Notes under the pieces: model-generated
The model's input: the letters and a program-made list of their open reading frames with translations, nothing else
Databases searched by the model: none
What the model was told of the DNA's origin: nothing
Translations under genes and position numbers: made by a program
Part shown: piece after piece, positions 1 through 53,728 of the stretch
Layout: each line of letters starts with the position of its first letter
Position numbering within the stretch: the stretch's first letter is position 1
IMG/VR virus record: IMGVR_UViG_3300033233_000005
Length of the DNA: 53,728 nt
Strand: one strand, 5' to 3'
DNA from: a virus
Lineage: Duplodnaviria; Heunggongvirae; Uroviricota; Caudoviricetes

Positions 1-41
1 ATCAATTCAATCATATCAAGGGTAGGGCATTAATCGCGTGT

Positions 42-254
42 TTGATGGTTGATATTGAGACTATGGCAAATAGACCAACTGGTGGCAGACCAGATAACGT
101 TGATAAGAATGTGTTGATGGCTAAGCATGTGCTATTCTTTGATTTCCTTCGTCAGATATGGAAAGAGATCAATATATTTGTTGATTGTAATGACATCGAC
201 AATGCAGTATATTGTATAGAGAAGCGATTATCAAGAATAAAAGAAGGGGGCTAA
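42..254 (+). CDS. hypothetical protein
   Basis: Short ORF abutting the next gene; its 3' end supplies the GAAGGGGG SD-like sequence of the next ORF. Confidence 0.4.
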   Translation: MMVDIETMANRPTGGRPDNVDKNVLMAKHVLFFDFLRQIWKEINIFVDCNDIDNAVYCIEKRLSRIKEGG

Positions 255-256
255 AC

Positions 257-883
257 ATGTCAGATGACATTAGAATAGGGACATATGGTTGGTGGGATAG
301 GATCTATATCAAACATGGCAATAAGATGTGGTCTGTTGATAGTATATCATGTTGGCAACGGAATATGCGTATTGTAAAAACAGATCCTGCAAAATTGAAT
401 CCAGTTAAGAATTGGGCTGGTATGGGTATAGCGGTATATGGTAGAACATTTACTGCTGATAAACTAACATCGGTTGGTAGAGATGAATTAACCCAGCGAT
501 ATCAATCAGTATTGCAGGCTCTTGGTATGGGTCGAGTTAAAGATGGGTTTTTAAGTTCTGCACGTGGATCAAATCCTATTATATCCAATGGTAAGCAGAT
601 CGCATATAGGTTCTCTGCTGGCGAGGATAAGGCTAGTATAGCTAGGATATCTAAATCACCAAAATACCTATGGGGATTGGATCCCTGTCTAATCTCTTCT
701 TCCGGAGAGATAGTAATACCGGCAGAGCAGATCATAGAAACGATTGTTGCCAATAAAGGGATCTTATTTGATCCATTGGCATGGAAGAAGGCCAAGGACA
801 GAGAAGAAGAATTTGTCTATTTAAAATGGGGTTCTGATAAGCCACAGATGGGCATACTTTACAAAAGTGCAAGCTCGGTATAA
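257..883 (+). CDS. hypothetical protein
   Basis: 209-codon ORF; ATG 257 chosen over 212 because of the SD-like sequence upstream; no motif recognised. Confidence 0.7.
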   Translation: MSDDIRIGTYGWWDRIYIKHGNKMWSVDSISCWQRNMRIVKTDPAKLNPVKNWAGMGIAVYGRTFTADKLTSVGRDELTQRYQSVLQALGMGRVKDGFLSSARGSNPIISNGKQIAYRFSAGEDKASIARISKSPKYLWGLDPCLISSSGEIVIPAEQIIETIVANKGILFDPLAWKKAKDREEEFVYLKWGSDKPQMGILYKSASSV

Positions 884-886
884 AAT
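858..886 (+). promoter_or_regulatory. sigma70-type promoter
   Basis: TTTACA(858-863)-17 nt-TAAAAT(881-886). Confidence 0.7.
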
Positions 887-892
887 GGAGCA

Positions 893-1012
893 GAGGCAGC
901 GGTACCTCCAGACCGCTGTTAGGGGCGCTCGGCGGTAGATCCCACCTTTTTGTCTGCCGTCGAGTTGCTCAACTTAAACTGGAGATAACTGGAGCCCTCA
1001 GGCTGGAGGAAT
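893..1012 (+). promoter_or_regulatory. structured 5' leader with alternative pairings
   Basis: Hairpin CAGCGGT/ACCGCTG (897-918); hairpin CGGTAGA/TCTGCCG (933-959); loop CCTCCAG complementary to CTGGAGG (1003-1009, the SD). Confidence 0.55.
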
Positions 1013-1474
1013 GTGATGCCCGATGTTGATATAGCCTCTGTGTTTACAGAGTGTTTGAGACGTGCCAAGAGGCGGTTCCCCAAGTCCCTTCCTTCCATCT
1101 TTGACGAGCAGGATCTTATTAGCGCTTGGAGCTATGGATTCTATTTGGGGTGGTTGAAAGTAGATTGGAACCGTGGTGACCCTTTGGAGTTCCTCATAGC
1201 AAATGGGATATTCTATATGCGCACTCTGCGGTATAGAACACTTGCGAAGAAGAACATCATCACGTGCGCTGTATGCGGTGGACGGATGAAGATGAGCCAG
1301 AAAGTATGCGGTAAGAAGTTGCGTGATGACAGTATCTGCTCTGGAACGGAGGAAGATCGGCAAATGCAACTCGCAGAAGTTTCCGATGAGTTTATAGAGA
1401 ATCGTGCCGACTATTCTTCTACTCATAGCAGGAGGAACGGGGAGTCTATACCTTCTAGGCCCAGCATAACTTAA
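1013..1474 (+). CDS. sigma-70 region 2-like protein with C-terminal Cys4 Zn ribbon
   Basis: DEQDLISAWSYGFYLGWLKVDWNRG...IFYMRTLR follows the region 2 pattern EDLxQEGxxGLxxAxxxFDxxRG; then CAVC-x10-C-x9-C; no region 4 HTH. Confidence 0.6.
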   Translation: MMPDVDIASVFTECLRRAKRRFPKSLPSIFDEQDLISAWSYGFYLGWLKVDWNRGDPLEFLIANGIFYMRTLRYRTLAKKNIITCAVCGGRMKMSQKVCGKKLRDDSICSGTEEDRQMQLAEVSDEFIENRADYSSTHSRRNGESIPSRPSIT

Positions 1475-1484
1475 AGGAGAGCAG

Positions 1485-2573
1485 ATGGATCAGAATGTAG
1501 ACGTCGTCATCGATGGGCAGTATGGCAGTACTGGTAAGGGTTTAATCTGTCAGACCATAGCAGACAATTACAAGTTGGCGGTAACATGTAATGCTCCAAA
1601 TGCTGGGCACACTATCAGATGGGATGGGAGCCAAAATCCAGAGGGGCAATGGATGGGAAGGAAGACCTTTAAGGCTAGGCACGTCCCATCCTCTGTCCTC
1701 AACAAAGACTGTAAGTTAGCTATCGGTGCTGGTGCTTTGATTGGAATGGAGGTATTAGAGAAGGAACTTCAAGAATTACACAGTCTAGGTGTTGAGATTG
1801 AAGATAGACTGTATATTGACCCTCATGCTACTATGGTGCAGACTAGACATGTTAATGCAGAGCATGAAAAGAAAGAAGGTTCAGACATGTTTGATCGCAT
1901 TGGGTCCACTCGTGAAGGATGTGGACCAGCGTGGGCCGAGCGTGTACTGCGTCGTGGTGGGACTCAATTAGCTTATATGGAACCATATCTACAGAGGTTT
2001 ATTAGTAAAGAGCCAGTATCCCACATGATTAGATCTTACGATCGAGTTCTTCTAGAGGGTGCACAAGGCACCGGTCTGTCGAATATTCACGGGATCTACC
2101 CATATACCACATTTAGGGATACTACCGCATCTGGATTCGCATCTGCGGCTGGGGTTCCGCCACGTGCTATTAGAAATGTAATCATGGTGATCAGAACCTA
2201 TCCGATCAGAGTTGCTGGTATGAGCGGGCCAACTGGTGGTAAAGAGCTTGATTGGACATATTTCAGCAAGAGAGCCGGTAAAGAAGTGTCAGAGAGAACA
2301 ACTGTTACCAATCGGGTGCGTAGAATATTTGAGTTCTCTATGGACGATTTTAAACACGCGGTTATTCTGAATGGACCAAATATCATCGCTCTTAACTTCT
2401 TGAATTACCTTGATCCGAGCGATGAAGGGAAGACTGATTTTGACAAATTGGGATCTGTGTCCCGCAAGTTTATCGACGACATAGAGGCCGTGGCTCAAGC
2501 TCCGGTATTAATTATGAGCACGTCGGCTGATTCGGTGGTAGTCAGACCAGAATTACAGCCGATGCTGGCATGA
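1485..2573 (+). CDS. purZ: PurZ, N6-succino-2-amino-2'-deoxyadenylate synthase (PurA paralogue)
   Basis: PurA fold motifs PNAGHT, GST, LEGAQG, RTYPIRV, TTVT..RR; P-loop QYGSTGKG has Ser15 where PurA has Asp (GDEGKG); N304-F-L-N307 in place of the PurA TKLD; YPYTTFR. Confidence 0.88.
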   Translation: MDQNVDVVIDGQYGSTGKGLICQTIADNYKLAVTCNAPNAGHTIRWDGSQNPEGQWMGRKTFKARHVPSSVLNKDCKLAIGAGALIGMEVLEKELQELHSLGVEIEDRLYIDPHATMVQTRHVNAEHEKKEGSDMFDRIGSTREGCGPAWAERVLRRGGTQLAYMEPYLQRFISKEPVSHMIRSYDRVLLEGAQGTGLSNIHGIYPYTTFRDTTASGFASAAGVPPRAIRNVIMVIRTYPIRVAGMSGPTGGKELDWTYFSKRAGKEVSERTTVTNRVRRIFEFSMDDFKHAVILNGPNIIALNFLNYLDPSDEGKTDFDKLGSVSRKFIDDIEAVAQAPVLIMSTSADSVVVRPELQPMLA

Positions 2574-2680
2574 TGACACTTCTGCTCCTTATGGCATTTT
2601 GTGTCGTTACAGTAAAACTTATAGAGAGAAGCCGCAATAGGATGATGCCAATGCCAACAACAACATTACAGGAGAAAATC

Positions 2681-2845
2681 ATGGCAGAAAAAGTCACATT
2701 ATATTCGAATGACGGCAAGCAGATCGCCACATGGATCACAGATGGAGAAGATATTACGATAGAGGGTGGCGATTGCAATTTCACTACAGATAAAGGTAAG
2801 CAAGTGAATACCGGTGGTGGCATAGTAATAGTCGAAGAAGTATAG
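2681..2845 (+). CDS. small hypothetical protein
   Basis: ATG 2681 preceded by AGGAGA; beta-rich, 54 aa. Confidence 0.6.
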   Translation: MAEKVTLYSNDGKQIATWITDGEDITIEGGDCNFTTDKGKQVNTGGGIVIVEEV

Positions 2846-2860
2846 TAAAAGGAGGCTCCT

Positions 2861-3151
2861 ATGCGACTAAGGAATATCACTGTATTCCTGTGGTGGTCGC
2901 TGGCGATGTTCCTGATAACTACCAACGTCACGCTGGTAATCGGCATGTCTATTATATTGTTAGCCGCCGCACCATTTGCCAAATGGATTGCTCCAAATGG
3001 GGATCAGGTAGATATTGCACCATCTAGAGGGATGCAGAGATTCAACAATCTGTATACTATGACCATGATGTCTGTAACTAAGGCCGCATTAATGAGTGGC
3101 GATCTTGAACCGCCCAAATTTAAAGTGACGGACCTGGGACAAGGAGGCTAA
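2861..3151 (+). CDS. membrane protein (two N-terminal TM segments)
   Basis: AGGAGG SD; hydrophobic stretches ITVFLWWSLAMFLIT and VTLVIGMSIILLAAAPF. Confidence 0.7.
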   Translation: MRLRNITVFLWWSLAMFLITTNVTLVIGMSIILLAAAPFAKWIAPNGDQVDIAPSRGMQRFNNLYTMTMMSVTKAALMSGDLEPPKFKVTDLGQGG

Positions 3152-3152
3152 C

Positions 3153-3488
3153 ATGTGGATACTGGAGATGGCTTTAGGTGTATCCGCCATCGCGCTAGTC
3201 CTGTATCCTGTGATAAGGTTACTAAATAGACTGCTGTATCCAGACTATCTGGAACATCGCCAGAAGGAACTTAGAACCTTTACCGCCCAACTATTGTCTA
3301 TCCATAGTCAAATGATAGAGGAATTGAATCAAGCTAGGAAAGAAATGGGTCTTGAAGAATTACCAATCACTCCGATAGCATCGAAATTCAAGAGCAGATA
3401 CTGGCACAATTTGTTGATTAATTGGAAGAATGCGGTTGAATCCTCTGCAATAAGAAGCCGGTGGTTCAAGAACACACTGGAGAAGTAA
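3153..3488 (+). CDS. membrane-anchored hypothetical protein
   Basis: AGGAGG SD; N-terminal TM ALGVSAIALVLYPVI. Confidence 0.7.
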   Translation: MWILEMALGVSAIALVLYPVIRLLNRLLYPDYLEHRQKELRTFTAQLLSIHSQMIEELNQARKEMGLEELPITPIASKFKSRYWHNLLINWKNAVESSAIRSRWFKNTLEK

Positions 3489-3490
3489 CT

Positions 3491-3874
3491 ATGAAGATGC
3501 TAAAGATTATCACGCATCCTATAGGCCTGCTGTTGTCGGTTGTATCTTTAGGAGTAGCGGGTGCCTTTACCCTAGAAGTTATGATCAGATTGTCTGAGTC
3601 TATGTTGGCTATGTCTGTGCCTGGCATGTCACCGATCATACAGACAGATTGGCCAAGGTCGCTATCTAGGATTCTGTGGTCTATGATGCTGTCGACTGTA
3701 TGCATGAAGATCGTGGTGGTGGTTCTTGATCTGGTCAGGTTCTCTCATGGGCGCAGAATAGTAGATATGACGCCACTTGACCAGATAGATGTGTTAGAGC
3801 ACGAATTTCTGCTCAGATGGAGTATGCGTGATGACGACGACGATGTAACTTCTGTATGGGAGGCAATACCATGA
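3491..3874 (+). CDS. membrane protein (two TM segments)
   Basis: GGAG SD; IGLLLSVVSLGVAGAFTL and ILWSMMLSTVCMKIVVVVL. Confidence 0.65.
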   Translation: MKMLKIITHPIGLLLSVVSLGVAGAFTLEVMIRLSESMLAMSVPGMSPIIQTDWPRSLSRILWSMMLSTVCMKIVVVVLDLVRFSHGRRIVDMTPLDQIDVLEHEFLLRWSMRDDDDDVTSVWEAIP

Positions 3875-4119
3875 AATATGCAGCTATGTCCATACTAGTA
3901 TTGCTATTATCTGGGTGTGCTGGTGACCCTGTGCGTCAAAAGGCGCGGGACCTGATGTATGCTATTGATCGGGACGCGAGAACATGTCATTGGCGATATG
4001 ATCCAACATGTACAGCAGACTTGAAGCTAAATTTCTGCAAGATTACCATAGATAGGATTGAATGGGATTATACCTGCACAAATGGACATATGGTTACACA
4101 CTTAGGAGTATTACCATGA
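3871..4119 (+). CDS. lipoprotein
   Basis: GGAGG SD; MKYAAMSILVLLLSGC = signal peptide with LSGC lipobox. Confidence 0.7.
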   Translation: MKYAAMSILVLLLSGCAGDPVRQKARDLMYAIDRDARTCHWRYDPTCTADLKLNFCKITIDRIEWDYTCTNGHMVTHLGVLP

Positions 4120-4547
4120 AAGACCCGGTGGAAGCCACTATACGGGCATTCGTTGATCTACAGAATACCGTACCCGATGGCTATAAATTCCCAGTGATGG
4201 TATGTGCTGTGTCCGCTGTAGCAGTGTTTATTATGTGCATGACATTTACTGATGTGTGGGTGCAGGAAAATCGTATAAACAAGTACTGGACGTCGATCTG
4301 TGATGAAGTGATTAATGAGATTGACGCTCTGATGCCAGTATATCATAAGGAAATGCTGGCATATGCACAGATGATGAAGAGGTCGATATTGAATAACAAA
4401 GGATTTACGACTGTGGTAGCCTCTATAGGAGAGGATGTCAAAATCAAAGCCGAGCGAGACTATTGCCTAGTAGATATCCATAATCAGGCCGCAGTGGATA
4501 TGCTGCAGGCTCAATTTGTGAAGTTGGTACAACAATGCAAGACTTGA
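4116..4547 (+). CDS. membrane-anchored hypothetical protein
   Basis: AGGAG SD, ATGA overlap with the previous gene; TM VMVCAVSAVAVFIMCMTF. Confidence 0.65.
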   Translation: MKDPVEATIRAFVDLQNTVPDGYKFPVMVCAVSAVAVFIMCMTFTDVWVQENRINKYWTSICDEVINEIDALMPVYHKEMLAYAQMMKRSILNNKGFTTVVASIGEDVKIKAERDYCLVDIHNQAAVDMLQAQFVKLVQQCKT

Positions 4548-4643
4548 TGGCCACATTATCCGCGTGTTTTAATAAATGTGGCCTCAAAAGCCAGTCTGCT
4601 TACAGAGTTGTGCATAGACTAAGGCTGAGGCGTAGGAGGACCC

Positions 4644-5438
4644 ATGAGTTGGTTAGAGTCTGAGAAAGGTTCAACACTCCCCGAGTATATTCTAAGGTTC
4701 AAAGCGGATGACAAGTTTACCATCCGTATGTTGGACAATAACCGTCCCGAACGGGTGTTCACCCACAGCACCAGGAATCTACGGAATCAGTTCGTAAAGT
4801 TCCTGTGTGTTGGGCCTAAGGCAGGGTGTACATTTTGTGCTACCAATAAGGAACGCGAAGTAGCACATGCGAAGAACAAGGATAAGCCGTTCCCGACCAA
4901 GCTGGATTACGTCAAGCCAGTATATGTGTATGAAAAAGATGCGGTCATGTTGCTGATCGGAGTTGAAGTGTGGCAACAGATTGACTTCATCGAGTCTGTG
5001 TCTGGCAACTTGTCCGATAAGGATATCGTTGTTCAGGCTAGACAACAGGATCGGTTGACCTATTTTGCCCAGGCCGCTGCCGTTGGTCCATTCAACAAGC
5101 AGATAGATAAGGCGCAGGCGAGTGAGTTGATGACCAAGTACACCGAATACCTACGTGGTAACATTAAGTCGGTAGACAATATCCCACAGCCACAGGTTTC
5201 TGCTACCGCATCTGCTGAACCAGCTGGTGCCGGTGCTGCAGAGATTGAAGTGAGTGGTGATTTGAAATCTGTGCAGGACAAGTTGCTGTTCATGGTTGGA
5301 GACAATATGGACACGCAAGCCCTGTCCAAGTGCTTTGACAAGTTTGCATCCGGTAAGAATAAGATTAAAGACTTGACTATAGACGAATGCAACAAGATCA
5401 TTCCTGCTTATCAGGAAATGACCAAGGCAAAGAAGTAG
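4644..5438 (+). CDS. ssDNA-binding protein, gp32-like with Zn site
   Basis: AGGAGG SD; TIRML..(H41)..C..CTFC..PVYVYE..MLL pattern of gp32-like OB proteins; next to recA. Confidence 0.6.
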   Translation: MSWLESEKGSTLPEYILRFKADDKFTIRMLDNNRPERVFTHSTRNLRNQFVKFLCVGPKAGCTFCATNKEREVAHAKNKDKPFPTKLDYVKPVYVYEKDAVMLLIGVEVWQQIDFIESVSGNLSDKDIVVQARQQDRLTYFAQAAAVGPFNKQIDKAQASELMTKYTEYLRGNIKSVDNIPQPQVSATASAEPAGAGAAEIEVSGDLKSVQDKLLFMVGDNMDTQALSKCFDKFASGKNKIKDLTIDECNKIIPAYQEMTKAKK

Positions 5439-5470
5439 TACATAACTGCGACGTGACGAGTCACGTTAAT

Positions 5471-5630
5471 CAGATATAGGAGCTTTGGCTGGTACAGGGC
5501 AGTTTCCTAAACGTGTTCAGCCGAATCGGAAGGCTGGTGAGGCCGGGTCGGTCTATCAGGGTTGCTGGCAGAGAACCGATGCCAACCGGATATAAAACAG
5601 GGCATAGCTACACGCCCATCCTATATACTG
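5471..5630. ncRNA. unassigned structured RNA
   Basis: Closing helix ATATAGGA(5474-5481)/TCCTATAT(5619-5626); internal hairpins CAGCC/GGCTG, GGTT..GGCA/TGCCAACC and GGGC/GCCC; no ORF. Confidence 0.5.
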
Positions 5631-5657
5631 CCAGATAATCTGGCCAGTTAGTACTTA

Positions 5658-5666
5658 TGGTAAAAT
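5658..5666 (+). promoter_or_regulatory. extended -10 promoter for the tRNA
   Basis: TG-g-TAAAAT, 13 nt upstream of the tRNA 5' end; TATAAT also at 5671-5676. Confidence 0.45.
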
Positions 5667-5679
5667 AGGATATAATAGT

Positions 5680-5765
5680 GGAAGGCGTCCGAATGGACGA
5701 GGACACCGTTTTGAACACGGCTGACCCGAAAGGGTTTGGGGGTTCGATTCCCTCGCCTTCCGCCA
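5680..5765 (+). tRNA. tRNA-Ser (anticodon TGA)
   Basis: Acceptor GGAAGGC/GCCTTCC; anticodon loop TTTGAAC (TGA at 5712-5714); long variable arm ACCC-GAAA-GGGT; GGTTCGATTCC T-arm; discriminator G; encoded CCA. Confidence 0.95.
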
Positions 5766-5815
5766 TCTTTATCCTCCGCGTATAAAATACTGTAGACAAA
5801 TTCGATGGAGGAACA

Positions 5816-6832
5816 ATGGGATTAGCTGATGATCTAAAGAAACTTCATGATAAGTGCGATATAGTGGTGCCTGAATATGAGGCAGTCAGTTCTGGTATCC
5901 TCGCACTAGATTTTGCTACCACCGTTCCTGGGATTCCGCGTGGTACGATTATCGATTTCTATGGGAAAGAGGGCCTCGGTAAAACCACCACAGCCTTAAC
6001 TCTGGTCGCTGAGAGGATTAAGAATGGTGAGCGGTGTGCGTATATAGACGTCGAACAGCGGTTAAATGATCAATTAATTAACATGAACATCCCAAACAGA
6101 GATTTATTTGAAGTATTTCGTCCTAAGGATGGCGACGCAGCCCTATTTCTAGTCACTTCGCTGGTGCAGCATCCAGAGATCAAGATGATAGTATTGGACT
6201 CAGTTGCTGCATTGGCATTTAAAGAAGTCATGGAAGACATAGAAGGTGAGGGAGTGCACGTGGCTATCGTATCAAGAAAATTGTCTCCATTCTTCCAGCG
6301 AGTAATGACACCGATCAGAGAAAATGGTTGTATCCTAGTCTGCATCAATCAGTTGAGAACCAAACCGATGCAGATGACTAGAGGTATAACCGAGACTCCT
6401 ACCGGAGGGATGGCCATACGTTTCTATGCATCCTTCATGATGAATATGACTCCAGAATCATTCGTCCGTGATGGTGACAATTTGGCTGGCCACAGGGTCT
6501 ACATTACCATGGACAAGAATAACTTTGGTCCTAAGGGCCGTAAGGCGTATATGACGATCATGTATGGTCAAGGTGTAGATAAGGTTAGGGATGTTATTGA
6601 ATGCGGACAGCAGGTTGGAATGATAAAGAAATCTTCCAGCTGGTATTACTATAAGCAGGGGACACCGGAAGAGATAAAGGCTCTAGGTGAAAACCAATTA
6701 GTAGAAAAGCTGTCTCCTATCCTAGATAAAGTGCAGGCTGAAATACTGGCGGCATGGAAAAATGAGAATCCGGACGACGCACCCAAAGATGCTCCAGCAA
6801 TAGAGGAACCTGTAAAGCCAGAGGATAAGTAA
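5816..6832 (+). CDS. recA: RecA/UvsX-like recombinase
   Basis: SGILALD, GIPRG, Walker A GKEGLGKTT, YIDVE, IVLDSVA, INQLR, TPTGG.A..FYAS. Confidence 0.95.
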   Translation: MGLADDLKKLHDKCDIVVPEYEAVSSGILALDFATTVPGIPRGTIIDFYGKEGLGKTTTALTLVAERIKNGERCAYIDVEQRLNDQLINMNIPNRDLFEVFRPKDGDAALFLVTSLVQHPEIKMIVLDSVAALAFKEVMEDIEGEGVHVAIVSRKLSPFFQRVMTPIRENGCILVCINQLRTKPMQMTRGITETPTGGMAIRFYASFMMNMTPESFVRDGDNLAGHRVYITMDKNNFGPKGRKAYMTIMYGQGVDKVRDVIECGQQVGMIKKSSSWYYYKQGTPEEIKALGENQLVEKLSPILDKVQAEILAAWKNENPDDAPKDAPAIEEPVKPEDK

Positions 6833-7416
6833 TGCCTTCTAATTCTAGGGGCAAGAAATTCGAGTATTATATTAGAGATTACTTGAATGCCCTTGGCATG
6901 AAGGCCAGACGTAGAAAGTTGTCTGGTAGTGATTTAAAAGAACCCTATGATATCAGGGTTCGAGGATTTATAGACCACGCTGGTGTACCAGTGGCTGAAC
7001 TTAAACGCCTTTTCCCAATGGTGATTGAAGCCAAGCGTAGGATGTCTAAGAATCGCATCATTATGGAATCTGAATGGTTCGATAAGACAAAAGGTAAGAG
7101 CATAATAGTGTTCGCCATTGGTATGAAACCTGGTGTTAAAATCAAGATGTACGCCGCCAGCCGTATAAATCTCGGTGAAGAACACAAATCGCTGCGTATG
7201 ATAGAAATGCGTAGAACTAAGACTATTAATGCGATTGATCTGGTGAGTAACTTTTTAATCAAATCAGCAGATGGAAAGCATTACCTGATACAACCATTTG
7301 ATGAATTCTTACAGCAAAAAGGATATATAAGGATTAATGGCGGTGTGGTGGGTTCCCAGGACCCCGCAAGTAATGATGTTGGTCTTAAGGCAGCCTCCTT
7401 TCTTCCAACTAGCTAG
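6832..7416 (+). CDS. Holliday junction resolvase (Hjc-like PD-(D/E)xK nuclease)
   Basis: RGKKFEYYIRDYL...SG...PYDI...IEAK. Confidence 0.75.
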   Translation: MPSNSRGKKFEYYIRDYLNALGMKARRRKLSGSDLKEPYDIRVRGFIDHAGVPVAELKRLFPMVIEAKRRMSKNRIIMESEWFDKTKGKSIIVFAIGMKPGVKIKMYAASRINLGEEHKSLRMIEMRRTKTINAIDLVSNFLIKSADGKHYLIQPFDEFLQQKGYIRINGGVVGSQDPASNDVGLKAASFLPTS

Positions 7417-7433
7417 CCACATCGTCTGCAATC

Positions 7434-7661
7434 ATGGCTAAAATTACATCAAACAAATGCAAGCTGTTTACCAGAGGGGAGCTATGGGGATTGCGGGCCA
7501 GGTGTTATCATTTTGCCAAGGTTAAACATTTGAATCCGATATGGAAACGGATTTATGAAGATTTGGCCGATGCAATAGATCATTTAGATGCAGCAATGGG
7601 AAGGAGTACAGTTTCAGTAGTTAGCAACCCTCCAAGATATAAAAGTCCATATTCGCCATAA
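7434..7661 (+). CDS. hypothetical protein
   Basis: Fills the gap in the operon; no motif recognised. Confidence 0.55.
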   Translation: MAKITSNKCKLFTRGELWGLRARCYHFAKVKHLNPIWKRIYEDLADAIDHLDAAMGRSTVSVVSNPPRYKSPYSP

Positions 7662-7670
7662 GGAGTACCA

Positions 7671-7997
7671 ATGTCTGGAATATCGATCGAAAATCCATTT
7701 GATACGCTTGAAATAGACTTAATCAGGTACGATCCTGAGCATCTATATACAGCTCTATTTCGTATTACCAACGGTCTAATGGACAAATATAGTCAAATGG
7801 GCCTAGTCAAGACTAAGATACGCAAAATAGACAAGAAGCATCCTGACTATGTCAAGCTGGCATCTGAGAAAGACATGGTTGAGGTAGAAATATATGCATT
7901 GGAAATGAAGCATCGGACCGTCAATTCAGTTATATATGGGAAGAGCAGTGAAATGAGGGTTTTCAAAAATGTACCAACGGGACCGGTGAAGCATTAA
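7671..7997 (+). CDS. hypothetical helical protein, possibly UvsY-like recombination mediator
   Basis: AGGAG SD; coiled-coil with HPDYVKL...LE motif; context between recA and the helicase. Confidence 0.4.
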   Translation: MSGISIENPFDTLEIDLIRYDPEHLYTALFRITNGLMDKYSQMGLVKTKIRKIDKKHPDYVKLASEKDMVEVEIYALEMKHRTVNSVIYGKSSEMRVFKNVPTGPVKH

Positions 7998-8347
7998 TGC
8001 CTCGCAGCAGGTATTACAGTCGGGATGGAAAACCGCTTACGCTTATAGAGTGGGCCAAAAACCTGGAGAGACGGTCAGATAGCGGTAGAAGAGTGGCTGA
8101 GGCTACTGTTCCAGGCAATTTTTGGGTGTCTACTGTATGGCTGGGTGTAGATCACAATTACCGTCGTTCTGGCCCACCGCAAATATTTGAAACTATGGTA
8201 TTTAGATCTCATAAAGAACTCCATGAGTTCGATTGTGTACGATATACAACAGAAACGCAGGCCCTAAATGGGCATATAATTCTGGTTAAGAAATGGTCGC
8301 AATGGTGGAGAGACGAGGACAAATGGGAGCTACTTAAGAAATCATGA
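7997..8347 (+). CDS. conserved phage hypothetical protein
   Basis: VSTVWLGVDHNY...GPPQIFETMVF is a motif I recognise from phage hypotheticals. Confidence 0.65.
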   Translation: MPRSRYYSRDGKPLTLIEWAKNLERRSDSGRRVAEATVPGNFWVSTVWLGVDHNYRRSGPPQIFETMVFRSHKELHEFDCVRYTTETQALNGHIILVKKWSQWWRDEDKWELLKKS

Positions 8348-9687
8348 AAATATATATAGACTCTCCATATTCGATACTGTCATTGGAGGTAAATGATAAC
8401 GTATCTGCCCTGGATGGATTAAAGAGAGATCTTACCGTGACTATAAAGAAGTTTACGGGCATGGGCAAGCCACAGCTAGACAGAGTATGTCTGATTATGC
8501 CTAATCTGGCGTTTCGCACGGGCTTATTGACCCGGATACGCAGGTTAGCTCCACTGCATGGGTTAGCCATTAGTGAAGAGATAGACAGACGCGCCATGCC
8601 CAAGATCGATAAATCTCTATCCGGTAAGAAGGTCGATCTGCGTGATTATCAGGAAGAGGCTGTAACCAAGATGCTGCAATATGATATGGGAGTGTTGTGC
8701 GCTGCTACTGGTTCCGGCAAGACCCATATGGCGGCTAATATGATCGCTAAGCGGGCTGTGCCCACTCTATTCCTGGTTCATACAAAGGAACTGTTATACC
8801 AGACTCAGAAGCGATTTACAGAACTGCTCGGGATGAAGATTGGAGCCATAGGCGATGGTGTGTTTGAGCCTGAACCGATCACCGTGGCCACCATCCAAAC
8901 CCTGTACAGCCAAGGCGTGAATCCAGGCATCAAACCGCAGATGGTGATAGTAGATGAGACGCATCATCTACCAGCCGATATGTTCTTCACTGTTACCAGC
9001 CTGTATCCAGTTCGATATATGTATGGATTGAGCGCCACTCCATACCGCCTGGACGGAGCCGATCTCATGATTGAAGCTGGGGCAGGACCGATCATCGTTA
9101 GTATATCGGTTTCCGATCTGATCAAGCGGAAGATATTGTGTAAACCAGTGATCAGGTTCATACCGATAGGTACGGAGACTTCGTATTCCAAGGCTCCCAA
9201 GCATTATGTGGTCAGGAAGCATATAGTAAATAATGAACAACGCAACAATATTATCGCTGTGGAAACCAAGAAGTGTGCCGATAAAGGGCAATCCGTCCTT
9301 ATCGCAGTAAATTGGACCGAACATGCTAAACAGATTGAGATAAAATTAAAAGCGTTAGAGGTAGATTGTGAGATATTGGAAGGGAAATCTCCGACATATG
9401 TCAGGCAGCGCATTCTAAAAGAATTGCAGAGCAAGAAGTTGAAGGTGATAATCTCAACCATCATGAAAGAAGGCGTAGATGTCCCTTCTCTAGACGTAGT
9501 AATTAATGCGGCTGGTGGATCGGATAGTATGCAGTTGATCGGTAGGGCATTGCGCAAGTCCGATGGTAAGGAAACCGCCACCATTATAGATTTCGTAGAC
9601 AACCAACATATCACTTTACTACAGGCATCTAAAAACAGGATGAAGCGTTGTCAGGCTGAACCAGAATTCCTAGTAATCGCGGCCTAA
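8344..9687 (+). CDS. SF2 DExH helicase, UvsW-like
   Basis: LRDYQ, ATGSGKT, VDETHH, GLSATP, KEGVDVP, QLIGRALR. Confidence 0.93.
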   Translation: MKIYIDSPYSILSLEVNDNVSALDGLKRDLTVTIKKFTGMGKPQLDRVCLIMPNLAFRTGLLTRIRRLAPLHGLAISEEIDRRAMPKIDKSLSGKKVDLRDYQEEAVTKMLQYDMGVLCAATGSGKTHMAANMIAKRAVPTLFLVHTKELLYQTQKRFTELLGMKIGAIGDGVFEPEPITVATIQTLYSQGVNPGIKPQMVIVDETHHLPADMFFTVTSLYPVRYMYGLSATPYRLDGADLMIEAGAGPIIVSISVSDLIKRKILCKPVIRFIPIGTETSYSKAPKHYVVRKHIVNNEQRNNIIAVETKKCADKGQSVLIAVNWTEHAKQIEIKLKALEVDCEILEGKSPTYVRQRILKELQSKKLKVIISTIMKEGVDVPSLDVVINAAGGSDSMQLIGRALRKSDGKETATIIDFVDNQHITLLQASKNRMKRCQAEPEFLVIAA

Positions 9688-9697
9688 AGGAGAACAG

Positions 9698-10159
9698 GTG
9701 AAATTCGTCAGTTTATGGAGGGAGGAACCGGTACTTAAGGTAAAGCTTATATTTAGTAGCACTGTACCTACAACTAGTCCTCCTAAGACCAGGGTATTAG
9801 GCGACAAGGTATTTGGTGTCAAGTTGCCTGGTAACGATGTATGGTCTGTTATGAATATCAATGGGAACCGGTGGACTTTCATAAAACGGAGCAAAATGTG
9901 TGAAGGTCCGATAAATGGCAGGCACCGCTTTATCCGTAGCGATGGTGCCCTATTAAAGAGTGGAAGGCATGTTGGCGTAGATTGCATGTCTATACCCGAT
10001 GCCGTTAAAACTTTAAAGACTGTTGATCACCGTATCTTCTTTGATCCGTTCGCTATTACTAGGAACGGGGTGGGGGTGTCTTATCTTAAGCTCGAAGTAC
10101 CTAACGCCGCTAGCCAACTTGCACGTGACCGTAAGGATACAGGGGAGGCATTCATATGA
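9698..10159 (+). CDS. hypothetical protein
   Basis: AAGGAG SD with GTG start; overlaps the purB start. Confidence 0.65.
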   Translation: MKFVSLWREEPVLKVKLIFSSTVPTTSPPKTRVLGDKVFGVKLPGNDVWSVMNINGNRWTFIKRSKMCEGPINGRHRFIRSDGALLKSGRHVGVDCMSIPDAVKTLKTVDHRIFFDPFAITRNGVGVSYLKLEVPNAASQLARDRKDTGEAFI

Positions 10160-11301
10160 TTTCTGATCGATATGCAACTAAGATAGCCAGACATTGGTCA
10201 CCGGAAGAAAGGATTCAAACGTGGCTCAAGATTGAACTGCTTAATTTAAAAGCATATAGCCAAGAACACTATGAGAAAGCGTCTAAGGCGTTTAAGGATA
10301 TGTCCAACAAATATATAGCTGACCAGTCTAGATTGATAGAAGATAAGATCGGACATGAGGTTGAGGCATTCGTACAGTTCCTGAATCGGGTTTATCCAAC
10401 GGGTCTGTGGCATAAGGGGCTGGCATCATCTGATCTGGTTGAGTGCTCTAATGCGGTGGCCATGAATAAAGCTCTTCTGGAAATAACAGACGAGAAATAT
10501 CTACTTACCAATGGTCTTAGGTCATTGATGGTGACTTACAAAGATGCTCCAGCCCATGGATATACGCATGGTCAGAAGGCTGAGCCCATAACATGGGGAT
10601 TAAGATTCTTCGTATGGGCGGAGCAGCTAGAATACTTCCCTATGGTGTCAGTACGGGGCAAAATGACTGGTGCCGTGGGCACTGGGATCGTAACTGCTCC
10701 AGGTCTAGTCAGAGCGGTAGTTAATGAACTGCATATAGATATGTCAGCAGCGGCTACCCAAATAGTTCCAAGACATCAGCTATGTGGTACCCTAGATCAG
10801 ATTAGTGGATTGGCTATGGCTTTAGAGAAAATCTCAAACGATATGCGGATGCTATACACTCTGGATCAACTCCACATAGACAATATGCCTATTGGATCTA
10901 GTTCTATGCCTCATAAGGTTAATCCATACGAATTGGAACGCTTGATCGGTATGTGTAAAATGATCATGTCTATGGTAGATTGCATCAATAGGACCAATGC
11001 GGATGGTTGGCTAGAACGGGATCTAGTGCACTCTAGCGTAGAGCGTGAATTCCTGCCGGTCATATGCAATCATACATACTATGTGGTGAATAGATTGTCT
11101 GTGATACTAGGTAGATCACGATTCCGTCTGGCTACACCAGATGATTTGATATCACAATGGTCCTCAGTTAAATTGGCCGACATGCTGACACACGAAACAG
11201 ATAGAAAAGCGGCCAGAGAAGCGGCAAAGAGTGTGACCATAGAAGAATCGGTTGAGTATCTGTCTAGAATGAAAATCGCTGTGGATAAAATACTTGGATG
11301 A
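10156..11301 (+). CDS. purB: adenylosuccinate lyase
   Basis: Fumarase-superfamily signature GSSSMPHKVNP (10894-10926); HKGLASSD; GYTHGQKAEPITWG; KMTGAVGT; TQIVPR; LERDLVHSSVER. Confidence 0.92.
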   Translation: MISDRYATKIARHWSPEERIQTWLKIELLNLKAYSQEHYEKASKAFKDMSNKYIADQSRLIEDKIGHEVEAFVQFLNRVYPTGLWHKGLASSDLVECSNAVAMNKALLEITDEKYLLTNGLRSLMVTYKDAPAHGYTHGQKAEPITWGLRFFVWAEQLEYFPMVSVRGKMTGAVGTGIVTAPGLVRAVVNELHIDMSAAATQIVPRHQLCGTLDQISGLAMALEKISNDMRMLYTLDQLHIDNMPIGSSSMPHKVNPYELERLIGMCKMIMSMVDCINRTNADGWLERDLVHSSVEREFLPVICNHTYYVVNRLSVILGRSRFRLATPDDLISQWSSVKLADMLTHETDRKAAREAAKSVTIEESVEYLSRMKIAVDKILG

Positions 11302-11738
11302 ATGCAGAGCAGACTTTAATTTATAAACGCATATCCAAGCTGTTAACCAAGGATCAGTATCTAATAGGTACTTTACCCCTGGGTGATTTTGTCGTAGGGA
11401 GTTCTAGCCCAAATGAGCATGTGATGATAGCATTTAGAAATAGCAAACTAGGGCATACCATTCAGATAACATTAGATAGGCTAGATCTTGGAGTACGGGG
11501 TACATTTGAATTTGTATGTAATGACCCACTGATACTTGATCTAGTAACGGGATTTAAAGAATCAAAGATGATCACTAAGGATGCGGTGATGTTTATGATG
11601 GATTCGGCGCACCATATTACCAAATGTGGTATATACACCAGATACGGCATGTATAAATGGTTGGGTGAAGGCGAGAGTGCCAGTGAATTGTCAAACTCAG
11701 TTGGTCAACCATTTGGGGGTAAAATAGGATGGCAATAG
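11298..11738 (+). CDS. hypothetical protein
   Basis: ATGA overlap with purB. Confidence 0.65.
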   Translation: MNAEQTLIYKRISKLLTKDQYLIGTLPLGDFVVGSSSPNEHVMIAFRNSKLGHTIQITLDRLDLGVRGTFEFVCNDPLILDLVTGFKESKMITKDAVMFMMDSAHHITKCGIYTRYGMYKWLGEGESASELSNSVGQPFGGKIGWQ

Positions 11739-12484
11739 GTTCAGCAGGAGATCCGATGGGAATATTTCAAGCCAACCATAAATGGGGTGAATGGGGTACC
11801 CCTACTCCAGATCGCACTGATAGATTACCAAAGCAATTTAGAGACTCTGTCCTGTCTTATATCAAGGATATTATAGATAGTAAGATGTGTGAGGTTGTAG
11901 TATATCCAATGAAAGCCGTATCTGGCACTAAAATGCCGGTAATGTTAAGCATCAGTGTGATGTATAGCCATTTTGAGATTATGATAATGGATAATACCAC
12001 CTTTGTCATTCATTTCAATGTCACTGAAACTCCTAAATCGCCAATAATGATGACTTCTGGTGCCATTAGAGATCGATATGATGTGCAATGTGATGATCCC
12101 CTGGTATTGCAGGAAATTGTGTCAGCTGGTGATAATGCCAAAGAAATATTAAAGTGGTTGTCTGTCCTGGTTGATTCTCCATGTAAGGTTATTCAGGCTG
12201 TGCGCATTACTCCACAACAGGGCTTGGAAAAGCGGTGGTTGGAAGAAGCAGCAAAACAGGATACGTGGACTACGACCACTACTACGACTCCATACATACA
12301 TCACAAATACGTACCAAATTCAAACAGCATCACTTGGGGTAGTGAAGAGCATGCTAAGATAACTTTCGGCACAGGTGATTACGGCAAAGACATTTTGAAA
12401 AATCAAGAACCGGGGTGGATAACAAATCAATATAATAAATTGGTTAATGTGGTTAGTCGTCTAAAATCGACTACAATCAAATGA
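11729..12484 (+). CDS. hypothetical protein with a Thr run
   Basis: 251-aa ORF containing WTTTTTTTP. Confidence 0.65.
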   Translation: MAIGSAGDPMGIFQANHKWGEWGTPTPDRTDRLPKQFRDSVLSYIKDIIDSKMCEVVVYPMKAVSGTKMPVMLSISVMYSHFEIMIMDNTTFVIHFNVTETPKSPIMMTSGAIRDRYDVQCDDPLVLQEIVSAGDNAKEILKWLSVLVDSPCKVIQAVRITPQQGLEKRWLEEAAKQDTWTTTTTTTPYIHHKYVPNSNSITWGSEEHAKITFGTGDYGKDILKNQEPGWITNQYNKLVNVVSRLKSTTIK

Positions 12485-12771
12485 GGGTGTGGCCTTACGA
12501 TCTCAGAGTAGCTGGTTTAACATTCAAGGTAAAGAGTATGGATGAAGTTGACTCAGATGCTATTGAATGCAGACGTGAACCTACCAATGAATTCGATTCA
12601 AGAGCCGTGGCAGTATATTGTATATATACTGGCAAAAAAGAGCCAAAACATGTTGGATATATACCAAAAGAGATTGCTCGAAACATACCTGATGAAAAGC
12701 TGCCATGTAATGGCCAGGTAGTATGGAAAACCGATGAGATCGGTAGATTTGGAATGAAGATTGCAATATGA
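12481..12771 (+). CDS. stand-alone HIRAN domain protein
   Basis: CRREPTNEFDSRAVAV...HVGYIP. Confidence 0.85.
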   Translation: MRVWPYDLRVAGLTFKVKSMDEVDSDAIECRREPTNEFDSRAVAVYCIYTGKKEPKHVGYIPKEIARNIPDEKLPCNGQVVWKTDEIGRFGMKIAI

Positions 12772-13361
12772 CCAGAGTGGACGAGATCGACGCATGCCTA
12801 AGACATATGACACACGATGCCAGAGAGATATTGAATCTTATCGGTGACACCAGGCCAAAGATCTATTGGCAGATCAAGCTGATGGAATATTGCCATAACT
12901 TTAATGTTACGACCCTAATATCAAATCTAAAGAAATTAATTAAGGAGAATCCCACACAGAATTTAAAATTCTTTATTGAACACATACCCGATCATAGATT
13001 AGGGAAAATGCACAAGCAGGTTGCATTCACTGATCGTGGGATAATAAACATGTTTCGTATAGACAGGTTAGCTCTGGTATCAGATTATGCAGTTAGATTG
13101 GACGTACTGGCTGATCTCGTCAATAATATGGATATCACAGAGATCGATGAGGTGGTATCAGAATCCGGTAGAACTGGAATGGGATTGATCCTGGTAAAAT
13201 TACAGGAGCATGTGGGAGAGCGCGATCGAATGCGCAGAAACATCAGTCACATGGTCGCTGAACCAATTAAACCGGTTGTTCCAATGACTGACGAGGCTAG
13301 ATCGATACTATCGGCTACGATCGCTGAACTGGATACATTGATTAGGCCAGATAGCGACTAG
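12768..13361 (+). CDS. hypothetical protein upstream of primase-helicase
   Basis: ATGA overlap; helical. Confidence 0.65.
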   Translation: MTRVDEIDACLRHMTHDAREILNLIGDTRPKIYWQIKLMEYCHNFNVTTLISNLKKLIKENPTQNLKFFIEHIPDHRLGKMHKQVAFTDRGIINMFRIDRLALVSDYAVRLDVLADLVNNMDITEIDEVVSESGRTGMGLILVKLQEHVGERDRMRRNISHMVAEPIKPVVPMTDEARSILSATIAELDTLIRPDSD

Positions 13362-13375
13362 TATAAAGGAATGTT

Positions 13376-15769
13376 GTGGACCTAAAAGAATTAAAGATTA
13401 GAATACCGCTTGAGAAATTAGCCGACATGCTAGGCATCAAGGTCAAAGACTCCGGTAAGAACGCCGTAGCGTTGTGTCCGTTCCACAAGGACACTACCCC
13501 ATCTTTTACCATCGACAAGGCTAGGCAGATAGCCCGCTGCTTCTCTTCATCCTGTGCTGATCTAGGTGTAATTGACCATATCAAGCTAATAAAATTATAT
13601 GAGCATCTGGACGAAGACGATGCCGTAACTAGATTCTATGCCCTAGCAGGGGAAGAGCGTCCTGCGGACTCATCACAAGAGATATTGCACAAAATGTTAT
13701 CTCTGATCCATCAGAATATAACGATGGATGCGCCATTGAAATTCTTTCAGAATCGTGGCATTACCTTGGAAGCTCTGCAGAAACTAAAGGTCGGATATTC
13801 TCCATCAGCACAGTGGTTTAAGGATCAAATTAAGGATGTGCCACCGGACGAGTCGGCTAGATTGGAATTCTTTAGATCAGAAATGTTTGACAATGCCATT
13901 ATATATCCAGTGTATGATAGCTTGGGTAGAATGGCTGGATTTAGGAGCAGACCGTTCAAAGGCACAGCGAAGTATATAGCCAATTCCGGTGACTTTAAAT
14001 TCAAGGCCACTAGAGTCTATGGTATGCACTTAATTAAACATAATCGTCAGATCGTTCTGGTAGAAGGCCCCAATGATGTATTAGGATTGCTCTCTGCTGG
14101 AGTGTCGAATGTCGGTGGCCTGATGGGTTCTCATATGGAAGGCGTCGACAAGTATCTATGGAATCGTGGATTCAATGATGTAGTGTTTATAGCAGATGGT
14201 GATGAAGCGGGTGCTATGGCGATGATCAAAGCTCCACCACTTATTCGGGTGACCAAGATACCAATTGCTGGTGTGGACCCTGATGACTATGCACATCAAC
14301 AGGGCCTGTTGCCAGTTGTTAATTTGATCAATTCAGCTAAATTTCCCATTGAGATCAAATTGGAATCTAAGCTAAGCAAGATCCCAGCCGGTTTGACTGG
14401 TAAGGGGATGCTATTGAAATCCATTGCTCAGGATATATCTGATGGATTACCGTCGATATTGGTTGGTTTAGTTCAAGACTATGTAGCGACAGCCCTTGGA
14501 ATATCGCGAGAGGATGTAGCTAAGGTATTCGATCAAGTTGATTTGGATACCACGCGGCTGGAGAATAGAATGATAGCACACATGGCTAGTAATGGGGAAA
14601 CTTCTCCAGAGATTAGAACCAAAGTGATCCCACAGATGTTCTTTGATTCTAAGGCCCGTGCCCAATATAAACAGATACTGGATGGCTTGACCGTAACCGA
14701 TGTAACATCAACAATCACTGCATTCACGGAAGCCGACCTCGCGCAGTTTGTAGACCTAGCCACTAGGCGGCAGCTGCGTGTAGCTTTGAAGAAATCTTCC
14801 AACGACATAGCCAACATATCGATCCCCCTAGAAACCACATTAGAAAAGACCACTATTCAGATGTCGAATCTGACTATAGATGACGTTACGGTACTGTCAT
14901 CCGGTGAGGCATTGAGAGCAGAATTGGCCGACATTGAGGAACGGGCCAAGAACCCCGGACAATTGCTAGGCTTATCGTTTGGTCCTAGGTTCCCCAAAAT
15001 GGATCAAATTCTATTCGGACTTAGACCAAATAACATGTATATCGTAGCGGCTACGACCGGTATGGGTAAATCCAATCTAGCCTTGGAATGGGCCATACAT
15101 ATGTCGCACAATGATAACGTACCCGTGCTGTGGGTATCACTAGAAATGTCTGCTAGGGAGATGGCTGCAAGAAGACTTGCCAAGATAACTGGTGTAAGCA
15201 TGACTAGTATCCTCAGAGCAGAGTTAACTGTTGAACAGACTAAATTACTAAAGGATCAAGCAATCAATCATGCCTTAACGCCATTTTATGAGGCATATTG
15301 CGGCGGAATCACCATCCATCAGATCGTATCGCTGATCAGAAAGTACAAGATTACCAAGGATATCAAGGCAGTATATATAGACTACATCCAGCTGGTTCAA
15401 GGTGGACCTGAGGATAGGGGCAGTTACGAGAGAATAGGTTATATATCTGGAATGCTCAAGAACCAAGTTACTATGAGTAAATCGATAGGCATCCCGGTTG
15501 TAGCCATATCTCAGTTAACTAGACAGGCCGCTAAGGTAGAAGTGCCAACGGCAGAAAATGTAGCGGAATCGTATAAAATAAGTCAGGATGCAGATGCCTT
15601 CCTTGCTATTAAGCAGAGAACTGAATTTGAGATTGAGGAAGACAAGCTCCAGGGTAGGAATTATGGCAATATGTTACTAAATATAGACAAGAATAGAGAA
15701 GGTCCATCCAAGCAGATAGTGGGACTGATATTTAACAAAGACAATCTATCAATCAAAGAGGTGGTTTAA
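13376..15769 (+). CDS. DNA primase-helicase fusion (CHC2 Zn finger, TOPRIM, DnaB-like)
   Basis: CPFHKDTTPSF...CFSSSC; LVEGPND, FIADGDEAG; AATTGMGKS, IDYIQL, ISQLTR, DKNREG. Confidence 0.93.
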   Translation: MDLKELKIRIPLEKLADMLGIKVKDSGKNAVALCPFHKDTTPSFTIDKARQIARCFSSSCADLGVIDHIKLIKLYEHLDEDDAVTRFYALAGEERPADSSQEILHKMLSLIHQNITMDAPLKFFQNRGITLEALQKLKVGYSPSAQWFKDQIKDVPPDESARLEFFRSEMFDNAIIYPVYDSLGRMAGFRSRPFKGTAKYIANSGDFKFKATRVYGMHLIKHNRQIVLVEGPNDVLGLLSAGVSNVGGLMGSHMEGVDKYLWNRGFNDVVFIADGDEAGAMAMIKAPPLIRVTKIPIAGVDPDDYAHQQGLLPVVNLINSAKFPIEIKLESKLSKIPAGLTGKGMLLKSIAQDISDGLPSILVGLVQDYVATALGISREDVAKVFDQVDLDTTRLENRMIAHMASNGETSPEIRTKVIPQMFFDSKARAQYKQILDGLTVTDVTSTITAFTEADLAQFVDLATRRQLRVALKKSSNDIANISIPLETTLEKTTIQMSNLTIDDVTVLSSGEALRAELADIEERAKNPGQLLGLSFGPRFPKMDQILFGLRPNNMYIVAATTGMGKSNLALEWAIHMSHNDNVPVLWVSLEMSAREMAARRLAKITGVSMTSILRAELTVEQTKLLKDQAINHALTPFYEAYCGGITIHQIVSLIRKYKITKDIKAVYIDYIQLVQGGPEDRGSYERIGYISGMLKNQVTMSKSIGIPVVAISQLTRQAAKVEVPTAENVAESYKISQDADAFLAIKQRTEFEIEEDKLQGRNYGNMLLNIDKNREGPSKQIVGLIFNKDNLSIKEVV

Positions 15770-16581
15770 TGGCTAATCCTATAGGACCGATCAATTCTGG
15801 AACCACAGCCTCTAGTCCATACATTGCTATCTCACCATATACGGTATCAACCGGGTCTCCGTGGTCTACCTCTACTACAGTAACATCAACTGGGTCTATA
15901 GCTGAATGGCCTACAATAAGAGTATTCGATAATATCGTAGTTAGCTTTAAAAGTTTCTTGAATGACATCACAACAGTCAGGGATGAGAATGGCATGCTTA
16001 TCTGTGATGAATTAAGAACCATATTTATATATAAAGAGCCATCCATTATAGATATGCCAAAATTGAGGCAGCCTGGATACAAAATGGTTGATATCGGTAA
16101 AAACTCTCCTTATGCTACATCGTTTACAGTAAAAGATTTCGTTAAGATAATGAATACTGTGATGATCTATTGTAAGGATCTGGCATTCGGAATGCCACAC
16201 CGCAAGTATGATTCAGTCGGATTCGATCTGCATTGTTTAAAAGATGCTGTGGTGGAACCGGGTGAATTCATGGATGTAGAAACTGGGGTACATTGTGCAT
16301 TCCCATCACATATTTGGGGTTTGCTGGTATCGCGTAGTAGCATATTTAAGAAACGCCTGATAGTGAATACAGGCATCATAGACCCTGGATTTCAGGGTGA
16401 ATTATTCGCGTGTGTCTATAATGCAGGTAAGGAACAGTTTAAAATAGAACGTGGAGATAGATTAGCGCAGTTAATACCCATGCAGGACGTCCCTATGATA
16501 GGAGTCCAACAAGCGTATGGGTTGGATGAATTTCCCGCCACTAACCGTGGCACCAATGGGTTCGGATCAACGGGTAAATAA
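15769..16581 (+). CDS. dut: trimeric dUTPase-fold protein with about 130-aa N-terminal extension
   Basis: Five motifs: VGFDL, SRSS, GIIDPGFQGE, GDRLAQL, RGTNGFGSTG. Confidence 0.85.
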   Translation: MANPIGPINSGTTASSPYIAISPYTVSTGSPWSTSTTVTSTGSIAEWPTIRVFDNIVVSFKSFLNDITTVRDENGMLICDELRTIFIYKEPSIIDMPKLRQPGYKMVDIGKNSPYATSFTVKDFVKIMNTVMIYCKDLAFGMPHRKYDSVGFDLHCLKDAVVEPGEFMDVETGVHCAFPSHIWGLLVSRSSIFKKRLIVNTGIIDPGFQGELFACVYNAGKEQFKIERGDRLAQLIPMQDVPMIGVQQAYGLDEFPATNRGTNGFGSTGK

Positions 16582-16591
16582 GGAGGAAATA

Positions 16592-16822
16592 ATGGCAACA
16601 GAAGAGAAGAAGAGGCATTTCAAGAAATGTAAGCATTGTCATCAACGTTTACGTGGCAGTTCACATCATTGCGATGAAACTGGGAGAACTTATGAAGCTA
16701 ACGACGATGGCGATTTTCCTACCAGCATGGCAGTTGGTTGGTTTACCGGTAGTGCGATAGCTGGATGGGCAGTCGGCGGTGATCTATTGGGTGGTGTAAT
16801 TGGATCGATGTTTAGCGATTAG
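16592..16822 (+). CDS. small Cys/His protein with Gly-zipper-like C-terminus
   Basis: AGGAGG SD at ATG 16592; CKHCH..HHC; GWAVGGDLLGGVIG. Confidence 0.6.
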   Translation: MATEEKKRHFKKCKHCHQRLRGSSHHCDETGRTYEANDDGDFPTSMAVGWFTGSAIAGWAVGGDLLGGVIGSMFSD

Positions 16823-17032
16823 GTGAAATATTTCGTAGTTACACCTGCGTACGAGTCCGGAGGTTCGGAATATGAGCCTCCGGACTACGGCAGTGACGTA
16901 GCAGAGATTGAAGCTATCAATAGAAGGCTGGCTAAAGCAGTAGGACTTAAAGCACTAAGAAAGATGAATAGTAGATGGGTAGACGATTTAGGAAACAATC
17001 CATTTAAGGGATTAAAGGTGTATAGAGCATGA
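16823..17032 (+). CDS. hypothetical protein
   Basis: GTG start directly after the previous stop; overlaps the dnaE start. Confidence 0.6.
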   Translation: MKYFVVTPAYESGGSEYEPPDYGSDVAEIEAINRRLAKAVGLKALRKMNSRWVDDLGNNPFKGLKVYRA

Positions 17033-20016
17033 ACGATACTTATGTATCCCTTCACAATCACACGTTCTATTCAACCCTAGATGGTTTAAATAAGCCGATA
17101 GAGCTTGCCCAGACTGCCAAAGAAATGGGTTCTCCAGCCATAGCTATCACTGACCATGGAACTCTAGCTGGCATACCGGAATTCTTTGAAGCATGCAGGA
17201 AGACCGGAGTGAAGCCAATATTGGGTAATGAAATGTATTCAGTCCCTGATATAACAATTAGAGAAATCCTGATCACCCCGACAAAGAAACAATCGCGATC
17301 TGGCTACCATCTAACACTGTTAGCTAAAAATGCTACTGGATTTAAGAATTTGGTGGCTTTGAATAACATAGCATTCATGCGTGGGTTTTATTATTATCCT
17401 AAAATAGATTGGAAAGCACTGCTTGAGCACAAAGAGGGTTTAATAGTATTGTCAGCTTGTGCTTCGTCCGAATTGAGTCAATATTCAATCATGGACAGGG
17501 CACACAACGTTGCACCCAAATTCAAGGAAGCATTCGGTGACGATTATTATATGGAATTGATGGACAATTATATGGTCAAAGAATTACAACGTGGATTAAA
17601 TGAGAAGTTCTTAGAAGCAGCCAAGAAATTCAATATCAAATGTGTGGCTACCAATGATGCTCATTACCTAAAACAGGATATGTATGATATACATGATGTC
17701 GCCACCTGTATACAACAAAAGAAAACTATATCTACACCAGGTAGATTAAAATACGACGGCTTCTATCATCTAAAATCGATGACTGAAATGATCAAGGTAT
17801 TCCCACGTGAAGCCATCAATAATACTTTGGAAGTGGCAGAAAAGATAGAAGCATTCGATATCTATGACAAGACTATGCGATTGCCCCTGATGATGGGTGA
17901 AGATCCCGATGTATTATTGCGGATGTTGGCTACGGATGGATTAAAAAAGCGCAATCTTACGGGAGCGGTCTATATAGATCGCTTGAATAGAGAATTGGAA
18001 GTCATAGCCAAACTAGGATTGTCGGCATATTTTTTGGTAACCAAAGACATCATCGATAGTTCAATCAGATCCATCGGCTGTACAATGGCTTGGGGTAGAG
18101 GCTCATCTGCCTCTTCTTTAGTGTGCTATGCGCTAAGGATAACCGATGTCGACCCGATCAAGAGTGGCTTGCTGTTTGAACGGTTTGTAAATCCTCACCG
18201 CCCTGACTGGCCCGATATCGACATAGACGTGCCGCAGCAACACCGGCAGGAAGTCATAGCCAAGATATTTGAAAAATACGGGATTGATAAGGTAGCCCAC
18301 ATATCTACCATGCATAACTTGCGTCCTAAGATGCTGGTTAAAGACCTATGCAAGACGCTTGAATTAGACGCGGTTGATGCGGCCAAGCTAGCGGGGGCCG
18401 TTCCATTCGAAGCCACTGGCTGGGATGATTTGAAGGATAATAAGAAATTCACGGACATCGTAGATACTATGCCCGATAGTAATAAATTGATGGGATATTT
18501 GCAGTATCTGCTTGGTCTACCCAAGCATTTGGGTACCCATGCATCAGGGATCATCATTTCTAGTGACCCGATTACCGATCGTCTACCGATCAGGATGGAT
18601 GATACCAAAATGGTGTCTCAGTACACCATGCATCACGTCCATAAATTCGGGTTTATGAAATTCGACATCCTGGGATTAAAGACCTTAGATATCATATTCG
18701 CTGCGGCTAAGGATGCCGGTATAGACCTCAAGAATATACCGATGGAAGACAAGAAGACTTTCGATCTGATAGGTGAAGGTCGAGTGATAGGCGTGTTCCA
18801 GCTTGATGGATCACATTCCTATATCAAGCTATGCCGAGATATGAAACCAATCAAGTTTGATGAAATATGCCATATCGTTGCTCTACACCGTCCTGGAATA
18901 ATGGATTCTGGACAATTAACAGTGTATCTGGACAGACGCGCCGGTAGAATACCGGTCAAATATATACATCCTGACCTGGAACCGATATTAAAAGAAAATT
19001 ATGGCATCTGTATCTTCCAGGAAGACATGATGAAAATGGCACAAGTGTTTGCCAACTTCTCTTTAGCTGAGGCCGAGGATTTGCGCAAGGCCATCGCCAA
19101 GAAAGATCCTGAATTGATGAAACTGCAGAGTGCCAAGTTCACTGAACGAGCTACTGCATTGGGTAGAGACAAGGATAGTATCGCGTCCGCTCTAAGCATG
19201 CTAGAAGCGTCTGCTAGGTATTCATGGAATAAGGCGCATGGCTATGGCTATGGGCATATCACATATGCCTGTGCCTACCTGTCGGCTAATTATCCATTGC
19301 AGTTTTTCACCCATCTAATCAATATGGCATCAGAGGAAGACAAATCTACGTATCTGACTGAGGCGATGGCGCGTGGACTTAAGATCCTACCCCCTGATGT
19401 TAATAGATCCAATAAGAATGCTACTATCGATGGTGATGCTATCCGGTTGGGTCTGACTTCGATCAAGGGAATAGGCGACGCAATAGCAGACAAGATTATC
19501 AAGAACAGACCCTATGATAAGATCGACAAATTAAAAGCTACCGTCAATAAAACGGCTATCACCCTATTGTACTCAGTCAAGGCTGTAAGCACAGTTGGTG
19601 ATGCAGAAACTTGGGACCCCGGATTAAAGGCGGATGAATCTACCCTACTCGGTATATCACTCAGCAATAATCAAGCTGATTACGATAAACTGATCAAGGT
19701 AGCTGGGGCCGATCCAGTTCATACGATTGCTGGGATAGGGACTGCTATAGTTAAAATATTAACAGTTAAAGAAGTGACAGACAAATTAAAGAGAAAGATG
19801 GCTTTCTTAACTGGTGTAGATGTGCATGGTCCCAAACATGACATGGTTATGTTTGCTACGGAATATCAAGAGATGAAACCAAAACCCGGTGAGACATATA
19901 TTATGACCTTACGTAAGACACCAATAGGTAGCATGCAAATTAGGGGTTTGATATCGACCAAGGAATACATAGAACGGTATAATAAAAATCCTGCAAATGC
20001 CGAGAAGATCACATAG
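17029..20016 (+). CDS. dnaE: DNA polymerase III alpha subunit (family C)
   Basis: PHP domain HNHT..STLDG, TDHG, GNE, YHL, TNDAHY; GRGSSASS; catalytic PDIDID; KFDILGL; HhH LGLTSIKGIG; C-terminal OB fold. Confidence 0.97.
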   Translation: MNDTYVSLHNHTFYSTLDGLNKPIELAQTAKEMGSPAIAITDHGTLAGIPEFFEACRKTGVKPILGNEMYSVPDITIREILITPTKKQSRSGYHLTLLAKNATGFKNLVALNNIAFMRGFYYYPKIDWKALLEHKEGLIVLSACASSELSQYSIMDRAHNVAPKFKEAFGDDYYMELMDNYMVKELQRGLNEKFLEAAKKFNIKCVATNDAHYLKQDMYDIHDVATCIQQKKTISTPGRLKYDGFYHLKSMTEMIKVFPREAINNTLEVAEKIEAFDIYDKTMRLPLMMGEDPDVLLRMLATDGLKKRNLTGAVYIDRLNRELEVIAKLGLSAYFLVTKDIIDSSIRSIGCTMAWGRGSSASSLVCYALRITDVDPIKSGLLFERFVNPHRPDWPDIDIDVPQQHRQEVIAKIFEKYGIDKVAHISTMHNLRPKMLVKDLCKTLELDAVDAAKLAGAVPFEATGWDDLKDNKKFTDIVDTMPDSNKLMGYLQYLLGLPKHLGTHASGIIISSDPITDRLPIRMDDTKMVSQYTMHHVHKFGFMKFDILGLKTLDIIFAAAKDAGIDLKNIPMEDKKTFDLIGEGRVIGVFQLDGSHSYIKLCRDMKPIKFDEICHIVALHRPGIMDSGQLTVYLDRRAGRIPVKYIHPDLEPILKENYGICIFQEDMMKMAQVFANFSLAEAEDLRKAIAKKDPELMKLQSAKFTERATALGRDKDSIASALSMLEASARYSWNKAHGYGYGHITYACAYLSANYPLQFFTHLINMASEEDKSTYLTEAMARGLKILPPDVNRSNKNATIDGDAIRLGLTSIKGIGDAIADKIIKNRPYDKIDKLKATVNKTAITLLYSVKAVSTVGDAETWDPGLKADESTLLGISLSNNQADYDKLIKVAGADPVHTIAGIGTAIVKILTVKEVTDKLKRKMAFLTGVDVHGPKHDMVMFATEYQEMKPKPGETYIMTLRKTPIGSMQIRGLISTKEYIERYNKNPANAEKIT

Positions 20017-21061
20017 AATACTGGTTACAGCTGATTGGCACATCGGAGACTATCGTGGACCTGTTGTAAATGGGCTAAATGGTAGACTTATCGATGTTCG
20101 CAATCGTATATCAGAATTAATAGAGTACGCGGTTAGCAATTCCATAGAAGCGATCGTATTCTGTGGAGACATGTTCCGGGATAAGCATCCTGGAATGATC
20201 CACCTAAAGACAGCGGCCTCTATTATAAAAGAGATTAGCAGTAAACAGATCAAGTTTATTGCTATCCCAGGCAACCACGATGTCAGCAAATTAAGGATGC
20301 ATGCCCATGCCCTGTCTGCCTTCAAACCATTGACGCCAAATAATGTTGTGATAGCTGATCAACCTGGCGTGTTTGAATTAGACCTCAACACCAGGTTGCT
20401 GTTATTCCCCTATATGTCGTCCCCGCAAGACAAGCCATTAAAGGAATTTCTTAAAGACGCCAGGAAGGATGATATTCTGGTTATGCACGGTACTATCGAA
20501 GGTAGCTTAATGACTAAATTGACTGACTATGAGATACACGACGAAGATACTATATTCATGGACACTATCAGTAAAGTTAGAGGTGTGTTCGCCGGTCATA
20601 TCCATGACAATCAGCATTATGGTAAAGTATGGTATCCGGGTTCTTTGGAAAGGCTCAGTTTTGATGAGGAATACAGCGACAGGGGATTTTTGGATATTAC
20701 TATCGGTGACACGATCGAATCTAAATTCATTCCTGTAGTGGCCAGAAGGCTTGTTACCATACACGCAGAAGATATTAACGACGTAGAAACCGGTAAACTC
20801 AATATCAAAGATGCCGTAGTGAGAGTAGTTGGGGCCGATAAACAGAATGTCAGTGATATCAGAAGATTATTAACTGATAAGGGCGTATATTATATTACGA
20901 ACATACAGACCTTAGGTGTAGAATTTAGAGAAGCACCAAAGACCGGTTTAGGAGTACCTGATCTGGTCAAACGTTATGCTCAAAAGATTGGGTATAAGGG
21001 AGACATGGACAATGCCACAAGAGCCATCCTTGAAGTCCTCAACAGTATCCCCACAGCTTGA
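19997..21061 (+). CDS. sbcD: SbcD/Mre11 metallophosphoesterase nuclease
   Basis: TADWHIG, CGDMF, PGNHD, MHG, AGHIHD, YPGSLERLSFDE. Confidence 0.92.
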   Translation: MPRRSHRILVTADWHIGDYRGPVVNGLNGRLIDVRNRISELIEYAVSNSIEAIVFCGDMFRDKHPGMIHLKTAASIIKEISSKQIKFIAIPGNHDVSKLRMHAHALSAFKPLTPNNVVIADQPGVFELDLNTRLLLFPYMSSPQDKPLKEFLKDARKDDILVMHGTIEGSLMTKLTDYEIHDEDTIFMDTISKVRGVFAGHIHDNQHYGKVWYPGSLERLSFDEEYSDRGFLDITIGDTIESKFIPVVARRLVTIHAEDINDVETGKLNIKDAVVRVVGADKQNVSDIRRLLTDKGVYYITNIQTLGVEFREAPKTGLGVPDLVKRYAQKIGYKGDMDNATRAILEVLNSIPTA

Positions 21062-21192
21062 CGAGTTCAAAGACATGCTGAACTGGACTGCCAGTAATCT
21101 GGATACCACTCAGAATGCCAAATTACGTGAACTGGTAGACCAGATACGCGACATAAGGGAATCATTAACAGCAGATGTGTATGGAGACAGAA

Positions 21193-21387
21193 ATGGCAAT
21201 GCCAAGAAATGATATAACAATTGAGGAAGTCAATGCATGCATTGCTCATGTGGTAAAAACTGTAGCTAAAACCAAATTGATCAATTATACCAAGCAAGTG
21301 GTGTTTAAGGCCATGTCCGATAGCATTCAAATGGTCACGTTGGCCCCTGACTTATATCCGGATGGTCCTGATTATGAAAATTCATAA
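21193..21387 (+). CDS. hypothetical protein
   Basis: GGAG SD; overlaps the sbcC start. Confidence 0.5.
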   Translation: MAMPRNDITIEEVNACIAHVVKTVAKTKLINYTKQVVFKAMSDSIQMVTLAPDLYPDGPDYENS

Positions 21388-23377
21388 GTTAGCTCTGACC
21401 AATTTTCTTTCTTATAGAGACTGCGTGTTAGACCTGTCTCAGATAACAGCGTGCTCTATACTCGGGCCTAACGGTTCTGGCAAATCGTCTATAGCGGAAG
21501 CCATCATATGGGTATTATTCGGGCATGCCAGACTGCCAAATAAAGAATTGGTGCATACTGGCGAGACTAACATGGCCATATCGATGGATTTCTCTATGGA
21601 TGAGAATGAATACCACGTGAAACGTGGATACGATTCTGGTACGCTATCTCTAACAATGACAGAGAATGGTGTGCAGATAGCCAGCACCGTTATGCAGGGT
21701 TCAGTAGCGCTGGCTAAGATCGTTGGAGCTTCTAAGGAATTGATATCTCAGTCTATTGTTGTGCAACAGGGACAATTGTCTTCATTTGTCATGTCTACCC
21801 CCACCCAAAGGCGCGATCTAATAGCGTCCATGTTAGGTCTGGATAGGTTTGTCACAGCATGGGATATAGCAAAAGAATCACTTAGAATCATGAACACCAC
21901 CGTGTTGACCCACGATCACACATTGATGGTGGTAAAGAGTGAATTGTCCAGATACCCAGATGTATTCACTATCGATTCAACTATTAGGAAACTAACCGAT
22001 GAAATAACTCCAGTCACGGCATCTATATCTGCTCTGGTTATTAAAAAAGAACAGTTACTAGCACAACATACAGAAGCAAGAGATAGAATAGTAGAATACA
22101 ATGCTCAATCCGACGATCTTATGCGACAGATAATAGATTCTCGTAATCTGTTTGATGCTAATATAATCAGGCTGCAACAGGCTGTTGATAACGCGCAGGA
22201 GCAGATTGATAGTAGACCATCATTGGAAATCGAACGAACTGATTTTAGCAAGGAATTAGTCACTGCCAACCAGGTCATAGATGTCATGCGTGATCTTAGA
22301 CAACAGATCACGCAATGCGAAACTGCTATTAAAGAGGCAAGGATTAAGGTATCTATAGTCTCTGGTATTGAGAACGTATGCCCATTGTGTGGTACTCAGA
22401 TAGAAGCCGATAAATGGCGCTCAATACTAAATAATATGGAATCGTCGATGTCGCAGTTAATTTCTGAATTAAATAGTTATACTGCTAAGATGGCGCAGAT
22501 TCCATCTATTAGAACTGTGAATAGTATATCAACCGATATAACCACAGTGGAATCTAAATTAGCTAAGACGTATGCAATAGAATCATCCATGGGAGTATTA
22601 ACCATTGAATTGGACAAGATTAAACAGCAGAAATATGTGGCGATCGGCATGCTTGAAGCCAAGTTAAAATCAACTGCGGAGGGTATATCCAGATTAAAAG
22701 AAGCAATGCATATAGACCTAGATCTTATGGACAAGGAACTAGTAGAATTAAATAATAAACACGCTTCTTTATCTGATGAATTGATTAAATGGGCTGGTAC
22801 AAAACAAGCCAGAGAATCTCAGGAGAAAATGGCCACTAACACGGATACCCTTTTGAAGTTATCGAAGGAACGCATACCAGAAACTGAATTTATCAGTGCA
22901 GCATTGTCTCCTGCTGGGATCCCGCTTATGCTTATAGATCATTATATTCCTCTCATAGAAGAGAAATCGAAAGAAATACTGCATGTGATCTCTGATGGAC
23001 AAATGCAATTGCAGCTAAAGGTAGTGGAGGACAAGTCCAAGAAGGGTATAGATGTATTAGCTGGTGTTGGACATTTACGTCCGATACGTTCTTTATCTGG
23101 TGGAGAACAGACAAGAGTAAGTTTGGCCCTGCGTGTAGCTTTGAGTCAGATTCTACATGAAATGACCAATTGTAGATTTGATTGTTTATTAATCGATGAG
23201 CCAGAGTATCTAGATGAGCAAGGCATCACACAATTTATATCCGCAGTAAATGGACTACGTTCCATGTTTCCACAGATATTTGTAATGAGTCACTTAGATC
23301 AAGTGAAACACGCATTCAATCAGCATATACTTGTTCAGAAAACTGATAATATCAGTTTTGCTGATGTAGTGGTATAA
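21374..23377 (+). CDS. sbcC: SbcC/Rad50 SMC-like ATPase
   Basis: NFLSY, GPNGSGKSS, VVQQG, Zn hook CPLCG, LSGGE, LLIDEP, VMSH. Confidence 0.93.
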   Translation: MKIHKLALTNFLSYRDCVLDLSQITACSILGPNGSGKSSIAEAIIWVLFGHARLPNKELVHTGETNMAISMDFSMDENEYHVKRGYDSGTLSLTMTENGVQIASTVMQGSVALAKIVGASKELISQSIVVQQGQLSSFVMSTPTQRRDLIASMLGLDRFVTAWDIAKESLRIMNTTVLTHDHTLMVVKSELSRYPDVFTIDSTIRKLTDEITPVTASISALVIKKEQLLAQHTEARDRIVEYNAQSDDLMRQIIDSRNLFDANIIRLQQAVDNAQEQIDSRPSLEIERTDFSKELVTANQVIDVMRDLRQQITQCETAIKEARIKVSIVSGIENVCPLCGTQIEADKWRSILNNMESSMSQLISELNSYTAKMAQIPSIRTVNSISTDITTVESKLAKTYAIESSMGVLTIELDKIKQQKYVAIGMLEAKLKSTAEGISRLKEAMHIDLDLMDKELVELNNKHASLSDELIKWAGTKQARESQEKMATNTDTLLKLSKERIPETEFISAALSPAGIPLMLIDHYIPLIEEKSKEILHVISDGQMQLQLKVVEDKSKKGIDVLAGVGHLRPIRSLSGGEQTRVSLALRVALSQILHEMTNCRFDCLLIDEPEYLDEQGITQFISAVNGLRSMFPQIFVMSHLDQVKHAFNQHILVQKTDNISFADVVV

Positions 23378-23404
23378 AATAGCATGAAGAGATTTTGCAA
23401 TAAA

Positions 23405-23433
23405 TTGACTAATGACAGCAGAAGGTCTATAAT
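23405..23433 (+). promoter_or_regulatory. consensus sigma70 promoter of nrdJ
   Basis: TTGACT(23405-23410)-17 nt-TATAAT(23428-23433). Confidence 0.85.
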
Positions 23434-23436
23434 GAC

Positions 23437-23448
23437 TTATTGCAATAA
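23437..23448. promoter_or_regulatory. palindromic operator TTATTGCAATAA
   Basis: Perfect 12-bp palindrome over the predicted +1; a 10/12 copy at 23392-23403 lies upstream of the -35. Confidence 0.55.
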
Positions 23449-23576
23449 CAGCAATTGAAAGAATCTGGAGGCAGTGAAGTAGAGGTTGTTTTATCTGAAA
23501 TTATGTCTGAATATTAGACACGATTTATCGGATAGATTAAACCTCCTATAACATAGTCAGTTAAAAAGGAGGTCTT

Positions 23577-25772
23577 ATGTCCCCGACGCTAACAGATAAC
23601 GCCCTCACTGTTTTAAAGAAGAGATATTTATCACGTGATGCATCAGGTAATATTACTGAAACTCCAGAAGAGATGTTTAAGAGAGTTTCCTATCATGTAG
23701 CACAGGCAGAATTAAACGAGAACGATCGTCTTTATTGGAGAAACAAGTTTTATGATATAATGGCTGGATTGCATTTTCTACCTAATACACCATGCCTTAT
23801 AAATGCCGGTAGACCATTTGGAATGTTGAGTGCCTGTTTCTGTCTCCCATTGGACGATTCATTAGAAGACATCTTCCAAACATTAAAAGAAGCGATTATG
23901 GTGCAGAAAATGGGCGGTGGAACTGGCTTCCCGTTGCACAACTTGCGTCCCAAGGGCGATCACATTGCCAGCACTGGCCACCAGACCTCCGGGCCGATAT
24001 CATTCTTGAAGGTGATGGATGCCTCAATGGAGATCATCCGTCAGGGCGGAGTACGGCATGGCGCTAATATGGCTGTCATGCGTGTCGATCATCCTGATAT
24101 TGAGGATTTTATAGACTGTAAATCAAAAGAAGGGGAAATACGCAATTTCAACATATCAGTGGGTACTACCGATGCATTTATTAGCGCGGTCAGGCATAAC
24201 ACCGATTTCAACCTGATCAATCCACGTACCGGAGTCTCAATCAAAAAGATCAATGCCCGTGGGTTATGGAGAAAAATAGCAGAAGGCGCGTGGCGCAATG
24301 GAGAACCTGGCGTAATATATCTGGATGAGATGAATAGACACCACCCTACGCCAGCTGTTAATAAGATCGACACTACTAATCCTTGTGGAGAGCAGGGACT
24401 GCCAGCTTACGATTCATGCAACCTGGGGTCTATTAACCTGAATCATGTGCTTAAGCCTATTATGCCAGGTAAATACGAAATCGATTACGATAAGCTATCC
24501 GAATTAACGGAGACATGCATACGTTTCCTGGATGATGTGATTACCGTGAATAAATATCCTATTGAGAAGATAGAAAAGGCTAGCAGAGCCAGCCGACGTA
24601 TAGGGCTGGGCATCATGGGTCTAGCAGATGCACTATTACTGTGTCATATCGACTATGCTTCGGAAGAGGGATTCGATCTGGCATCTAATATCATGGAATG
24701 TATCAATAGGACCGCGCATGAGTATTCCAGACGGTTGGCTAAGGAGCGTGGAGCATTTCCACTGTGTGAAGTCAGTATGTACCAGAACGACCCACATCGT
24801 AATGCTACATTAACTACCATCGCTCCAACTGGCTCCATCAGTATGTTAGCCAATTGCTCTTCTGGATGTGAACCACATTTTGCCATGGCTTTCGAGAAAC
24901 GCATCCTGGATGGAGAAAAATTGTTTGAAATCAATCAGGCATTCGTACGTTTGGCCAAAGAGAATGGTTTCTGGCATGAGGGATTAGGAGCCGAAATAGT
25001 TAAGAATGGTGGATCAGTTACCGGATTGGCATCAGTGCCGCCTAAATTCCGTGAGATGGTTAGAATATCATCTGAGATCCCGGCTATCGACCATGTCAAG
25101 ATGCAAGCCGCCTGTCAGAAGCATGTAGACAATAGTATATCCAAGACTATCAATGCTCCTCATTCAATTACGGTAGAGGAAGTAGAGAAGGTGTTCATGT
25201 TCGCACATGAATGGGGGTGCCGTGGATTGACCTTTTATCGTGAGGGGTCCAGGAGTGAAGTGGTACTAGCCAAGCCAGAGGCCCCAGCGAGTAAACTGGC
25301 TGATGCTATTATCGTGCATGCCACCCAAGATTTACCACCTAGACCGACTACAATGACTGGACAGACACACAAGATCAGGACAGGTTTTGGTGGAATGTAT
25401 ATCACGATTAATCGTGATAAGAGTGATAAGATCTCTGAGGTATTCGTCACCAGTAATGATGTAGGTGGAGAATTTAGGGCATGGACCGAGTTTTCATCTA
25501 GAGTAATATCTTATGCCCTTAGGATGGGTGTACCCCTTGATCTGATTATTAAGGCTGGCAAGCATATACGTGGGTCTAAACCTATCATAGTTAATGGGAA
25601 ACCCATCTTGTCAGGACCGGACGCAGTTGCTAAAGTATTAGAAAAGGAAGCAAACATGAACGTGGAGGTAGAAAATGAGTCTGAAACCATCTGTCCTGAG
25701 TGCTCTAGCCAACTCACTTTGGAAGAAGGATGTAAAAAATGTCACTCTTGTGGGTACGCCGCCTGTGGCTGA
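23577..25772 (+). CDS. nrdJ: class II (B12-dependent) ribonucleotide reductase
   Basis: PNTPCL, SACF, GGGTG, RPKG, GGVRHGA, TNPCGEQ, CNLGS, TIAPTG; TSCPD-like domain and C-terminal Zn ribbon; no beta-subunit gene in the window. Confidence 0.93.
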   Translation: MSPTLTDNALTVLKKRYLSRDASGNITETPEEMFKRVSYHVAQAELNENDRLYWRNKFYDIMAGLHFLPNTPCLINAGRPFGMLSACFCLPLDDSLEDIFQTLKEAIMVQKMGGGTGFPLHNLRPKGDHIASTGHQTSGPISFLKVMDASMEIIRQGGVRHGANMAVMRVDHPDIEDFIDCKSKEGEIRNFNISVGTTDAFISAVRHNTDFNLINPRTGVSIKKINARGLWRKIAEGAWRNGEPGVIYLDEMNRHHPTPAVNKIDTTNPCGEQGLPAYDSCNLGSINLNHVLKPIMPGKYEIDYDKLSELTETCIRFLDDVITVNKYPIEKIEKASRASRRIGLGIMGLADALLLCHIDYASEEGFDLASNIMECINRTAHEYSRRLAKERGAFPLCEVSMYQNDPHRNATLTTIAPTGSISMLANCSSGCEPHFAMAFEKRILDGEKLFEINQAFVRLAKENGFWHEGLGAEIVKNGGSVTGLASVPPKFREMVRISSEIPAIDHVKMQAACQKHVDNSISKTINAPHSITVEEVEKVFMFAHEWGCRGLTFYREGSRSEVVLAKPEAPASKLADAIIVHATQDLPPRPTTMTGQTHKIRTGFGGMYITINRDKSDKISEVFVTSNDVGGEFRAWTEFSSRVISYALRMGVPLDLIIKAGKHIRGSKPIIVNGKPILSGPDAVAKVLEKEANMNVEVENESETICPECSSQLTLEEGCKKCHSCGYAACG

Positions 25773-25776
25773 CGAC

Positions 25777-26067
25777 ATGCTAGAAGACATACCAGATGCA
25801 GGGGCATCAACCAAATCGTATTTCCCACCAATCAATCTTATGCTACAAGTGCCAACTAAAGCCGAACGCATGGGGCGCTTACAGAAGGTTAACAATGATC
25901 GGAGTATGAATGCCAAGCCATCATACGTGGAAAAGGCTAAGAAAACTCATATGCAACAGATACTACTACAAATGCAGCTGGCAAAACAGGAAATACAAAC
26001 ATTAAGGAACAATCAGATGGATGATGCCACATTGGTGGATGCGTATAAGAAGTTAGATAGGAATTAG
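25777..26067 (+). CDS. hypothetical protein
   Basis: ATG just after the nrdJ stop. Confidence 0.55.
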   Translation: MLEDIPDAGASTKSYFPPINLMLQVPTKAERMGRLQKVNNDRSMNAKPSYVEKAKKTHMQQILLQMQLAKQEIQTLRNNQMDDATLVDAYKKLDRN

Positions 26068-26116
26068 CATGCTAGATCGGCGTTAAAGATAACAGCGCGA
26101 TCGGTATAATTTAAGT

Positions 26117-26194
26117 GCAGATCGATGTTGAACTGACATTCACTTCTTAGTGATTTCCTCGATGAGGAAAGTTGGTCAGACTCACTCGATCTGC
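26117..26194 (+). ncRNA. unassigned multibranch structured RNA or leader
   Basis: GCAGATCGA/TCGATCTGC, CTGAC/GTCAG, TCACT/AGTGA, TTTCCTC/GAGGAAA; starts 7 nt after TATAAT (26105-26110). Confidence 0.5.
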
Positions 26195-26201
26195 CGGTAT
26201 T

Positions 26202-26396
26202 ATGAAGCGATTAATTATTGATGTGCATAAATTGTCTGAGCAGGGACTGGATAAGATGTATGCCACGTGCGAGTATTATCTAATTGGTAAACATAAGGAC
26301 TATGCTATAAACCGCATTTTAAAAGTGTGCAGGAAAGATTACACCATTAAACACACGGAGCTATGGCATGAATGCTTCTTCAAAAGAATGGGATAA
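26202..26396 (+). CDS. hypothetical protein
   Basis: ATG 8 nt after the structured element. Confidence 0.5.
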   Translation: MKRLIIDVHKLSEQGLDKMYATCEYYLIGKHKDYAINRILKVCRKDYTIKHTELWHECFFKRMG

Positions 26397-26706
26397 ACCA
26401 GCCGCTGGCCCAACTAGGGGGTCGTGGAAGCATATTGAATCGCTTATTATTAAGGGTGAGCATCAGTATATCTGGAGATTGATCTATCACGTAGTACCCC
26501 ATGGTGACATGGGCCAGGGTGCCAAGATCATCACCAAGAAGCCAAATGAACAGGAATGGCATCTTAGTCAGAATCTGCCGTATGCATTTGATGACAATCT
26601 ACCCCTAGTAATTAAATTATTTAAGAATGGCATTAAGAAATTGGACCCCACCGCCAAGTTTACGGAGGGCGACACAGACCCAGGAGTACCAATTATCCCC
26701 GGATAA
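26368..26706 (+). CDS. hypothetical protein
   Basis: GGAG upstream; overlaps the previous ORF. Confidence 0.6.
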   Translation: MNASSKEWDKPAAGPTRGSWKHIESLIIKGEHQYIWRLIYHVVPHGDMGQGAKIITKKPNEQEWHLSQNLPYAFDDNLPLVIKLFKNGIKKLDPTAKFTEGDTDPGVPIIPG

Positions 26707-26730
26707 TCATTCCATCGACATATGACATCA

Positions 26731-26739
26731 TGCTATACT
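26731..26739 (+). promoter_or_regulatory. extended -10 promoter ahead of terS
   Basis: TG-c-TATACT, 13 nt before an ATG with no SD. Confidence 0.5.
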
Positions 26740-26752
26740 CTTAATAAAGAGT

Positions 26753-27343
26753 ATGACAGAATCAAGTAATCTTCCGGCTTTACGTTCCAAGTGCCAAGCC
26801 ATCACCAAGGCTGGCGTAGCATGCGATCAACCAGTCATTAGACCAGGATTCCCATTCTGCCATGCGCATATCAAATATGGCAGTGGAATGGTTAAATCGC
26901 ATGACCGGTACACGTCCGCATTGCCACTTGATCTGCAGCCACATTATACTCATCAGATGTCTGATGACCATCCACAAGACCTTAGAGAAGAGATCGCCAT
27001 GTTACGGGCAGTCATCAGGGACATATCTACCAAAATTGTTCTCCAACCAGGAGAAGACATTCCGGTAGAGAAATTCCAGAAGATTGTAACTGCCATTGAA
27101 TCAGTTGGTAGAACTGTGGAGCGCCAAGCCAAAGTTAATCCAGAGCGGGTCGTATCCATCAATAATGTGATGTCAATGATTTCCCGCGTGGTAGACATCC
27201 TGAATGAGAATATCCCTAAAGATCAGATGGATCTGAGACATAAGATAGTTAACGCAATAAATAAGCATGTGGTATCTGAACTATTGGCGTCTTCTACAGT
27301 TAATACTTTCCCAGGAATGACGCCAGATAAATCACATGAATAA
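26753..27343 (+). CDS. terS: terminase small subunit
   Basis: CQAITKAGVAC...FCHAH Zn motif, HDRYT, LREEIAMLRA; overlaps terL. Confidence 0.75.
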   Translation: MTESSNLPALRSKCQAITKAGVACDQPVIRPGFPFCHAHIKYGSGMVKSHDRYTSALPLDLQPHYTHQMSDDHPQDLREEIAMLRAVIRDISTKIVLQPGEDIPVEKFQKIVTAIESVGRTVERQAKVNPERVVSINNVMSMISRVVDILNENIPKDQMDLRHKIVNAINKHVVSELLASSTVNTFPGMTPDKSHE

Positions 27344-29027
27344 TCCACAAGATAACGTTATTGCCGATTGGCTACGTCGTGAATCTCTGCGACTGCTTGA
27401 TCCTACCACTTCCGATTGGGAAACTCAGCCGGTTCCATTAAAAGAATTTGCTGAGGACCATCTCAACATCAATCTATCTCCACGCCAATACCAGGATCTG
27501 GTTACTTTTCTAGGAGAAGATCCCATAAAGACGTTTGCTGGCGGATCGCCATATAATATGCTATGTTTATTGGCTGGTAAGGGTAGTGGCAAAGACTTCA
27601 TGGCCTCGATCGTAGTGAATTATCTTCTGTATCTACTACTATGCATGCGCAATCCGCATACTTATCTGGACTGGCCGATTGGTGAATCAATAGACATTAT
27701 TGTAGTTAGCTATTCCTCTGAGCAGACAGAATTAACCACGTTTGATAAAATCAAACAGCGAATGCGCAATTGGTTCTGGTTGAAGACCAAATATAGTATC
27801 ATAGATGGCGACCGCTACATCAATCAGAAGGGCATGCCGGTTATCCACATATTTAACGATATTATCAAGACACACCATAACATCCGTATCATAGCTGAAC
27901 ACTCAGCTAACGAATCGTACGAGGGCTATAATATCTTAGCCTGGGTCATGAGCGAGGCATCCGCATTTAAAGCCCATACTAAGGAGCGTAATGCGCAGAA
28001 GGTGTTCGCTACCCTGCGCACCTCAGCGTCCTCTCGATTCAATAACAGATGGAAGGGGATGGTGATGTCGTTCCCTCGATTCGATGAAAATACCGACTTT
28101 ACGTATCTGTTGTATGAGCAGGCCAAGAAAGGCGTAGCAGATGCAACCGGTAGAATATGGCCATCTAAGGGTGCTACGTGGGACTATAAGCCTAGCAAAT
28201 ATTATCCATCTGGTAAGTTCTTTGATTTTGAGGGACATCAAGTGCCTATTGAATTGCGGGCCGATTTTGAAGAAGACCCCGATGAATGCAGAAAGAAATA
28301 CCTTTGCATACCACCTAAGGCGGGTGCTAGAATCGTAGCCGACACTGCCATCTTGAAGGCTATTCATAGTCAGCCGCCTATCGTGACATTCGATCCATAT
28401 CTGAATGAAGAGACGAATAAGATCATGATGAAGATAGTCGGGCTAGATCGCCCCGATCTATTGACTAACAATTATTTGATCACAGTGGACTTGGGAGAGG
28501 TGAACAGTGCAGCCGCCGTATGCATATCGCACCTGGAAGAAGGAGCTGGTTATGTGCAGGATGCCTTGGGTGCATGGACTCCTAATCCAGACAAGGGTAC
28601 GGCAGTAGATCTTATAGACGTGCGCAATACGTTAAAATACTTAGCCAAGACTATTCCACGAGTCCGGGTGGCATTCGACCAGTGGCAATCTAGATTATTT
28701 AGGTCTGAACTGCAACAGGAAGGCATCAAAGTAGATGAATACCACACCAAATCTGAGGATTATTCTATATTCACCAAAGCCATGTCATTGGGTATAGCTC
28801 ATATCCTAGATGACGAGACTTTAAAGGTTCAGTTAAGTTCCTTAAAAGAAAAGGATGGTAGGACATTCTCCGATCCCAAGATATCTACCAGGAAAGATTT
28901 GGTTGACGTCACGGTGGGTGGTTTTAAGATGCTCATGGGCAAGACGGTATCGACCGATCTTGACGGAGAATTGATTGCTGGTAATCTATCAGAATTTGGT
29001 TCAGTGCTCCCAAGCCAGTCTTGGTAA
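27336..29027 (+). CDS. terL: terminase large subunit
   Basis: Walker A AGKGSGKD, Walker B-like WVMSEASAF, RNase H-like ITVDLG, VAFDQWQS, KDLVD. Confidence 0.9.
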   Translation: MNNPQDNVIADWLRRESLRLLDPTTSDWETQPVPLKEFAEDHLNINLSPRQYQDLVTFLGEDPIKTFAGGSPYNMLCLLAGKGSGKDFMASIVVNYLLYLLLCMRNPHTYLDWPIGESIDIIVVSYSSEQTELTTFDKIKQRMRNWFWLKTKYSIIDGDRYINQKGMPVIHIFNDIIKTHHNIRIIAEHSANESYEGYNILAWVMSEASAFKAHTKERNAQKVFATLRTSASSRFNNRWKGMVMSFPRFDENTDFTYLLYEQAKKGVADATGRIWPSKGATWDYKPSKYYPSGKFFDFEGHQVPIELRADFEEDPDECRKKYLCIPPKAGARIVADTAILKAIHSQPPIVTFDPYLNEETNKIMMKIVGLDRPDLLTNNYLITVDLGEVNSAAAVCISHLEEGAGYVQDALGAWTPNPDKGTAVDLIDVRNTLKYLAKTIPRVRVAFDQWQSRLFRSELQQEGIKVDEYHTKSEDYSIFTKAMSLGIAHILDDETLKVQLSSLKEKDGRTFSDPKISTRKDLVDVTVGGFKMLMGKTVSTDLDGELIAGNLSEFGSVLPSQSW

Positions 29028-29045
29028 ATTAAAAGGAGAATAGAT

Positions 29046-29348
29046 ATGGCAAACTATTTGGCTGCGTTATCGATATTTGACGTGGGTAAGATAGTTAGAT
29101 TTAAGGATCAGTTTAGAGAGCAATTCAAGGATATGTGTGCCAAAGAGCGGGAGTATTGTAAGAAGGTTAAGGCTCAAGTCCAAATGACCCCAGAGAAATA
29201 TAAAGAAGTAGAGGACCTGTTGGCTAAGTGCTATACCCCGTATCACGTGGAGTCTCTACGGAGAATAGTATTGGTAGAATGCGTAATCCCATCTTGGGAA
29301 GAATTAGACAAGATAGCGAACGAATTGATCGTAGAATCCACCGTGTAA
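29046..29348 (+). CDS. hypothetical protein
   Basis: AAGGAG SD. Confidence 0.65.
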   Translation: MANYLAALSIFDVGKIVRFKDQFREQFKDMCAKEREYCKKVKAQVQMTPEKYKEVEDLLAKCYTPYHVESLRRIVLVECVIPSWEELDKIANELIVESTV

Positions 29349-29353
29349 TATAA

Positions 29354-29382
29354 TTGACTGATGATTGTACATACCGTATACT
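29354..29382 (+). promoter_or_regulatory. sigma70-type promoter
   Basis: TTGACT-17 nt-TATACT. Confidence 0.75.
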
Positions 29383-29409
29383 AGATATAAGATGATTCCA
29401 GGAGGCAAA

Positions 29410-30324
29410 ATGACAGGGCATAGGGTTATGGCTGAAGACCGCCCCCAGGTTTCCCCCGAGCAGATGATGGGTGTCCTCAAGGGATTGCCCGATGTACCCG
29501 CTGCTCCTGAGAAAGCAATAGAGGTTGAGAAAGGCAAGAAAAAGCCTGTGCTCCCTCTAACTGGTGAATTTGCGGCAACTGTACGTGCATTAAGCGAAGC
29601 TGAACAACTGCGCAAGAGCATCGAGTCGCATGCTCGCCGTGTTGACTTCGGTAGTGAAGTCAAGCATCCTGTTGGTATTGCGATTAGAGACGAAGTAACC
29701 GAGCGTTACTTTGCTAATTGGAATCGGATCGTGGATGGTGAATTCGATCCAGCCCACAAAATGACTGCTGCAATGTTCGATCATATGGGATATATTGGTG
29801 ATGTAACTGTCGGCACACAGTTAACCGAAGACGCGCCCAAGGCTATCGGCGATACAGTGGATAAAATAGAAAAAGAATTGGAAAAGGCAGTCAAGGCCCT
29901 TGGTGCTAATGCCGATAAGATGAAGAAAGTGGAAGATGCGGTTAAGGAACTGGCCGATAAGTTAGTGTCTAAAGAAGTTAGACGGGTATATGTAAAGTTT
30001 GAGAATCATCCAAGTCTCCGTGTCTATTCCATGGCTGATCTTGAAACATTAGCCAAGGACGTAAAGGGCAGACTTAAAGACGCTAGAAAGATTCAAAAGA
30101 AGTCGGCTGATACGGCAGTAGTCACAGAAACTAAGATGACCAAGATGGCAACTGATATAGTAGATGCAGTAGAAGATGTTGATGATAAGATGACGGCTCA
30201 AATGGAAGTAATAGCTGGCGCAATGGCAGATGCTAATGACGATCTGCTAACCGCTGCTGGCATCGTAGAGGCGACAAGTAAAGAGGTATCTGCAATGGTA
30301 TCTCAGCTACAAGGAGGCTCGTAA
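29410..30324 (+). CDS. putative head protein, coiled-coil
   Basis: GGAGG SD at ATG 29410; Ala/Lys/Glu-rich helical sequence. Confidence 0.7.
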   Translation: MTGHRVMAEDRPQVSPEQMMGVLKGLPDVPAAPEKAIEVEKGKKKPVLPLTGEFAATVRALSEAEQLRKSIESHARRVDFGSEVKHPVGIAIRDEVTERYFANWNRIVDGEFDPAHKMTAAMFDHMGYIGDVTVGTQLTEDAPKAIGDTVDKIEKELEKAVKALGANADKMKKVEDAVKELADKLVSKEVRRVYVKFENHPSLRVYSMADLETLAKDVKGRLKDARKIQKKSADTAVVTETKMTKMATDIVDAVEDVDDKMTAQMEVIAGAMADANDDLLTAAGIVEATSKEVSAMVSQLQGGS

Positions 30325-30328
30325 GACT

Positions 30329-30898
30329 ATGAGGGTATTTAATCCGAGTTCTACAAAAGCAGTTGTGCTAAGTGACACCCGCCAGGTGGGTGATGCTCAG
30401 CAACCACAGTGGCAAGACGGTATTAAGTCGGTTACCGTATCACCTCTTGGTACCGTCGCTATTAGAAACGAGGAAGCTGGCAATTCGGCTGCGCTTCTAT
30501 CGGCTCTATCAAGCGGTACGCTAAGAGTAGTTACACCCAATGATACCACAAGCAGCGCTACCTTTGATACAGTCCCTGGACTGGTCACTGGTGTGGGCAA
30601 TGCTGCCGTAGTTGGTATGTATGTTGTGCCGATTGGTAAGAAGTTGTATATCGCATTCGGTGGTTCCTTTACTCCAGCTGTCCCTTCTGCAGCCGATATT
30701 ATCAAGCTGGTACCTGGATACACGAATGGCGATGGGACTGCGGTCAACGCGTTCACTGATATCAAGCTGGTTTACAACACTGCTGTTGAAGGTGCTGTCA
30801 TCGCTGTCGATGCTACCAATGGTAGCATTCCAGCTGTAGTACTAGACAACAGCGCGGGTGTTGCAGTTTCCAAGACCGCGTTGCTCATCTTGGCATAA
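30329..30898 (+). CDS. putative virion protein, beta-rich
   Basis: Ala/Val/Thr/Gly-rich 189 aa in the head cluster. Confidence 0.65.
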   Translation: MRVFNPSSTKAVVLSDTRQVGDAQQPQWQDGIKSVTVSPLGTVAIRNEEAGNSAALLSALSSGTLRVVTPNDTTSSATFDTVPGLVTGVGNAAVVGMYVVPIGKKLYIAFGGSFTPAVPSAADIIKLVPGYTNGDGTAVNAFTDIKLVYNTAVEGAVIAVDATNGSIPAVVLDNSAGVAVSKTALLILA

Positions 30899-30899
30899 G

Positions 30900-31544
30900 G
30901 TGCCATCGGATTGGAAAAACTTCACTCCAGATAATATACCAACCAGTGACACTACAACAGAGAATCAGGACACGTCAGTTCAACCAGATACCGATGGTGG
31001 TATTGGGGGAGATGCTGAATATGGTATATGGAGAAGGAAGGTATTTCCAGAAGGATTCCCGACAGGGAAAACGGTGGGATCAGTGAAGACCTTGCAGCTT
31101 ACAACCTCTAACGATGCACGCCTGCTCGAAACCCACGGGGTGGCGAGCGCTTCTGATATATTGGAAGTGCTCCACCCTGATGGGTTGTCTTTATTGGATA
31201 GCATTACAAGTCAGCATGCATATGTTGTAGTGAAAGGCTCTATGAAGATCGTGGATGTGGCCACTAATAATTGGCCTATCAATCTAGCACAGGCTAAAGA
31301 CATAAGATCCAATCTAAAACAACCAGTGCAGCTGGGCAATGAGATAGGTACGGTAGCTGGATGTTTTGGAGATCTAATCTTGTTTAAAGGTAGCTCAGAA
31401 TCTCTAGTACCGATTCACGATTTGATGCCAGTGATGGTCAAAGCTGGTGTAGAAGCCTGGGAAGATACACATCCTAAGAAATGTGAAGTTGAAGGATGCA
31501 CTTTACCTTATGGGCATCCTGGTGACCACACTACTACGGTATAG
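30900..31544 (+). CDS. hypothetical protein with C-terminal CCHH motif
   Basis: GTG 30900 after the previous stop; ends CEVEGCTLPYGHPGDH. Confidence 0.6.
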   Translation: MPSDWKNFTPDNIPTSDTTTENQDTSVQPDTDGGIGGDAEYGIWRRKVFPEGFPTGKTVGSVKTLQLTTSNDARLLETHGVASASDILEVLHPDGLSLLDSITSQHAYVVVKGSMKIVDVATNNWPINLAQAKDIRSNLKQPVQLGNEIGTVAGCFGDLILFKGSSESLVPIHDLMPVMVKAGVEAWEDTHPKKCEVEGCTLPYGHPGDHTTTV

Positions 31545-31552
31545 GAGGTAAT

Positions 31553-31882
31553 ATGTCTGAGACTTTGATATCTGACGCCAATAGTGGTATTGCCATCAAG
31601 CAGATGGGTACCCGATTTGATGTATTTCTGCATGAGCAGCCTCTAGACAGATTTACCACTTACAAGGCCGCTGCCAGTTTTGCTACTGATCTATATGTGG
31701 CCAAGTGTGCATCTGCAGATGATGAACTCATCGGACAGAAGCGATTTATCGCTGCCGCTGTTGGTAATGGCGGTAATGTAATCGTGATGTCCAAGACCAA
31801 GCATGGATATATCGTACAGCGGATTGGTTCACCAGAACGCTTCGAGGTAGTGGCGGAATATCTGCTAGATCCCGTTGAGTAA
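31553..31882 (+). CDS. hypothetical head-region protein
   Basis: AGGAGG SD. Confidence 0.7.
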   Translation: MSETLISDANSGIAIKQMGTRFDVFLHEQPLDRFTTYKAAASFATDLYVAKCASADDELIGQKRFIAAAVGNGGNVIVMSKTKHGYIVQRIGSPERFEVVAEYLLDPVE

Positions 31883-31890
31883 ATGGTGTT

Positions 31891-32841
31891 ATGGCCAAGC
31901 TTGCCAGTGATGCCTATGTTACGGCGTTTGATCAATACGGCAGAGGTGAGATAAAGCTTAGAGCCGGTACTCGCCTTGACGTTTTAAATGTATCCGGATC
32001 GATCGCTACCTGTTCCTTCGGACACCCAGACCATTACCACGTAACGGTAAACGTCCCAACCAAGATATTACTCTATGCGCAGGGTGATCCCGAAATAGAC
32101 GCCTTCATATCAGACGTCAGCAAGTCAGATCCAGGTCTGGCCGAATCTCTAAGAAAGAAACCTGAAACTGCCAGAGAATTAATAGCCATACATAAGGCGA
32201 TCGAGGCCGCTCCCGAAGAGATACGTAAGCAGTTGATGTTTAAGCCTTCTATCCCTCTTGCTGAATTACCCGAGGCCATTCACCGCGCTGTGCCGCGTGA
32301 GCAGGCTGAAGAGGAATCCATGATAGGTGAAATGCAAGAGGCCGTTGAGATACGTAAACGGGTAGAGGAACATATTAAGAATGCTGATCCTGCTCTGGTG
32401 GGTGAATTGGTATACAGTCCCGGCTATCCGGTTGAGACATTCCCCAAAAGAACGCGGGAACAGTTAATGAGCCGCATGCCAGAAGTGGGTGAAGTAGAAA
32501 TACCAGGCCATGAGGGCCGGTTTGAAATCAGATCAGAGGAAAAGGGAAAGAAGCGGCGTGGGTTCCCTCTATTTATCCTATTGGACAAAAAGACTGGCAG
32601 GATATATGACGTTGGTACGCCAGAGCGTGCTAAGGCTAAGGCAGAAGAAATAGTCCAGCTAGAACAAATGATCTCCGGGCCAGCCACTAACAAATACAAG
32701 GGCTGGGGCATTCTCACAGGTATTGATCCAGAGGAGCAAGAAGCTCGGTTCTATGTAGTTAGTCCATCTGGGGAGAGGAAACATGTAGCTGAATCCATGG
32801 AAGAGGCTGAGAAATTCATAGACAGCCAGGTGGCGCAATGA
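31891..32841 (+). CDS. modular hypothetical head-region protein
   Basis: 316 aa; SH3-like N-terminus; small beta-beta-beta-alpha modules at the C-terminus. Confidence 0.7.
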   Translation: MAKLASDAYVTAFDQYGRGEIKLRAGTRLDVLNVSGSIATCSFGHPDHYHVTVNVPTKILLYAQGDPEIDAFISDVSKSDPGLAESLRKKPETARELIAIHKAIEAAPEEIRKQLMFKPSIPLAELPEAIHRAVPREQAEEESMIGEMQEAVEIRKRVEEHIKNADPALVGELVYSPGYPVETFPKRTREQLMSRMPEVGEVEIPGHEGRFEIRSEEKGKKRRGFPLFILLDKKTGRIYDVGTPERAKAKAEEIVQLEQMISGPATNKYKGWGILTGIDPEEQEARFYVVSPSGERKHVAESMEEAEKFIDSQVAQ

Positions 32842-33743
32842 TTAAACTTGCTGAATACGATGTAACTGCATTGAAGGCGGAAGCTACAGAACGTCTTCAG
32901 GAGTATTCTAACTTCTCTGAGGTAATAACCAAGTTACAGGGACTGTCTGAAGCTGAAATGTCGGCTATGTCCACCGATCAGAAGTCAGCCATGGCTAGGA
33001 TTGCCGAATCACTCGAACAAATGAAGAGTGGCCTGGCGATACTTCCTCCTCTCATGAGTTCAATGCAATGGATGCTGGAAAGTACTGGTGGGCAGATGGA
33101 TGAGTCCGTAGCCACACAGATTAAATCGGTATTATCCAGACTCAACAAGATACGCCCCATGATGTTGACTGTTATGGAATCGGCTCCTACGGTGGTACCG
33201 AGCATTAAGACCAACGCAGCTGAGGAGGAATCAGGGCGTGCGACCCCTCCACATGCTTGGCCGCCAGAAGGTATGTCTGAATTATTAACTGCGGTACATA
33301 ATCAGACAACCGAATTTATGGCTACCGAGAATAATATCGTCAAGTTGCAAGAATTGTTTAGGAGTGATGAAAAGATGGGGAATCTTGATCCTCAGTTAAG
33401 AGCCGACATCACCACCTTCCTGGGCCAGAAGGTAGTGCCTTTTATTGACCAATTGAATCTTAAGGATGAAATCATTGAGGAGATCGTTGACGCAGGTAGA
33501 CGCGAATTGATGGCTAAGGAGCCATTTAGTGTGGGTACTGTAGACATGATTAATAATTACCTACGTATAGTCAATGAAGTTACTCAAGCATTGGGATCTG
33601 ATGCCAAGGCATTATTGGGTAGGGCACAAGAGACTAGGACAGCCGCTACCGTAGAAGTATTTGGGGTAGCCATCATACCCCCTACCGAATTAAGACGTTG
33701 CTGCTCGACCTTATTAAAAACCATAGGAGAAACACATGTCTGA
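32838..33743 (+). CDS. helical hypothetical head-region protein
   Basis: ATGA overlap; 301 aa. Confidence 0.7.
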   Translation: MIKLAEYDVTALKAEATERLQEYSNFSEVITKLQGLSEAEMSAMSTDQKSAMARIAESLEQMKSGLAILPPLMSSMQWMLESTGGQMDESVATQIKSVLSRLNKIRPMMLTVMESAPTVVPSIKTNAAEEESGRATPPHAWPPEGMSELLTAVHNQTTEFMATENNIVKLQELFRSDEKMGNLDPQLRADITTFLGQKVVPFIDQLNLKDEIIEEIVDAGRRELMAKEPFSVGTVDMINNYLRIVNEVTQALGSDAKALLGRAQETRTAATVEVFGVAIIPPTELRRCCSTLLKTIGETHV

Positions 33744-34197
33744 AAATATGTCAGCGCCAGATAGAATGCAGCACGCCATGATGTGCTACTATGCCGTATT
33801 GCAGCAGGGCATGTCCCCTAAAGAAGCTTATTGTGCCGTCTGTATAGCAGAGAGATTATCTATTATTGAGATGGATGAACTCTGGGAGAAGCTCAAGGAC
33901 CAGGCTACTGCCACCGCTGAATGCGAGAAAGTAACTGCCGCTGAGATGCTTGATGCCATGAAGGATCATGTTAAGAAAGATGATAAAGGCGAGCAGGATA
34001 CCGGCATTACCAATGATATGATCCAGCAGATTATAGATAAGGTAAAGAATCCCAAGAAAGTCAAGGTGAAGTTAACAGTGGCTGGGTCCGATGATACTTC
34101 CATTAAGGTCATTAGCGGATATAAAATAGATGATAGGGATTGGTTATCTAAGGTAGACGAAATCGATAATCCAGGGGGTGATACAGATGAGGCTTAA
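33736..34197 (+). CDS. hypothetical head-region protein
   Basis: AGGAG SD. Confidence 0.7.
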   Translation: MSENMSAPDRMQHAMMCYYAVLQQGMSPKEAYCAVCIAERLSIIEMDELWEKLKDQATATAECEKVTAAEMLDAMKDHVKKDDKGEQDTGITNDMIQQIIDKVKNPKKVKVKLTVAGSDDTSIKVISGYKIDDRDWLSKVDEIDNPGGDTDEA

Positions 34198-35566
34198 GAT
34201 AGGAGACAGAGTTAGACTTAACGTTACCAGTAGCGACGGCGTGCCTGAGGGAACCAAGGGCACTGTAATCCAGATGGCTGGTGAGGCTAAGCCTGAATTC
34301 GTTCGAGTTGCCGTTAGGAACGCTGGTCAGGACCAGGTTTTAGAGATGGACCCTGACGCATTTGAACGTATCAGACCGATTAGACGTCACGCCAGTCATG
34401 GTGAGACTGAGCGCACGCGTGCCCTACAGGGAATCAATTGGGCGGGCACTAACCTCCCAGAGGAACTGTTGGAATGTGAAGGGCATATTAGAGAACTGTT
34501 GGATGTTGGGTACTCATATCTGTTCATCGAGCGGTATCTGTATCCCATGGGTTATGGCCTAAACGTAATCAGGAAGGCTTTCAAGACCTTAACTGGCATG
34601 GAAGCTGAGAAGGCTGTAAATTTTGCTGCTTTGCAGACCCCTGGTACTATTCCGCAATTCAATTTGGGCTGGGGCTGTGCTAAGGGAAGCAAAGACTACA
34701 TATTCATCATGCCGTTGACGTCCTGCTATGGTGTATTTCGCCAGAAGGGAGATCTAGACCGCCAGTTAGAAGACTCGTTTGATCTGCTGGCTGAAGCGGT
34801 AGAGGCTGCTAAGAAGAAGGTTGATAAATTACAGCGCTGGGACCCGCCTATCAAAGATATGATGACTGATATGGACCCAACTCAGCTGTATCGACAGCCC
34901 CAATTGTTCATGCAGGCAGATGCCTTCAGTCAGATGCTGCGTACTATCGCATCTCTGGATGAGCGTAAGTCCATGATTGACCAGGCATTCTCTACTGGTA
35001 CAATCAGCGCCGGTAGAAGGGAGTATCTAACTAAGGTTCTATGTGACAGTCCTGCTACATTGGAGCAGGAAGCGGTTAGGGATGAATTGGCCAAGCAGGA
35101 AGAAGGCGCATGGGCACAGTCTCCATCCGATATGCTTAAGCGTACTCCCCAACAGATGTTGAATGAGGGACGCCCCGGCATTTCTATCCCATTGGAGGCC
35201 ATGGCTAAGATTGAGAGTGATATCAGGGATATGACATCCTTACTTAAAGATTTTAACCTGAATATCATAAAGGTGGATTGGTCTAGTGAGCAGCCATCAG
35301 GGGTGGAATCACCTGTACCTATTGACGAACCTGATATTATGAATGCCACGGGTACGATATCGGTATTGGTTAAGATCACGGATCAATCCCTCAAGGAATT
35401 CGGCAATGACGCCAAGATCGGATTGATGGTATTTACCCTAATCCGTAATCACGTTGAGACGCCGGATACTATTAAGGGCGAGGATAACCAGAAGTATGGT
35501 ATCACCGATGATGGTCTGAGTAAGTATTTCATCGCAGAACGTGAGCGGGCTGGCCTGGTTAAGTGA
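34187..35566 (+). CDS. hypothetical head-region protein with SH3-like N-terminus
   Basis: AGGGGGTGA SD; LKIGDRVRL...GTKGTVI. Confidence 0.7.
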   Translation: MRLKIGDRVRLNVTSSDGVPEGTKGTVIQMAGEAKPEFVRVAVRNAGQDQVLEMDPDAFERIRPIRRHASHGETERTRALQGINWAGTNLPEELLECEGHIRELLDVGYSYLFIERYLYPMGYGLNVIRKAFKTLTGMEAEKAVNFAALQTPGTIPQFNLGWGCAKGSKDYIFIMPLTSCYGVFRQKGDLDRQLEDSFDLLAEAVEAAKKKVDKLQRWDPPIKDMMTDMDPTQLYRQPQLFMQADAFSQMLRTIASLDERKSMIDQAFSTGTISAGRREYLTKVLCDSPATLEQEAVRDELAKQEEGAWAQSPSDMLKRTPQQMLNEGRPGISIPLEAMAKIESDIRDMTSLLKDFNLNIIKVDWSSEQPSGVESPVPIDEPDIMNATGTISVLVKITDQSLKEFGNDAKIGLMVFTLIRNHVETPDTIKGEDNQKYGITDDGLSKYFIAERERAGLVK

Positions 35567-35883
35567 ACCAAAAGGTTACAGCTGCCAGTGGCTCGGCTAG
35601 ATTCGTAGGCTCTGCCTATGTTAGATTATTCATAGATGTAACTGATATAGAGGATAGACCAGAAATAGAAGCTATTCGCGATATGAACATCCCCTTGCAA
35701 GAGAAATTAGAGAAATTAGATGCGATCAAGGATGGGATACTTCGTGAGGTTGCATGGGACAAATGGGTGGGGATATCTATTAAAGCCGAGAGGTTGGGTG
35801 CTAAAATAGATTTTGAATTAGGAAACCCAGAGCATAATAATATAGATTGGGAGTCATTAGTAAGAACTATAGAAGACGAGTAA
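35563..35883 (+). CDS. hypothetical protein
   Basis: GTGA overlap; directly upstream of portal. Confidence 0.65.
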   Translation: MNQKVTAASGSARFVGSAYVRLFIDVTDIEDRPEIEAIRDMNIPLQEKLEKLDAIKDGILREVAWDKWVGISIKAERLGAKIDFELGNPEHNNIDWESLVRTIEDE

Positions 35884-35892
35884 GGAGAAGCA

Positions 35893-37689
35893 ATGTTTGC
35901 TCCAGATGGCAGTGATTTAACAAATGCTCCAGATTGGCTTAAACAAGCCATAATCAGTAGAGGTTCAGCTAGTAGTGGCTTAGACGTCAAAGCTGACCTC
36001 ACATCATCTGATTCTTCCCTTAGAATACCACTACAATATCTAGATCCTCTATTTGACCAGATTCTATTAATCTTCCCGCAGGATAACCTACGGGAGCTTA
36101 ATAGGCGTCTACGCCATTATTACAAATATGATCCTTATATCAGGAGCATTGTAGACTTTCACACAGAAACTCCGCTATCGGATTTCGATCTGCGGTGCCC
36201 AGCTAATCGAGAAGTAGAGGAATACTTTCAGGACTTCAAAGATCGTAAGAATCTCTTAAATACCTTCGTCAACGTACTACGCGACTATTGGTTGCTAGGT
36301 GAGGGATTCGCTTACGGCAACTGGGATGCTGACAATAGAGAATTCTCAGAATTCGTTCAGCTCCCACCTGAGGAACTTGAAATACACTCTGCTTATATCA
36401 GCACTCAGAAAGTATACGTCATGCGGCCTAACAAAGAGGTCGCCAAAATGATGCGGTCCTTTAATCCGGCTGATACACAGGTATCAGACATTATCAGGCA
36501 TTCTCAGCCACAATTTGCCGCTGCTGTTGCTAGAAATAAGCCATTCATCCTGGATACCAATCGGCTGTTCATTATGCAGCGTGAACAGGCTGGCTATATC
36601 AATCGTGGTATTAGCCCCGTGCTAGCGGTAGTTAAGGATCTAATCTATCAGGACTTCCTAAATATGTATCGCACTACATTCATTCAGCGCCATGCGGCAC
36701 CTCTACGTTTGTTTAAGTTAGGTAGTGCAGAAAAGGGATTCATCCCCTCCAAGAAGATGTTTAGGGAATTCCGGGCACAGTTGGTGCAGGCTATTAACGA
36801 CCCTGATTTCAATTTTGTAACCCACCCATTCGTACAGGTAGAATACCACACTGGCCAAGATAAGATCCTAAACTTAATACCTATGTATGATCTAGTAAAG
36901 ACCCGGATATTTGCTGGTCTATTCGTCAGCGAAGCCGTGATCTCTGGTGAGAAGACCCCATATGCTGCCGGTGTCACGTTCATGCGCGGGCTGATGAATC
37001 GGTATCTTACCGTACGGAACATGTTGGAGATAGAGGTCCAGCGCAAGATATTCTCTCATCTGTCTAGAAAGCGTGGATTCTATATGCCCACTCAGGCCGA
37101 GACCAGCCACAGAATACGGGCTGCGCGTACTCCCGATAAGCTCATTATGCCTAAGATTATGTGGCATAAGGCCAACCTATTAGCCAACCAGCAGATACAG
37201 CAGTTGGTCATTGGCCTACGTGAGAAGGGAGAAATTCCATTCAGATTCGTAGCCGAAATGTTCGGCTGGAATATGGAGGATATCGCGCACCAGCTGGCAC
37301 GTGAGGAGAGCACTCCTGCTGACCAGGCATGGCGCAAGGTCCGGGATAAGGCCCTGGCTGACGACGAGATGTTGGCCAATAAGGTATTGAGCGGGGTCAA
37401 GTTGGACGTCGCTCTTAAGGAACAGATAGTGGCTAAATTTAAAACCGGTGATAAATCTGAAAAGGGCAAAGAAGATAAGGAGAAGAAACCAGCTAGAAGC
37501 GGGTTAACTCCTCCAGAAGTGCCTATATCCAGACCATCATTATCACCTGAAACTGAGGCTAGACCATCCGAAGTAAAGTCACCTATCCCTCCAATGCCAG
37601 GAACACCTGGGGAATCGGCTAGTAGCAAACCCAGGCCGGGTGAGGAAGGGGGAGCTGGTGCAGGTGGCGCAGCAGGAGGCACTCCGTGA
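35893..37689 (+). CDS. portal protein
   Basis: YYKYDPYIRSIVDFH, YWLLGEGFAY, VQLPPEE, RGISP.L...KDL, stem-clip-stem order, Pro/Gly-rich tail; lies between terL and the protease. Confidence 0.85.
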   Translation: MFAPDGSDLTNAPDWLKQAIISRGSASSGLDVKADLTSSDSSLRIPLQYLDPLFDQILLIFPQDNLRELNRRLRHYYKYDPYIRSIVDFHTETPLSDFDLRCPANREVEEYFQDFKDRKNLLNTFVNVLRDYWLLGEGFAYGNWDADNREFSEFVQLPPEELEIHSAYISTQKVYVMRPNKEVAKMMRSFNPADTQVSDIIRHSQPQFAAAVARNKPFILDTNRLFIMQREQAGYINRGISPVLAVVKDLIYQDFLNMYRTTFIQRHAAPLRLFKLGSAEKGFIPSKKMFREFRAQLVQAINDPDFNFVTHPFVQVEYHTGQDKILNLIPMYDLVKTRIFAGLFVSEAVISGEKTPYAAGVTFMRGLMNRYLTVRNMLEIEVQRKIFSHLSRKRGFYMPTQAETSHRIRAARTPDKLIMPKIMWHKANLLANQQIQQLVIGLREKGEIPFRFVAEMFGWNMEDIAHQLAREESTPADQAWRKVRDKALADDEMLANKVLSGVKLDVALKEQIVAKFKTGDKSEKGKEDKEKKPARSGLTPPEVPISRPSLSPETEARPSEVKSPIPPMPGTPGESASSKPRPGEEGGAGAGGAAGGTP

Positions 37690-37940
37690 AAGAGATTTGG
37701 GATACAGCATGGGCGCATATCTGGGACTGGATAGCGTCTTCCAGCAAAGCACATCACACAGTACTATTAATTACAGCAATCACGTTTGCAGTGGCCGTAA
37801 TCAAACTTAAAGCCGATGCAACCATTATAGCCGCCATTGGCGGTGTATTAGTGGCCATTTATGGCACCAATGCATGGGCCGGGCGTAAACCCGCCTCAGC
37901 TACTCCTACGCCGCCACCAGTAGAAGAAGACAAGAAATAA
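37686..37940 (+). CDS. small two-TM protein, holin-like
   Basis: VLLITAITFAVAVI and TIIAAIGGVLVAIY; charged C-terminus EEDKK. Confidence 0.45.
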   Translation: MKEIWDTAWAHIWDWIASSSKAHHTVLLITAITFAVAVIKLKADATIIAAIGGVLVAIYGTNAWAGRKPASATPTPPPVEEDKK

Positions 37941-38146
37941 TGTGGACTAAGGCCGCTGATAGTAACAAGACATATCGGGTCACTATGCAGGTTGATCTGA
38001 TACTACAGGGTACAGATGAGGATGACGTTACCATAAGAGCATTTGAAACCATGGAGATACTGCGCGACCATATGGACCCGTCATCTACTGAAGTCATAGA
38101 TACCAAAGAAGATGCTAACGTTCCGGCAGAAGTTAAACCAGCTTAG
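37940..38146 (+). CDS. hypothetical protein
   Basis: TAATG overlap; starts MWTKAAD. Confidence 0.65.
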   Translation: MWTKAADSNKTYRVTMQVDLILQGTDEDDVTIRAFETMEILRDHMDPSSTEVIDTKEDANVPAEVKPA

Positions 38147-38155
38147 GAGGAATAT

Positions 38156-38524
38156 ATGGATAATGGAGTTAAGGGATTAGTGATGCGGGCGTTTGCATAC
38201 CAGGACAAGAATGACCAACTGCGTGCGGCATTCTTAATGGGTGTGGCCACTGAGAAATTATGGAAATCAGCCGCCGCTGAGATGAAGAAGAAACATTGGG
38301 CTGAAATTAAAGCTGGATTGGTGGCATTACGTAAGCCATGGAATGGAGAAATAGATCCAAGCCATGCTGCTGTAAAAGATATTGTATGCAAGGTGCTGCA
38401 GAAGCACGGTGTATACCCATATCCAGAATTGGTACATGGCATACTGGGACATAATCCCTTCCAGACTGCTGGGATAATACCAGACTACGTTGGCGATCAG
38501 TCTCATTCTACTAGAGAGTCGTGA
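38156..38524 (+). CDS. hypothetical protein
   Basis: AGGAGG SD. Confidence 0.7.
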   Translation: MDNGVKGLVMRAFAYQDKNDQLRAAFLMGVATEKLWKSAAAEMKKKHWAEIKAGLVALRKPWNGEIDPSHAAVKDIVCKVLQKHGVYPYPELVHGILGHNPFQTAGIIPDYVGDQSHSTRES

Positions 38525-38721
38525 ACGGGACCCATTTAGCAGTAGCCGCTTCCCATCTTCAATCTTTGATTGAAGACATTGACAGCTGTGTTCTACCAGA
38601 AACGGACGACAATAGAACACAAATGGTTCTATCGGACATACAGGCTTCTCTAGATGGGATTAGGCATAGGGTGGGTATACTGTTAGATCTAGTCAAACAG
38701 GACACTGATGAGTCTGAATAG
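38521..38721 (+). CDS. hypothetical protein
   Basis: GTGA overlap; helical. Confidence 0.55.
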   Translation: MNGTHLAVAASHLQSLIEDIDSCVLPETDDNRTQMVLSDIQASLDGIRHRVGILLDLVKQDTDESE

Positions 38722-38944
38722 AGATGATTTGGATAGGTTGATTATGTATGCTGTGGGTATACAAGAAAAATTTGAGACCATTAGGAACCACATTTACAGT
38801 TCAGAAGAAGAGTACAATGAGGATCAGGTAGTAATAGCCGTAATCAATACCGAGCATTCTATTGAGCGCTTAAATGAATCTATTAGATATCTAGATGAGG
38901 AAGCACAAAGTGCCGAACTTGAGTCAGCAATTGAGCAAATTTAG
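38708..38944 (+). CDS. hypothetical protein
   Basis: Acidic helical ORF. Confidence 0.6.
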   Translation: MSLNRDDLDRLIMYAVGIQEKFETIRNHIYSSEEEYNEDQVVIAVINTEHSIERLNESIRYLDEEAQSAELESAIEQI

Positions 38945-38951
38945 AGAAGCG

Positions 38952-39365
38952 ATGCTGATGCGCAAGCGTCGCAACGTTGATCCTACCAGCTATACTTATA
39001 GTCCAACCGATTCAGTTGGAACCAGTGGCGATCATGTTACCAGAGAAGAACTGAAGAACGTGTTCGATGATTATGAGGATGGTCAGAAAGTAGGTGAGCC
39101 ATTTACCACCACATACGGTAGTGGCAAATGTGCATATTGTGGGGATATATTGGTCAATCATGGTGGCCAATTTTGGTGTAATACATGCAGGAAACAAATA
39201 GAGTCATTCGGGGAATTTGAATCTCATTCAGATGGTGTTGATCGTCCCCAATTCCGTACCGACGGAGTCGGGGATGGGGCCTGGAATCTACCAGCAGATG
39301 GGGATGTCGGCTATGATCTAAGCCAGTACCCCCGGTTAGACCCCAGTACACAGCGCGGATTCTAA
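38952..39365 (+). CDS. Zn-ribbon protein
   Basis: CAYC...WCNTC. Confidence 0.6.
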   Translation: MLMRKRRNVDPTSYTYSPTDSVGTSGDHVTREELKNVFDDYEDGQKVGEPFTTTYGSGKCAYCGDILVNHGGQFWCNTCRKQIESFGEFESHSDGVDRPQFRTDGVGDGAWNLPADGDVGYDLSQYPRLDPSTQRGF

Positions 39366-39395
39366 TTGACAGGTTATACGCATAGGAGATAGAAT
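39366..39395 (+). promoter_or_regulatory. sigma70-type promoter
   Basis: TTGACA-18 nt-TAGAAT; predicted +1 falls at about ATG 39402. Confidence 0.6.
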
Positions 39396-39401
39396 ATAGA
39401 T

Positions 39402-39596
39402 ATGGAAGAGCCAATTGTAATCCAGGGTAGCGTTCAGAACGCTGAAATCATAGAACCGAAGAAGTGCACATGCGACAATTGTGGCAATGTGATATCTATT
39501 GCTGGTAGCATAATGTTTGGTGATCGGATATCGGTGTTAGCCGCCGACACCACCAGCATCTCATGTCCAAAATGCTATGCGTTGGTTAGACTATAA
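39402..39596 (+). CDS. small Zn-ribbon protein
   Basis: CDNC...CPKC. Confidence 0.65.
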   Translation: MEEPIVIQGSVQNAEIIEPKKCTCDNCGNVISIAGSIMFGDRISVLAADTTSISCPKCYALVRL

Positions 39597-40585
39597 TGCC
39601 TGATCGTTGGGGAATGCCTCTTGAAGATGATATAGTAATCAACGCCGCAGCGGAAGTTTCTGCAGTGGATGGATCTCTACTGCACGAATTATGGCCTTCG
39701 GTAGTGCGGGCCACGCATCCTGAAACCGGCAATACCAGGTTAGAAGTCAATCAATCAATTTTCCTACCACCAGATTTTGATAGATTCGTGGTAGTACGGA
39801 CTAGAGCCGTCAGTGCCTTTGAAAAATATGGTCCGAATATCAATGGAGATGCCTTCCCAGCCGATGAATTGCAGAAGGCCGCCCACACCTGGATAGCTAA
39901 GGGCTTCTATATTGAGCATCAGTCTCACGATCCGCGTAATGCGGTAGGTATTATCGCGTATTCAAACTGGCTTCCTGAGGAACAGTTTATCGAGCAAATT
40001 GCGTTTATAGACAAAGAACGATTCCCACGGGAAGCCAGAATGATACGTGATACCCTCCATGCTAAGACGGCAGGAGTTTCTATTGGTTGTATTGCCGGTA
40101 CCGCTCAATGCTCCTATTGTGGTAACGTGGCCAAGAAGAAGCACGAGATATGTGCCCACATGGACCGCAATAACTCCATGTGCATCAAGGGCCGTAAGAA
40201 GACTAGTGGTGAATTTATGGCTTACGATCTGTGTAAGCATTTAGTGGGATATGAACTATCCCAGACCAGGGCACCAGCTGACAGAGATGCCATGTCCAAC
40301 ATGGTTATGGGTACTACCGTTAGGCTAGGTGAGAAGGAAGAGACTAAGGGGGCACCCGTGGAGATGGCTCCAGCCGATACCTCTACCCCCACTCCCCTAA
40401 CCGAAGAGGGGTTATCCAAGATGGTTCAGACCATCGTAAACGCCGTCATTCGTAGTCGCATGCATAAGCTCATTAAAGGGGAGATCGAGAAGCAACTTGG
40501 TGAGCGCCTGCGGGATCTACAGGTAGAAATGAAGCCAGCTATCAAGGAGCTGGTATCCGAGAAGAAGGGTATGCTGCCTAAATGA
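39596..40585 (+). CDS. prohead maturation protease (putative) with Zn finger
   Basis: NINGDAFP..EL, FYIEH, GVSIGC, CSYC...CAH, YELS; lies between portal and scaffold/MCP. Confidence 0.7.
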   Translation: MPDRWGMPLEDDIVINAAAEVSAVDGSLLHELWPSVVRATHPETGNTRLEVNQSIFLPPDFDRFVVVRTRAVSAFEKYGPNINGDAFPADELQKAAHTWIAKGFYIEHQSHDPRNAVGIIAYSNWLPEEQFIEQIAFIDKERFPREARMIRDTLHAKTAGVSIGCIAGTAQCSYCGNVAKKKHEICAHMDRNNSMCIKGRKKTSGEFMAYDLCKHLVGYELSQTRAPADRDAMSNMVMGTTVRLGEKEETKGAPVEMAPADTSTPTPLTEEGLSKMVQTIVNAVIRSRMHKLIKGEIEKQLGERLRDLQVEMKPAIKELVSEKKGMLPK

Positions 40586-40917
40586 GTTGGACAATCACAT
40601 CTGCGGTAAAAGAATTTCAAGAATTAGAAAGTCATATTATTACTGCGGAAGGCATAAAAGTGTATGATTATATAAATAATCTAAAAGAATTAGAGATGTG
40701 GAACTTAAAAGAATTCATAGAGACTGTTAAGAATGCTCCAGCCATAAATATTACTTTCGTGTCACCTGAGGCATTATCTGGTATTCTAAATAAACCGGAC
40801 ATGGTAACCAATCAGGGAATAATAGTAATGCATAGTGGAACTGGCAGTGAAGGGGATGTGGCGCATGCGCTATTAAAGCATCTCCAGATACCTAATGAAG
40901 ACGGGGGTGAATTCTAG
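40582..40917 (+). CDS. hypothetical protein
   Basis: Starts MSWTITSA; AT-richer codons. Confidence 0.65.
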   Translation: MSWTITSAVKEFQELESHIITAEGIKVYDYINNLKELEMWNLKEFIETVKNAPAINITFVSPEALSGILNKPDMVTNQGIIVMHSGTGSEGDVAHALLKHLQIPNEDGGEF

Positions 40918-41057
40918 CTAGTTGCTCCGTTCACAATTTCGGCTTTCTTCTAGTATTTCCTACCGCAAGTATATTGACACCTATGCGTCTCCATGTACTA
41001 ATAATAGTAGACTACATTAATCATATCCAAATACACAGGGGGTGAGTAAACACACAC

Positions 41058-42155
41058 ATGGCACTGAAGATTAGATATGAAGCTGGGGATAACCTAGCCA
41101 ACTCCTACTTTATCGCTAGCGAAGAGGGTAAAGAGGATGTTGCAGTAAGGGCAAGTCACATCGTACACCCGAACCTTCAGAAGAAGGCCGAGGATGGTAA
41201 GTTGGCTGTAACCGAGAACGAGTACATTGAGCGGTTCCAGAAGTTGTGCAGTGATCTGGATTCATTCCAGAGAGTTGCGCTGGAAATCGCCTCCAATCAT
41301 GCGGTCCAGGCAGCAGCACATGACCAGCCGACCTATGCTACCGAGCCAGTTAAGCCTCAGAAGGCGCAAGCCGAACCCGAGGTTGCAGCTGAGCAGCAGT
41401 ACGTAGAGAAGGCCAAGGATAAGGGTGGAGACGGTTCAGTACGTAAGTACTTTGCCGGTCTACCAGCCAAGTCCGTTGGTGATCCTGTTCGCGCCGTTGA
41501 CGTTCATTCTTCAGAGGAAACCGCCGTTGATTCAGCCAAGGAAGAAGTTAAGCCGGAGGCCCAGCCTGAAGCCAAGACTGACGAGGTAGTAGCACCAGTT
41601 GCTGCCAAGAAGGTTGAGGTAAAGGCCGAGGAAACTCCAGCCGCTGCTCCTGCCGAGACTTCTAATGAGAAGGCTCTGATGGATGAATTGGCTAAGGTTG
41701 CCGCTGAGAATGAGGACTTAAAGGGCCAGCTAGCAGGTAAGGCCAAGGAAGGTGAGGTCTCCCAGGTCCTAGAACTCCTAACCGACATCGGTCTGGTTGA
41801 GGATGAGAAGGATAAGGAGAAGTACAAGAAGCAGCTGATGGGGCTCAATGAGCCTGCGATTGGCGTTCTTGAGACTATCCTCAAGGATGTGGCGGACTGC
41901 GTAGGAGATATGGATGGGGATAAGGGGCCTAAGGCTCCCAAGCCACCTTCAGCTCCTGGAGCAGCGCCCAAGCCGCCTGCTGGCCCTCCTAAGGGCGGCA
42001 TGCCTCCAATGGGCTTTGAAAAGAAGGAATCAATTGATGCACTTGGCAATATCCCGGCTACTCCTTGGACTGATCCAATCACGGTTGGTGCAGGTGTCTC
42101 TGACCTGTCCAATCTGATGTTGTTCGTGGATCGTCAAAAGGAATTAGCACGGTAA
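41058..42155 (+). CDS. capsid scaffolding protein (putative)
   Basis: Ala/Glu/Lys/Pro-rich with a coiled-coil; two genes before the MCP; AGGGGGTGA SD. Confidence 0.65.
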   Translation: MALKIRYEAGDNLANSYFIASEEGKEDVAVRASHIVHPNLQKKAEDGKLAVTENEYIERFQKLCSDLDSFQRVALEIASNHAVQAAAHDQPTYATEPVKPQKAQAEPEVAAEQQYVEKAKDKGGDGSVRKYFAGLPAKSVGDPVRAVDVHSSEETAVDSAKEEVKPEAQPEAKTDEVVAPVAAKKVEVKAEETPAAAPAETSNEKALMDELAKVAAENEDLKGQLAGKAKEGEVSQVLELLTDIGLVEDEKDKEKYKKQLMGLNEPAIGVLETILKDVADCVGDMDGDKGPKAPKPPSAPGAAPKPPAGPPKGGMPPMGFEKKESIDALGNIPATPWTDPITVGAGVSDLSNLMLFVDRQKELAR

Positions 42156-42199
42156 AAGTTTGAAGTAAAAATCAAAATTCAGGGGGTGATATCTAGACA

Positions 42200-42763
42200 A
42201 TGTCTAAGGCAGTAATTACTCCGGGACAGAGTTTCTTCACTTTCGGTGTTGAGACTCGTTCCATAACAGCTCTGAAGGACTCCACCAGAGACATCAGCAG
42301 CACATCAGACAACCTACTGGCCGGTGGCCCCGTTGCACTATTGAACGGATCAGCCGCAGCGGCAGTACGTGGCAAGTTGACCAACGTTACTATGACCAAT
42401 GTAGTGACATATGGTATCAGCGAAACCAACGCAAACACGTTTGATGGTAAGACCACTCTGGGTGAGTTCCGGGTAACGAAGGCCGATGTCGGTCTGAGTG
42501 GAATCTACACCGTACGCAAGAGTACGTTCCTGGACAATACCGGAACGGAAGTGGCGATTTCTCCATTCAGCGTAGCTAGCTTCGCTAGCGGTCTGCCGAC
42601 CACGGCTGAAATCGGTACTATTCTGACTGTGGGATTGGTTGATAACAGTGATGGACTGGGTTCCATCATCCGCTGGAATACTGGCGGTACAGCAACCACT
42701 CTATGGTCAGCGACGATCCTGGATGTGCGGGATGCAGCTGAAGTAGACCTTCTGATTCAGTAA
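42200..42763 (+). CDS. capsid decoration/cement protein (putative)
   Basis: Beta-rich 187 aa between scaffold and MCP; AGGGGGTGA SD. Confidence 0.5.
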   Translation: MSKAVITPGQSFFTFGVETRSITALKDSTRDISSTSDNLLAGGPVALLNGSAAAAVRGKLTNVTMTNVVTYGISETNANTFDGKTTLGEFRVTKADVGLSGIYTVRKSTFLDNTGTEVAISPFSVASFASGLPTTAEIGTILTVGLVDNSDGLGSIIRWNTGGTATTLWSATILDVRDAAEVDLLIQ

Positions 42764-42795
42764 AATCTAACTTTTGAGGGGGTGAGTTCTAACAA

Positions 42796-43809
42796 GTGTC
42801 ACTAGGTGTAGCGGAAGTAGGTCAGTTATCGCCTAAGCAGCGTAATCAGTTCATTGAAACGCTGTATAAGGTCGCTAGCCAGACGGATACCAGCAATAAT
42901 AATGAAGGTATCGACGTCCAGGGAGCGTCCCCATCGGTGCCAACCACTGCCATGAAGGAGCTAGAAGCTCGTTTTGACGCAGAATTGGCCCGTCCGGATG
43001 GACTACGCAGAATTGCGTTTGCTCTTCATCCGGTACTGAAGCGGCGTTTGGACTACCACGCGATCGGACGCAATAACATCCTGGTTGTCGATGAGATAAC
43101 TACGGGTGACGTGCCCTTCTACGATGTAGACCTGCCAGAATTCGGGGCAGTCTTCCTCGCGGGTCGCGGCGAGCCGACACGGGTATTCTCGAACGTTAAG
43201 CGTATCCAGTTCCCTACCTCTGCGCTGGCTGCTGTACAGCAGGTTGCGTATGAGGAAATCACGATCAGACGGTACCCCGTCTTTGACCGTGCCAAGGAGC
43301 GTGTCGCGATCTCCATTGCTATTGGAGAGGACGATGCAATCTTGGGAACTGGTGGTGTAGTTGACACGGCCTCTGGCCTGGTCAACACGGTGGTGTCTGC
43401 GACTTCACTGTCCAGACCCGTTATCGCGGAAATTGCGAAGCGGATTGTCAATAACCAGCTACCGTTTGCGACTCTCCTGATGCATCCCGTGCAGTATGCG
43501 GAAATCTGGAAGTGGTCGTCTAACGAGCTAGACCAGGTAACCCTAAATAAGGTCGTTGAGACCGGAATGGTGGGTTCCTACCTTGGCGCTCGCTTGCTAA
43601 TCAGCACGCGGGTTGACCGGGATAAGGTCTATGGATTGACAACTGCCGATAAGCTGGGACGTCTACCGGAAAGGAAGGCCGTCGAAGTCAAGATCTTTGA
43701 CAACGTGCCTCACCTGAAATACGACATCCTGGCGTGGGAGCAGATCGGAGTGGGTATTTTCAACACGGCCGGGGTCGCGAGAGCCGACATTCCAGCAGGC
43801 ACCATTTAA
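42796..43809 (+). CDS. major capsid protein (HK97 fold)
   Basis: RLDY..IGR...VVDE...GDVPFYD.D; RRYPVFDRAKER...GEDD; LLMHP..YAEI; G..LGARL; WEQIGVG. Confidence 0.88.
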   Translation: MSLGVAEVGQLSPKQRNQFIETLYKVASQTDTSNNNEGIDVQGASPSVPTTAMKELEARFDAELARPDGLRRIAFALHPVLKRRLDYHAIGRNNILVVDEITTGDVPFYDVDLPEFGAVFLAGRGEPTRVFSNVKRIQFPTSALAAVQQVAYEEITIRRYPVFDRAKERVAISIAIGEDDAILGTGGVVDTASGLVNTVVSATSLSRPVIAEIAKRIVNNQLPFATLLMHPVQYAEIWKWSSNELDQVTLNKVVETGMVGSYLGARLLISTRVDRDKVYGLTTADKLGRLPERKAVEVKIFDNVPHLKYDILAWEQIGVGIFNTAGVARADIPAGTI

Positions 43810-43844
43810 TCTAAACGATTAGATTGGACCTACGTTGAACAATA

Positions 43845-43868
43845 GGGGCGGGCCGAAAGGCCCGCCCC
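43845..43868 (+). terminator. GC-rich hairpin after the MCP gene
   Basis: GGGGCGGGCC-GAAA-GGCCCGCCCC, 10-bp perfect stem; U-tract absent. Confidence 0.6.
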
Positions 43869-43927
43869 GAATTGTGTCAAATCTAGAGAGTATCAAGTGC
43901 ATTTCTAAGCAGTGTTAACCATATTTA

Positions 43928-43956
43928 TTGACTACTTGCTGTGCGTATGCTATAGT
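43928..43956 (+). promoter_or_regulatory. sigma70-type promoter with extended -10
   Basis: TTGACT-17 nt-(TGc)TATAGT. Confidence 0.8.
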
Positions 43957-44112
43957 TAATAATAAATTATATGAAGACTTCGTTAGAAACAACGACAATA
44001 AGAACTCCCAATCCGCGTATTAAGAATAAGACCCCCAAACACCATTTATCCTTCATAGTACACGAGTCCAAGGGTTTCATACCGACTAAAGTTAATAAGG
44101 CCGTTTTAAAAG

Positions 44113-44325
44113 ATGCCACCAAAAGACACCACTCCTAACGATTTCTTGAATTTAATCGGAGGGATACATGAGATATCTCTCAAAATCAAAGCTAGATTGG
44201 TCACTTCTCAAGATGGTAAGAATCTCAATGATGCAATCGGCCTATTTCATCAAAAATATGGTACTTATCCTTCTATGGCCAGTTACTGGCTAGGTCAAGC
44301 TGATCGAGTGATTAAACAGAGGTGA
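44113..44325 (+). CDS. hypothetical protein
   Basis: GTGA overlap with the next gene. Confidence 0.5.
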   Translation: MPPKDTTPNDFLNLIGGIHEISLKIKARLVTSQDGKNLNDAIGLFHQKYGTYPSMASYWLGQADRVIKQR

Positions 44326-44564
44326 CTATGAAGAAACAAGAGACCATTGACGTCACATTGATCACGTTGGGTTCTGAGAAACAGGGTTGGATTCCTCCCC
44401 AAAAGATGTACCAGGAATTTACTACCAACCTATTGAGGGTGTTAAATGGTGGTGGGGGAGTGATAGTGACCGATCCGTTCGTAAGTATCAAGACATTGAA
44501 AATCCCCAAGAAGGGGATACTAGTAGCAAAAGGTCAAGAGATTACAGAATACAACATTTCCTAA
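44322..44564 (+). CDS. free-standing portal-clip-like protein
   Basis: 18/42 ungapped identities to the portal segment at 36709-36834. Confidence 0.75.
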   Translation: MTMKKQETIDVTLITLGSEKQGWIPPQKMYQEFTTNLLRVLNGGGGVIVTDPFVSIKTLKIPKKGILVAKGQEITEYNIS

Positions 44565-44578
44565 GGAGAATAACAAAA

Positions 44579-45409
44579 ATGGATGAAATTAAGATGGTAA
44601 AAATACACAACAAAACCAACACTGTCGTGATGATCGACAGCATGAGTGGCTATGGTGGCACTATCGGACCTTTCCAGACTGCAACGATGACTCAAGAACA
44701 TTATCACAAGCACATGGATGTGCTTGGAACATTGATAGCACGCGGGCTGCTCCAGGTATTAGGCGAGAGCGATGTCGTACCTAAGGTGCCAGTTGCTCCA
44801 AAGAAAAAATCTCCTGACGCTGTTAGCTTTATCAAGCGTCCAGAAGTTAAGGAAGATGAGGAGCCTGCGGTATCCGGTATTAAGGGTGGCCCAGATCAGG
44901 TTGATGATCTGGATGAAGCGGTTAGAGACCGTGATATCACCGAAGATGATGATCTTGAACAGGTAGGCGAACAGGTGGTTAAGGCCGGTAGAAATAAGAG
45001 TAAGGCAGTCCCTCTTATCGCTACAAAACCTGGTAAAAAGCCTCTCATAGTCAAGTCGGATAAGACCACATTGGCCTTGGACGATGATGATGACACTGGC
45101 AGCATTGTCGTACCTTCTATGGTACCCGGCAAGGCCAGAGTCAAGTCCATCACCGATATGACCGATGAGGACAGGGCTAAGCTTGCGGCTGAGACCGACA
45201 AGGTTTTAGAGAATCTAGCCAAGGAGAACAAGCTGCTTAGAGTAATTAACAACTATCATGGTTGGGATTATAATAAGCGCTTGCAGTTCATCACCAATAC
45301 TGAAGATGTGGACATCCTGAAGCAAATCATGCGGATGGAGAAAAAGGCCACTCTAGTCGATTCTGCCCGGAAGCGGATCAAGAAAATCACTGAGGAGGCT
45401 GTTGAATGA
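44579..45409 (+). CDS. hypothetical head/neck-region protein
   Basis: AAGGAG SD at ATG 44579; acidic disordered centre; C-terminal EDVDIL...EKK...SARKRI helical motif. Confidence 0.7.
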   Translation: MDEIKMVKIHNKTNTVVMIDSMSGYGGTIGPFQTATMTQEHYHKHMDVLGTLIARGLLQVLGESDVVPKVPVAPKKKSPDAVSFIKRPEVKEDEEPAVSGIKGGPDQVDDLDEAVRDRDITEDDDLEQVGEQVVKAGRNKSKAVPLIATKPGKKPLIVKSDKTTLALDDDDDTGSIVVPSMVPGKARVKSITDMTDEDRAKLAAETDKVLENLAKENKLLRVINNYHGWDYNKRLQFITNTEDVDILKQIMRMEKKATLVDSARKRIKKITEEAVE

Positions 45410-45876
45410 CGAACGATCAGGTACGGATAAAGGTATATAGTCGTACCCGCGAGGGAACGATTGTATTCTGGAACACCGATGTTCTTAGTAAGGAACAGAA
45501 GGAGAACATGTCCATCCTGATCAAGCAGATGGGAGAGACCAATTGGGTCCCTGCTCGCACGGCGCAGCCAAATACTGCGCTAATGCGTCCCATGGATTAC
45601 AATGTCATCTCTACCGTTATGATCTTGCATGACAAGAGCATAGACGAACACACTCCGTTTGATCTGCAAATGTCATTTGGCAAGACTGAAGTCAGGAATG
45701 CTAGTATCACCATAGAGGACAAGGCAGCCCATACTAGCTACGTGCGTCCTAAAAAGACCACCAGTGGTGAGTACGCTATGCCTATCACTAGCTCGGACAT
45801 GATCACTCTAGAGGATGGAACACGCGGAATACCGGTTATCATAGTCGGTGATCTGCGCAAAAAGGAAGACGCCTAA
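45406..45876 (+). CDS. hypothetical protein
   Basis: GAGGAGG SD. Confidence 0.65.
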   Translation: MTNDQVRIKVYSRTREGTIVFWNTDVLSKEQKENMSILIKQMGETNWVPARTAQPNTALMRPMDYNVISTVMILHDKSIDEHTPFDLQMSFGKTEVRNASITIEDKAAHTSYVRPKKTTSGEYAMPITSSDMITLEDGTRGIPVIIVGDLRKKEDA

Positions 45877-46604
45877 TGGCAGTTAGCGTTCAGTGGGCCG
45901 TACCTTCGGGTCTGACTCCTAACTTTAGTAAGACCATAATATTTAGGTCGCAGCAGGAGCAGCTGGGATATGAGAAATTGGCAGCTATCGATACATTTAA
46001 CACAGATGGTTCGCCAAACACTATATTCCTGGACGTCACTGGAACCAATAACAACTACTATGTCATCAGGTTCTTCGATAACAATGTAGAGTTCAATGAC
46101 TTCACCCTGGGGTTCCATTCGCTCAGCCCCAGGGAGAAGCGGCTTATTCTATATATTAAATCATGGATTCCGGAAATATTGAAGCCTGACCTAACCGATT
46201 TCGATATAGCCTTTTCATTGCGGTTGGCGATAAACGATTTCGTCATCCATCCACCTGAGACCCCGGAGTTTGCCGATATAGATTCCTTCCCTGCTACCTA
46301 TGAGCAGTTCTTGATAGTCGGTACCCAGGTAAAATTGGCTCAATTGAAATATTTGAAGCTCGGTATACGTGACTTCTCGTATTCTGATATGGGATTCTCA
46401 TTGAATGTCCAGCGTGGTGAAAAGATCGCCAAGGCCATAGAAGATTTGAATAGACAGTGGATTAACACGATTGATAAAGCCAAGTGGAATTTCATCAGCC
46501 AGGGATTGGGCCTTGGTACCATACCATTGCCAATCAGCATAGGTGGGAGCATCTCCAGGGGTGTGCTGAACGTTCTAGACTTGTTCACTGCGATGGGCAG
46601 ATAG
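45876..46604 (+). CDS. head-tail adaptor/neck protein (putative)
   Basis: Fn3-like N-terminus; AINDF..HPP.T; DFSYSDMGFSL; follows the MCP. Confidence 0.6.
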   Translation: MAVSVQWAVPSGLTPNFSKTIIFRSQQEQLGYEKLAAIDTFNTDGSPNTIFLDVTGTNNNYYVIRFFDNNVEFNDFTLGFHSLSPREKRLILYIKSWIPEILKPDLTDFDIAFSLRLAINDFVIHPPETPEFADIDSFPATYEQFLIVGTQVKLAQLKYLKLGIRDFSYSDMGFSLNVQRGEKIAKAIEDLNRQWINTIDKAKWNFISQGLGLGTIPLPISIGGSISRGVLNVLDLFTAMGR

Positions 46605-46605
46605 C

Positions 46606-46989
46606 ATGCCAGGTGGAATAGTATCAGGTGTATCCGGTGGTATCGATGGTACCATACCAGTAGACCCATCAAATGACCCATCCATACCAAGATTCCCTGT
46701 GCCTGATCCAGAAATAACGACACCAGGCGTACCAGAGGTCACACTGCCATCTCCTCTAAATTTCCATCTAACTGGCGTGTATTTTACTGCTGGTGGTCGT
46801 ATGCCAGTGCTGGCACACATAGATCTCAATGAAGGTGAAGGCGAAGTATCAACATTTTCAAACGTTACCAATACAGCATTTGACGTGTCGATGTCATATA
46901 CAACCGACCCAATAGACGACGACTACACCATAATAATAACCTTTAGTGATGGCAAAACTGCTGACATCGATATAATAGTGAATCCATAG
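46606..46989 (+). CDS. virion appendage/decoration protein (putative)
   Basis: MPGGIVSG N-terminus followed by an Ig-like beta region. Confidence 0.6.
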   Translation: MPGGIVSGVSGGIDGTIPVDPSNDPSIPRFPVPDPEITTPGVPEVTLPSPLNFHLTGVYFTAGGRMPVLAHIDLNEGEGEVSTFSNVTNTAFDVSMSYTTDPIDDDYTIIITFSDGKTADIDIIVNP

Positions 46990-46990
46990 T

Positions 46991-47707
46991 ATGCCAGGTG
47001 GAATAGTTTCAGGCATATCAGATGGGATTGATGGTGCGATACCGCATGATCCATCATTGAACGTTCCTGCACGTATACTGCCATCGGTCGCATCAGTTTC
47101 AACCTTCTCTGCTACACTTGTAGACGGAGACGGTGGCATTCTAATTCCAGTATCACTAACTGGGATTAATCGCGTGCTATACGTGTGGGCTTCTACTGAA
47201 GCCGGTGGCACCGGAGCATTCTTCACAGTTGAATACAATGGCACACCACTGACTCTATTTCAGAATGCTGGTAGAGTACCAGGATGGTATATTGTTGCTC
47301 CAGACGATGGAATGCATGACCTACTATTCGCGTACAACAGTGGCGGTTCTGATTCTCAACGTGTACGTGGCGGTGTAATAGGTCTTATAAATGCCTCACA
47401 GGAAACCATCCCACATCGAGAACCAGTAGCACTTGGATCTGCCGGTGGGAGTCCAACTGAATTCACTTTTGTGCCCATGACCACTGAAACCGGAGATGTC
47501 ATGATTGACAATTTGTTCCTGGCAGTAGATGTAACTGGCGATTCACCAGGTTTTGGACAAATTGAACGGTGGAATTTGGACACCCCTCCTCCGGAAGCAG
47601 GTGATGGCAGTACTAAAACTAGTTCTGGAGTTACTGATACAATGTCATGGACGGTTGGTGCTGGCTCGGCATGGGATTATGCCGGAATTTCGGTGAAACC
47701 AGCATGA
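46991..47707 (+). CDS. virion appendage/decoration protein (putative)
   Basis: Same MPGGIVSG N-terminus with a different beta-rich C-terminus. Confidence 0.6.
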   Translation: MPGGIVSGISDGIDGAIPHDPSLNVPARILPSVASVSTFSATLVDGDGGILIPVSLTGINRVLYVWASTEAGGTGAFFTVEYNGTPLTLFQNAGRVPGWYIVAPDDGMHDLLFAYNSGGSDSQRVRGGVIGLINASQETIPHREPVALGSAGGSPTEFTFVPMTTETGDVMIDNLFLAVDVTGDSPGFGQIERWNLDTPPPEAGDGSTKTSSGVTDTMSWTVGAGSAWDYAGISVKPA

Positions 47708-47868
47708 CAGTAACTGCCTCATTGTTAACTAAAGATCCAGAAGGTGGAAATCCAATTGTTACACCGATTTCGGTTACTAAATCGACTCTTGCGTTGGCTC
47801 TAGCAGATTTACAGGATCAAGCTGATACAGCGCAGGGGATGCTCTTAAACGTCACAATTCAGAGCTAG
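47704..47868 (+). CDS. small hypothetical protein
   Basis: ATGA overlap. Confidence 0.5.
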   Translation: MTVTASLLTKDPEGGNPIVTPISVTKSTLALALADLQDQADTAQGMLLNVTIQS

Positions 47869-47877
47869 GAGGATAAT

Positions 47878-48624
47878 ATGGCCAAACCATTTGCGATATT
47901 TAACAGTGGCGTAACAACAGATACTAGCCCACTGATAACAGCATCCAATAGATTAAATGCTGTAGTAAATACAGAAGACCCAACTATCTTGTACGAGGAT
48001 TTTCATACCTACGCTGTTGGACCGTTAGGTGGCCAGGGACTATGGCCACCACAAACCGGTGGTGCCAACCCACAGATAAAAGTGGTGGGTGGGTCACTCG
48101 TAGATGGAGTAAAATCATTACAGTGGTTTGATACCGGTGGTGGAGTAACTACACCAGGTGGCACTCAATTCTTGCTCCCTACGCCTATCCTATCCAATCA
48201 AACCGCTCGCATATCGCTCAGAGCACGGGTTAATGTAGGTGCTGTGATGGCAGTGAACACCGATCCATTCATCTCATTCGCTGCTGGGCCTATGGATCTG
48301 AGTGGGTTCTCTACCGATTCCTTTGACATTTCATTTAAATATGATGCTGGATTGGTAGCACAGGTTGTTACAGTATATGATGGCACAGATCCAGGTGGAC
48401 TTGAATTCAATACTGGATTGGCCGCTGGTATACCATTTACTATGAGATTTGAATTAAGCGGTAATGGTATGTATGTGGGATATATAAATAATGGCTTGTC
48501 TATACCTAGTCGTCAAATGTATCCTGGCAATGAGAACATAGATCGCTATTTCCTAGCTGGTACCGGCACTCCTCCACCGGACGTAATAGCCATAGATTCT
48601 ATTAGATTCGAGTATACAATATAG
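47878..48624 (+). CDS. beta-sandwich (lectin/ConA-like) virion protein (putative)
   Basis: AGGAGG SD; EDFHTY..G...GQ..W...IDSIRF pattern. Confidence 0.55.
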   Translation: MAKPFAIFNSGVTTDTSPLITASNRLNAVVNTEDPTILYEDFHTYAVGPLGGQGLWPPQTGGANPQIKVVGGSLVDGVKSLQWFDTGGGVTTPGGTQFLLPTPILSNQTARISLRARVNVGAVMAVNTDPFISFAAGPMDLSGFSTDSFDISFKYDAGLVAQVVTVYDGTDPGGLEFNTGLAAGIPFTMRFELSGNGMYVGYINNGLSIPSRQMYPGNENIDRYFLAGTGTPPPDVIAIDSIRFEYTI

Positions 48625-48654
48625 TTGACAGAGATTTACTCATCACTATATACT
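48625..48654 (+). promoter_or_regulatory. sigma70-type promoter
   Basis: TTGACA-18 nt-TATACT; ATG 48666 has no SD. Confidence 0.65.
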
Positions 48655-48665
48655 AAGTATAGCCC

Positions 48666-48989
48666 ATGGCTTGGACAATTAAGGCAGAAGAGAGTATAGA
48701 GGAACATCAGCTTAGCTTATTGCTGAATAGGCTAAAAGATGTTTTCGTTGATTCTGTTGATGGATATTTGCAACAGATCGATGCTGCCGGGTCCGAGAAA
48801 GAAGTAGACGGCGTTCTCACTGATCTTAATAACTATATCAAGGCTTCTAGGAAAGAATTCGATAGCGTAATCAACAATTTAGCCAATAGAGTAACAGGCA
48901 GAATAGCTGCTAGTGCAGAAGCTAAGCGCCAGTCTCTCAGTGGAACCAAACCACCGGCTAGATCAGAACCCATTGAGGAGGTGAAATAG
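48666..48989 (+). CDS. helical hypothetical protein
   Basis: Starts MAWTIKAE. Confidence 0.7.
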   Translation: MAWTIKAEESIEEHQLSLLLNRLKDVFVDSVDGYLQQIDAAGSEKEVDGVLTDLNNYIKASRKEFDSVINNLANRVTGRIAASAEAKRQSLSGTKPPARSEPIEEVK

Positions 48990-48991
48990 TT

Positions 48992-50458
48992 ATGTCAAAG
49001 AAGATAGATGAGCAGATGGTACCCCTATCAGCTGTAACCAAGCTGGTGGAGGAAGCATCTGTTAAGACTGCTGACCGGTTGATGGCCGCTATCGGAGTGG
49101 ACGATAGTATGGGAACCAAGCACTTATCGACTGAATCAGAACGTATGATGACTGAGCAGGGAGAACCCGAGGAAGCTCGTGAGAAGCTACGCAAGATGCT
49201 CGATGAACTCCCCGTAGAGGCTCAGGATACATGGCTACGCACTTACTATTCTTCGCGTGAATATGCTAAGGGAGAACCCGATCTGAAGGTTAGAGCTGAA
49301 GAATACGCAGCTCGTACCGCTTGGGATTCAGTCAAGCGGAAGTTTACTAAGGACGGAGATGCATGGAAGCAGATCGGGGCTGCCGTAACATTTGATACGA
49401 TATCTGGTAAGTGGGTAGTTACCCATTCCAGTCTAGCGCAACCAATGGAATTTTCAGACCAGAAGGATGCCGAGGCACTATTTTCTTTGGTCACCGCCAA
49501 AGAGAAGCCATTTGTGAATTGGAATGGAAACAAGCAGGCATACGAAGTTACTCATCGTTCTTGGGAAGATCCGGTGGTCGCCAAGACCCTGGACGATGCT
49601 GTTGGCATCGCGGCCCGTAAAATGAAGGACGAAGGGTGGTCTGATACTGAGATAACCGCAGAAACCCAGAAATTGATAGAATCCGCTAAGAAGGAGGCAG
49701 TTATGGCAGCGACTTATGTAGACAAGGGTGCTACTCCCAAGGGAGATCAACTGCACTCCGATCATTCTAGCATCCCGGAGCCTAAGGTAGCCGGTACTAC
49801 TACTGTTGAGACTCCGCATGATACGATCCCCAAGAGTACTGGGAAGGGTGCTATGCAGTTTAAGCATACCGAATCTGCTGCCGGATTCGATAAGCTAGTG
49901 GAACAGCTGGCCCGGTCCAAGGGGTTGATCAAAGAAGCGTCTGAGGTAGCAGGCATTGATGTTGATGCCGCTGTATTGGTCTGGCGCACTGGTTTGACTG
50001 TTGAAGCCGATGCCAAGCAGAACGTTAAGGGTGGACCAAGCAAGGATCTAGTAAGTGGCGTGGGCGCACCAACTGATAAGATCTCCCAGCCCAGGGAAGG
50101 GCATCCTAAGGTTCCAGGATATGTTAATACTGAGGGTCTGGCGATGGACACTCTGCCTAAGAGCGATCTCAGCCAATCAATTGAATTCAAGCACAAGGAT
50201 GGGGCTGCCAAATTTGATCGCCTGGTGGACCAGCTTAAGAAGCAGAAGGGTCTAACGACCGAGATGCAGAAGCTGGCATCGGAACAGGGCGTAGACGTGG
50301 CTTCTACCGCCTGGAAGAGGGGTGCCAAGGCACTCAAGAAGAAGTACAGCAAGGGCAAGAAAGGTTTTGATCGTTCTGCCTGCGTAGCCGACTTGACCGC
50401 TGCTGGCATCCAGAATGCAGAGGCATTTGCCAACTGGCTAAGCAACGTAGAGGAATAG
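48992..50458 (+). CDS. putative internal head protein with two 36-aa repeats
   Basis: GAGGAGGTGA SD; repeats at 49820-49927 and 50147-50254. Confidence 0.7.
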   Translation: MSKKIDEQMVPLSAVTKLVEEASVKTADRLMAAIGVDDSMGTKHLSTESERMMTEQGEPEEAREKLRKMLDELPVEAQDTWLRTYYSSREYAKGEPDLKVRAEEYAARTAWDSVKRKFTKDGDAWKQIGAAVTFDTISGKWVVTHSSLAQPMEFSDQKDAEALFSLVTAKEKPFVNWNGNKQAYEVTHRSWEDPVVAKTLDDAVGIAARKMKDEGWSDTEITAETQKLIESAKKEAVMAATYVDKGATPKGDQLHSDHSSIPEPKVAGTTTVETPHDTIPKSTGKGAMQFKHTESAAGFDKLVEQLARSKGLIKEASEVAGIDVDAAVLVWRTGLTVEADAKQNVKGGPSKDLVSGVGAPTDKISQPREGHPKVPGYVNTEGLAMDTLPKSDLSQSIEFKHKDGAAKFDRLVDQLKKQKGLTTEMQKLASEQGVDVASTAWKRGAKALKKKYSKGKKGFDRSACVADLTAAGIQNAEAFANWLSNVEE

Positions 50459-50467
50459 CACTGGAGT

Positions 50468-50719
50468 ATGCCAGCTCCTACAGCTGCGCAGATCCAGGGA
50501 TTCCTAGAAACCGCTCTTAAGACTGAATTCGTTAATAGAGAAGTGGTTGATGGACAATTGGTAGAAAAAACAGGAGAATTGCCACCCAATATGGTTAAGT
50601 TAGTGCGAGCGCTATCGGTTGGTCTAGCCAATCAATGGTCTGTGTGGCAAGCTACTCAGGGCATTGCTGGCGTTACTGTTGGTGTCGGGTCTGTGCCTGG
50701 ACCAGCTGCGTTACCATAA
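50468..50719 (+). CDS. hypothetical protein
   Basis: GGAG SD. Confidence 0.65.
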   Translation: MPAPTAAQIQGFLETALKTEFVNREVVDGQLVEKTGELPPNMVKLVRALSVGLANQWSVWQATQGIAGVTVGVGSVPGPAALP

Positions 50720-51267
50720 TGGAATCTCAGACCTGGCATATCTTGCAGTTGTCCATGGTAATGGGCAAGAAGCCGAAGGATATAAAAGTGGGTGACTCCT
50801 TCGACTGGTATAATGTATCGGGTAAGATCAGCAACATCGCTGGTGATCAGGTCACTATTCATCTAGGTTCAACTGGTGGTACTATTATCACGGGGGACGT
50901 AGCTGAATCCTACACAGAAAATGTACAGAGGGAAGTTAACAATCCCATGCATCCTCTGGATATGCTTGATGATCAGAGTGTAGAACCTCTGGGACCAAGC
51001 GACGGATTCGTTCCATTTAAGCGTGCTAAGCCTGGCGATATGAGCCCATTTGGTACACCGGCCACTCCTGAAGTTAATCAGGGAGAAGTAGCTGGACAGG
51101 GAGAAAAGAGTTTTACATGGCCAAATGGAGAATTGAAAGAGATTCACCCTCCTCTTATGCGCAATAGCCCAGCACCAGACGAACCACATGGTGATGTAAG
51201 GTATTCTAAGATAGATGACGCTCGGGAGATGTTAGCTATATTTAAGCATATGGAGGGAAATAAATAA
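50719..51267 (+). CDS. hypothetical protein with SH3/KOW-like N-terminus
   Basis: TAATG overlap; IKVGDSF...GKI. Confidence 0.6.
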   Translation: MESQTWHILQLSMVMGKKPKDIKVGDSFDWYNVSGKISNIAGDQVTIHLGSTGGTIITGDVAESYTENVQREVNNPMHPLDMLDDQSVEPLGPSDGFVPFKRAKPGDMSPFGTPATPEVNQGEVAGQGEKSFTWPNGELKEIHPPLMRNSPAPDEPHGDVRYSKIDDAREMLAIFKHMEGNK

Positions 51268-52331
51268 TGGCATGGACTAGGACCGCGACGATGGCTAGGC
51301 ACGAACTTCTACAGCATATCAATGCTGAGATGAAGAAGATGTTCGTTGATCTGGCACCCGGAGAGGTATTCTCCTTGAATGAAAAGTCAAAGCAGTTCGC
51401 CTTCATTCATGCCGACCCAGCCAAGGATCAATTAGTGGTCAGAGAAGCCCTACCGGGTGGGCACAAAGGCGCTGAGATATCTCTTCCCCTATCAGCTTAC
51501 AAAGATAGGGAATTGGTAATACACCAAGCTGCAGACGAAACGGCTGATGCAGGTACTACCGAGAAATATTCAGAAGACGACCGGGTAAAGCATCGCGTGC
51601 ACGGCAATGTTGGCACAGTAATCTTCATCAATGAGAAGAAATATCCAGATATGGATATCATAGTAAGATGGGACGAACCTCTAAACGGGTACGAAGTTAC
51701 TGAGACTCACCCAGGTGAGACCGAAATCCTTGGTGAAAAGGCTTCTGGTGAAATCGCTGACCTAGCACACAAGGCCAGAAACTTCTACATGCAGACGGAT
51801 TCCAAGCAGGATGCCGATTTCGTTAACAAGATCAAGGATGAAGTAGTGAAGGAGATCAAGACCAGCATAGATGTCCCATCTCCTTCTGAGATCATCAGAA
51901 AGGAATTGGATAAGGCAGCTTCCACATTAGAGGCTGAAGTCATTTCCTCATTCGCGGTTGATCTAAAACCTATCACCCATGCTGGTATGCTCTCGGTTAC
52001 AGCAGGAGCATACAATTACGAAATAGATCATTTGTCGGATCTAATGGGTGATTATTATTCTACGGTTTTGAATAAGGTTGCAATGGTTACTAAGTCTTAT
52101 GATCTACAACCAATTGTAACCGAGAAGATCCTACGCAGGATGGCTCAATCGGTACTAGACGGTTATTTCCTCACTAGAGAAGGCTACATCAGACGCCACA
52201 AGGGACGCTGGGGAGTATTTTCGAAGAAGGGCAAGCTACTTGGCACTCATCCTTCAAAAGAAAAGGCCCAGGCTCAACTGCGGGCAATCGAATGGAGGAA
52301 GCGTCAGGGAACTTATGAAGAGCTTAGCTAA
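51267..52331 (+). CDS. modular putative head protein
   Basis: MAWTRTA start; SH3-like DDRVKH..HGNVGTV; C-terminal YIRRHKGRWGVFSKKGKLLGTHPSKEKAQAQLRAIE. Confidence 0.7.
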   Translation: MAWTRTATMARHELLQHINAEMKKMFVDLAPGEVFSLNEKSKQFAFIHADPAKDQLVVREALPGGHKGAEISLPLSAYKDRELVIHQAADETADAGTTEKYSEDDRVKHRVHGNVGTVIFINEKKYPDMDIIVRWDEPLNGYEVTETHPGETEILGEKASGEIADLAHKARNFYMQTDSKQDADFVNKIKDEVVKEIKTSIDVPSPSEIIRKELDKAASTLEAEVISSFAVDLKPITHAGMLSVTAGAYNYEIDHLSDLMGDYYSTVLNKVAMVTKSYDLQPIVTEKILRRMAQSVLDGYFLTREGYIRRHKGRWGVFSKKGKLLGTHPSKEKAQAQLRAIEWRKRQGTYEELS

Positions 52332-53728
52332 ATGGCTAGAACGAAAGCACGTACTGATTCCCAGATATTTGGGAAGAATTTAACACTAGGCGGAACTGAC
52401 GCAAGCACAGGTTTTGGTGATGTCGGTGCCGCGATTGTTACACTCCGCCCTAATACCGCAGACACTACCAGTCCACAGCTAGTAATCCAGTCTAGGACTG
52501 GCGGTATTACCGACGTAGTTATGTCGGTAGAAGCCAGCACACTAATACAGGGTAATCTAACTGTAAACGGCTCTATTATCGGTGCTGATTTAACTGTACC
52601 GTTTGGTCCTGCATTCCCGATCATACCGGCTCCTACTACTGCAGACTTATTCTTCAGAACCGATTTGAATGAATTCTTTATATTCAATGGTGTGTCCTGG
52701 CAGAATGCTGGTGCAGGATTATCCCATACTGCACTCACCAATATAGGAACTAATACTCACCCTCAGATAGATACCCATATAGCTGCGACATCAGCGCATG
52801 GCACTGTTGGTAATATAGTTGGTGAGGATAATGTTCAAACTCTTACTGGGAAAACGTTAACTACTCCAGTAATTGGCGATTTCACCAATGCCGGTCATGA
52901 TCACTCAAATGTAGTGGGCGGCGGTCAAATCGACCATGATGATCTGACCAACGTCACTCCTGACCAGCATCATGCTCGTGACCATGTAATCGCCACGACC
53001 GCTGGTTTGGGACTAACTCATACTACCAGCGGACTCACATCTGGCCAGGTATTAAAGGCAACCGGTGCCACTGCTGCGGCATTTACCGTATTGGATCATA
53101 CCGAATTAACCAGCATTGGCACAAATACGCATGCCGCTATAGATACTCATATATCGTCTAGTTCTGGTGTGCATGGTGTAACTGGCAATGTGGTGGGAAC
53201 AACAGATACGCAGACCCTCACCAACAAGACATTAACTGTGCCAGTCATAGGAGATTTTACCAATGCGCAGCATAACCATAGCAATGCTGCTGGTGGGGGT
53301 ACTGTTAGCCATACTGACCTTAGCAGCATTGGTACTAATACTCATGCTCAAATAGACACCCACATAAGCTCTGCTTCTGGTGTACATGGCATTACTGGAG
53401 CAGTTGTTGGTACGACAGATACACAGACATTAACCAATAAATCTTTAACTGATCCAGCTATCGATGCATCCGGTGGATCACTGATTCTACCACGCCTATC
53501 TGCTGATCCCACCGGATTAGAAGAAGGGCAAATATATTGGAGAGAATCTAATAATATCGTCAAGATATACGACGATGGAGCCTGGCGATTCTTCAAACCA
53601 GCCACATCTACCGGCCTGAGAACTGGCGGTATTCTATCGATCAATGGTGGAGATAATACCAAATTCGACATTTCTGCTGGTACCGGGATCGTAGCAGACA
53701 ATGCCACGGATTCCAATAATCCAACTAC
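52332..53728 (+). CDS. fibre/tail-fibre protein, 5' part (open at the window end; not in the ORF track)
   Basis: ATG right after the previous TAA; reads open to 53728; three H-x2-L-x2-IGTNTH-x2-IDTHI repeats. Confidence 0.8.
   Translation, partial: MARTKARTDSQIFGKNLTLGGTDASTGFGDVGAAIVTLRPNTADTTSPQLVIQSRTGGITDVVMSVEASTLIQGNLTVNGSIIGADLTVPFGPAFPIIPAPTTADLFFRTDLNEFFIFNGVSWQNAGAGLSHTALTNIGTNTHPQIDTHIAATSAHGTVGNIVGEDNVQTLTGKTLTTPVIGDFTNAGHDHSNVVGGGQIDHDDLTNVTPDQHHARDHVIATTAGLGLTHTTSGLTSGQVLKATGATAAAFTVLDHTELTSIGTNTHAAIDTHISSSSGVHGVTGNVVGTTDTQTLTNKTLTVPVIGDFTNAQHNHSNAAGGGTVSHTDLSSIGTNTHAQIDTHISSASGVHGITGAVVGTTDTQTLTNKSLTDPAIDASGGSLILPRLSADPTGLEEGQIYWRESNNIVKIYDDGAWRFFKPATSTGLRTGGILSINGGDNTKFDISAGTGIVADNATDSNNPT

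Follow-up and report, generated by a model that had tools for sequence, protein, structure and literature searches.

A PurZ-like gene, candidate partner genes and a DnaE-type polymerase on a 164-kb phage contig suggest a possible route to a 2-aminoadenine genome in large phages

A phage contig of 164 kb (163,875 nt), which carries terminase and structural genes, encodes a PurZ-like protein along with several enzymes that would fit a pathway for 2-aminoadenine (Z). With a probability of roughly 0.5, this large-phage lineage is proposed to replace adenine fully by 2-aminoadenine by means of its own PurZ-like, PurB, DutZ-like hydrolase and NDT/adenosine deaminase (ADA) enzymes, the genome being replicated by DnaE. 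That the phage genome is Z-substituted, as claimed in a sequence-only reading of the same DNA, appears rather probable. The locus seems to mix both known types of Z system, the ATP-type donor motif of PurZ being found with the Dut-based helper logic of PurZ0, and to add to these a phage PurB, a DnaE and a size of 164 kb. The window is the whole stretch of 53,728 nt analysed here, to which positions refer unless otherwise stated; genes were read in the portion 4,453-131,709 of the 163,875-nt record (127 kb).

The PurZ-like (Ser-type) adenylosuccinate-synthetase homologue (P0001; 362 aa) is encoded on the plus strand at 1485..2573, and translation gives 362 codons without an internal stop. An AAGGAG ribosome-binding site (1474..1479, plus strand), read directly in the sequence, lies 5 nt 5' of the ATG, and the TAA stop of the preceding gene ends at 1474. 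The protein matches Pfam PF00709 (E 5.4e-47) and PHROG 1211, '2-aminooxy adenylosuccinate synthetase' (E 5.6e-69), and structure-sequence matches were obtained with PurZ of phiVC8 (E 1e-35) and S-2L (E 4.6e-26). Judged on these sequence matches, its relation to the adenylosuccinate-synthetase family is one of homology and not of chance. An AlphaFold model (pLDDT 91.6) is closest in fold to the short archaeal PurA (TM 0.84), followed by PurZ0 7VF6 (0.82), phiVC8 PurZ (0.79) and S-2L PurZ (0.78). With the NCBIfam PurZ model NF038379 the protein scored 218.3 bits, under the curated cut-off of 300; the best NCBIfam model was the archaeal short-PurA model NF003295, with 249 bits against a cut-off of 368, and all PurA equivalog cut-offs were missed widely. 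Megablast with 20 kb of the phage DNA revealed no close relatives among phage records, and an exact-word scan of IMG/VR with the PurZ-like protein gave no match.

The residues from which a PurZ signature had been claimed are present at the codons named: Ser15 in the P-loop (AGT, 1527-1529), N304-F-L-N307 (N304 at 2394-2396, N307 at 2403-2405), R211, the Arg in YPYTTFR (2115-2117), and T272-T-V-T...R279-R-I-F (T272 at 2298-2300). The accompanying statement that PurZ of S-2L and of the phiVC8 type carries the Ser and an NxxN/Q motif also holds on the phage records in a structure-guided alignment. In this alignment, Ser15 corresponds to S23 of S-2L, S14 of the phiVC8-type protein (VP2) and the catalytic Asp of PurA (D14 in the Salmonella PurA row, where numbering counts Met1), a residue that is 99% conserved in PurA (PMC12884076). 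N304-F305-N307 align with N305-F306-Q308 of S-2L, N294-F295-N297 of VP2 and T-K-(L)-D of PurA, while T272-T273-V274-T275 form the tip of the aspartate loop, with T272 (S-2L T273) standing where PurA has Gly. The nucleotide-pocket contacts of S-2L PurZ have been listed (PMC8342488), and all of those that can be reliably aligned are conserved, namely Y13-G14-S15, N39-A40-G41-H42-T43, G140-S141-T142, R156, Q194, Y207-T208-T209, R242-V243, T272-T275, R279 and N304-F305-N307. The PurZ-specific substrate-touching residues of S-2L, S23, T273 and Q308 (PMC8342488), correspond to S15, T272 and N307. Similarly, the residues flagged by metaGPA in dZ-enriched contigs (VpPurZ F12, S14, T262, F295 and Y298) correspond to Y13, S15, T272, F305 and Y308.

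The PurA signature of catalytic Asp13, loop Gly and T-K-L-D is replaced in this protein by S15, T272 and N-F-L-N. It is most improbable, on these substitutions, that the gene serves ordinary auxiliary purine metabolism, in which a divergent PurA and the phage PurB would raise AMP/dATP from IMP for a large phage. The best PDB match in sequence and fold, and the best overall, is a short archaeal PurA, that of Pyrococcus horikoshii (PDB 5K7X/2D7U; E 1e-42, TM 0.84), which shares a compact architecture without the insertions of bacterial PurA and whose equivalog (NF003295) leads the NCBIfam models. The phage also carries PurB, a ribonucleotide reductase (RNR) and a dCMP deaminase, as in nucleotide-hungry phages, and true Asp-type PurA exists in some phages, such as megaphage LR756501. 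However, a catalytic Asp, a loop Gly and a T-x-L-D for GTP are all found in the archaeal enzyme, which uses IMP as substrate, whereas in the phage protein the catalytic Asp is changed to Ser, the Asp-loop Gly to Thr and the GTP-reading K and D to F and N. The missed PurA cut-offs and the nesting within a Ser-type clade (support 98-100) argue against it as well, and more dATP would clash with a DutZ-like hydrolase and an adenine-removing NDT/ADA operon. The PurZ0 signature, a P-loop Ser with a retained guanine-reading Asp, also differs: this Asp, present in PurZ0 of Ghobes, Huntingdon, Galactica and Johann, is N307 here.

In the trees, Ser-type proteins form one clade separate from canonical PurA, and the PurZ-like protein is nested in it and not inside PurA, in agreement with the sequence-only reading. 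It lies in a clade of eight rows (support 100), sister (support 93) to a group of 23 rows that includes nine viral contigs of IMG/VR, mostly longer than 100 kb; the resulting 31-row clade joins classical PurZ in a group with support 85, which is a polytomy. The protein neighbours the characterised PurZ clade and lies outside it, in a sister or unresolved branch of largely IMG/VR contigs. An AU test did not reject grouping of its clade with PurZ0 (p 0.25), and a firm PurZ-versus-PurZ0 placement was dropped on this result. With this p value, and with the protein outside both characterised clades, donor and substrate are assigned from motifs alone. On the trees, the protein belongs to the phage Ser-type (PurZ/PurZ0) clade, in an uncharacterised branch, and the gene quite probably specifies a functional enzyme of the Ser-type PurA family of phages (a PurZ, broadly defined). 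Membership in a vWA-linked PurA-like branch was rejected, there being no vWA neighbour and the Ser, Thr and NxxN all being present.

Ser-type, mostly kinase-fused paralogues are present in >568 cellular genomes, in which a normal PurA is retained, so that a P-loop Ser does not in itself prove a Z genome. This cellular family (Terriglobus roseus, Sorangium, Pseudomonas sp. TH43) shares the P-loop Ser with the phage protein and is 36-41% identical to it, which exceeds the identity to characterised PurZ. However, this family branches separately, outside the group that unites the phage protein with classical PurZ, and reads T-F-x-D and T-S-T-T, the latter where the phage protein has T-T-V-T. Its members carry a P-loop kinase fused at the N terminus, have a CapP/IrrE-like peptidase gene immediately upstream and are chromosomal. 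The kinase resembles that of defensive dCTP deaminase; together with the CapP/IrrE-like protease module, this suggests pool-directed roles outside Z genomes. That Ser-type PurA relatives are widespread on bacterial chromosomes, within a defence-like module of two genes, calls for caution when Z genomes are recognised by the Ser signature. In the phage, manipulation of the nucleotide pool without full substitution might take the form of a drain on dGMP/dATP, of a Z or succinyl nucleotide acting as signal, decoy or anti-defence agent, or of partial Z, with DnaE writing mostly A. This explanation is considered unlikely. The cellular modules agree with it, as do the lack of a dedicated dATPase (DatZ) and of a Z-selective polymerase among the genes found and the partial substitution obtained when a Z-cluster was expressed in E. 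coli (PMC8342488). In the phages studied so far, by contrast, a PurZ-family gene with a dATP-removing partner accompanies complete substitution (PMC12884076), the cellular family is a distinct clade with a TxxD motif, and the linkage of PurZ to Dut (58 of 80 viral loci, see below) fits a DutZ logic of dATP removal and dGMP supply.

Overall, gene context favours a Z pathway, as far as can be read from the encoded proteins. A PurB-like adenylosuccinate lyase of 381 aa (10156..11301, plus strand) has the SSSMPHKVNP signature loop and a TH137G motif and matches Lyase_1 (2.8e-29) and TIGR00928 purB (1.2e-56; 192 bits, under the cut-off of 326). It is 29% identical to the 'PurB-like' protein of Streptomyces phage Galactica (about 4e-29 to 6e-30) and is a candidate for the step from dSMP to dZMP. 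A Dut-like protein of 270 aa (15769..16581, plus strand; PF00692 2e-23) has its trimeric dUTPase domain at about residues 140-270, preceded by a Ser/Thr-rich N-terminal extension of about 135 aa. Both among the best 40 matches listed and in the upper spread of all 745 matching phage records, the Dut domain hits PurZ0/DutZ phages exclusively, and non-Z phages enter the list at E 1e-13 or worse. The domain is 39.9% identical (E 6e-21) to DmtZ-DutZ of Arthrobacter phage Wayne, which has been characterized biochemically as a dATP/dGTP diphosphatase (PMC12884076), and dutZ is present in all 98 PurZ0 genomes (PMC12884076). In 58 of 80 IMG/VR loci, a Dut homologue lies <=10 kb from the PurZ-like gene, often directly downstream. 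A tree of 70 Dut domains, which lacks resolution, places the phage domain, with its long branch, in a basal polytomy and apart from the non-Z group. The motif III variant G-I-I-D-P-G-F has no diagnostic value, since PurZ-linked Duts can also show x-G-Y forms. The Dut-like protein is put forward as a candidate DutZ (dATP/dGTP diphosphatase). Its N-terminal 135 aa gave no usable Atlas match, have a poor model and gave no homologue in the 80 viral loci, and a DmtZ-like identity of this extension could not be demonstrated.

Elsewhere on the contig, an NDT-like gene (PF05014 E 5e-6, with Tyr-Asp-Glu triad motifs) adjoins an adenosine-deaminase-family gene (PF00962 1.6e-40) and is not linked to the Dut-like gene. 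The NDT-like protein has Ser and Asp at the positions of Asp12 and Asn77 of DmtZ; its identification as DmtZ was rejected, as the resemblance is at the level of motifs and there is no BLAST similarity. Pfam annotation and tblastn detected no homologue of DatZ, MazZ/DUF550 or DpoZ in 127 kb of the 164-kb contig. The PurZ and Z-genome assignments of the sequence-only reading stand in part. The intact Ser-type gene, the NxxN motif, the large phage and the pathway-fitting PurB-like, DutZ-like and NDT/ADA genes agree with them, whereas the position outside the characterised clades, the 218 bits against 300, the lack of DatZ, MazZ and DpoZ and a Ser signature that is not diagnostic by itself weigh against them.

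From the pocket residues and these genes, we infer the catalytic specificities and the Z base composition as follows. Ser15 and Thr272, in place of the Asp and Gly of PurA, would make room for a 2-amino group, and the substrate would be a guanine nucleotide, most likely dGMP. The phosphate donor would be ATP or dATP and not GTP, because N304, F305 and N307 replace the guanine-reading T-K-x-D. Addition of aspartate would yield N6-succino-2-amino-(deoxy)adenylate, and the PurB-like lyase may then split off fumarate, leaving dZMP. The conversion of dZMP to dZTP would fall to kinases, perhaps with the product of a small nucleoside-monophosphate (NMP)-kinase-like gene at the start of the window among them. 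The DutZ-like protein is predicted to exclude dATP from DNA and also to yield dGMP from dGTP, and the NDT-like N-glycosidase and the adenosine-deaminase-family enzyme may add to the removal of adenine. The DnaE-type polymerase would then replicate the genome with Z replacing A.

A Z genome could also arise through ribonucleotides, with GMP and not dGMP being converted, after the PurB step, to 2-amino-AMP, a nucleotide that, once phosphorylated, the phage RNR would reduce to dZDP. In this respect, R277 occupies the position of R303 in E. coli PurA, the contact to the ribose 2'-OH, the long PurZ loop insertion said to press a Val against C2' in S-2L PurZ is missing, and the phage has its own RNR and an NMP-kinase-like protein. 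Nonetheless, phiVC8 PurZ is dGMP-specific despite having no long insertion and a Lys at the R277 position; conservation extends to V243, for which a clash with the 2'-OH has been proposed, and dGMP would come directly from the DutZ-like enzyme. The ribonucleotide route is decidedly improbable on this evidence.

Compared with classical PurZ of Vibrio phage phiVC8/VP2, cyanophage S-2L, Acinetobacter SH-Ab 15497-type phages and Salmonella phage PMBT28 (PDB 6FM1, 6FKO, 6TNH and 7ODX), the nearest clade in the trees, the protein shares the fold, the change of catalytic Asp to Ser, the Thr of the Asp loop, the Arg of Y-P-Y-x-T-x-R, N-F-x-N/Q and the aligned dGMP and ATP contacts. It differs in its identity of 30-34%, in a score under the curated cut-off and in keeping a C-terminal segment of archaeal PurA and PurZ0 that classical PurZ has lost; in place of a datZ-mazZ Z-cluster and a DpoZ or PrimPol replicase, the phage has Dut-like, PurB-like and DnaE proteins. 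With PurZ0 (Gordonia phage Ghobes/Arthrobacter phage Wayne type, PDB 7VF6, with DutZ and DmtZ; PMC12884076) it shares the Ser, a similar length and the C-terminal architecture. The phages also have helpers of one kind, a Dut-family protein matching DutZ best and an NDT-superfamily protein, and Streptomyces phage Galactica, of the PurZ0 type, likewise has a PurB-like lyase. However, the Asp of T/S-x-x-D kept by PurZ0 is Asn here and the S-S/S-N of PurZ0 is F-R. PurZ0 phages are actinophages of 40-80 kb with a PolA-type DpoZ-1, as opposed to 164 kb and DnaE, and the NDT-like gene is neither linked to the Dut-like gene nor detectably DmtZ. If the proposed pathway is correct, a Z pathway would have been assembled a third time from interchangeable parts.

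The DnaE-type (family C, Pol III alpha) DNA polymerase (17029..20016, plus strand; 995 aa) has PHP, DNA_pol3_alpha, finger and HHH_6 domains, scores 782 bits with TIGR00594, above the cut-off, and is the sole replicative-type polymerase seen in 127 kb of the contig. A protein with a LigD-type Prim-Pol domain is also encoded (L193:12765-14723), and tblastn found no PolA match in the same 127 kb. Family C polymerases are not known to use dZTP. The published Z-genome phages phiVC8, SH-Ab 15497, S-2L, PMBT28, Ghobes and Wayne have a PolA-type DpoZ, or PrimPol in S-2L, take PurB from the host and, among those with sequence records examined, measure roughly 40-50 kb. Should the present reading be true, Z-DNA would extend to large phages and not be confined to small PolA/PrimPol phages. 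In addition, Z:T pairs would be copied by a PHP-proofreading enzyme of the Pol III type, giving synthetic biology a family C tool.

Around the PurZ-like gene, the C-terminal part of the P-loop NMP-kinase-like protein (169 aa) is encoded at 3..254 on the plus strand, the gene starting 255 nt before the window (L001:8261-8770). Its matches to Cytidylate_kin (4.5e-5), ADK (6e-4) and AAA_33 (9e-4) are all below threshold, it is 27% identical (E 0.02) to the adenylate kinase of Bacillus phage 140, and it is a candidate dNMP/dZMP kinase. Directly 5' of purZ, a small sigma-factor-like protein is encoded at 1013..1474 (plus strand); it has no Pfam match, lies nearest in the Atlas to clusters of Sigma70_r2 phage proteins (score 0.94) and was rejected as a MazZ or DatZ. 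Other neighbours, including those at 212-883, 2570-4547 and 4644-5438, gave no match to Pfam, PHROG or NCBIfam profiles even at E 1, and these profiles revealed no hidden MazG or HD protein among the neighbours. Further along the plus strand are a RecA/UvsX-like recombinase of a shared replication module (5816..6832), a UvsW-type DNA helicase (8344..9687), a DnaG-DnaB primase-helicase fusion (13376..15769) and the large subunit of the RNR, for nucleotide supply (23577..25772).

The module purZ-recA-primase/helicase-dut-dnaE is found again in seven contigs of IMG/VR and in the cultured Bacillus phage vB_BpsS-140; all seven IMG/VR loci with PurZ-like and DnaE proteins also carry Dut, RecA and primase-helicase (L129, L130, L140, L156, L157, L164 and L167). 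Among cultured phages, the purZ-to-dnaE arrangement was found in vB_BpsS-140 (MH884512) alone; this phage has purZ-like ('purA'), recA, helicase, primase-helicase, (adenylate kinase), dut and DnaE-type polymerase genes in the same order as the present phage. It differs in its size of 55 kb, in a DnaE frame that falls into two pieces and carries no annotation in its record, in having no PurB-like gene that was seen and in its PurZ-like protein, which is 34% identical to the one described here and branches basally in the classical PurZ clade. The DNA of vB_BpsS-140 resists DraI (PMC6483233), and 25 kb of its sequence contains 12 TTTAAA sites; despite this resistance the DNA is cut by EcoRI, and the restriction data are ambiguous and a lead only. 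This phage (DSM 29700) would serve as a cultured proxy for the module.

The putative purZ gene is an uninterrupted frame of 362 codons on the plus strand (1485-2573), preceded by an AAGGAG motif at 1474-1479 on the same strand. The sequence-only reading had described a PurZ signature here, and its observations are borne out: Ser15 is encoded at 1527-1529 and N304, F305, L306 and N307 at 2394-2405, with R211, T272-T-V-T and R279-R-I-F likewise in place. The product, P0001, matches Pfam PF00709 (E 5.4e-47) and PHROG 1211, '2-aminooxy adenylosuccinate synthetase' (E 5.6e-69), and, among solved structures, the short PurA of Pyrococcus horikoshii (1e-42), phiVC8 PurZ (1e-35), PurZ0 (7VF6; 2e-34) and S-2L PurZ (5e-26). 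AlphaFold, with 20 relatives as input, yields a confident model (pLDDT 91.6) that superposes on these four structures with TM 0.78-0.84. P0001 is an adenylosuccinate-synthetase homologue.

Phylogenies computed with FastTree (266 rows) and IQ-TREE (LG+C20 PMSF; 117 rows) both separate one Ser-type clade from canonical PurA (support 98-100), with a large cellular Ser-type family standing apart. In both trees, the sister (93) of the eight-row P0001 clade (support 100) is a group of 23 rows; nine of these are IMG/VR contigs, most of them longer than 100 kb. The resulting 31-row clade forms a polytomy (support 85) with classical PurZ, including that of Bacillus phage vB_BpsS-140, and the PurZ0 references form a clade of their own (support 100). 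P0001 lies beside classical PurZ rather than inside it, and grouping of its clade with PurZ0 was not rejected by an AU test (p 0.25). The placement claimed from these trees goes no further than the phage Ser-type clade, in which P0001 would occupy an uncharacterized branch. Of its best 120 database relatives, the closest are seven metagenomic proteins (55-62% identity) with T/N-F-L-N; identity to known phage PurZ and PurZ0 is only 30-34%. P0001 scores below the cut-offs of both the NCBIfam PurZ model (218 bits vs 300) and the archaeal PurA equivalog (249 bits vs 368), and so falls outside the curated membership of either.

Ser is present in all of the best 120 database relatives. A scan of species-representative genomes with the P-loop pattern G-S-[ET]-[GA]-K-G also recovered at least 568 cellular Ser-type relatives, most of which are a P-loop kinase of ~190 aa fused to a Ser-type, T-x-x-D domain. 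The P-loop Ser alone is therefore no marker of a Z genome, and the argument for Z must rest on clade and context. Full-length PurA was also present in all four bacterial and Thermoplasmata genomes examined, and the Cenarchaeum genome encodes a short archaeal-type PurA.

Contacts of the dGMP and donor pockets of S-2L PurZ (PMC8342488) were mapped by aligning P0001 with reference proteins drawn from phage records. All residues that align reliably are kept: Y13-G14-S15, N39-A40-G41-H42-T43, G140-S141-T142, R156, Q194, Y207-T208-T209, R242-V243, T272-T275, R279 and N304-F305-N307. The three substrate-touching residues named as PurZ-specific in S-2L, S23, T273 and Q308 (PMC8342488), correspond to S15, T272 and N307, and residues enriched among PurZ of dZ-enriched metagenome contigs are likewise matched. 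Since N307 aligns with the guanine-reading Asp of PurA and F305 with its Lys, the motif predicts ATP or dATP, not GTP, as donor. In its C-terminal segment, P0001 is like archaeal PurA and PurZ0 and unlike classical PurZ. An ordinary PurA-type role in purine supply is very improbable. R277 occupies the position of E. coli R303, and P0001 lacks the long insertion that S-2L and PMBT28 PurZ have in a loop. Both features may bear on ribo versus deoxy selectivity; phiVC8-type PurZ is dGMP-specific although it has Lys at the R277 position and lacks the long insertion (PMC8342488). Synthesis of Z by a ribonucleotide route is accorded little probability. The preferred reading of P0001 is a PurZ-family enzyme, from a branch not described before, that would use a guanine nucleotide and ATP.

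The window spans positions 22,550-76,277 of a 163,875-bp ENA contig encoding terminase and structural genes, and purZ sits in a co-directional replication/nucleotide block. This begins with an NMP-kinase-like gene (3-254, starting 255 nt before the window; L001:8261-8770), whose 169-aa P-loop product gives consistent sub-threshold matches to cytidylate and adenylate kinases. A small sigma-like gene, purZ, a RecA-like recombinase, a RusA-like resolvase (weak, E 2.3e-5), a UvsW-type helicase, a PurB-like lyase with its signature loop, a free-standing 96-aa HIRAN protein (12481-12771; PF08797, 6.7e-7), a primase-helicase, a 270-aa Dut-like protein, a 995-aa DnaE/Pol III alpha (TIGR00594, 782 bits), and SbcCD and RNR follow. 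The kinase-like protein shares 27% identity with the adenylate kinase of vB_BpsS-140, and kinases repeatedly adjoin, or are fused to, PurZ-like genes.

The Dut domain is matched by 745 phage records, the best-ranked of which are all PurZ0 phages (E 1e-18 to 1e-24): Microbacterium Goodmanvirus, Arthrobacter Korravirus including Wayne, Gordonia Sapo, Streptomyces Galactica and a Micrococcus phage. Non-Z phages enter from ~1e-13. Dut-like proteins of Wayne and Ghobes hydrolyse dATP and dGTP (PMC12884076). In a tree of 70 Dut domains, the Dut-like protein of this phage lies on a long branch in a basal polytomy, apart from the non-Z group. Its first ~135 residues (15769-16173), Ser/Thr-rich and then apparently folded, had no match in Pfam, Atlas or 80 related viral loci.

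Outside the window, an operon at L196:15628-19495 (record ~116.8-120.7 kb) encodes an HTH-metallophosphoesterase, a DUF6899 protein, a 175-aa protein, an NDT-like protein (PF05014, E 5e-6, just below the gathering score; Tyr/Asp/Glu triad motifs) and an adenosine-deaminase-family protein (PF00962, 1.6e-40). By removing dAMP and adenine, the last two could aid a Z pathway. BLAST shows no similarity of the NDT-like protein to DmtZ, which it resembles at the level of motifs only. Stored Pfam matches and tblastn with S-2L and PMBT28 proteins revealed no HD/DatZ, MazG/MazZ, DUF550 or PolA in 127 kb of the contig, and manipulation of purine pools short of full Z substitution is conceivable, if unlikely. 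We infer all catalytic specificities and the DNA base chemistry of this phage; P0001 with the PurB-like, DutZ-like, NDT/ADA and DnaE genes would most likely support replacement of A by Z, as the sequence-only reading had proposed, at a probability of roughly 0.6.

Partner genes were surveyed in 80 IMG/VR loci with PurZ-like genes. A Dut homologue lies within 10 kb in 58, often directly downstream; PolA occurs in 39, DnaE in seven, and DatZ-like, DUF550-like and PurB-like genes in two each. In each of the seven loci with DnaE, genes for Dut, RecA and primase-helicase are present as well. Cultured vB_BpsS-140 has the same gene order as this DnaE module, plus adenylate kinase. Its DnaE-type frame, unannotated in GenBank, is split into two overlapping frames of 366 and 853 aa (L209:876-4489; MH884512 ~48,875-52,488), which may stem from programmed recoding or a frameshift, or from an error in sequencing. 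DraI failed to cut DNA of this phage, alone in its study (PMC6483233), and 12 DraI sites occur in 25 kb of its sequence; EcoRI does cut it, so the DraI resistance is a lead only. DnaE is not mentioned in the PurZ/diaminopurine papers found by full-text search, nor PurB and polymerase III in a 2026 NAR survey.

Elsewhere on the contig, the gene for a 526-aa ATP-dependent DNA ligase is followed directly by one for a 652-aa protein with LigD Prim-Pol and LigD_N phosphoesterase domains (L193:11188-14723); the pair makes up a split, LigD-like set for end joining, which few phages would be expected to have. In the structural region of the window, a 488-aa protein (48992-50458) has a stored ChaB match (PF06150).

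Among the cellular relatives, a gene for a CapP/IrrE-like M78 peptidase (~470 aa; PADLOC capP, 4.5e-19) lies directly upstream of the fusion in 47 of 58 loci (for example L023:3962-7053). The two-gene module is also found in Terriglobus roseus (L068), Sorangium (L027/L029), Pseudomonas sp. TH43 (L082), Xanthomonas floridensis (L074) and Bradyrhizobium (L064). This widespread module has the look of a defence or stress system, as yet undescribed, that is directed at nucleotides. Its kinase part resembles the N-terminal portion of a defensive dCTP deaminase model.

What the first reader, a model, noticed from the sequence alone, without database searches (positions are those of the whole stretch)
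10156..11301. Phage-encoded PurB supplies the second step of the Z pathway
Seen: an intact adenylosuccinate lyase (GSSSMPHKVNP, THG catalytic His, SSD, ERD..HSSVER) in the same transcriptional block as purZ, with divergent residues near the substrate site (GYTH instead of GRTH, HKGLASSD). Established: characterised Z phages rely on host PurB to release fumarate and give dZMP. Inference: a dedicated lyase tuned to the 2-amino-deoxy substrate, or a host that lacks usable PurB. I know of no characterised phage with both genes.
Basis: partly seen in the sequence, partly recalled or inferred. Interest (0 to 1): 0.88.

Follow-up and report, generated by a model that had tools for sequence, protein, structure and literature searches.

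The report
Phage adenylosuccinate lyase alongside PurZ
A large uncultured sediment phage that carries PurZ, the enzyme that starts making the DNA base 2-aminoadenine (Z), also carries its own intact but divergent adenylosuccinate lyase that could do the next step; the same gene pairing is already annotated in two groups of cultured phages, so it is a new example, not a new kind.

Summary
Window 10156-11301 (+) encodes an intact 381-aa adenylosuccinate lyase (PurB) homologue. Its model is confident, and its 50 best structural matches are all adenylosuccinate lyases. Every catalytic and nucleotide-binding residue I could map is kept. The gene at 1485-2573 is a PurZ-type synthetase (Ser for the PurA catalytic Asp, TTVT tip, NFLN donor motif as in phiVC8).

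- "GYTH" is a common PurB variant (Tyr in 38 of 232 homologues).
- The only lineage-specific change (Thr to Ala in HKGLASSD) lies on the succinyl side, not near the 2-amino or 2'-deoxy positions, and two of nine clade members keep Thr. Tuning to the Z intermediate is therefore not shown.
- The pairing is not unprecedented. Gordonia phage Ghobes (a biochemically studied Z phage) and Streptomyces Hiyaa-like phages carry annotated PurA-like plus PurB-like genes, 11 of 218 PurZ-bearing GenBank phage records.
- This scan had already noted the pairing on other DNA.

What is new is a small, very divergent, shortened PurB lineage. It is known only from uncultured DnaE-type phage contigs and sits inside their replication module. 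The papers I could read still assign this step to host PurB, and no phage PurB has been assayed. Most likely function: succino-2-amino-deoxyadenylate to dZMP plus fumarate.

The parts
10156..11301 (+). PurB-like adenylosuccinate lyase, 381 aa (P0001), with a shortened C-terminal domain
10142..10148 (+). GGGGAGG Shine-Dalgarno-like sequence 7 nt before the ATG at 10156. The ATG overlaps the TGA of the upstream ORF (ATGA).
   Evidence: read directly from the sequence
9698..10159 (+). 153-aa ORF of unknown function, overlapping the start of purB by 4 bases
   Evidence: no family or fold match
11298..11738 (+). 146-aa ORF of unknown function, whose start overlaps the purB stop (ATGA)
1485..2573 (+). 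PurZ-type succino-amino-deoxyadenylate synthetase homologue, 362 aa (P0085): Ser15 in GSTGKG, TTVT tip, N304-F-L-N307
15769..16581 (+). Dut-fold protein, 270 aa, with a Ser/Thr-rich N-terminal extension. Candidate dATP/dGTP pyrophosphatase (DutZ-like); activity not tested.
   Evidence: comparison with PMC12884076
5816..6832 (+). RecA-like recombinase (replication/recombination module context)
8344..9687 (+). ResIII/DEAD helicase. It lies upstream of purB here and in the related contigs that extend that far (L003, L005).
12481..12771 (+). HIRAN-domain protein, conserved downstream of purB in relatives
13376..15769 (+). DnaG-DnaB primase-helicase fusion
17029..20016 (+). DnaE-type (Pol III alpha) polymerase, the only polymerase seen in the window

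Best explanation
The gene encodes a working, divergent adenylosuccinate lyase carried by a large uncultured phage with a DnaE-type replicase. It is expressed as part of the replication and nucleotide-metabolism module. [quoted passage not shown] This would make the dGMP-to-dZMP conversion independent of how much PurB the host has. Shown: gene integrity, fold, conserved catalytic and nucleotide-binding residues, conservation of the gene in a small phage lineage, and presence of a PurZ-type gene in the same genome. Inferred: the substrate, and that the phage DNA contains Z at all. Nothing indicates special tuning; ordinary PurB enzymes are reported to accept this substrate.
For: - Intact ORF with a confident ASL fold, and only ASL structures among the top 50 matches.
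- Residues equivalent to E. coli H171 (H138) and S295 (S248) are all present. So are S. aureus R4/Y5 (R5/Y6), H68 (H67), S94 (S91), Q212 (Q202), K268 (K254), S306 (S293) and R310 (R297). These residues are invariant or nearly so in 232 homologues; their roles are taken from PMC2917274.
- The nucleotide-phosphate binding residues argue for a succinyl-nucleotide substrate rather than another fumarate-lyase substrate.
- The gene is kept in 9 related proteins at 43-50% identity with 74 invariant columns. Their contigs show it in the same position: before HIRAN, primase-helicase, a Dut-like gene and, where the contig reaches, DnaE, with the helicase upstream in the two contigs that extend that far.
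- P0085 carries the PurZ hallmarks: Ser for Asp13, TTVT, and NFLN as in phiVC8 NFCN (PMC12884076 section 24, PMC8342488).
- No other purine-biosynthesis gene was found among the ORFs scanned in the window.
- Two other PurZ-bearing phage groups also carry a PurB.
- Host PurB is reported to perform this step for phiVC8 in vitro (PMC8342488), so the chemistry lies within the family's range.
Against: - No biochemical data exist for this or any phage PurB.
- The protein scores below the curated purB equivalog cut-off (192 vs 326 bits).
- It lacks about 50 C-terminal residues of typical PurB, and no Pfam ADSL_C match was found.
- It has a Thr-to-Ala change at a residue proposed to bind the succinyl group.
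- purZ and purB are 7.6 kb apart and are not demonstrably co-transcribed.
- Linkage of purZ and purB on one contig could be seen only in this window. Related contigs were too short; the best I found is both gene types in one sample, ERR12074541.
- A cultured phage with the same module order (Bacillus phage vB_BpsS-140) has the PurZ-like gene but no PurB, so PurB is dispensable for that module.
- Z in this phage's DNA is unproven, and no DatZ, MazZ or DpoZ was found in the window.
Confidence: 0.6

Rival explanations
1. It is a general auxiliary metabolic gene. The lyase boosts ordinary purine supply during infection (adenylosuccinate to AMP, SAICAR to AICAR) and has no special link to PurZ.
For: All residues used by housekeeping PurB are retained. 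PurB-like genes also occur on phage-labelled contigs with no PurZ within 12 kb, for example MT835488.1. PurB enzymes naturally act on two substrates (PMC2917274).
Against: No other pur genes were found in 54 kb, so a lone PurB would add little to de novo flux. The only partner enzyme present has Ser where PurA has its catalytic Asp, which is 99% conserved in PurA (PMC12884076). The best annotated phage PurBs in GenBank sit in PurZ-bearing genomes: 11 of the 34 phage-labelled hits. Several other hits look like cellular DNA, for example the MaAM05 region with metG, glgX and ftsH.
Confidence: 0.2
2. It is a specialised dSMP lyase. The enzyme would have evolved a preference for the 2-amino-2'-deoxy intermediate, or would exist because the host lacks PurB.
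For: The clade sits on a long stem (1.08 substitutions per site, 100% support) apart from all cellular PurBs, with at most 33% identity to any of 185,579 species genomes. It has a clade-specific T-to-A change, a deletion of about 5 residues before the GSS loop, and a shortened domain 3.
Against: None of these changes maps to residues reported to touch ribose O2', adenine N1 or N6. The ribose-side variants G66 and E68 are found in 36 and 46 of 232 homologues. The T-to-A change is missing in 2 of 9 clade members. Ghobes and Galactica PurBs keep GLTSSD and RTHG. The host is unknown.
Confidence: 0.12
3. The lyase works on a different succinylated nucleotide, made by a PurZ-like enzyme whose real substrate is not dGMP, giving a purine other than Z.
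For: P0085 and its closest relatives form their own clade, outside both characterised PurZ and PurZ0 (99% support). P0085 scores below the PurZ model cut-off (218 vs 300 bits). The usual Z-cluster helpers were not found in the window.
Against: The three motifs that contact dGMP, aspartate and ATP in solved PurZ structures are conserved (PMC8342488).
Confidence: 0.06

Closest known systems
Gordonia phage Ghobes gp36 'adenylosuccinate lyase' (AOE44413.1; also in phages Frizzle, Sapo and Archimedes)
   Same: A short PurB (377 aa) encoded by a phage that also encodes a Ser-type PurA homologue (gp50). It lies beside a DEAD-family helicase and near RecA-like and nuclease genes. It has never been assayed.
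   Different: About 26% identity over 264 aligned residues. Ghobes keeps GLTSSD and RTHG. It partners with the PurZ0 type (GSEAKG, Asp in the donor motif) and DNA polymerase I, in a 45-kb actinophage. It falls elsewhere in the ML tree, although a single origin is not rejected (AU p = 0.155).
Streptomyces phage Galactica gp75 and Hiyaa gp76 'PurB-like adenylosuccinate lyase'
   Same: A phage PurB about 5 kb downstream of a PurA-like synthetase and a Dut-fusion gene.
   Different: Full length (461 aa) with canonical motifs. 29% identity.
Cellular short-type PurB (T. maritima 1C3C/1C3U, S. aureus 2X75, B. anthracis 2PFM)
   Same: Same fold (TM 0.75-0.80 normalised to the query) and same catalytic and binding residues.
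   Different: 23-26% identity in the structure-based alignments (about 30% by sequence alignment). About 50 residues shorter at the C terminus. Ala for the Thr93 equivalent. A shorter segment before the catalytic Ser loop. Below the TIGR00928 cut-off.
Host PurB step of the phiVC8 and S-2L Z pathway
   Same: The same proposed reaction, dSMP to dZMP plus fumarate, following PurZ (PMC8342488, PMC12884076, PMC12783734).
   Different: [quoted passage not shown] Here it is phage-encoded.

Membership tests
Adenylosuccinate lyase PurB (EC 4.3.2.2; NCBIfam TIGR00928) | Scores at or above the curated equivalog cut-off of the purB model | tested here: not met
   192.4 bits against a cut-off of 326.2. It is still by far the best family; the next, pcaB, scores 62 bits.
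Adenylosuccinate lyase PurB (EC 4.3.2.2; NCBIfam TIGR00928) | Fumarate-lyase fold most similar to solved ASL structures | tested here: met
   pLDDT 95.3. All top 50 Foldseek PDB hits are ASL, and 1c3c_A gives TMq 0.79.
Adenylosuccinate lyase PurB (EC 4.3.2.2; NCBIfam TIGR00928) | Catalytic acid His (E. coli H171, S. aureus H141) and catalytic Ser of the GSSxMPxKxN loop (E. coli S295) | tested here: met
   H138 and S248 align to these residues. Both columns are invariant in 232 homologues. Roles are from PMC2917274.
Adenylosuccinate lyase PurB (EC 4.3.2.2; NCBIfam TIGR00928) | Nucleotide 5'-phosphate and base contacts (S. aureus R4, Y5, S306, R310, Q212) | tested here: met
   R5, Y6, S293, R297 and Q202 are present.
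Adenylosuccinate lyase PurB (EC 4.3.2.2; NCBIfam TIGR00928) | Succinyl-binding Thr of the TS(S/x)D motif (S. aureus Thr93) | tested here: not met
   Ala90. Thr occupies this column in 223 of 232 homologues, and Ala occurs only in 7 members of this clade.
Adenylosuccinate lyase PurB (EC 4.3.2.2; NCBIfam TIGR00928) | C-terminal ADSL_C domain (PF10397) | tested here: not met
   Only PF00206 is detected. The alignment shows about 50 residues missing, and the model has three helices after residue 325.
Adenylosuccinate lyase PurB (EC 4.3.2.2; NCBIfam TIGR00928) | Lyase activity on adenylosuccinate, SAICAR or dSMP | not testable with these tools
   Needs an enzyme assay.
PurZ (NCBIfam NF038379), for the partner gene 1485-2573 | Ser replaces the PurA catalytic Asp13 in the P-loop | tested here: met
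   GSTGKG, identical to phiVC8 and S-2L. Criterion from PMC12884076.
PurZ (NCBIfam NF038379), for the partner gene 1485-2573 | ATP-type donor motif (N..N/Q) instead of the PurA and PurZ0 Asp | tested here: met
   N304-F-L-N307, against phiVC8 NFCN, S-2L NFAQ and E. coli TKLD. Contacts described in PMC8342488.
PurZ (NCBIfam NF038379), for the partner gene 1485-2573 | Score above the model's curated cut-off | tested here: not met
   218.3 bits against 300. The archaeal-type PurA model scores 248.6 against 368.
Z-cluster of described Z phages | DatZ (HD), MazZ/DUF550 or DmtZ helper genes and a DpoZ polymerase | tested here: not met
   None was found among the ORFs scanned in this 54-kb window; only a Dut-fold gene and a DnaE are present. 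The other 110 kb of the contig could not be read.

The most novel reading that the evidence does not exclude
This shortened lyase lineage is a dedicated dSMP lyase that has drifted away from the housekeeping substrates. It would let a family of DnaE-replicating large phages make Z-DNA in hosts that have little or no PurB. On this reading PurB capture has happened repeatedly in PurZ phages, which would mark the lyase step as a real bottleneck of Z-genome synthesis.
Probability: 0.12. Interest if true: 0.65.

Novelty: new member of a known kind. Interest (0 to 1): 0.42.

Why it matters
Every paper on Z-genome synthesis that I could read (PMC8342488, PMC12884076, PMC12783734, bioRxiv 2025.10.22.683976) draws the second step as a host function. 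A phage-borne lyase occurs in at least three PurZ-bearing phage groups: Ghobes-like phages, Hiyaa-like phages and this sediment lineage. That suggests the step can limit Z synthesis, and it gives a simple two-enzyme phage cassette (PurZ plus PurB) to test for dGMP-to-dZMP conversion. For this window the practical value is modest. It adds a divergent member, and together with the PurZ-type gene, the Dut-fold gene and DnaE it marks a large-phage lineage worth testing for Z-DNA.

Tried and rejected
- IMG/VR scans with the protein and with the clade alignment found no relative.
- The metagenome scan gave only six short contigs, none reaching purZ.
- The genome scan found only ordinary cellular PurBs at 33% identity or less, from many phyla, so it gave no host hint.
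- No whole genome is held for the window, and records behind the related loci could not be searched.
- The flanking ORFs 9698-10159, 11298-11738 and 11729-12484 gave no Pfam, NCBIfam, PHROG or Atlas lead.
- The idea that G66 or E68 are convergent adaptations of the ribose site was rejected, because both are common in the family.
- Independent acquisition of PurB by the three phage groups is what the ML tree shows, but the AU test does not reject a single clade (p = 0.155), so I do not claim it.
- The promoter and terminator scans were no better than shuffles for promoters, and no convincing + strand terminator was found between purZ and purB.
- Microcystis phage MaAM05 'purB' was rejected as a phage example because its neighbours are cellular housekeeping genes.
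- The fecal contig MT835488.1 has a PurB but no PurZ within 12 kb.
- The Science 2021 papers and the Nature Microbiology 2023 PurZ0 paper are not held, so I cannot exclude that one of them mentions phage PurB.
- No RNA holder was listed for the stretch. The only run holding it is a sediment metagenome that may be the source.

Full report
**What is there**

All ORFs of 137 aa or more in the window lie on the + strand. The ORF at 10156-11301 gives a 381-aa protein, P0001, with no internal stop.
- It matches Pfam Lyase_1 at 2.8e-29.
- Among NCBIfam models it matches purB (TIGR00928) best, at 192 bits. The next family, pcaB, scores 62 bits. The purB score is below the curated equivalog cut-off of 326 bits.
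- The closest solved proteins are short-type adenylosuccinate lyases: T. maritima 8.5e-35, S. aureus 6.4e-31.
- An AlphaFold2 model built on 77 homologues is confident (pLDDT 95.3, pTM 0.93).
- Its 50 best Foldseek matches in the PDB are all adenylosuccinate lyases (TM 0.79 to 1C3C).

**Active site**

I aligned P0001 with 231 homologues and with E. coli PurB taken from NC_000913.3. I read residue roles from the S. aureus PurB structure paper (PMC2917274). The following are conserved:

| P0001 residue | Equivalent | Role |
|---|---|---|
| H138 | E. coli H171, S. aureus H141 | catalytic acid |
| S248 | E. coli S295 | catalytic Ser loop |
| H67, S91, Q202, K254 | S. aureus H68, S94, Q212, K268 | substrate and succinyl contacts |
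| R5, Y6, S293, R297 | S. aureus R4, Y5, S306, R310 | AMP-phosphate ligands |

The phosphate ligands argue for a succinyl-nucleotide substrate rather than another substrate of the fumarate-lyase superfamily.

- The Tyr of GYTH is ordinary. Tyr occupies that column in 38 of 232 homologues, including proteins their sources name adenylosuccinate lyase.
- The Ala of HKGLASSD is unusual. Thr is present in 223 of 232, and Ala occurs only in 7 of the 9 members of this protein's own clade.
[quoted passage not shown] Two clade members keep Thr.
- I also checked the residues next to the ribose (G66, E68). They vary in the family at large, in 36 and 46 of 232 homologues.
- There is therefore no sequence evidence for tuning to a 2-amino-2'-deoxy substrate.

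Real peculiarities of the clade are:
- about 50 missing C-terminal residues, with no ADSL_C domain detected;
- a segment about 5 residues shorter before the GSS loop.

**The lineage**

- A word-indexed search of 5.8 billion proteins found eight relatives at 43-50% identity. All come from metagenomes and are 346-398 aa long. The next hit is at 35%.
- A full HMMER profile search of 1.84 billion cluster representatives gave only four representatives above 500 bits. The next scored 221 bits.
- No member is in IMG/VR.
- None is in 185,579 prokaryote species genomes, where the best matches are ordinary PurBs at 33% identity or less from many phyla.
- The contigs that carry relatives share the window's gene order: PurB, HIRAN protein, a roughly 200-aa ORF, DnaG-DnaB primase-helicase, Dut-fold protein and, where the contig reaches it, DnaE. 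The helicase lies upstream in the two contigs that extend that far.
- In the window the gene is translationally coupled on both sides (ATGA overlaps) and has a GGGGAGG ribosome-binding site.
- The only public run holding the stretch is a sediment metagenome.

**The partner gene**

ORF 1485-2573 (P0085, 362 aa) is a PurA-family protein.
- Its P-loop is GSTGKG, with Ser where PurA has the catalytic Asp13.
- PMC12884076 reports Asp13 in 99% of PurA and Ser in all 147 phage PurZ and PurZ0 sequences.
- It also has the TTVT loop tip that PMC8342488 describes as strictly conserved in PurZ.
- It has N304-F-L-N307 where phiVC8 has NFCN and S-2L has NFAQ (the adenine contacts). E. coli PurA has TKLD at this site, and the PurZ0 proteins of Ghobes, Galactica and Arthrobacter phages keep the Asp.
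- In a tree it forms its own well-supported clade with seven metagenomic proteins, outside both reference PurZ and PurZ0.
- It scores below the PurZ model cut-off (218 vs 300 bits).

I accept it as PurZ-type by motif; its activity is untested. It lies 7.6 kb upstream of purB, with about 14 ORFs and three non-coding gaps between them. "Same transcriptional block" is therefore not established.

**Is the pairing new?**

No.
- tblastn against 50,697 phage records found PurB-like genes in 34 records and PurZ-like genes in 218.
- All five Streptomyces (Hiyaavirus) records and all six Gordonia (Ghobes-like) records appear in both lists.
- I confirmed the annotations directly. Galactica has gp65 'PurA-like adenylosuccinate synthetase' and gp75 'PurB-like adenylosuccinate lyase'. 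Ghobes has gp50 and gp36.
- Ghobes is a biochemically studied Z phage; its DutZ and DmtZ were characterised in PMC12884076.
- Earlier notes of this scan had also recorded PurZ plus PurB pairs on other DNA (e1-3448559, e1-1830967, e1-1939373, e1-1939355). I treat these as leads only.

On the other hand, every paper I could read assigns the step to host enzymes.
- PMC12884076, PMC12783734 and bioRxiv 2025.10.22.683976 say host or bacterial PurB.
- The key 2021 Science papers and the 2023 PurZ0 paper are not held.

So the pair is known from annotation, is uncommon (about 5% of PurZ-bearing records) and has not been characterised.

**Relationship among phage PurBs**

In a maximum-likelihood tree the window clade is monophyletic (100% SH-aLRT) on a long stem. 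Ghobes gp36 and Galactica gp75 fall elsewhere among short-type PurBs. That would suggest separate captures. However, the AU test does not reject a tree uniting all three (p = 0.155), and Ghobes is a long branch. I leave this open.

**Context for and against a Z pathway**

- The window has a Dut-fold gene with an N-terminal extension, in the position that is conserved in relatives.
- PMC12884076 shows that Dut-like enzymes of PurZ0 phages hydrolyse dATP and dGTP, and that all 98 PurZ0 genomes have one.
- No HD (DatZ), MazG/DUF550 or NDT-like gene and no family A polymerase was found in the 54 kb.
- The remaining roughly 110 kb of the contig could not be read.
- Bacillus phage vB_BpsS-140 shares the order PurZ-like, RecA, helicase, primase, (adenylate kinase), dut, but has no PurB. 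PurB is therefore an optional addition to this module.

**Verdict**

The functional reading, that phage PurB supplies the second step after PurZ, is the best explanation (about 0.6), but it is inferred. The claims of substrate tuning and of unprecedented co-occurrence are not supported. This is a new, divergent member of an already annotated but uncharacterised kind.

Noticed in passing
homologues of window 1485-2573 (P0094-P0205): Hundreds of roughly 335-aa PurA-like proteins about 40% identical to the window's PurZ-type enzyme carry the Ser P-loop (GGQFGSEAKGK), TTVT and LQFLNYL motifs. Some lie on large cellular-looking contigs (up to 1.34 Mb), and one is named from Anabaena sp. UHCC 0253. 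PurZ-like enzymes may therefore be common in bacterial genomes or their prophages.
   Followed up: partly
L015 (Bacillus phage vB_BpsS-140, MH884512.1 37026-48248): This cultured phage has a PurZ-like gene (GSEGKG P-loop, NFANY donor motif) in the same module order as the window: RecA, helicase, primase, then an adenylate kinase and dut. It has no PurB. It is a testable cultured relative for Z-DNA.
   Followed up: partly
L003, L004, L005 versus window 17029-20016 and 8344-9687: The DnaE genes of related contigs carry intein domains (1124-1368 aa), and one helicase carries a LAGLIDADG/Hom_end insertion (802 aa). The window's DnaE (995 aa) and helicase (447 aa) are intein-free.
   Followed up: no
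window 15769-16581: The Dut-fold protein has an N-terminal extension of about 140 residues that starts with a Ser/Thr/Pro-rich low-complexity stretch. Relatives have 232-309-aa versions at the same position. The extension is not obviously the NDT-like DmtZ domain seen in Arthrobacter phage fusions.
   Followed up: partly
L022 (Microcystis phage MaAM05, MW495066.1 188745-201698): The 'purB' of this 274-kb phage record sits among metG, mtaB, glgX and ftsH. The region looks like cellular chromosome DNA rather than phage DNA.
   Followed up: no
window 1-17000: ARAGORN finds no tRNA gene here. Another first-reader note on this window mentions a tRNA-Ser next to the 5451-5646 gap.
   Followed up: partly
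window 26368-53726: Of the 20 larger ORFs I scanned in the second half of the window, only two gave a Pfam match: a ChaB domain in 48992-50458, and a weak SH3_12 hit (below its gathering score) in 34178-35566. The presumed structural module is very divergent.
   Followed up: no
PMC12884076 section 24 versus window motif table: [quoted passage not shown] The sequences point the other way: PurZ0 proteins keep the PurA-like Asp of the guanine-specifying motif, while phiVC8 and S-2L PurZ have Asn/Gln. bioRxiv 2025.10.22.683976 also describes PurZ as the ATP/dATP user.
   Followed up: partly

Follow-up and report, generated by a model that had tools for sequence, protein, structure and literature searches.

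The dnaE gene and its surroundings

The window, that is, the whole 53,728-nt stretch of DNA analysed here, accounts for about one third of the 163,875 bp of a metagenome contig from an uncultured large phage; all window features described below lie on the + strand. ORFs of the whole replication half of the window and the first ten ORFs of its structural half were scanned against Pfam and PHROGs, and the rest of the window and of record positions 1-141,629 (86% of the contig) was covered through gene tables with precomputed Pfam matches. An intact dnaE gene (17029..20016) encodes a 995-aa family C DNA polymerase of the Pol III alpha type, a candidate replicase. Its Pfam matches, all far above the cut-offs, give the DnaE-type domain order of PHP (PF02811, E 6e-43), Pol III alpha palm/thumb core (DNA_pol3_alpha, PF07733, 2e-71), fingers (DNA_pol3_finger, PF17657, 2e-45) and helix-hairpin-helix (HHH_6, PF14579, 7e-14), and the protein aligns over its full length to 5LEW, 2HPI and 4JOM, the nearest solved relative being M. 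tuberculosis DnaE1 (5LEW/7PU7, E 4e-156). The PHP domain (17050..17667) is a candidate intrinsic 3'-5' proofreading exonuclease, for which alignment to M. tuberculosis DnaE1 and Taq alpha identified nine metal ligands (H9, H11, D18, H43, E68, H94, C144, D210 and H212) that are invariant across four PurZ-linked DnaEs. The palm or Pol III alpha core (17917..18675; PF07733, residues 297-549) keeps the catalytic aspartates D396 and D398 (in P-D-I-D-I-D) and D546 (in K-F-D-I-L-G-L), all in invariant columns of the alignment, whose E. coli counterparts we take to be D401, D403 and D555. The helix-hairpin-helix DNA-binding domain (HHH_6, residues 783-844) is encoded at 19375..19560. The C-terminus ends about 165 residues short of that of E. 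coli alpha and the tau-binding region is absent. A regular-expression search of the protein returned no beta-clamp motif of the Q-x-x-L/M-x-F type, and the gene tables of record 1-141,629 contain no clamp or clamp-loader families and no separate epsilon-type exonuclease gene. The clamp motif and the tau-binding domain are marks of a cellular replisome DnaE, not of the DnaE fold.

The module containing dnaE runs in the order PurZ - RecA - helicase - PurB - primase/helicase - Dut-like - DnaE. The RecA-like recombinase (5816..6832; Pfam RecA) belongs to a shared replication module and is syntenic in the phage vB_BpsS-140 and in the related genomes G001, G003 and G004, and the DnaG-type primase fused to a DnaB-type helicase (13376..15769; Zn_ribbon_DnaG, DNAG_N, Toprim and DnaB_C) is likewise syntenic in relatives. 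A Mre11-like phosphoesterase (19997..21061; Metallophos) lies directly 3' of dnaE, followed downstream by a Rad50/SbcC-like ATPase (21362..23377; SMC_N and AAA_23). A 264-aa protein of unknown family (4644..5438), with no Pfam or PHROG match, adjoins PurZ, and its blastp matches lie beside PurZ in G003 and G004.

Three genes in this module are candidates for the synthesis of Z nucleotides or the removal of competing ones. The putative 2-aminoadenylosuccinate synthetase, PurZ (1485..2573; Adenylsucc_synt), carries the motif G-Q-Y-G-S-T-G-K-G, in which Ser replaces Asp13 of PurA. In the phage PurZ tree it falls among the PurZs, as a basal branch of the classical group; the published PurZ group shows the Asp13 to Ser change in all of its 147 phage sequences (PMC12884076). 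The PurB-like adenylosuccinate lyase (10156..11301; Lyase_1), a candidate for the second step of dZMP synthesis, is 29% identical to the PurB-like protein of Streptomyces phage Galactica (E 2e-29). The 270-aa Dut-like protein (15769..16581; Pfam dUTPase) is a candidate dATP/dGTP pyrophosphatase in which an extra N-terminal stretch of about 140 residues, of unknown fold, precedes a C-terminal dUTPase fold; the latter domain is 43% identical (E 5e-29) to DutZ of Gordonia phage Ghobes, a characterised dATP/dGTP-hydrolysing enzyme (PMC12884076), and in related phages, too, a Dut-like gene immediately precedes DnaE, a DutZ-like gene adjoining DnaE in nearly all of them. DatZ and MazZ were absent from record 1-141,629 by tblastn and in the Pfam gene tables, a weak DatZ match at record 74,395-74,709 (E 0.049) being judged a chance hit, and the DutZ-like enzyme probably stands in for both. 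Elsewhere on the contig there are genes for an NDT-like protein and for a member of the adenosine-deaminase family; in sequence, neither the NDT-like protein nor the N-terminal stretch of the Dut-like protein resembles Ghobes DmtZ.

The original prediction held that a DnaE with a complete set of PHP ligands is the only polymerase in the window. Both parts were confirmed: all nine ligands are in place, and the Pfam/PHROGs scan and gene tables revealed no other polymerase family among the window ORFs. Extending the search to polA as well as to datZ and mazZ returned none of the three in 141.6 of the 163.9 kb; for PolA/DpoZ, this comprised tblastn with four DpoZ/PolA proteins and a check for PF00476 matches. 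A replicative PrimPol was likewise absent from record 1-141,629, and within this range the interpretation of a Z pathway served by DnaE and not by DpoZ or PrimPol is supported. Since a gene with LigD_Prim-Pol and LigD_N domains lies outside the window, adjoining an ATP-dependent ligase gene, DnaE is the only replicative-type polymerase seen on the contig rather than the only polymerase fold. The fused LigD phosphoesterase domain and the ligase neighbour are arranged as in repair modules for end joining; the gene product shows no sequence resemblance to the PrimPols found in S-2L, Wayne and Galactica.

Phages that pair PurZ with DnaE

The combination of PurZ with DnaE is recurrent and not unique to the window. 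A Ser-type PurZ is paired with DnaE in the cultured Bacillus phage vB_BpsS-140 (MH884512, DSM 29700) and in at least 17 IMG/VR or MAG contigs; alignment queries were used for the PurZ scan of IMG/VR, in which a single-sequence query matched nothing. The order PurZ - RecA - primase/helicase - Dut - DnaE is common to vB_BpsS-140, G003 (a genome with direct terminal repeats) and G004, and G001 has the same genes. The resemblance of vB_BpsS-140 to the window extends to the helicase gene (purZ - recA - helicase - primase/helicase - dut-like - dnaE), although its PurZ is only 34% identical to that of the window and its dnaE is split in the record into two overlapping ORFs. Two sets of candidate relatives were set aside: Flavobacterium phage MaF61 (168 kb, with PurA and PurB), which has a sliding clamp, T4-like structural genes and a 447-aa enzyme of PurA length, and jumbo IMG/VR contigs with a Ser-type PurZ (L051, L052, L067, L072, L087 and others), which have no PF07733 match. 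We found no description of the PurZ-DnaE pairing in the searchable literature, nor, in the literature searched, any pairing of DpoZ with DnaE or of aminoadenine with Pol III in this sense.

PolA is absent from all nine PurZ+DnaE genomes that were checked, namely vB_BpsS-140, G001, G003, G004 and a further five whose records carry a completeness rating of 100%. This bears on whether DnaE could be an accessory enzyme, with the genome copied instead by a PolA or other polymerase encoded in record positions 141,630-163,875, by the LigD-type PrimPol or by the host replisome. The polymerase search spans record 1-141,629 of 163,875 bp and a LigD_Prim-Pol gene is present on the contig, but we consider such an arrangement very improbable given the nine genomes without PolA, the repair-type layout of the LigD-type gene, its lack of resemblance to the S-2L, Wayne and Galactica PrimPols, and the position of dnaE between the primase-helicase and the Mre11/Rad50 genes.

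A further alternative is that the DNA of these phages contains no Z, in which case the Ser-type PurA relative, PurB, the Dut-like protein and the deaminase would serve purine salvage or other nucleotide chemistry and DnaE would be an ordinary phage replicase. Restriction data for vB_BpsS-140 cut both ways. Its DNA was digested completely by EcoRI, as expected of DNA without Z, since dZ-substituted PCR DNA was fully or partially resistant to this enzyme (PMC12944874); yet it was left uncut by DraI, PstI, HindIII and BamHI, despite 17, 4, 6 and 3 sites, respectively, in 38 kb of its sequence. The lack of DatZ and MazZ in record 1-141,629 also fits a phage without Z. Nevertheless, the Ser that the window shares with 147 of 147 phage PurZ-group sequences, the placement of the protein inside the phage PurZ tree and the identity of the Dut domain to an enzyme that hydrolyses dATP and dGTP all make this alternative unlikely.

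A remodelled nucleotide pocket in a phage DnaE clade

In the ternary complex of E. coli Pol III, Tyr754 and Phe756 form the roof of the nucleotide pocket, both lying no more than 4 A from the incoming dNTP, on which Tyr754 stacks; Gly753 is within 4 A of the templating base and His760 is the steric gate (preprint 10.64898/2026.06.29.735100). Translation and column statistics indicated that the corresponding helix-loop-helix loop of the window DnaE (19216..19239) reads R730-Y-S-W733-N-K-A-H737 in place of the standard G-Y-G-F-N-K-S-H, so that, in E. coli numbering, Gly753 is replaced by R730, Gly755 by Ser and Phe756 by W733; Y731, N734, K735 and H737 are retained. In DnaE and PolC, whether from bacteria or phages, these three pocket-lining positions hardly vary. 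Phe is 99% conserved at the W733 position in 75 PurZ-less phage DnaEs, and it was present in 109 of the 109 more distant homologues in which the loop could be located (among the best 120 matches from 5.8 billion proteins). The finger motif is altered as well (18997..19026), with N-Y-G-I-C-I-F-Q-E-D replacing the standard T-x-G-x-x-x-Y-Q-E-Q (T657N, Y663F and Q666D); the T, Y and Q are conserved in 97%, 86% and 96%, respectively, of the 75 PurZ-less phage DnaEs, and positions 657, 663 and 666 are changed in the subclade of the window.

Discrimination of Z from A had been proposed to reside in the DnaE polymerase or in its PHP site, or else purely in the nucleotide pool, with finger and PHP residues as the places to look. 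Compared with PurZ-less phage DnaEs, the finger motif and pocket loop are changed; column comparison found no PurZ-specific changes in the PHP domain, leaving the idea of discrimination by PHP without a sequence signature. Two points weigh against a role for the loop in base choice. The 2-amino group of Z faces the minor groove, and a base-stacking roof residue is not an obvious reader of it, and in DpoZ itself no single residue accounts for selectivity (PMC8599892).

We defined the Trp-loop clade by the loop pattern [A/G/S]-[R/K/A]-Y-x-W-N-x-x-H together with recovery as a single clade when the loop columns are omitted; the window loop, A-R-Y-S-W-N-K-A-H, fits this definition. A blind DNA-pattern scan of IMG/VR, MAG contigs and 185,579 species genomes matched 18 DnaE genes in IMG/VR and two in MAG contigs but no chromosomal bacterial dnaE in the species genomes. 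Counting the window, 18 of the 21 Trp-loop DnaE records also encode a Ser-type PurZ, and the remaining three are fragments rated 28%, 50% and 73% complete, indicating that members of the clade sit beside a Ser-type PurZ wherever enough sequence exists. In contrast, none of 12 Phe-loop phage DnaE records has a Ser-type PurZ, two having an Asp-type PurA instead (Fisher p = 1e-6, with shared descent ignored). In trees built on the core region, the Trp-loop DnaEs formed a single clade with support 75 when all columns were used, and with the loop columns dropped, constraining the tree to a single clade improved the log-likelihood by 8.7 units over that of the free tree (AU p 0.60). The sequences are therefore best fitted by one deep, phage-only clade, which means that the association may rest on one ancestral event and that the Fisher test overstates independence. 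Nonetheless, Trp and PurZ have been retained together across DnaE divergence to about 30% identity, and because the PurZs of Trp-loop phages are scattered over the PurZ tree, basal branches included, the link does not stem from one recent co-transfer.

The rival to a role for the loop is selection by the nucleotide pool only, in which DnaE, as the S-2L PrimPol, would have no preference between dATP and dZTP, the Dut-like, NDT-like and deaminase enzymes removing dATP and PurZ and PurB supplying dZTP, and the Trp loop would be a neutral or unrelated marker of a lineage that acquired PurZ early. A Z-specific polymerase is dispensable in S-2L (PMC8065100, PMC10201439). In E. coli carrying the S-2L Z genes, Z enters chromosomal DNA (PMC8342488); replicases of family C can thus accept dZTP in vivo once pools change, a point that counts for either reading. 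The PurZ of vB_BpsS-140 is paired with a DnaE that has the standard Phe loop and falls outside the Trp-loop clade, so the Trp loop is not required for the PurZ-DnaE pairing. Similarly, two of the closest DnaE relatives of the window, P0005 and P0008, have the loop R-Y-S/A-F-N-K-S-H, that is, Phe inside the subclade of the window. A single Trp-loop clade and the adjacency of the DutZ-like gene to DnaE also speak for pool control. However, three near-invariant pocket positions change jointly only in a lineage that is predicted to alter its base-pair chemistry, and this change has stayed with PurZ through deep DnaE divergence and across PurZ lineages tree-wide; we regard selection by the pool only as possible but doubtful.

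A candidate Z replicase and its known counterparts

On balance, we lean towards the view that dnaE encodes the replicative polymerase of a Z phage of about 164 kb and that the Trp loop adapts a family C enzyme to Z:T DNA, its effect adding to that of pool depletion. Gene content, synteny, the lack of PolA in record 1-141,629, the loop substitutions and their association with PurZ are seen directly in the sequences. Short-read assemblies cannot reveal Z; we infer its presence in the phage DNA, the enzyme specificities and any preference of DnaE for Z over A. Under this proposal the phage very probably makes dZTP and depletes dATP. The Dut-like enzyme would convert dGTP to dGMP and dATP to dAMP, PurZ and PurB would convert dGMP to dZMP, and host kinases would raise dZMP to dZTP, while the NDT-like and adenosine-deaminase-family proteins may remove adenine nucleotides. 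With the neighbouring primase-helicase providing primers and unwinding the template, DnaE would then copy the genome by placing dZTP opposite T, and the rebuilt loop (Gly753 to Arg/Lys, Gly755 to a residue with a side chain, Phe756 to Trp) would be an adaptation to Z:T replication. The intact PHP exonuclease could provide a second filter by removing weaker A:T termini, as proposed for DpoZ.

A bolder and quite tentative extension is that the Trp-loop DnaE is the family C counterpart of DpoZ, its pocket, alone or with PHP proofreading, being the first outside family A to have shifted from A towards Z. Since the PurZs of Trp-loop phages occupy basal branches of the PurZ tree, this lineage may even be the origin of phage Z-DNA, with PolA phages acquiring PurZ later.

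To our knowledge, full replacement of a Watson-Crick base occurs in nature only in Z-DNA phages, and their polymerases are wanted as tools to write ZTGC DNA. In bacteria, family C enzymes serve as the main replicases, and antibiotics target them. In agreement with the original prediction, the literature assigns the described Z phages a family A DpoZ or, in S-2L, a PrimPol (PMC8342488, PMC10201439); two solutions are thus known from the searched literature, a Z-selective PolA and a non-selective PrimPol combined with dATP removal. A PolA is present in all ZTGC phages but S-2L (PMC8342488); it is the only polymerase family known to have shifted towards Z, and whether other polymerase families have made the shift from A to Z has been asked explicitly (PMC10201439). 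The window phage, the cultured Bacillus phage and about twenty genomes from metagenomes would add a third solution, based on a bacterial-type replicase, and the three substitutions in the Trp loop, the roof of the nascent base pair, are a new candidate determinant. If the loop tunes base choice, it would inform the picture of base-pair checking by family C replicases; if it does not, these phages would be a second natural case in which pool control suffices for a Z genome.

One close counterpart is the family A DpoZ of phiVC8-like and Wayne-like phages, which is likewise a phage replicase that shares a module with PurZ and dATP-removing enzymes, forms a distinct subfamily confined to PurZ phages, and has an unusual substitution in its dNTP-binding motif B (PMC10201439). 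DpoZ has its own 3'-5' exonuclease, for which the PHP domain is the predicted equivalent in the window DnaE. The two differ in fold, DpoZ being Klenow-like whereas the window enzyme has a Pol III alpha, Pol beta-like palm and no PF00476 match, and in that a preference for Z is a measured property of DpoZ (PMC8599892) while the window DnaE is known from sequence. S-2L resembles the window in lacking PolA and in the expected exclusion of adenine through nucleotide-pool enzymes, but it combines an AEP PrimPol and PurZ with DatZ (HD) and MazZ (MazG-like), whereas DnaE is combined here with an enzyme of the dUTPase fold. The PurZ0-type phages Wayne and Ghobes, in which PurZ0 occurs with DutZ, DmtZ and DpoZ-1 (PMC12884076), are matched by the likeness of the Dut-like protein to Ghobes DutZ, by a phage PurB as in Ghobes and by the NDT-fold protein on the contig; they differ in having the P-loop G-S-E-A-K-G, as opposed to G-S-T-G-K-G of classical PurZ in the window, and in having a PolA. 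Finally, M. tuberculosis DnaE1 and Thermus Pol III alpha share the domain order and the nine PHP ligands of the window DnaE, which is shorter, without their C-terminal tau-binding region, and has R-Y-S-W-N-K-A-H where their loop reads G/D-Y-G/A-F-N-K-S-H.

Gene content of the window and its contig

Every long open reading frame of the window lies on the plus strand, and the first half forms a replication and nucleotide module comprising a PurA-family gene (putative PurZ, for synthesis of 2-aminoadenine, Z; 1485-2573), RecA (5816-6832), an SF2 helicase (8344-9687), a PurB-like lyase (10156-11301), a HIRAN protein (12481-12771), a DnaG-DnaB primase-helicase (13376-15769), a 270-aa protein with a dUTPase fold at its C-terminus (15769-16581) and a 995-aa DnaE (17029-20016), together with Mre11-like, Rad50-like and ribonucleotide reductase genes. 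Packaging and structural genes are found from 27336. In the structural region, a 71-nt direct repeat (79% identity; 46601-46671 and 46986-47056) covers the starts of the adjacent genes 46606-46989 and 46991-47707, which suggests a tandem duplication with a common N-terminus.

The PurA relative has Ser at the position of the catalytic Asp13 of PurA, a replacement shared by all 147 phage sequences (100%) in the PurZ group of a published tree (PMC12884076), and the Dut-like domain is 43% identical to DutZ of Gordonia phage Ghobes. All four Pol III alpha Pfam domains are recognised in the window DnaE, which can be aligned over its full length with M. tuberculosis DnaE1 and with Pol III alpha of Thermus and E. 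coli. It has the complete set of nine PHP metal ligands as well as the catalytic aspartates, all of them invariant among its relatives. The observation behind the original prediction, an intact DnaE with a full PHP ligand set in a window with Z-pathway genes, is therefore correct. The protein is without the tau-binding end and has no recognisable beta-clamp-binding motif, and gene tables over 141 kb of the contig listed no clamp or clamp-loader families.

The window corresponds to positions 22,550-76,277 of ENA contig ERZ27248239 k141_1314216 (163,875 bp), of which record positions 1-141,629 were assembled via exact-protein look-ups. Searching this range by tblastn with queries for DpoZ/PolA (four), PrimPol (three), DatZ (two) and MazZ (one) yielded nothing better than an E-value of 0.04, and the precomputed Pfam matches in its gene tables included no family A or B polymerase; thus, polA, datZ and mazZ, which might have been encoded beyond the window, were not found there. 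Downstream of the window, an ATP-dependent ligase (526 aa) precedes a 652-aa LigD_Prim-Pol plus LigD_N protein (L006:11188-14723, at about 83.1-86.6 kb of the contig record), which has the layout of a split, LigD-like end-joining repair module rather than that of a replicase; no Ku gene appeared in the contig gene tables. With this primase-polymerase domain on one side and the polymerase searches of record positions 1-141,629 on the other, we regard it as very improbable that another replicase copies the genome. Upstream of the window are a dCMP deaminase, a DNA ligase, RNase HII and a tRNA island. Also outside the window is an operon encoding a 410-aa protein, DUF6899, an NDT-fold protein (weak PF05014 match) and, adjoining the latter, an adenosine-deaminase-family protein (L011:15628-19495, record about 116.8-120.7 kb), which in a PurZ phage may serve in adenine-nucleotide removal; the NDT-like protein has no BLAST similarity to Ghobes DmtZ.

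The finger loop of PurZ-linked DnaEs

The original prediction allowed for discrimination between Z and A by the DnaE itself or by its PHP site. A column comparison of 82 aligned phage DnaEs (7 PurZ-linked and 75 others) placed all strongly separating columns in the fingers, namely T657, Y663 and Q666 (in a T-x-G-x-x-x-Y-Q-E-Q motif), K752 and position 733. The strongest separator was 733, which is Trp in six of the seven PurZ-linked proteins and in none of the 75 others, 99% of which have Phe. The same alignment contained no PurZ-specific change in the PHP domain. In the window, the loop reads R-Y-S-W-N-K-A-H as opposed to the standard G-Y-G-F-N-K-S-H.

Cryo-EM structures of E. coli Pol III at 2.4-2.7 A (2026 preprint, 10.64898/2026.06.29.735100) indicate that Tyr754 stacks on the incoming base and, with Phe756, forms the roof of the nascent base-pair pocket, that four residues (Tyr754, Phe756, Asn757 and His760) are no more than 4 A from the dNTP and Gly753 no more than 4 A from the templating nucleotide, and that the pocket loop is conserved across DnaE and PolC. 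Aligning the loop with E. coli Pol III shows that W733, R730 and S732 replace Phe756, Gly753 and Gly755, respectively. Among the 120 best homologues of the window finger region in a set of 5.8 billion proteins, Trp occurs solely in the window and four of its closest relatives, and Phe in two other close relatives and in every one of the 109 more distant homologues whose loop could be located.

Distribution of the PurZ and DnaE pairing and probable origin of the Trp loop

The association was examined blind by scanning IMG/VR DNA for Y-x-W-N-x-x-H plus three downstream anchor residues (31 matches, 18 within DnaE genes), after which the Trp-loop records were checked for an adenylosuccinate-synthetase-family gene and its P-loop was read. 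Ser-type PurZ was present in 18 of 21 Trp-loop records and in 0 of 12 Phe-loop phage DnaE records (Fisher p = 1e-6), the latter consisting of ten whole records (four 98-100% complete) and two with Asp-type PurA and PurB. Every Trp-loop record rated at least 90% complete had Ser-type PurZ, the three PurZ-less ones being rated 28%, 50% and 73% complete, and no PolA was found in the five Trp-loop genomes rated 100% complete. Across 185,579 bacterial and archaeal species genomes, the pattern occurred in just two genuine DnaE genes, both with Ser-type PurZ on phage-like contigs, 40-50 kb long, that had been assigned to MAGs of Clostridia (L264, 49.9 kb) and Fibrobacter (L270, 40 kb); in the one genome checked as a control, chromosomal PurA has Asp. 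The binning hints, weakly, that Clostridia and Fibrobacter include hosts. Phages L133 and L169, which have Phe-loop DnaEs and canonical Asp-type PurA and PurB, exemplify purine synthesis by phages that lack the PurZ signature and form a useful natural control group. Trp-loop phages L117, L165, L190 (G003), L206 and L211 encode a DatZ-like HD hydrolase in addition to the Dut-like gene, indicating that helper sets mix within the group.

Among cultured phages, the top tblastn E-value of the window PurZ (8e-47) was to Bacillus phage vB_BpsS-140 (MH884512, DSM 29700), which has the same gene order as the window and no PolA in its 55-kb record. Its DnaE region (L001:31820-35427), blank in the feature table, consists of two overlapping ORFs (363 aa PHP and 852 aa polymerase), whose cause may be an error of PacBio RSII sequencing, a frameshift or a genuine split; its authors listed the dnaE pieces without connecting them to the purA gene (PMC6375668). 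They also found the DNA uncut by DraI, PstI, HindIII and BamHI and completely digested by EcoRI (PMC6375668), and 38 kb of the sequence contains 17, 4, 6 and 3 sites for the first four enzymes, respectively. This pattern is compatible with a modified adenine without being specific to Z, since PCR DNA substituted with dZ was fully or partially resistant to EcoRI (PMC12944874); it appears that nobody has linked the resistance to the phage's purZ. That such phage DNA contains no Z at all, a reading to which the EcoRI digestion lends something and the resistance to the other enzymes does not, strikes us as improbable.

Although PolA lies within 10 kb of most of the 80 best Ser-type PurZ loci in IMG/VR, three records have DnaE and no PolA: G001 (103 kb), G003 (38 kb, with terminal repeats) and G004 (49 kb, 91% complete). 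The latter two share the order PurZ, unknown 264-aa homologue, RecA, primase/helicase, Dut and DnaE, and G001 has the same gene set; a DnaE-centred search added two further PurZ and DnaE records. The proposed Z-replication architecture, in which DnaE would take the place of the known polymerases, recurs in these records and in vB_BpsS-140 and is not unique to the window. At loci L042, L046, L050, L058, L062 and L093, Ser-type PurZs of 529-563 aa have an N-terminal extension of ~170 aa with a P-loop (G-x-x-x-x-G-K-S/T); they form a clade in the PurZ tree (support 99) and, judged by sequence, look like kinase-PurZ fusions.

Trp-loop DnaEs fall on one side of a branch (support 75), and, when the loop and Y-Q-E-Q columns were left out, a tree keeping them together scored 8.7 log-likelihood units above the one from the free search (AU p 0.60). 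A single origin of the Trp loop is therefore probable, in a deep clade with only about 30-37% identity between subclades, and at the level of events its association with PurZ is not very independent. Simple hitch-hiking could produce such an association; however, Trp and PurZ were kept together over the full depth of the clade, the substitutions hit otherwise near-invariant pocket residues, and the PurZs of Trp-loop phages are scattered over the PurZ tree, all of which argue against it. These PurZs are placed on basal branches, at the base of the classical PurZ group (the window PurZ, support 95) and on the PurZ0 side. Because the root of the tree is set by one long PurA branch, we do not press an ancestral PurZ-DnaE pairing. 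Nor is the Trp loop necessary for the pairing, as vB_BpsS-140 combines PurZ with a Phe-loop DnaE outside the Trp clade. P0005 and P0008, the nearest relatives of the window DnaE, have the Phe loop and would be further such cases if their contigs carry PurZ.

Working model and comparison with known Z systems

As a working model, we consider the following scheme most likely. Like DutZ (PMC12884076), the Dut-like enzyme would hydrolyse dATP and dGTP to their monophosphates, PurZ and PurB would convert dGMP to dZMP, host kinases would complete dZTP, the NDT-like and deaminase gene products would possibly drain adenine nucleotides, and DnaE would replicate using dZTP. A family C replicase is able to use dZTP, since Z enters the chromosome of E. 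coli cells equipped with the Z genes of S-2L (PMC8342488). Selection through the nucleotide pool alone, with which this finding and the Phe loop of vB_BpsS-140 would agree and from which the altered pocket loop points away, is possible but less likely. We lean, by a little, towards the loop being functionally linked to Z replication, in which case the Trp-loop pocket would either favour Z:T or compensate for its different stacking and stability. The selectivity of DpoZ is explained by no single structural element and is proposed to reflect backtracking and excision at weaker A:T ends (PMC8599892); by analogy, the intact PHP domain, a candidate exonuclease, could take such a role.

PolA has been described in every ZTGC phage but S-2L (PMC8342488) and is the sole family known to be shifted towards Z, other families having been posed as a question (PMC10201439). 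A literature search for DpoZ with DnaE, or for aminoadenine with polymerase III, found nothing relevant, a passing mention in three 2021 Science papers being possible. The window DnaE is no member of the DpoZ group, because DpoZ belongs to family A and the window protein to family C. The contig system is likewise not of the S-2L type, as the replicative PrimPol, DatZ and MazZ of that type were not found in record positions 1-141,629. The closest likeness is to the PurZ0-type helper set (DutZ, PurB and NDT fold), from which the contig differs in having a classical-type PurZ P-loop and a polymerase of a different family.

Follow-up and report, generated by a model that had tools for sequence, protein, structure and literature searches.

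Genomic Setting of the Small Gene

The window (the whole stretch of DNA analysed, 53,728 nucleotides from a virus of the Caudoviricetes, IMG/VR record IMGVR_UViG_3300033233_000005) contains, downstream of the major capsid protein (MCP) gene, a small gene for a 78-residue protein, P0002, which resembles the clip domain of a phage portal. The features at and around this locus, together with the TerL gene, are as follows.

27336–29027: TerL
42796–43809, plus strand: MCP gene, the upstream neighbour (phrog_2522, E 8e-29; 68–69% identical to the MCPs of the related contigs L001 and L005)
43845–43868, no strand assigned: hairpin with a 10-bp all-GC stem and a GAAA loop, just past the end of the MCP gene
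43928–43956, plus strand: sigma-70-like promoter match, TTGACT-17-(TG)TATAGT (consensus match, 10/12 with TG)
44113–44325, plus strand: P0003, a 70-aa ORF between the promoter-like site and the small gene
44328–44564, plus strand: P0002 gene, 78-aa stand-alone clip-like protein (ORF and RBS, five further diverged homologues, family invariants)
44579–45409, plus strand: P0058, 276 aa, head/neck-module protein and downstream neighbour, with homologues in L001 and L005
44579–46604: neck-module proteins (P0058 and the products of 45406–45876 and 45876–46604)

The ORF that the sequence-only reading had placed at 44322–44564 is a real gene, for which ATG 44328, with AGAGG 5 nt upstream, is the preferred start; the alternative start, GTG 44322, overlaps the stop of P0003. 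In the window, the MCP gene is followed by the all-GC hairpin, the promoter-like site, P0003, P0002, P0058, and further head/neck genes. A search for homologues next to MCP genes had been proposed as a check, and L005 (MCP 69% identical) has one in this place: its MCP gene is followed by a comparable hairpin (439–462), a 102-aa ORF, the small gene, whose start overlaps the preceding stop, and the P0058 homologue. The same slot is empty in L001 (MCP 68% identical, 134-kb contig), where the P0058 homologue stands directly after the MCP gene and no small gene was found within 10 kb of the portal. Furthermore, the small gene of L007/L010 lies among early-type small genes, beside genes for a DUF4031 protein and a kinase-like protein, its neighbours resembling genes at the start of this window, and that of L008/L011 and of two 13-kb contigs has early-type small genes around it too, with DUF932 and GP88 nearby. 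At a GC content of 0.39–0.42, the insert is richer in AT than its neighbours, the P0058 gene (0.47) and the MCP gene (0.54). Patchy presence among syntenic relatives (present in L005, absent from the L001 slot) and deviating composition, as expected of a moron, were both found, and no plus-strand terminator of its own was found in the 14 nt after the stop at 44564. The small gene is thus patchy in occurrence and mobile in position, like an accessory gene.

The all-GC hairpin is probably a conserved terminator or an mRNA-stabilising element after the most highly expressed gene; the stem sequences of the hairpins in the window and L005 differ. A strong promoter belonging to the small gene itself had also been claimed: a TTGACT-17-TATAGT site with TG is indeed present at 43928–43956, as a consensus match and nothing further, and L005 has no promoter-like site of this kind. 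TTGAC[TA] sigma-70-like sites with 17–18-nt spacers occur at 23405, 29354, 39366, 43928, and 48625, in or beside intergenic gaps, ahead of both non-structural and structural genes (the latter at 39366 and 48625), which suggests that one promoter type is used throughout the phage. The promoter-like site at 43928 fits this style and says nothing on early versus late expression.

P0003 has no Pfam or PHROG relatives and is unrelated to the 102-aa ORF at the same position in L005, the C-terminal half of which is highly conserved between L005 and L009. Downstream, 14 nt with an AAGGAG RBS separate the stop at 44564 from the ATG of P0058 at 44579. A TTG-started frame at 44387 was rejected as the start of P0058, as the L005 homologue begins two bases after the small-gene stop. 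P0058 carries once the conserved C-terminal module NY.GW....L.FI, which is found twice in its L001 homologue P0057 (18710–20374), a Gln/Pro-rich protein of 554 aa; P0058 has an acidic/Lys-rich linker instead.

Portal Protein and Assignment of Its Clip

The clip assignment required a structural view of the portal protein encoded in the window, the relevant parts of which are listed below.

35893–37689, plus strand: portal gene P0001, 598 aa (match to phrog_16240 "portal protein", E 7e-42; AF2 model; fold matches to solved portals)
36700–36873, plus strand: portal clip domain, about residues 270–327 (model topology between stem helices 242–268 and 328–342; clip definition of PMC4493910)
36709–36843, plus strand: portal stretch homologous to P0002, within the clip domain

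The AF2 model of the portal, built on 44 relatives, has a pLDDT of 75.5 and matches the solved portals of lambda, P23-45, G20c, JBD30, HFTV1, and T4 with E about 1e-10 in Foldseek and Z 16–20 in VIA-align. Its elements follow the order helix 242–268, strand 271–276, helix 287–302, strand 314–319, helix 328–342, a short loop, and a long helix 357–394. In T4 gp20, the clip is a three-strand-plus-helix unit that joins two stem helices; it is exposed outside the capsid, where the packaging ATPase gp17 and the neck protein gp13 dock, and no other part of the portal carries a main-chain inter-subunit sheet (PMC4493910). Interpolation from the aligned ranges (model 64–485, gp20 chain 70–516) places the T4 clip, residues 279–358, at roughly 261–336 of the model, in agreement with the assignment to about 270–327. 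The model therefore supports the earlier proposal, for which a portal model had been named as the check, that the stretch matching P0002 is the clip, the predicted strand–helix–strand unit between two stem helices. PDB sequence searches with the portal profile or sequence matched no solved portal, and the clip assignment consequently rests on model topology and fold matches. The closest match of the portal in a cultured phage is gp14 of Bacillus phage G (26%), and scans of IMG/VR, whether the portal or the family alignment was the query, confirmed nothing.

Several related portals contain inteins in this region. One intein family, which starts with CFS/CLS, ends in ...VVITGQ with Ser as the next residue, and carries a LAGLIDADG domain (PF14528), was found in the portals P0008, P0012, P0028, and P0023 at two sites ten residues apart, equivalent to about 36691–36726 of the window. 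Site one follows FIQRH, at the junction of stem helix and clip, and corresponds to H267|S268, and site two, in P0023, lies inside the conserved clip motif LG|S, at G277|S278. A duplicated clip in the intein-bearing P0023 was considered and rejected, the intein simply sitting 10 residues further in. The portals P0039 and P0042 have a different, second intein near a conserved HTE/HS motif in the N-terminal part, at about residue 90–98 of the window portal. The portal of the window itself has no intein.

Homology of P0002 to the Portal Clip

Two parts can be distinguished in P0002.

44358–44492, plus strand: clip-homologous core, residues 11–55 (BLASTP against the portal; column comparison with 53 portals)
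44493–44561, plus strand: C-terminal part specific to the family, [LI]-P60 and then a predicted beta-hairpin (alignments; single-sequence AF2 model)

The ungapped alignment of P0002 to a portal peptide with 18/42 identical residues, noticed at the outset, was borne out by BLASTP, in which residues 11–55 align with portal residues 273–317 (18/45 identical, 64% positives, E 4e-10). A profile of the small-protein family searched against all six-frame ORFs of the window matched the ORF itself (E 5e-35), portal residues 274–320 (E 1e-14), and nothing else, so the similarity is far beyond chance. These comparisons show that P0002 is homologous to the clip segment of a bona fide portal. Equally, they show that P0002 is not itself a portal protein: of its 78 residues only 11–55 are aligned, the family profile covers only about residues 271–320 of the portal, and a protein without stem, wing, and crown could not form a DNA channel.

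The core of P0002 consists of a strand, a G-x4-G-x2-P loop, a helix, a strand, and a PFV strand. The C-terminal part has no counterpart in portals, which run instead into the channel loop and the second stem helix. In a single-sequence AF2 model of modest confidence (pLDDT about 65), strand 8–13, helix 25–41, and strand 43–48 are followed by a hairpin at 63–76, made of strands 63–68 and 71–76, and no stem helices are present. With this 78-residue model as the query, a wide fold search by VIA-align gave a best Z of only 4.0, and Foldseek on the PDB gave no match with E below 0.9. The ESM Atlas yielded no usable match, the record of P0002 itself being poorly modelled there. For a model of this length and pLDDT, such outcomes carry no information either way.

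Searches of Pfam, PHROG, and PADLOC with P0002 and the small family, at E up to 1, returned no family, the sole exception being a weak match of one small-family member to a portal PHROG; routine annotation consequently misses P0002. The small gene region has no DNA or protein match in the cultured-phage collection, and a word-indexed protein search with P0002 as the query found only P0002. The sequence-only reading knew of no description of such a protein, and our literature search likewise found none of a free-standing clip protein or a clip decoy. P0002 is a known domain in a new autonomous form, and the function discussed below is entirely inferred.

A Rare Family of Free-Standing Clip-like Proteins

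An exhaustive HMMER search over 1.84 billion representatives identified five full-length free-standing relatives of P0002, namely P0060 (87 aa), P0062 (82 aa), P0063 (96 aa), P0064 (133 aa), and P0065 (114 aa), together with a truncated relative, P0066. One extra member, P0067, came from the word-indexed protein search with the family profile, and a scan of metagenome contigs for the small family returned only contigs already known. All relatives come from sediment-type metagenomes. The family is rare, comprising about six lineages, and its phages are uncultured. Two candidates, P0059 and P0061, were rejected as repeat proteins matching by composition, and P0066 was not counted separately, since it represents the P0060 gene again, in a relative that is 85% identical. 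The odd C-terminus of P0066 was dismissed as a fold-back assembly artefact at a contig end: positions 814–861 of L009, a contig of 863 bp, are an inverted copy of the sequence just upstream.

The relatives are 30–41% identical to P0002, have total lengths of 78–133 aa, including P0002, and lack stem and wing. Seven residues are invariant in the family (L14, G15, G20, P23, F31, F51, and P60 in P0002 numbering), the first five of them in 6/6 members of the family alignment. P0002 contains both family signatures: the motif L-G-[SD]-x2-[KQR]-G-[FWY]-[IV]-P, followed by a helix with a conserved F and L, and the strand [IV]-[TN]-[HD]-[PA]-F-[VL]-[ST], followed by five residues, [LI]-P, and a further strand. 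With the family profile, a match at the clip was obtained in every one of the 53 related portals (E 1e-17 to 1e-5). A comparison of columns with these portals showed that the portal-invariant G277, G282, and P285 and the near-invariant F293, L297, T310, P312, and F313 are kept in the small family, as is the hydrophobic pattern of the three clip strands. P270, K275, the D303–P304 loop, and D323–K324, the portal's entry to the channel loop, are lost, and both stem helices, the channel loop, and the ND-PDF loop are missing. The small family has gained the invariant P60, at whose position portals have H/Q-D-K, and one further conserved strand. The exposed face of the clip helix is conserved neither inside the small family nor in comparison with portals.

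The C-terminal tails vary, being Lys-rich in P0060, helical in P0064, and absent from P0002; P0062 and P0065 end in a common PW[WY]KRL[FL] tail that the other members lack. The clip-like core thus appears to be combined with different tails, which hints at additional or different activities. Such wide variation in the tails would be expected if the clip-like core were a re-used fold serving only as a scaffold, with the job lying elsewhere, for example in nucleic-acid binding by a basic tail or in a minor structural role in the head or neck; the position of the gene inside the head-neck module, tightly packed with the next gene in the window and in L005, would fit such a role as well. However, it is the clip-like core and its loop, and not the tails, that are conserved in the family, P0002 has no tail at all, and a gene for an essential structural part would hardly be missing from the L001 slot. 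We consider a mere scaffold to be unlikely.

Age, Origin, and Selection

P0002 and the portal segment of the window share 54% nucleotide identity, and their third codon positions are identical at 17/42, which is near saturation. A maximum-likelihood tree of 57 clip columns, with 53 portals included, groups the six small proteins in a single clade with support of 100/100, and the same clade was recovered on the 40 shared core columns with support of 77/86 and in 80% of bootstrap trees. A single origin of the small proteins, apart from portal clips, is favoured by these trees rather than proven, because the segment is short. Identity to the clip of this phage's portal is 40% for P0002 and 50–51% for P0060, P0063, and P0065. 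In view of its divergence, its place in the small-protein clade, and the closer resemblance of its relatives to this portal, P0002 is an old paralogue and not a copy tuned to its own portal, and the earlier description of it as a mimic of the phage's own portal does not hold in this respect.

This result also bears on the possibility that P0002 co-assembles with or caps the portal, its strands pairing with the clip strands of a portal protomer as in the strand exchange between neighbouring subunits. A protein of this kind could be an assembly chaperone, a shield of the monomer, or a poison acting in dominant-negative fashion on portal rings that belong to co-infecting relatives. The preserved hydrophobic pattern of all three clip strands would suit such pairing, and the patchy distribution would suit a gene of competition between phages. 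On the other hand, the C-terminal hairpin of the AF2 model could fill the open sheet edges within the molecule, and no discrimination between self and non-self is visible, given that its relatives resemble the portal of this phage at least as closely as P0002 does. Capping is therefore judged rather improbable, about on a par with the scaffold explanation.

The selection on the small gene was assessed from L005 and L009, whose DNA is 85% identical. Over 44 codons of the small gene, nine non-synonymous and seven synonymous changes gave a dN/dS of 0.32, a value of weak power at this number of codons; family conservation is the stronger argument for selection. All of these changes fall at variable positions. 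The fragment of the neighbouring MCP gene has 18 synonymous and 0 non-synonymous changes between the same two contigs. In a second DNA sequencing run, the MCP and P0058 genes were partly covered by short contigs, and the small gene by none.

A decaying duplication had been raised as an outcome that would undo the proposal. The rarity of the family and the inteins that related portals bear at the clip boundary and inside LG|S, which would make the clip a recombination hot spot, could be taken to mean that P0002 is a dead leftover from a portal gene duplicated in part, perhaps left behind by the traffic of inteins or homing endonucleases at the clip. Against this stand the intact ORFs with RBS in about six diverged lineages sharing the seven invariants, the conserved family-specific extension with its invariant P60, the grouping of the small proteins in one clade, the dN/dS value, and the retention of the gene's position in L005 while the MCP diverged to 69%. 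A dead remnant is thus highly improbable, and the data support P0002 as a folded, selected, stand-alone paralogue of the portal clip.

Proposed Mode of Action

Based on the parts that P0002 has lost and kept, a possible mode of action was considered in which the protein acts as a soluble competitor for a partner that docks on the clip, either the terminase or neck of the phage or a portal-sensing immune protein of the host. We regard this reading, drawn from sequence comparison, as a serious possibility that falls slightly short of probable. The small family has lost the parts that build the ring and the DNA channel and retains the beta-alpha-beta-beta core of the clip with its best-conserved loop, LGSxxKG[FWY]IP. 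The added C-terminal beta-hairpin plausibly closes the sheet, which would let the protein exist alone. As a soluble copy of the outer docking face of the clip, P0002 could then occupy a protein that otherwise docks on the portal clip.

Two classes of partner may be envisaged, and they are about equally likely. If the partner is the phage's own packaging ATPase or a neck/adaptor protein, P0002 may be a timing device or a holding chaperone at the portal vertex. This class is favoured by the location of the gene in the head-neck module in two lineages, with hardly any space between it and the gene that follows. Of the elements shared with the portal clip, the loop that follows strand one is the best conserved, and it may correspond, by positional analogy only, to the tip of the T4 clip (N291–K296) that touches gp17. 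If the partner is instead a host immune sensor of portal clips, P0002 may be an anti-defence decoy, a candidate additional to the packaging decoy or regulator, the portal-assembly chaperone, and the inhibitor of rivals named in the sequence-only reading. SpbK's N-terminal domain binds to the helices of the clip in assembled YonE, and EcAvs4 touches portal monomers at the stem, clip, and wing (PMC12847820); the assembly of RAZR takes place around portal rings (PMC13017515). A clip copy in monomeric form could soak up SpbK-like or Avs4-like sensors, denying them the monomeric portal or the 12-fold platform; for the small family, this specific form of the decoy, argued by analogy with those systems, is viewed as improbable. 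As the exposed clip-helix face lacks conservation, a ligand on a shared helix face, as for SpbK, is not obvious. A decoy for Avs4 is further disfavoured by P0002 being the clip alone, without the stem and wing that Avs4 also contacts. If true, the decoy reading would mean that a phage has turned one of its own structural proteins into an anti-defence decoy, the first of its kind.

Two considerations weigh against mimicry in general. Most of the retained residues may be mere determinants of the fold, and a competitor of the phage's own terminase or neck would be costly to the phage unless its affinity or timing were tuned. A complex prediction of portal residues 236–346 with the small family gave a score of 0.00, which, obtained without controls, is no evidence on binding either way.

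As the hub of the portal vertex, the clip is where the packaging motor and then the neck dock, and at least two kinds of bacterial immune sensors read it. A natural clip that folds independently and is under selection would be a ready-made probe for clip contacts. As a competitor for a docking partner, a free clip would give a phage a new means of timing or protecting packaging, or would constitute a new class of immune decoy. P0002 also shows that a sub-domain of a core virion protein can become an accessory gene.

Comparison with Known Systems

The clips of known portals, such as T4 gp20 (residues 279–358), SPP1 gp6, P22 gp1, phi29 gp10, and SPbeta YonE, have the same order of elements as P0002. 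P0002 is homologous to the clip of its own portal family and keeps the portal-invariant Gly/Pro loop (PMC4493910). In contrast to these domains, P0002 is free-standing, lacks the stem, wing, crown, channel loop, and ND-PDF loop, and has a C-terminal hairpin of its own.

With respect to portal-sensing immunity (SpbK–YonE, Avs4–portal, and RAZR–portal, and DSAD1 versus DSR2), a free clip could in principle occupy the sensors without offering the 12-fold platform of a portal. Within the papers searchable, the literature on portal-sensing systems reports no decoy made from the trigger's own domain, and PADLOC gave no match to P0002, as expected for a phage gene. P0002 also has no Pfam, PHROG, or PADLOC membership that would join it to the satellite packaging-interference proteins Ppi, Rpp, Sid, and CpmA/B, for some of which these libraries may lack models.

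CpmB of SaPI1 and similar satellite proteins imitate an assembly contact of the helper phage. P0002 would be like CpmB, in mode of action only, in presenting a contact surface of a genuine assembly component. CpmB is encoded by a satellite, is directed against the helper, and concerns capsid size, whereas P0002 is phage-encoded and portal-derived and has no sequence relation to CpmB. MicroProteins of plants and animals are single-domain paralogues that titrate their multi-domain relatives or the partners of these. The concept comes from eukaryotic transcription factors and, to our knowledge, has not been described for phage portals. P0002 would resemble microProteins, again in mode of action only: it too is a short paralogue, reduced to the interaction domain of a larger protein that oligomerises.
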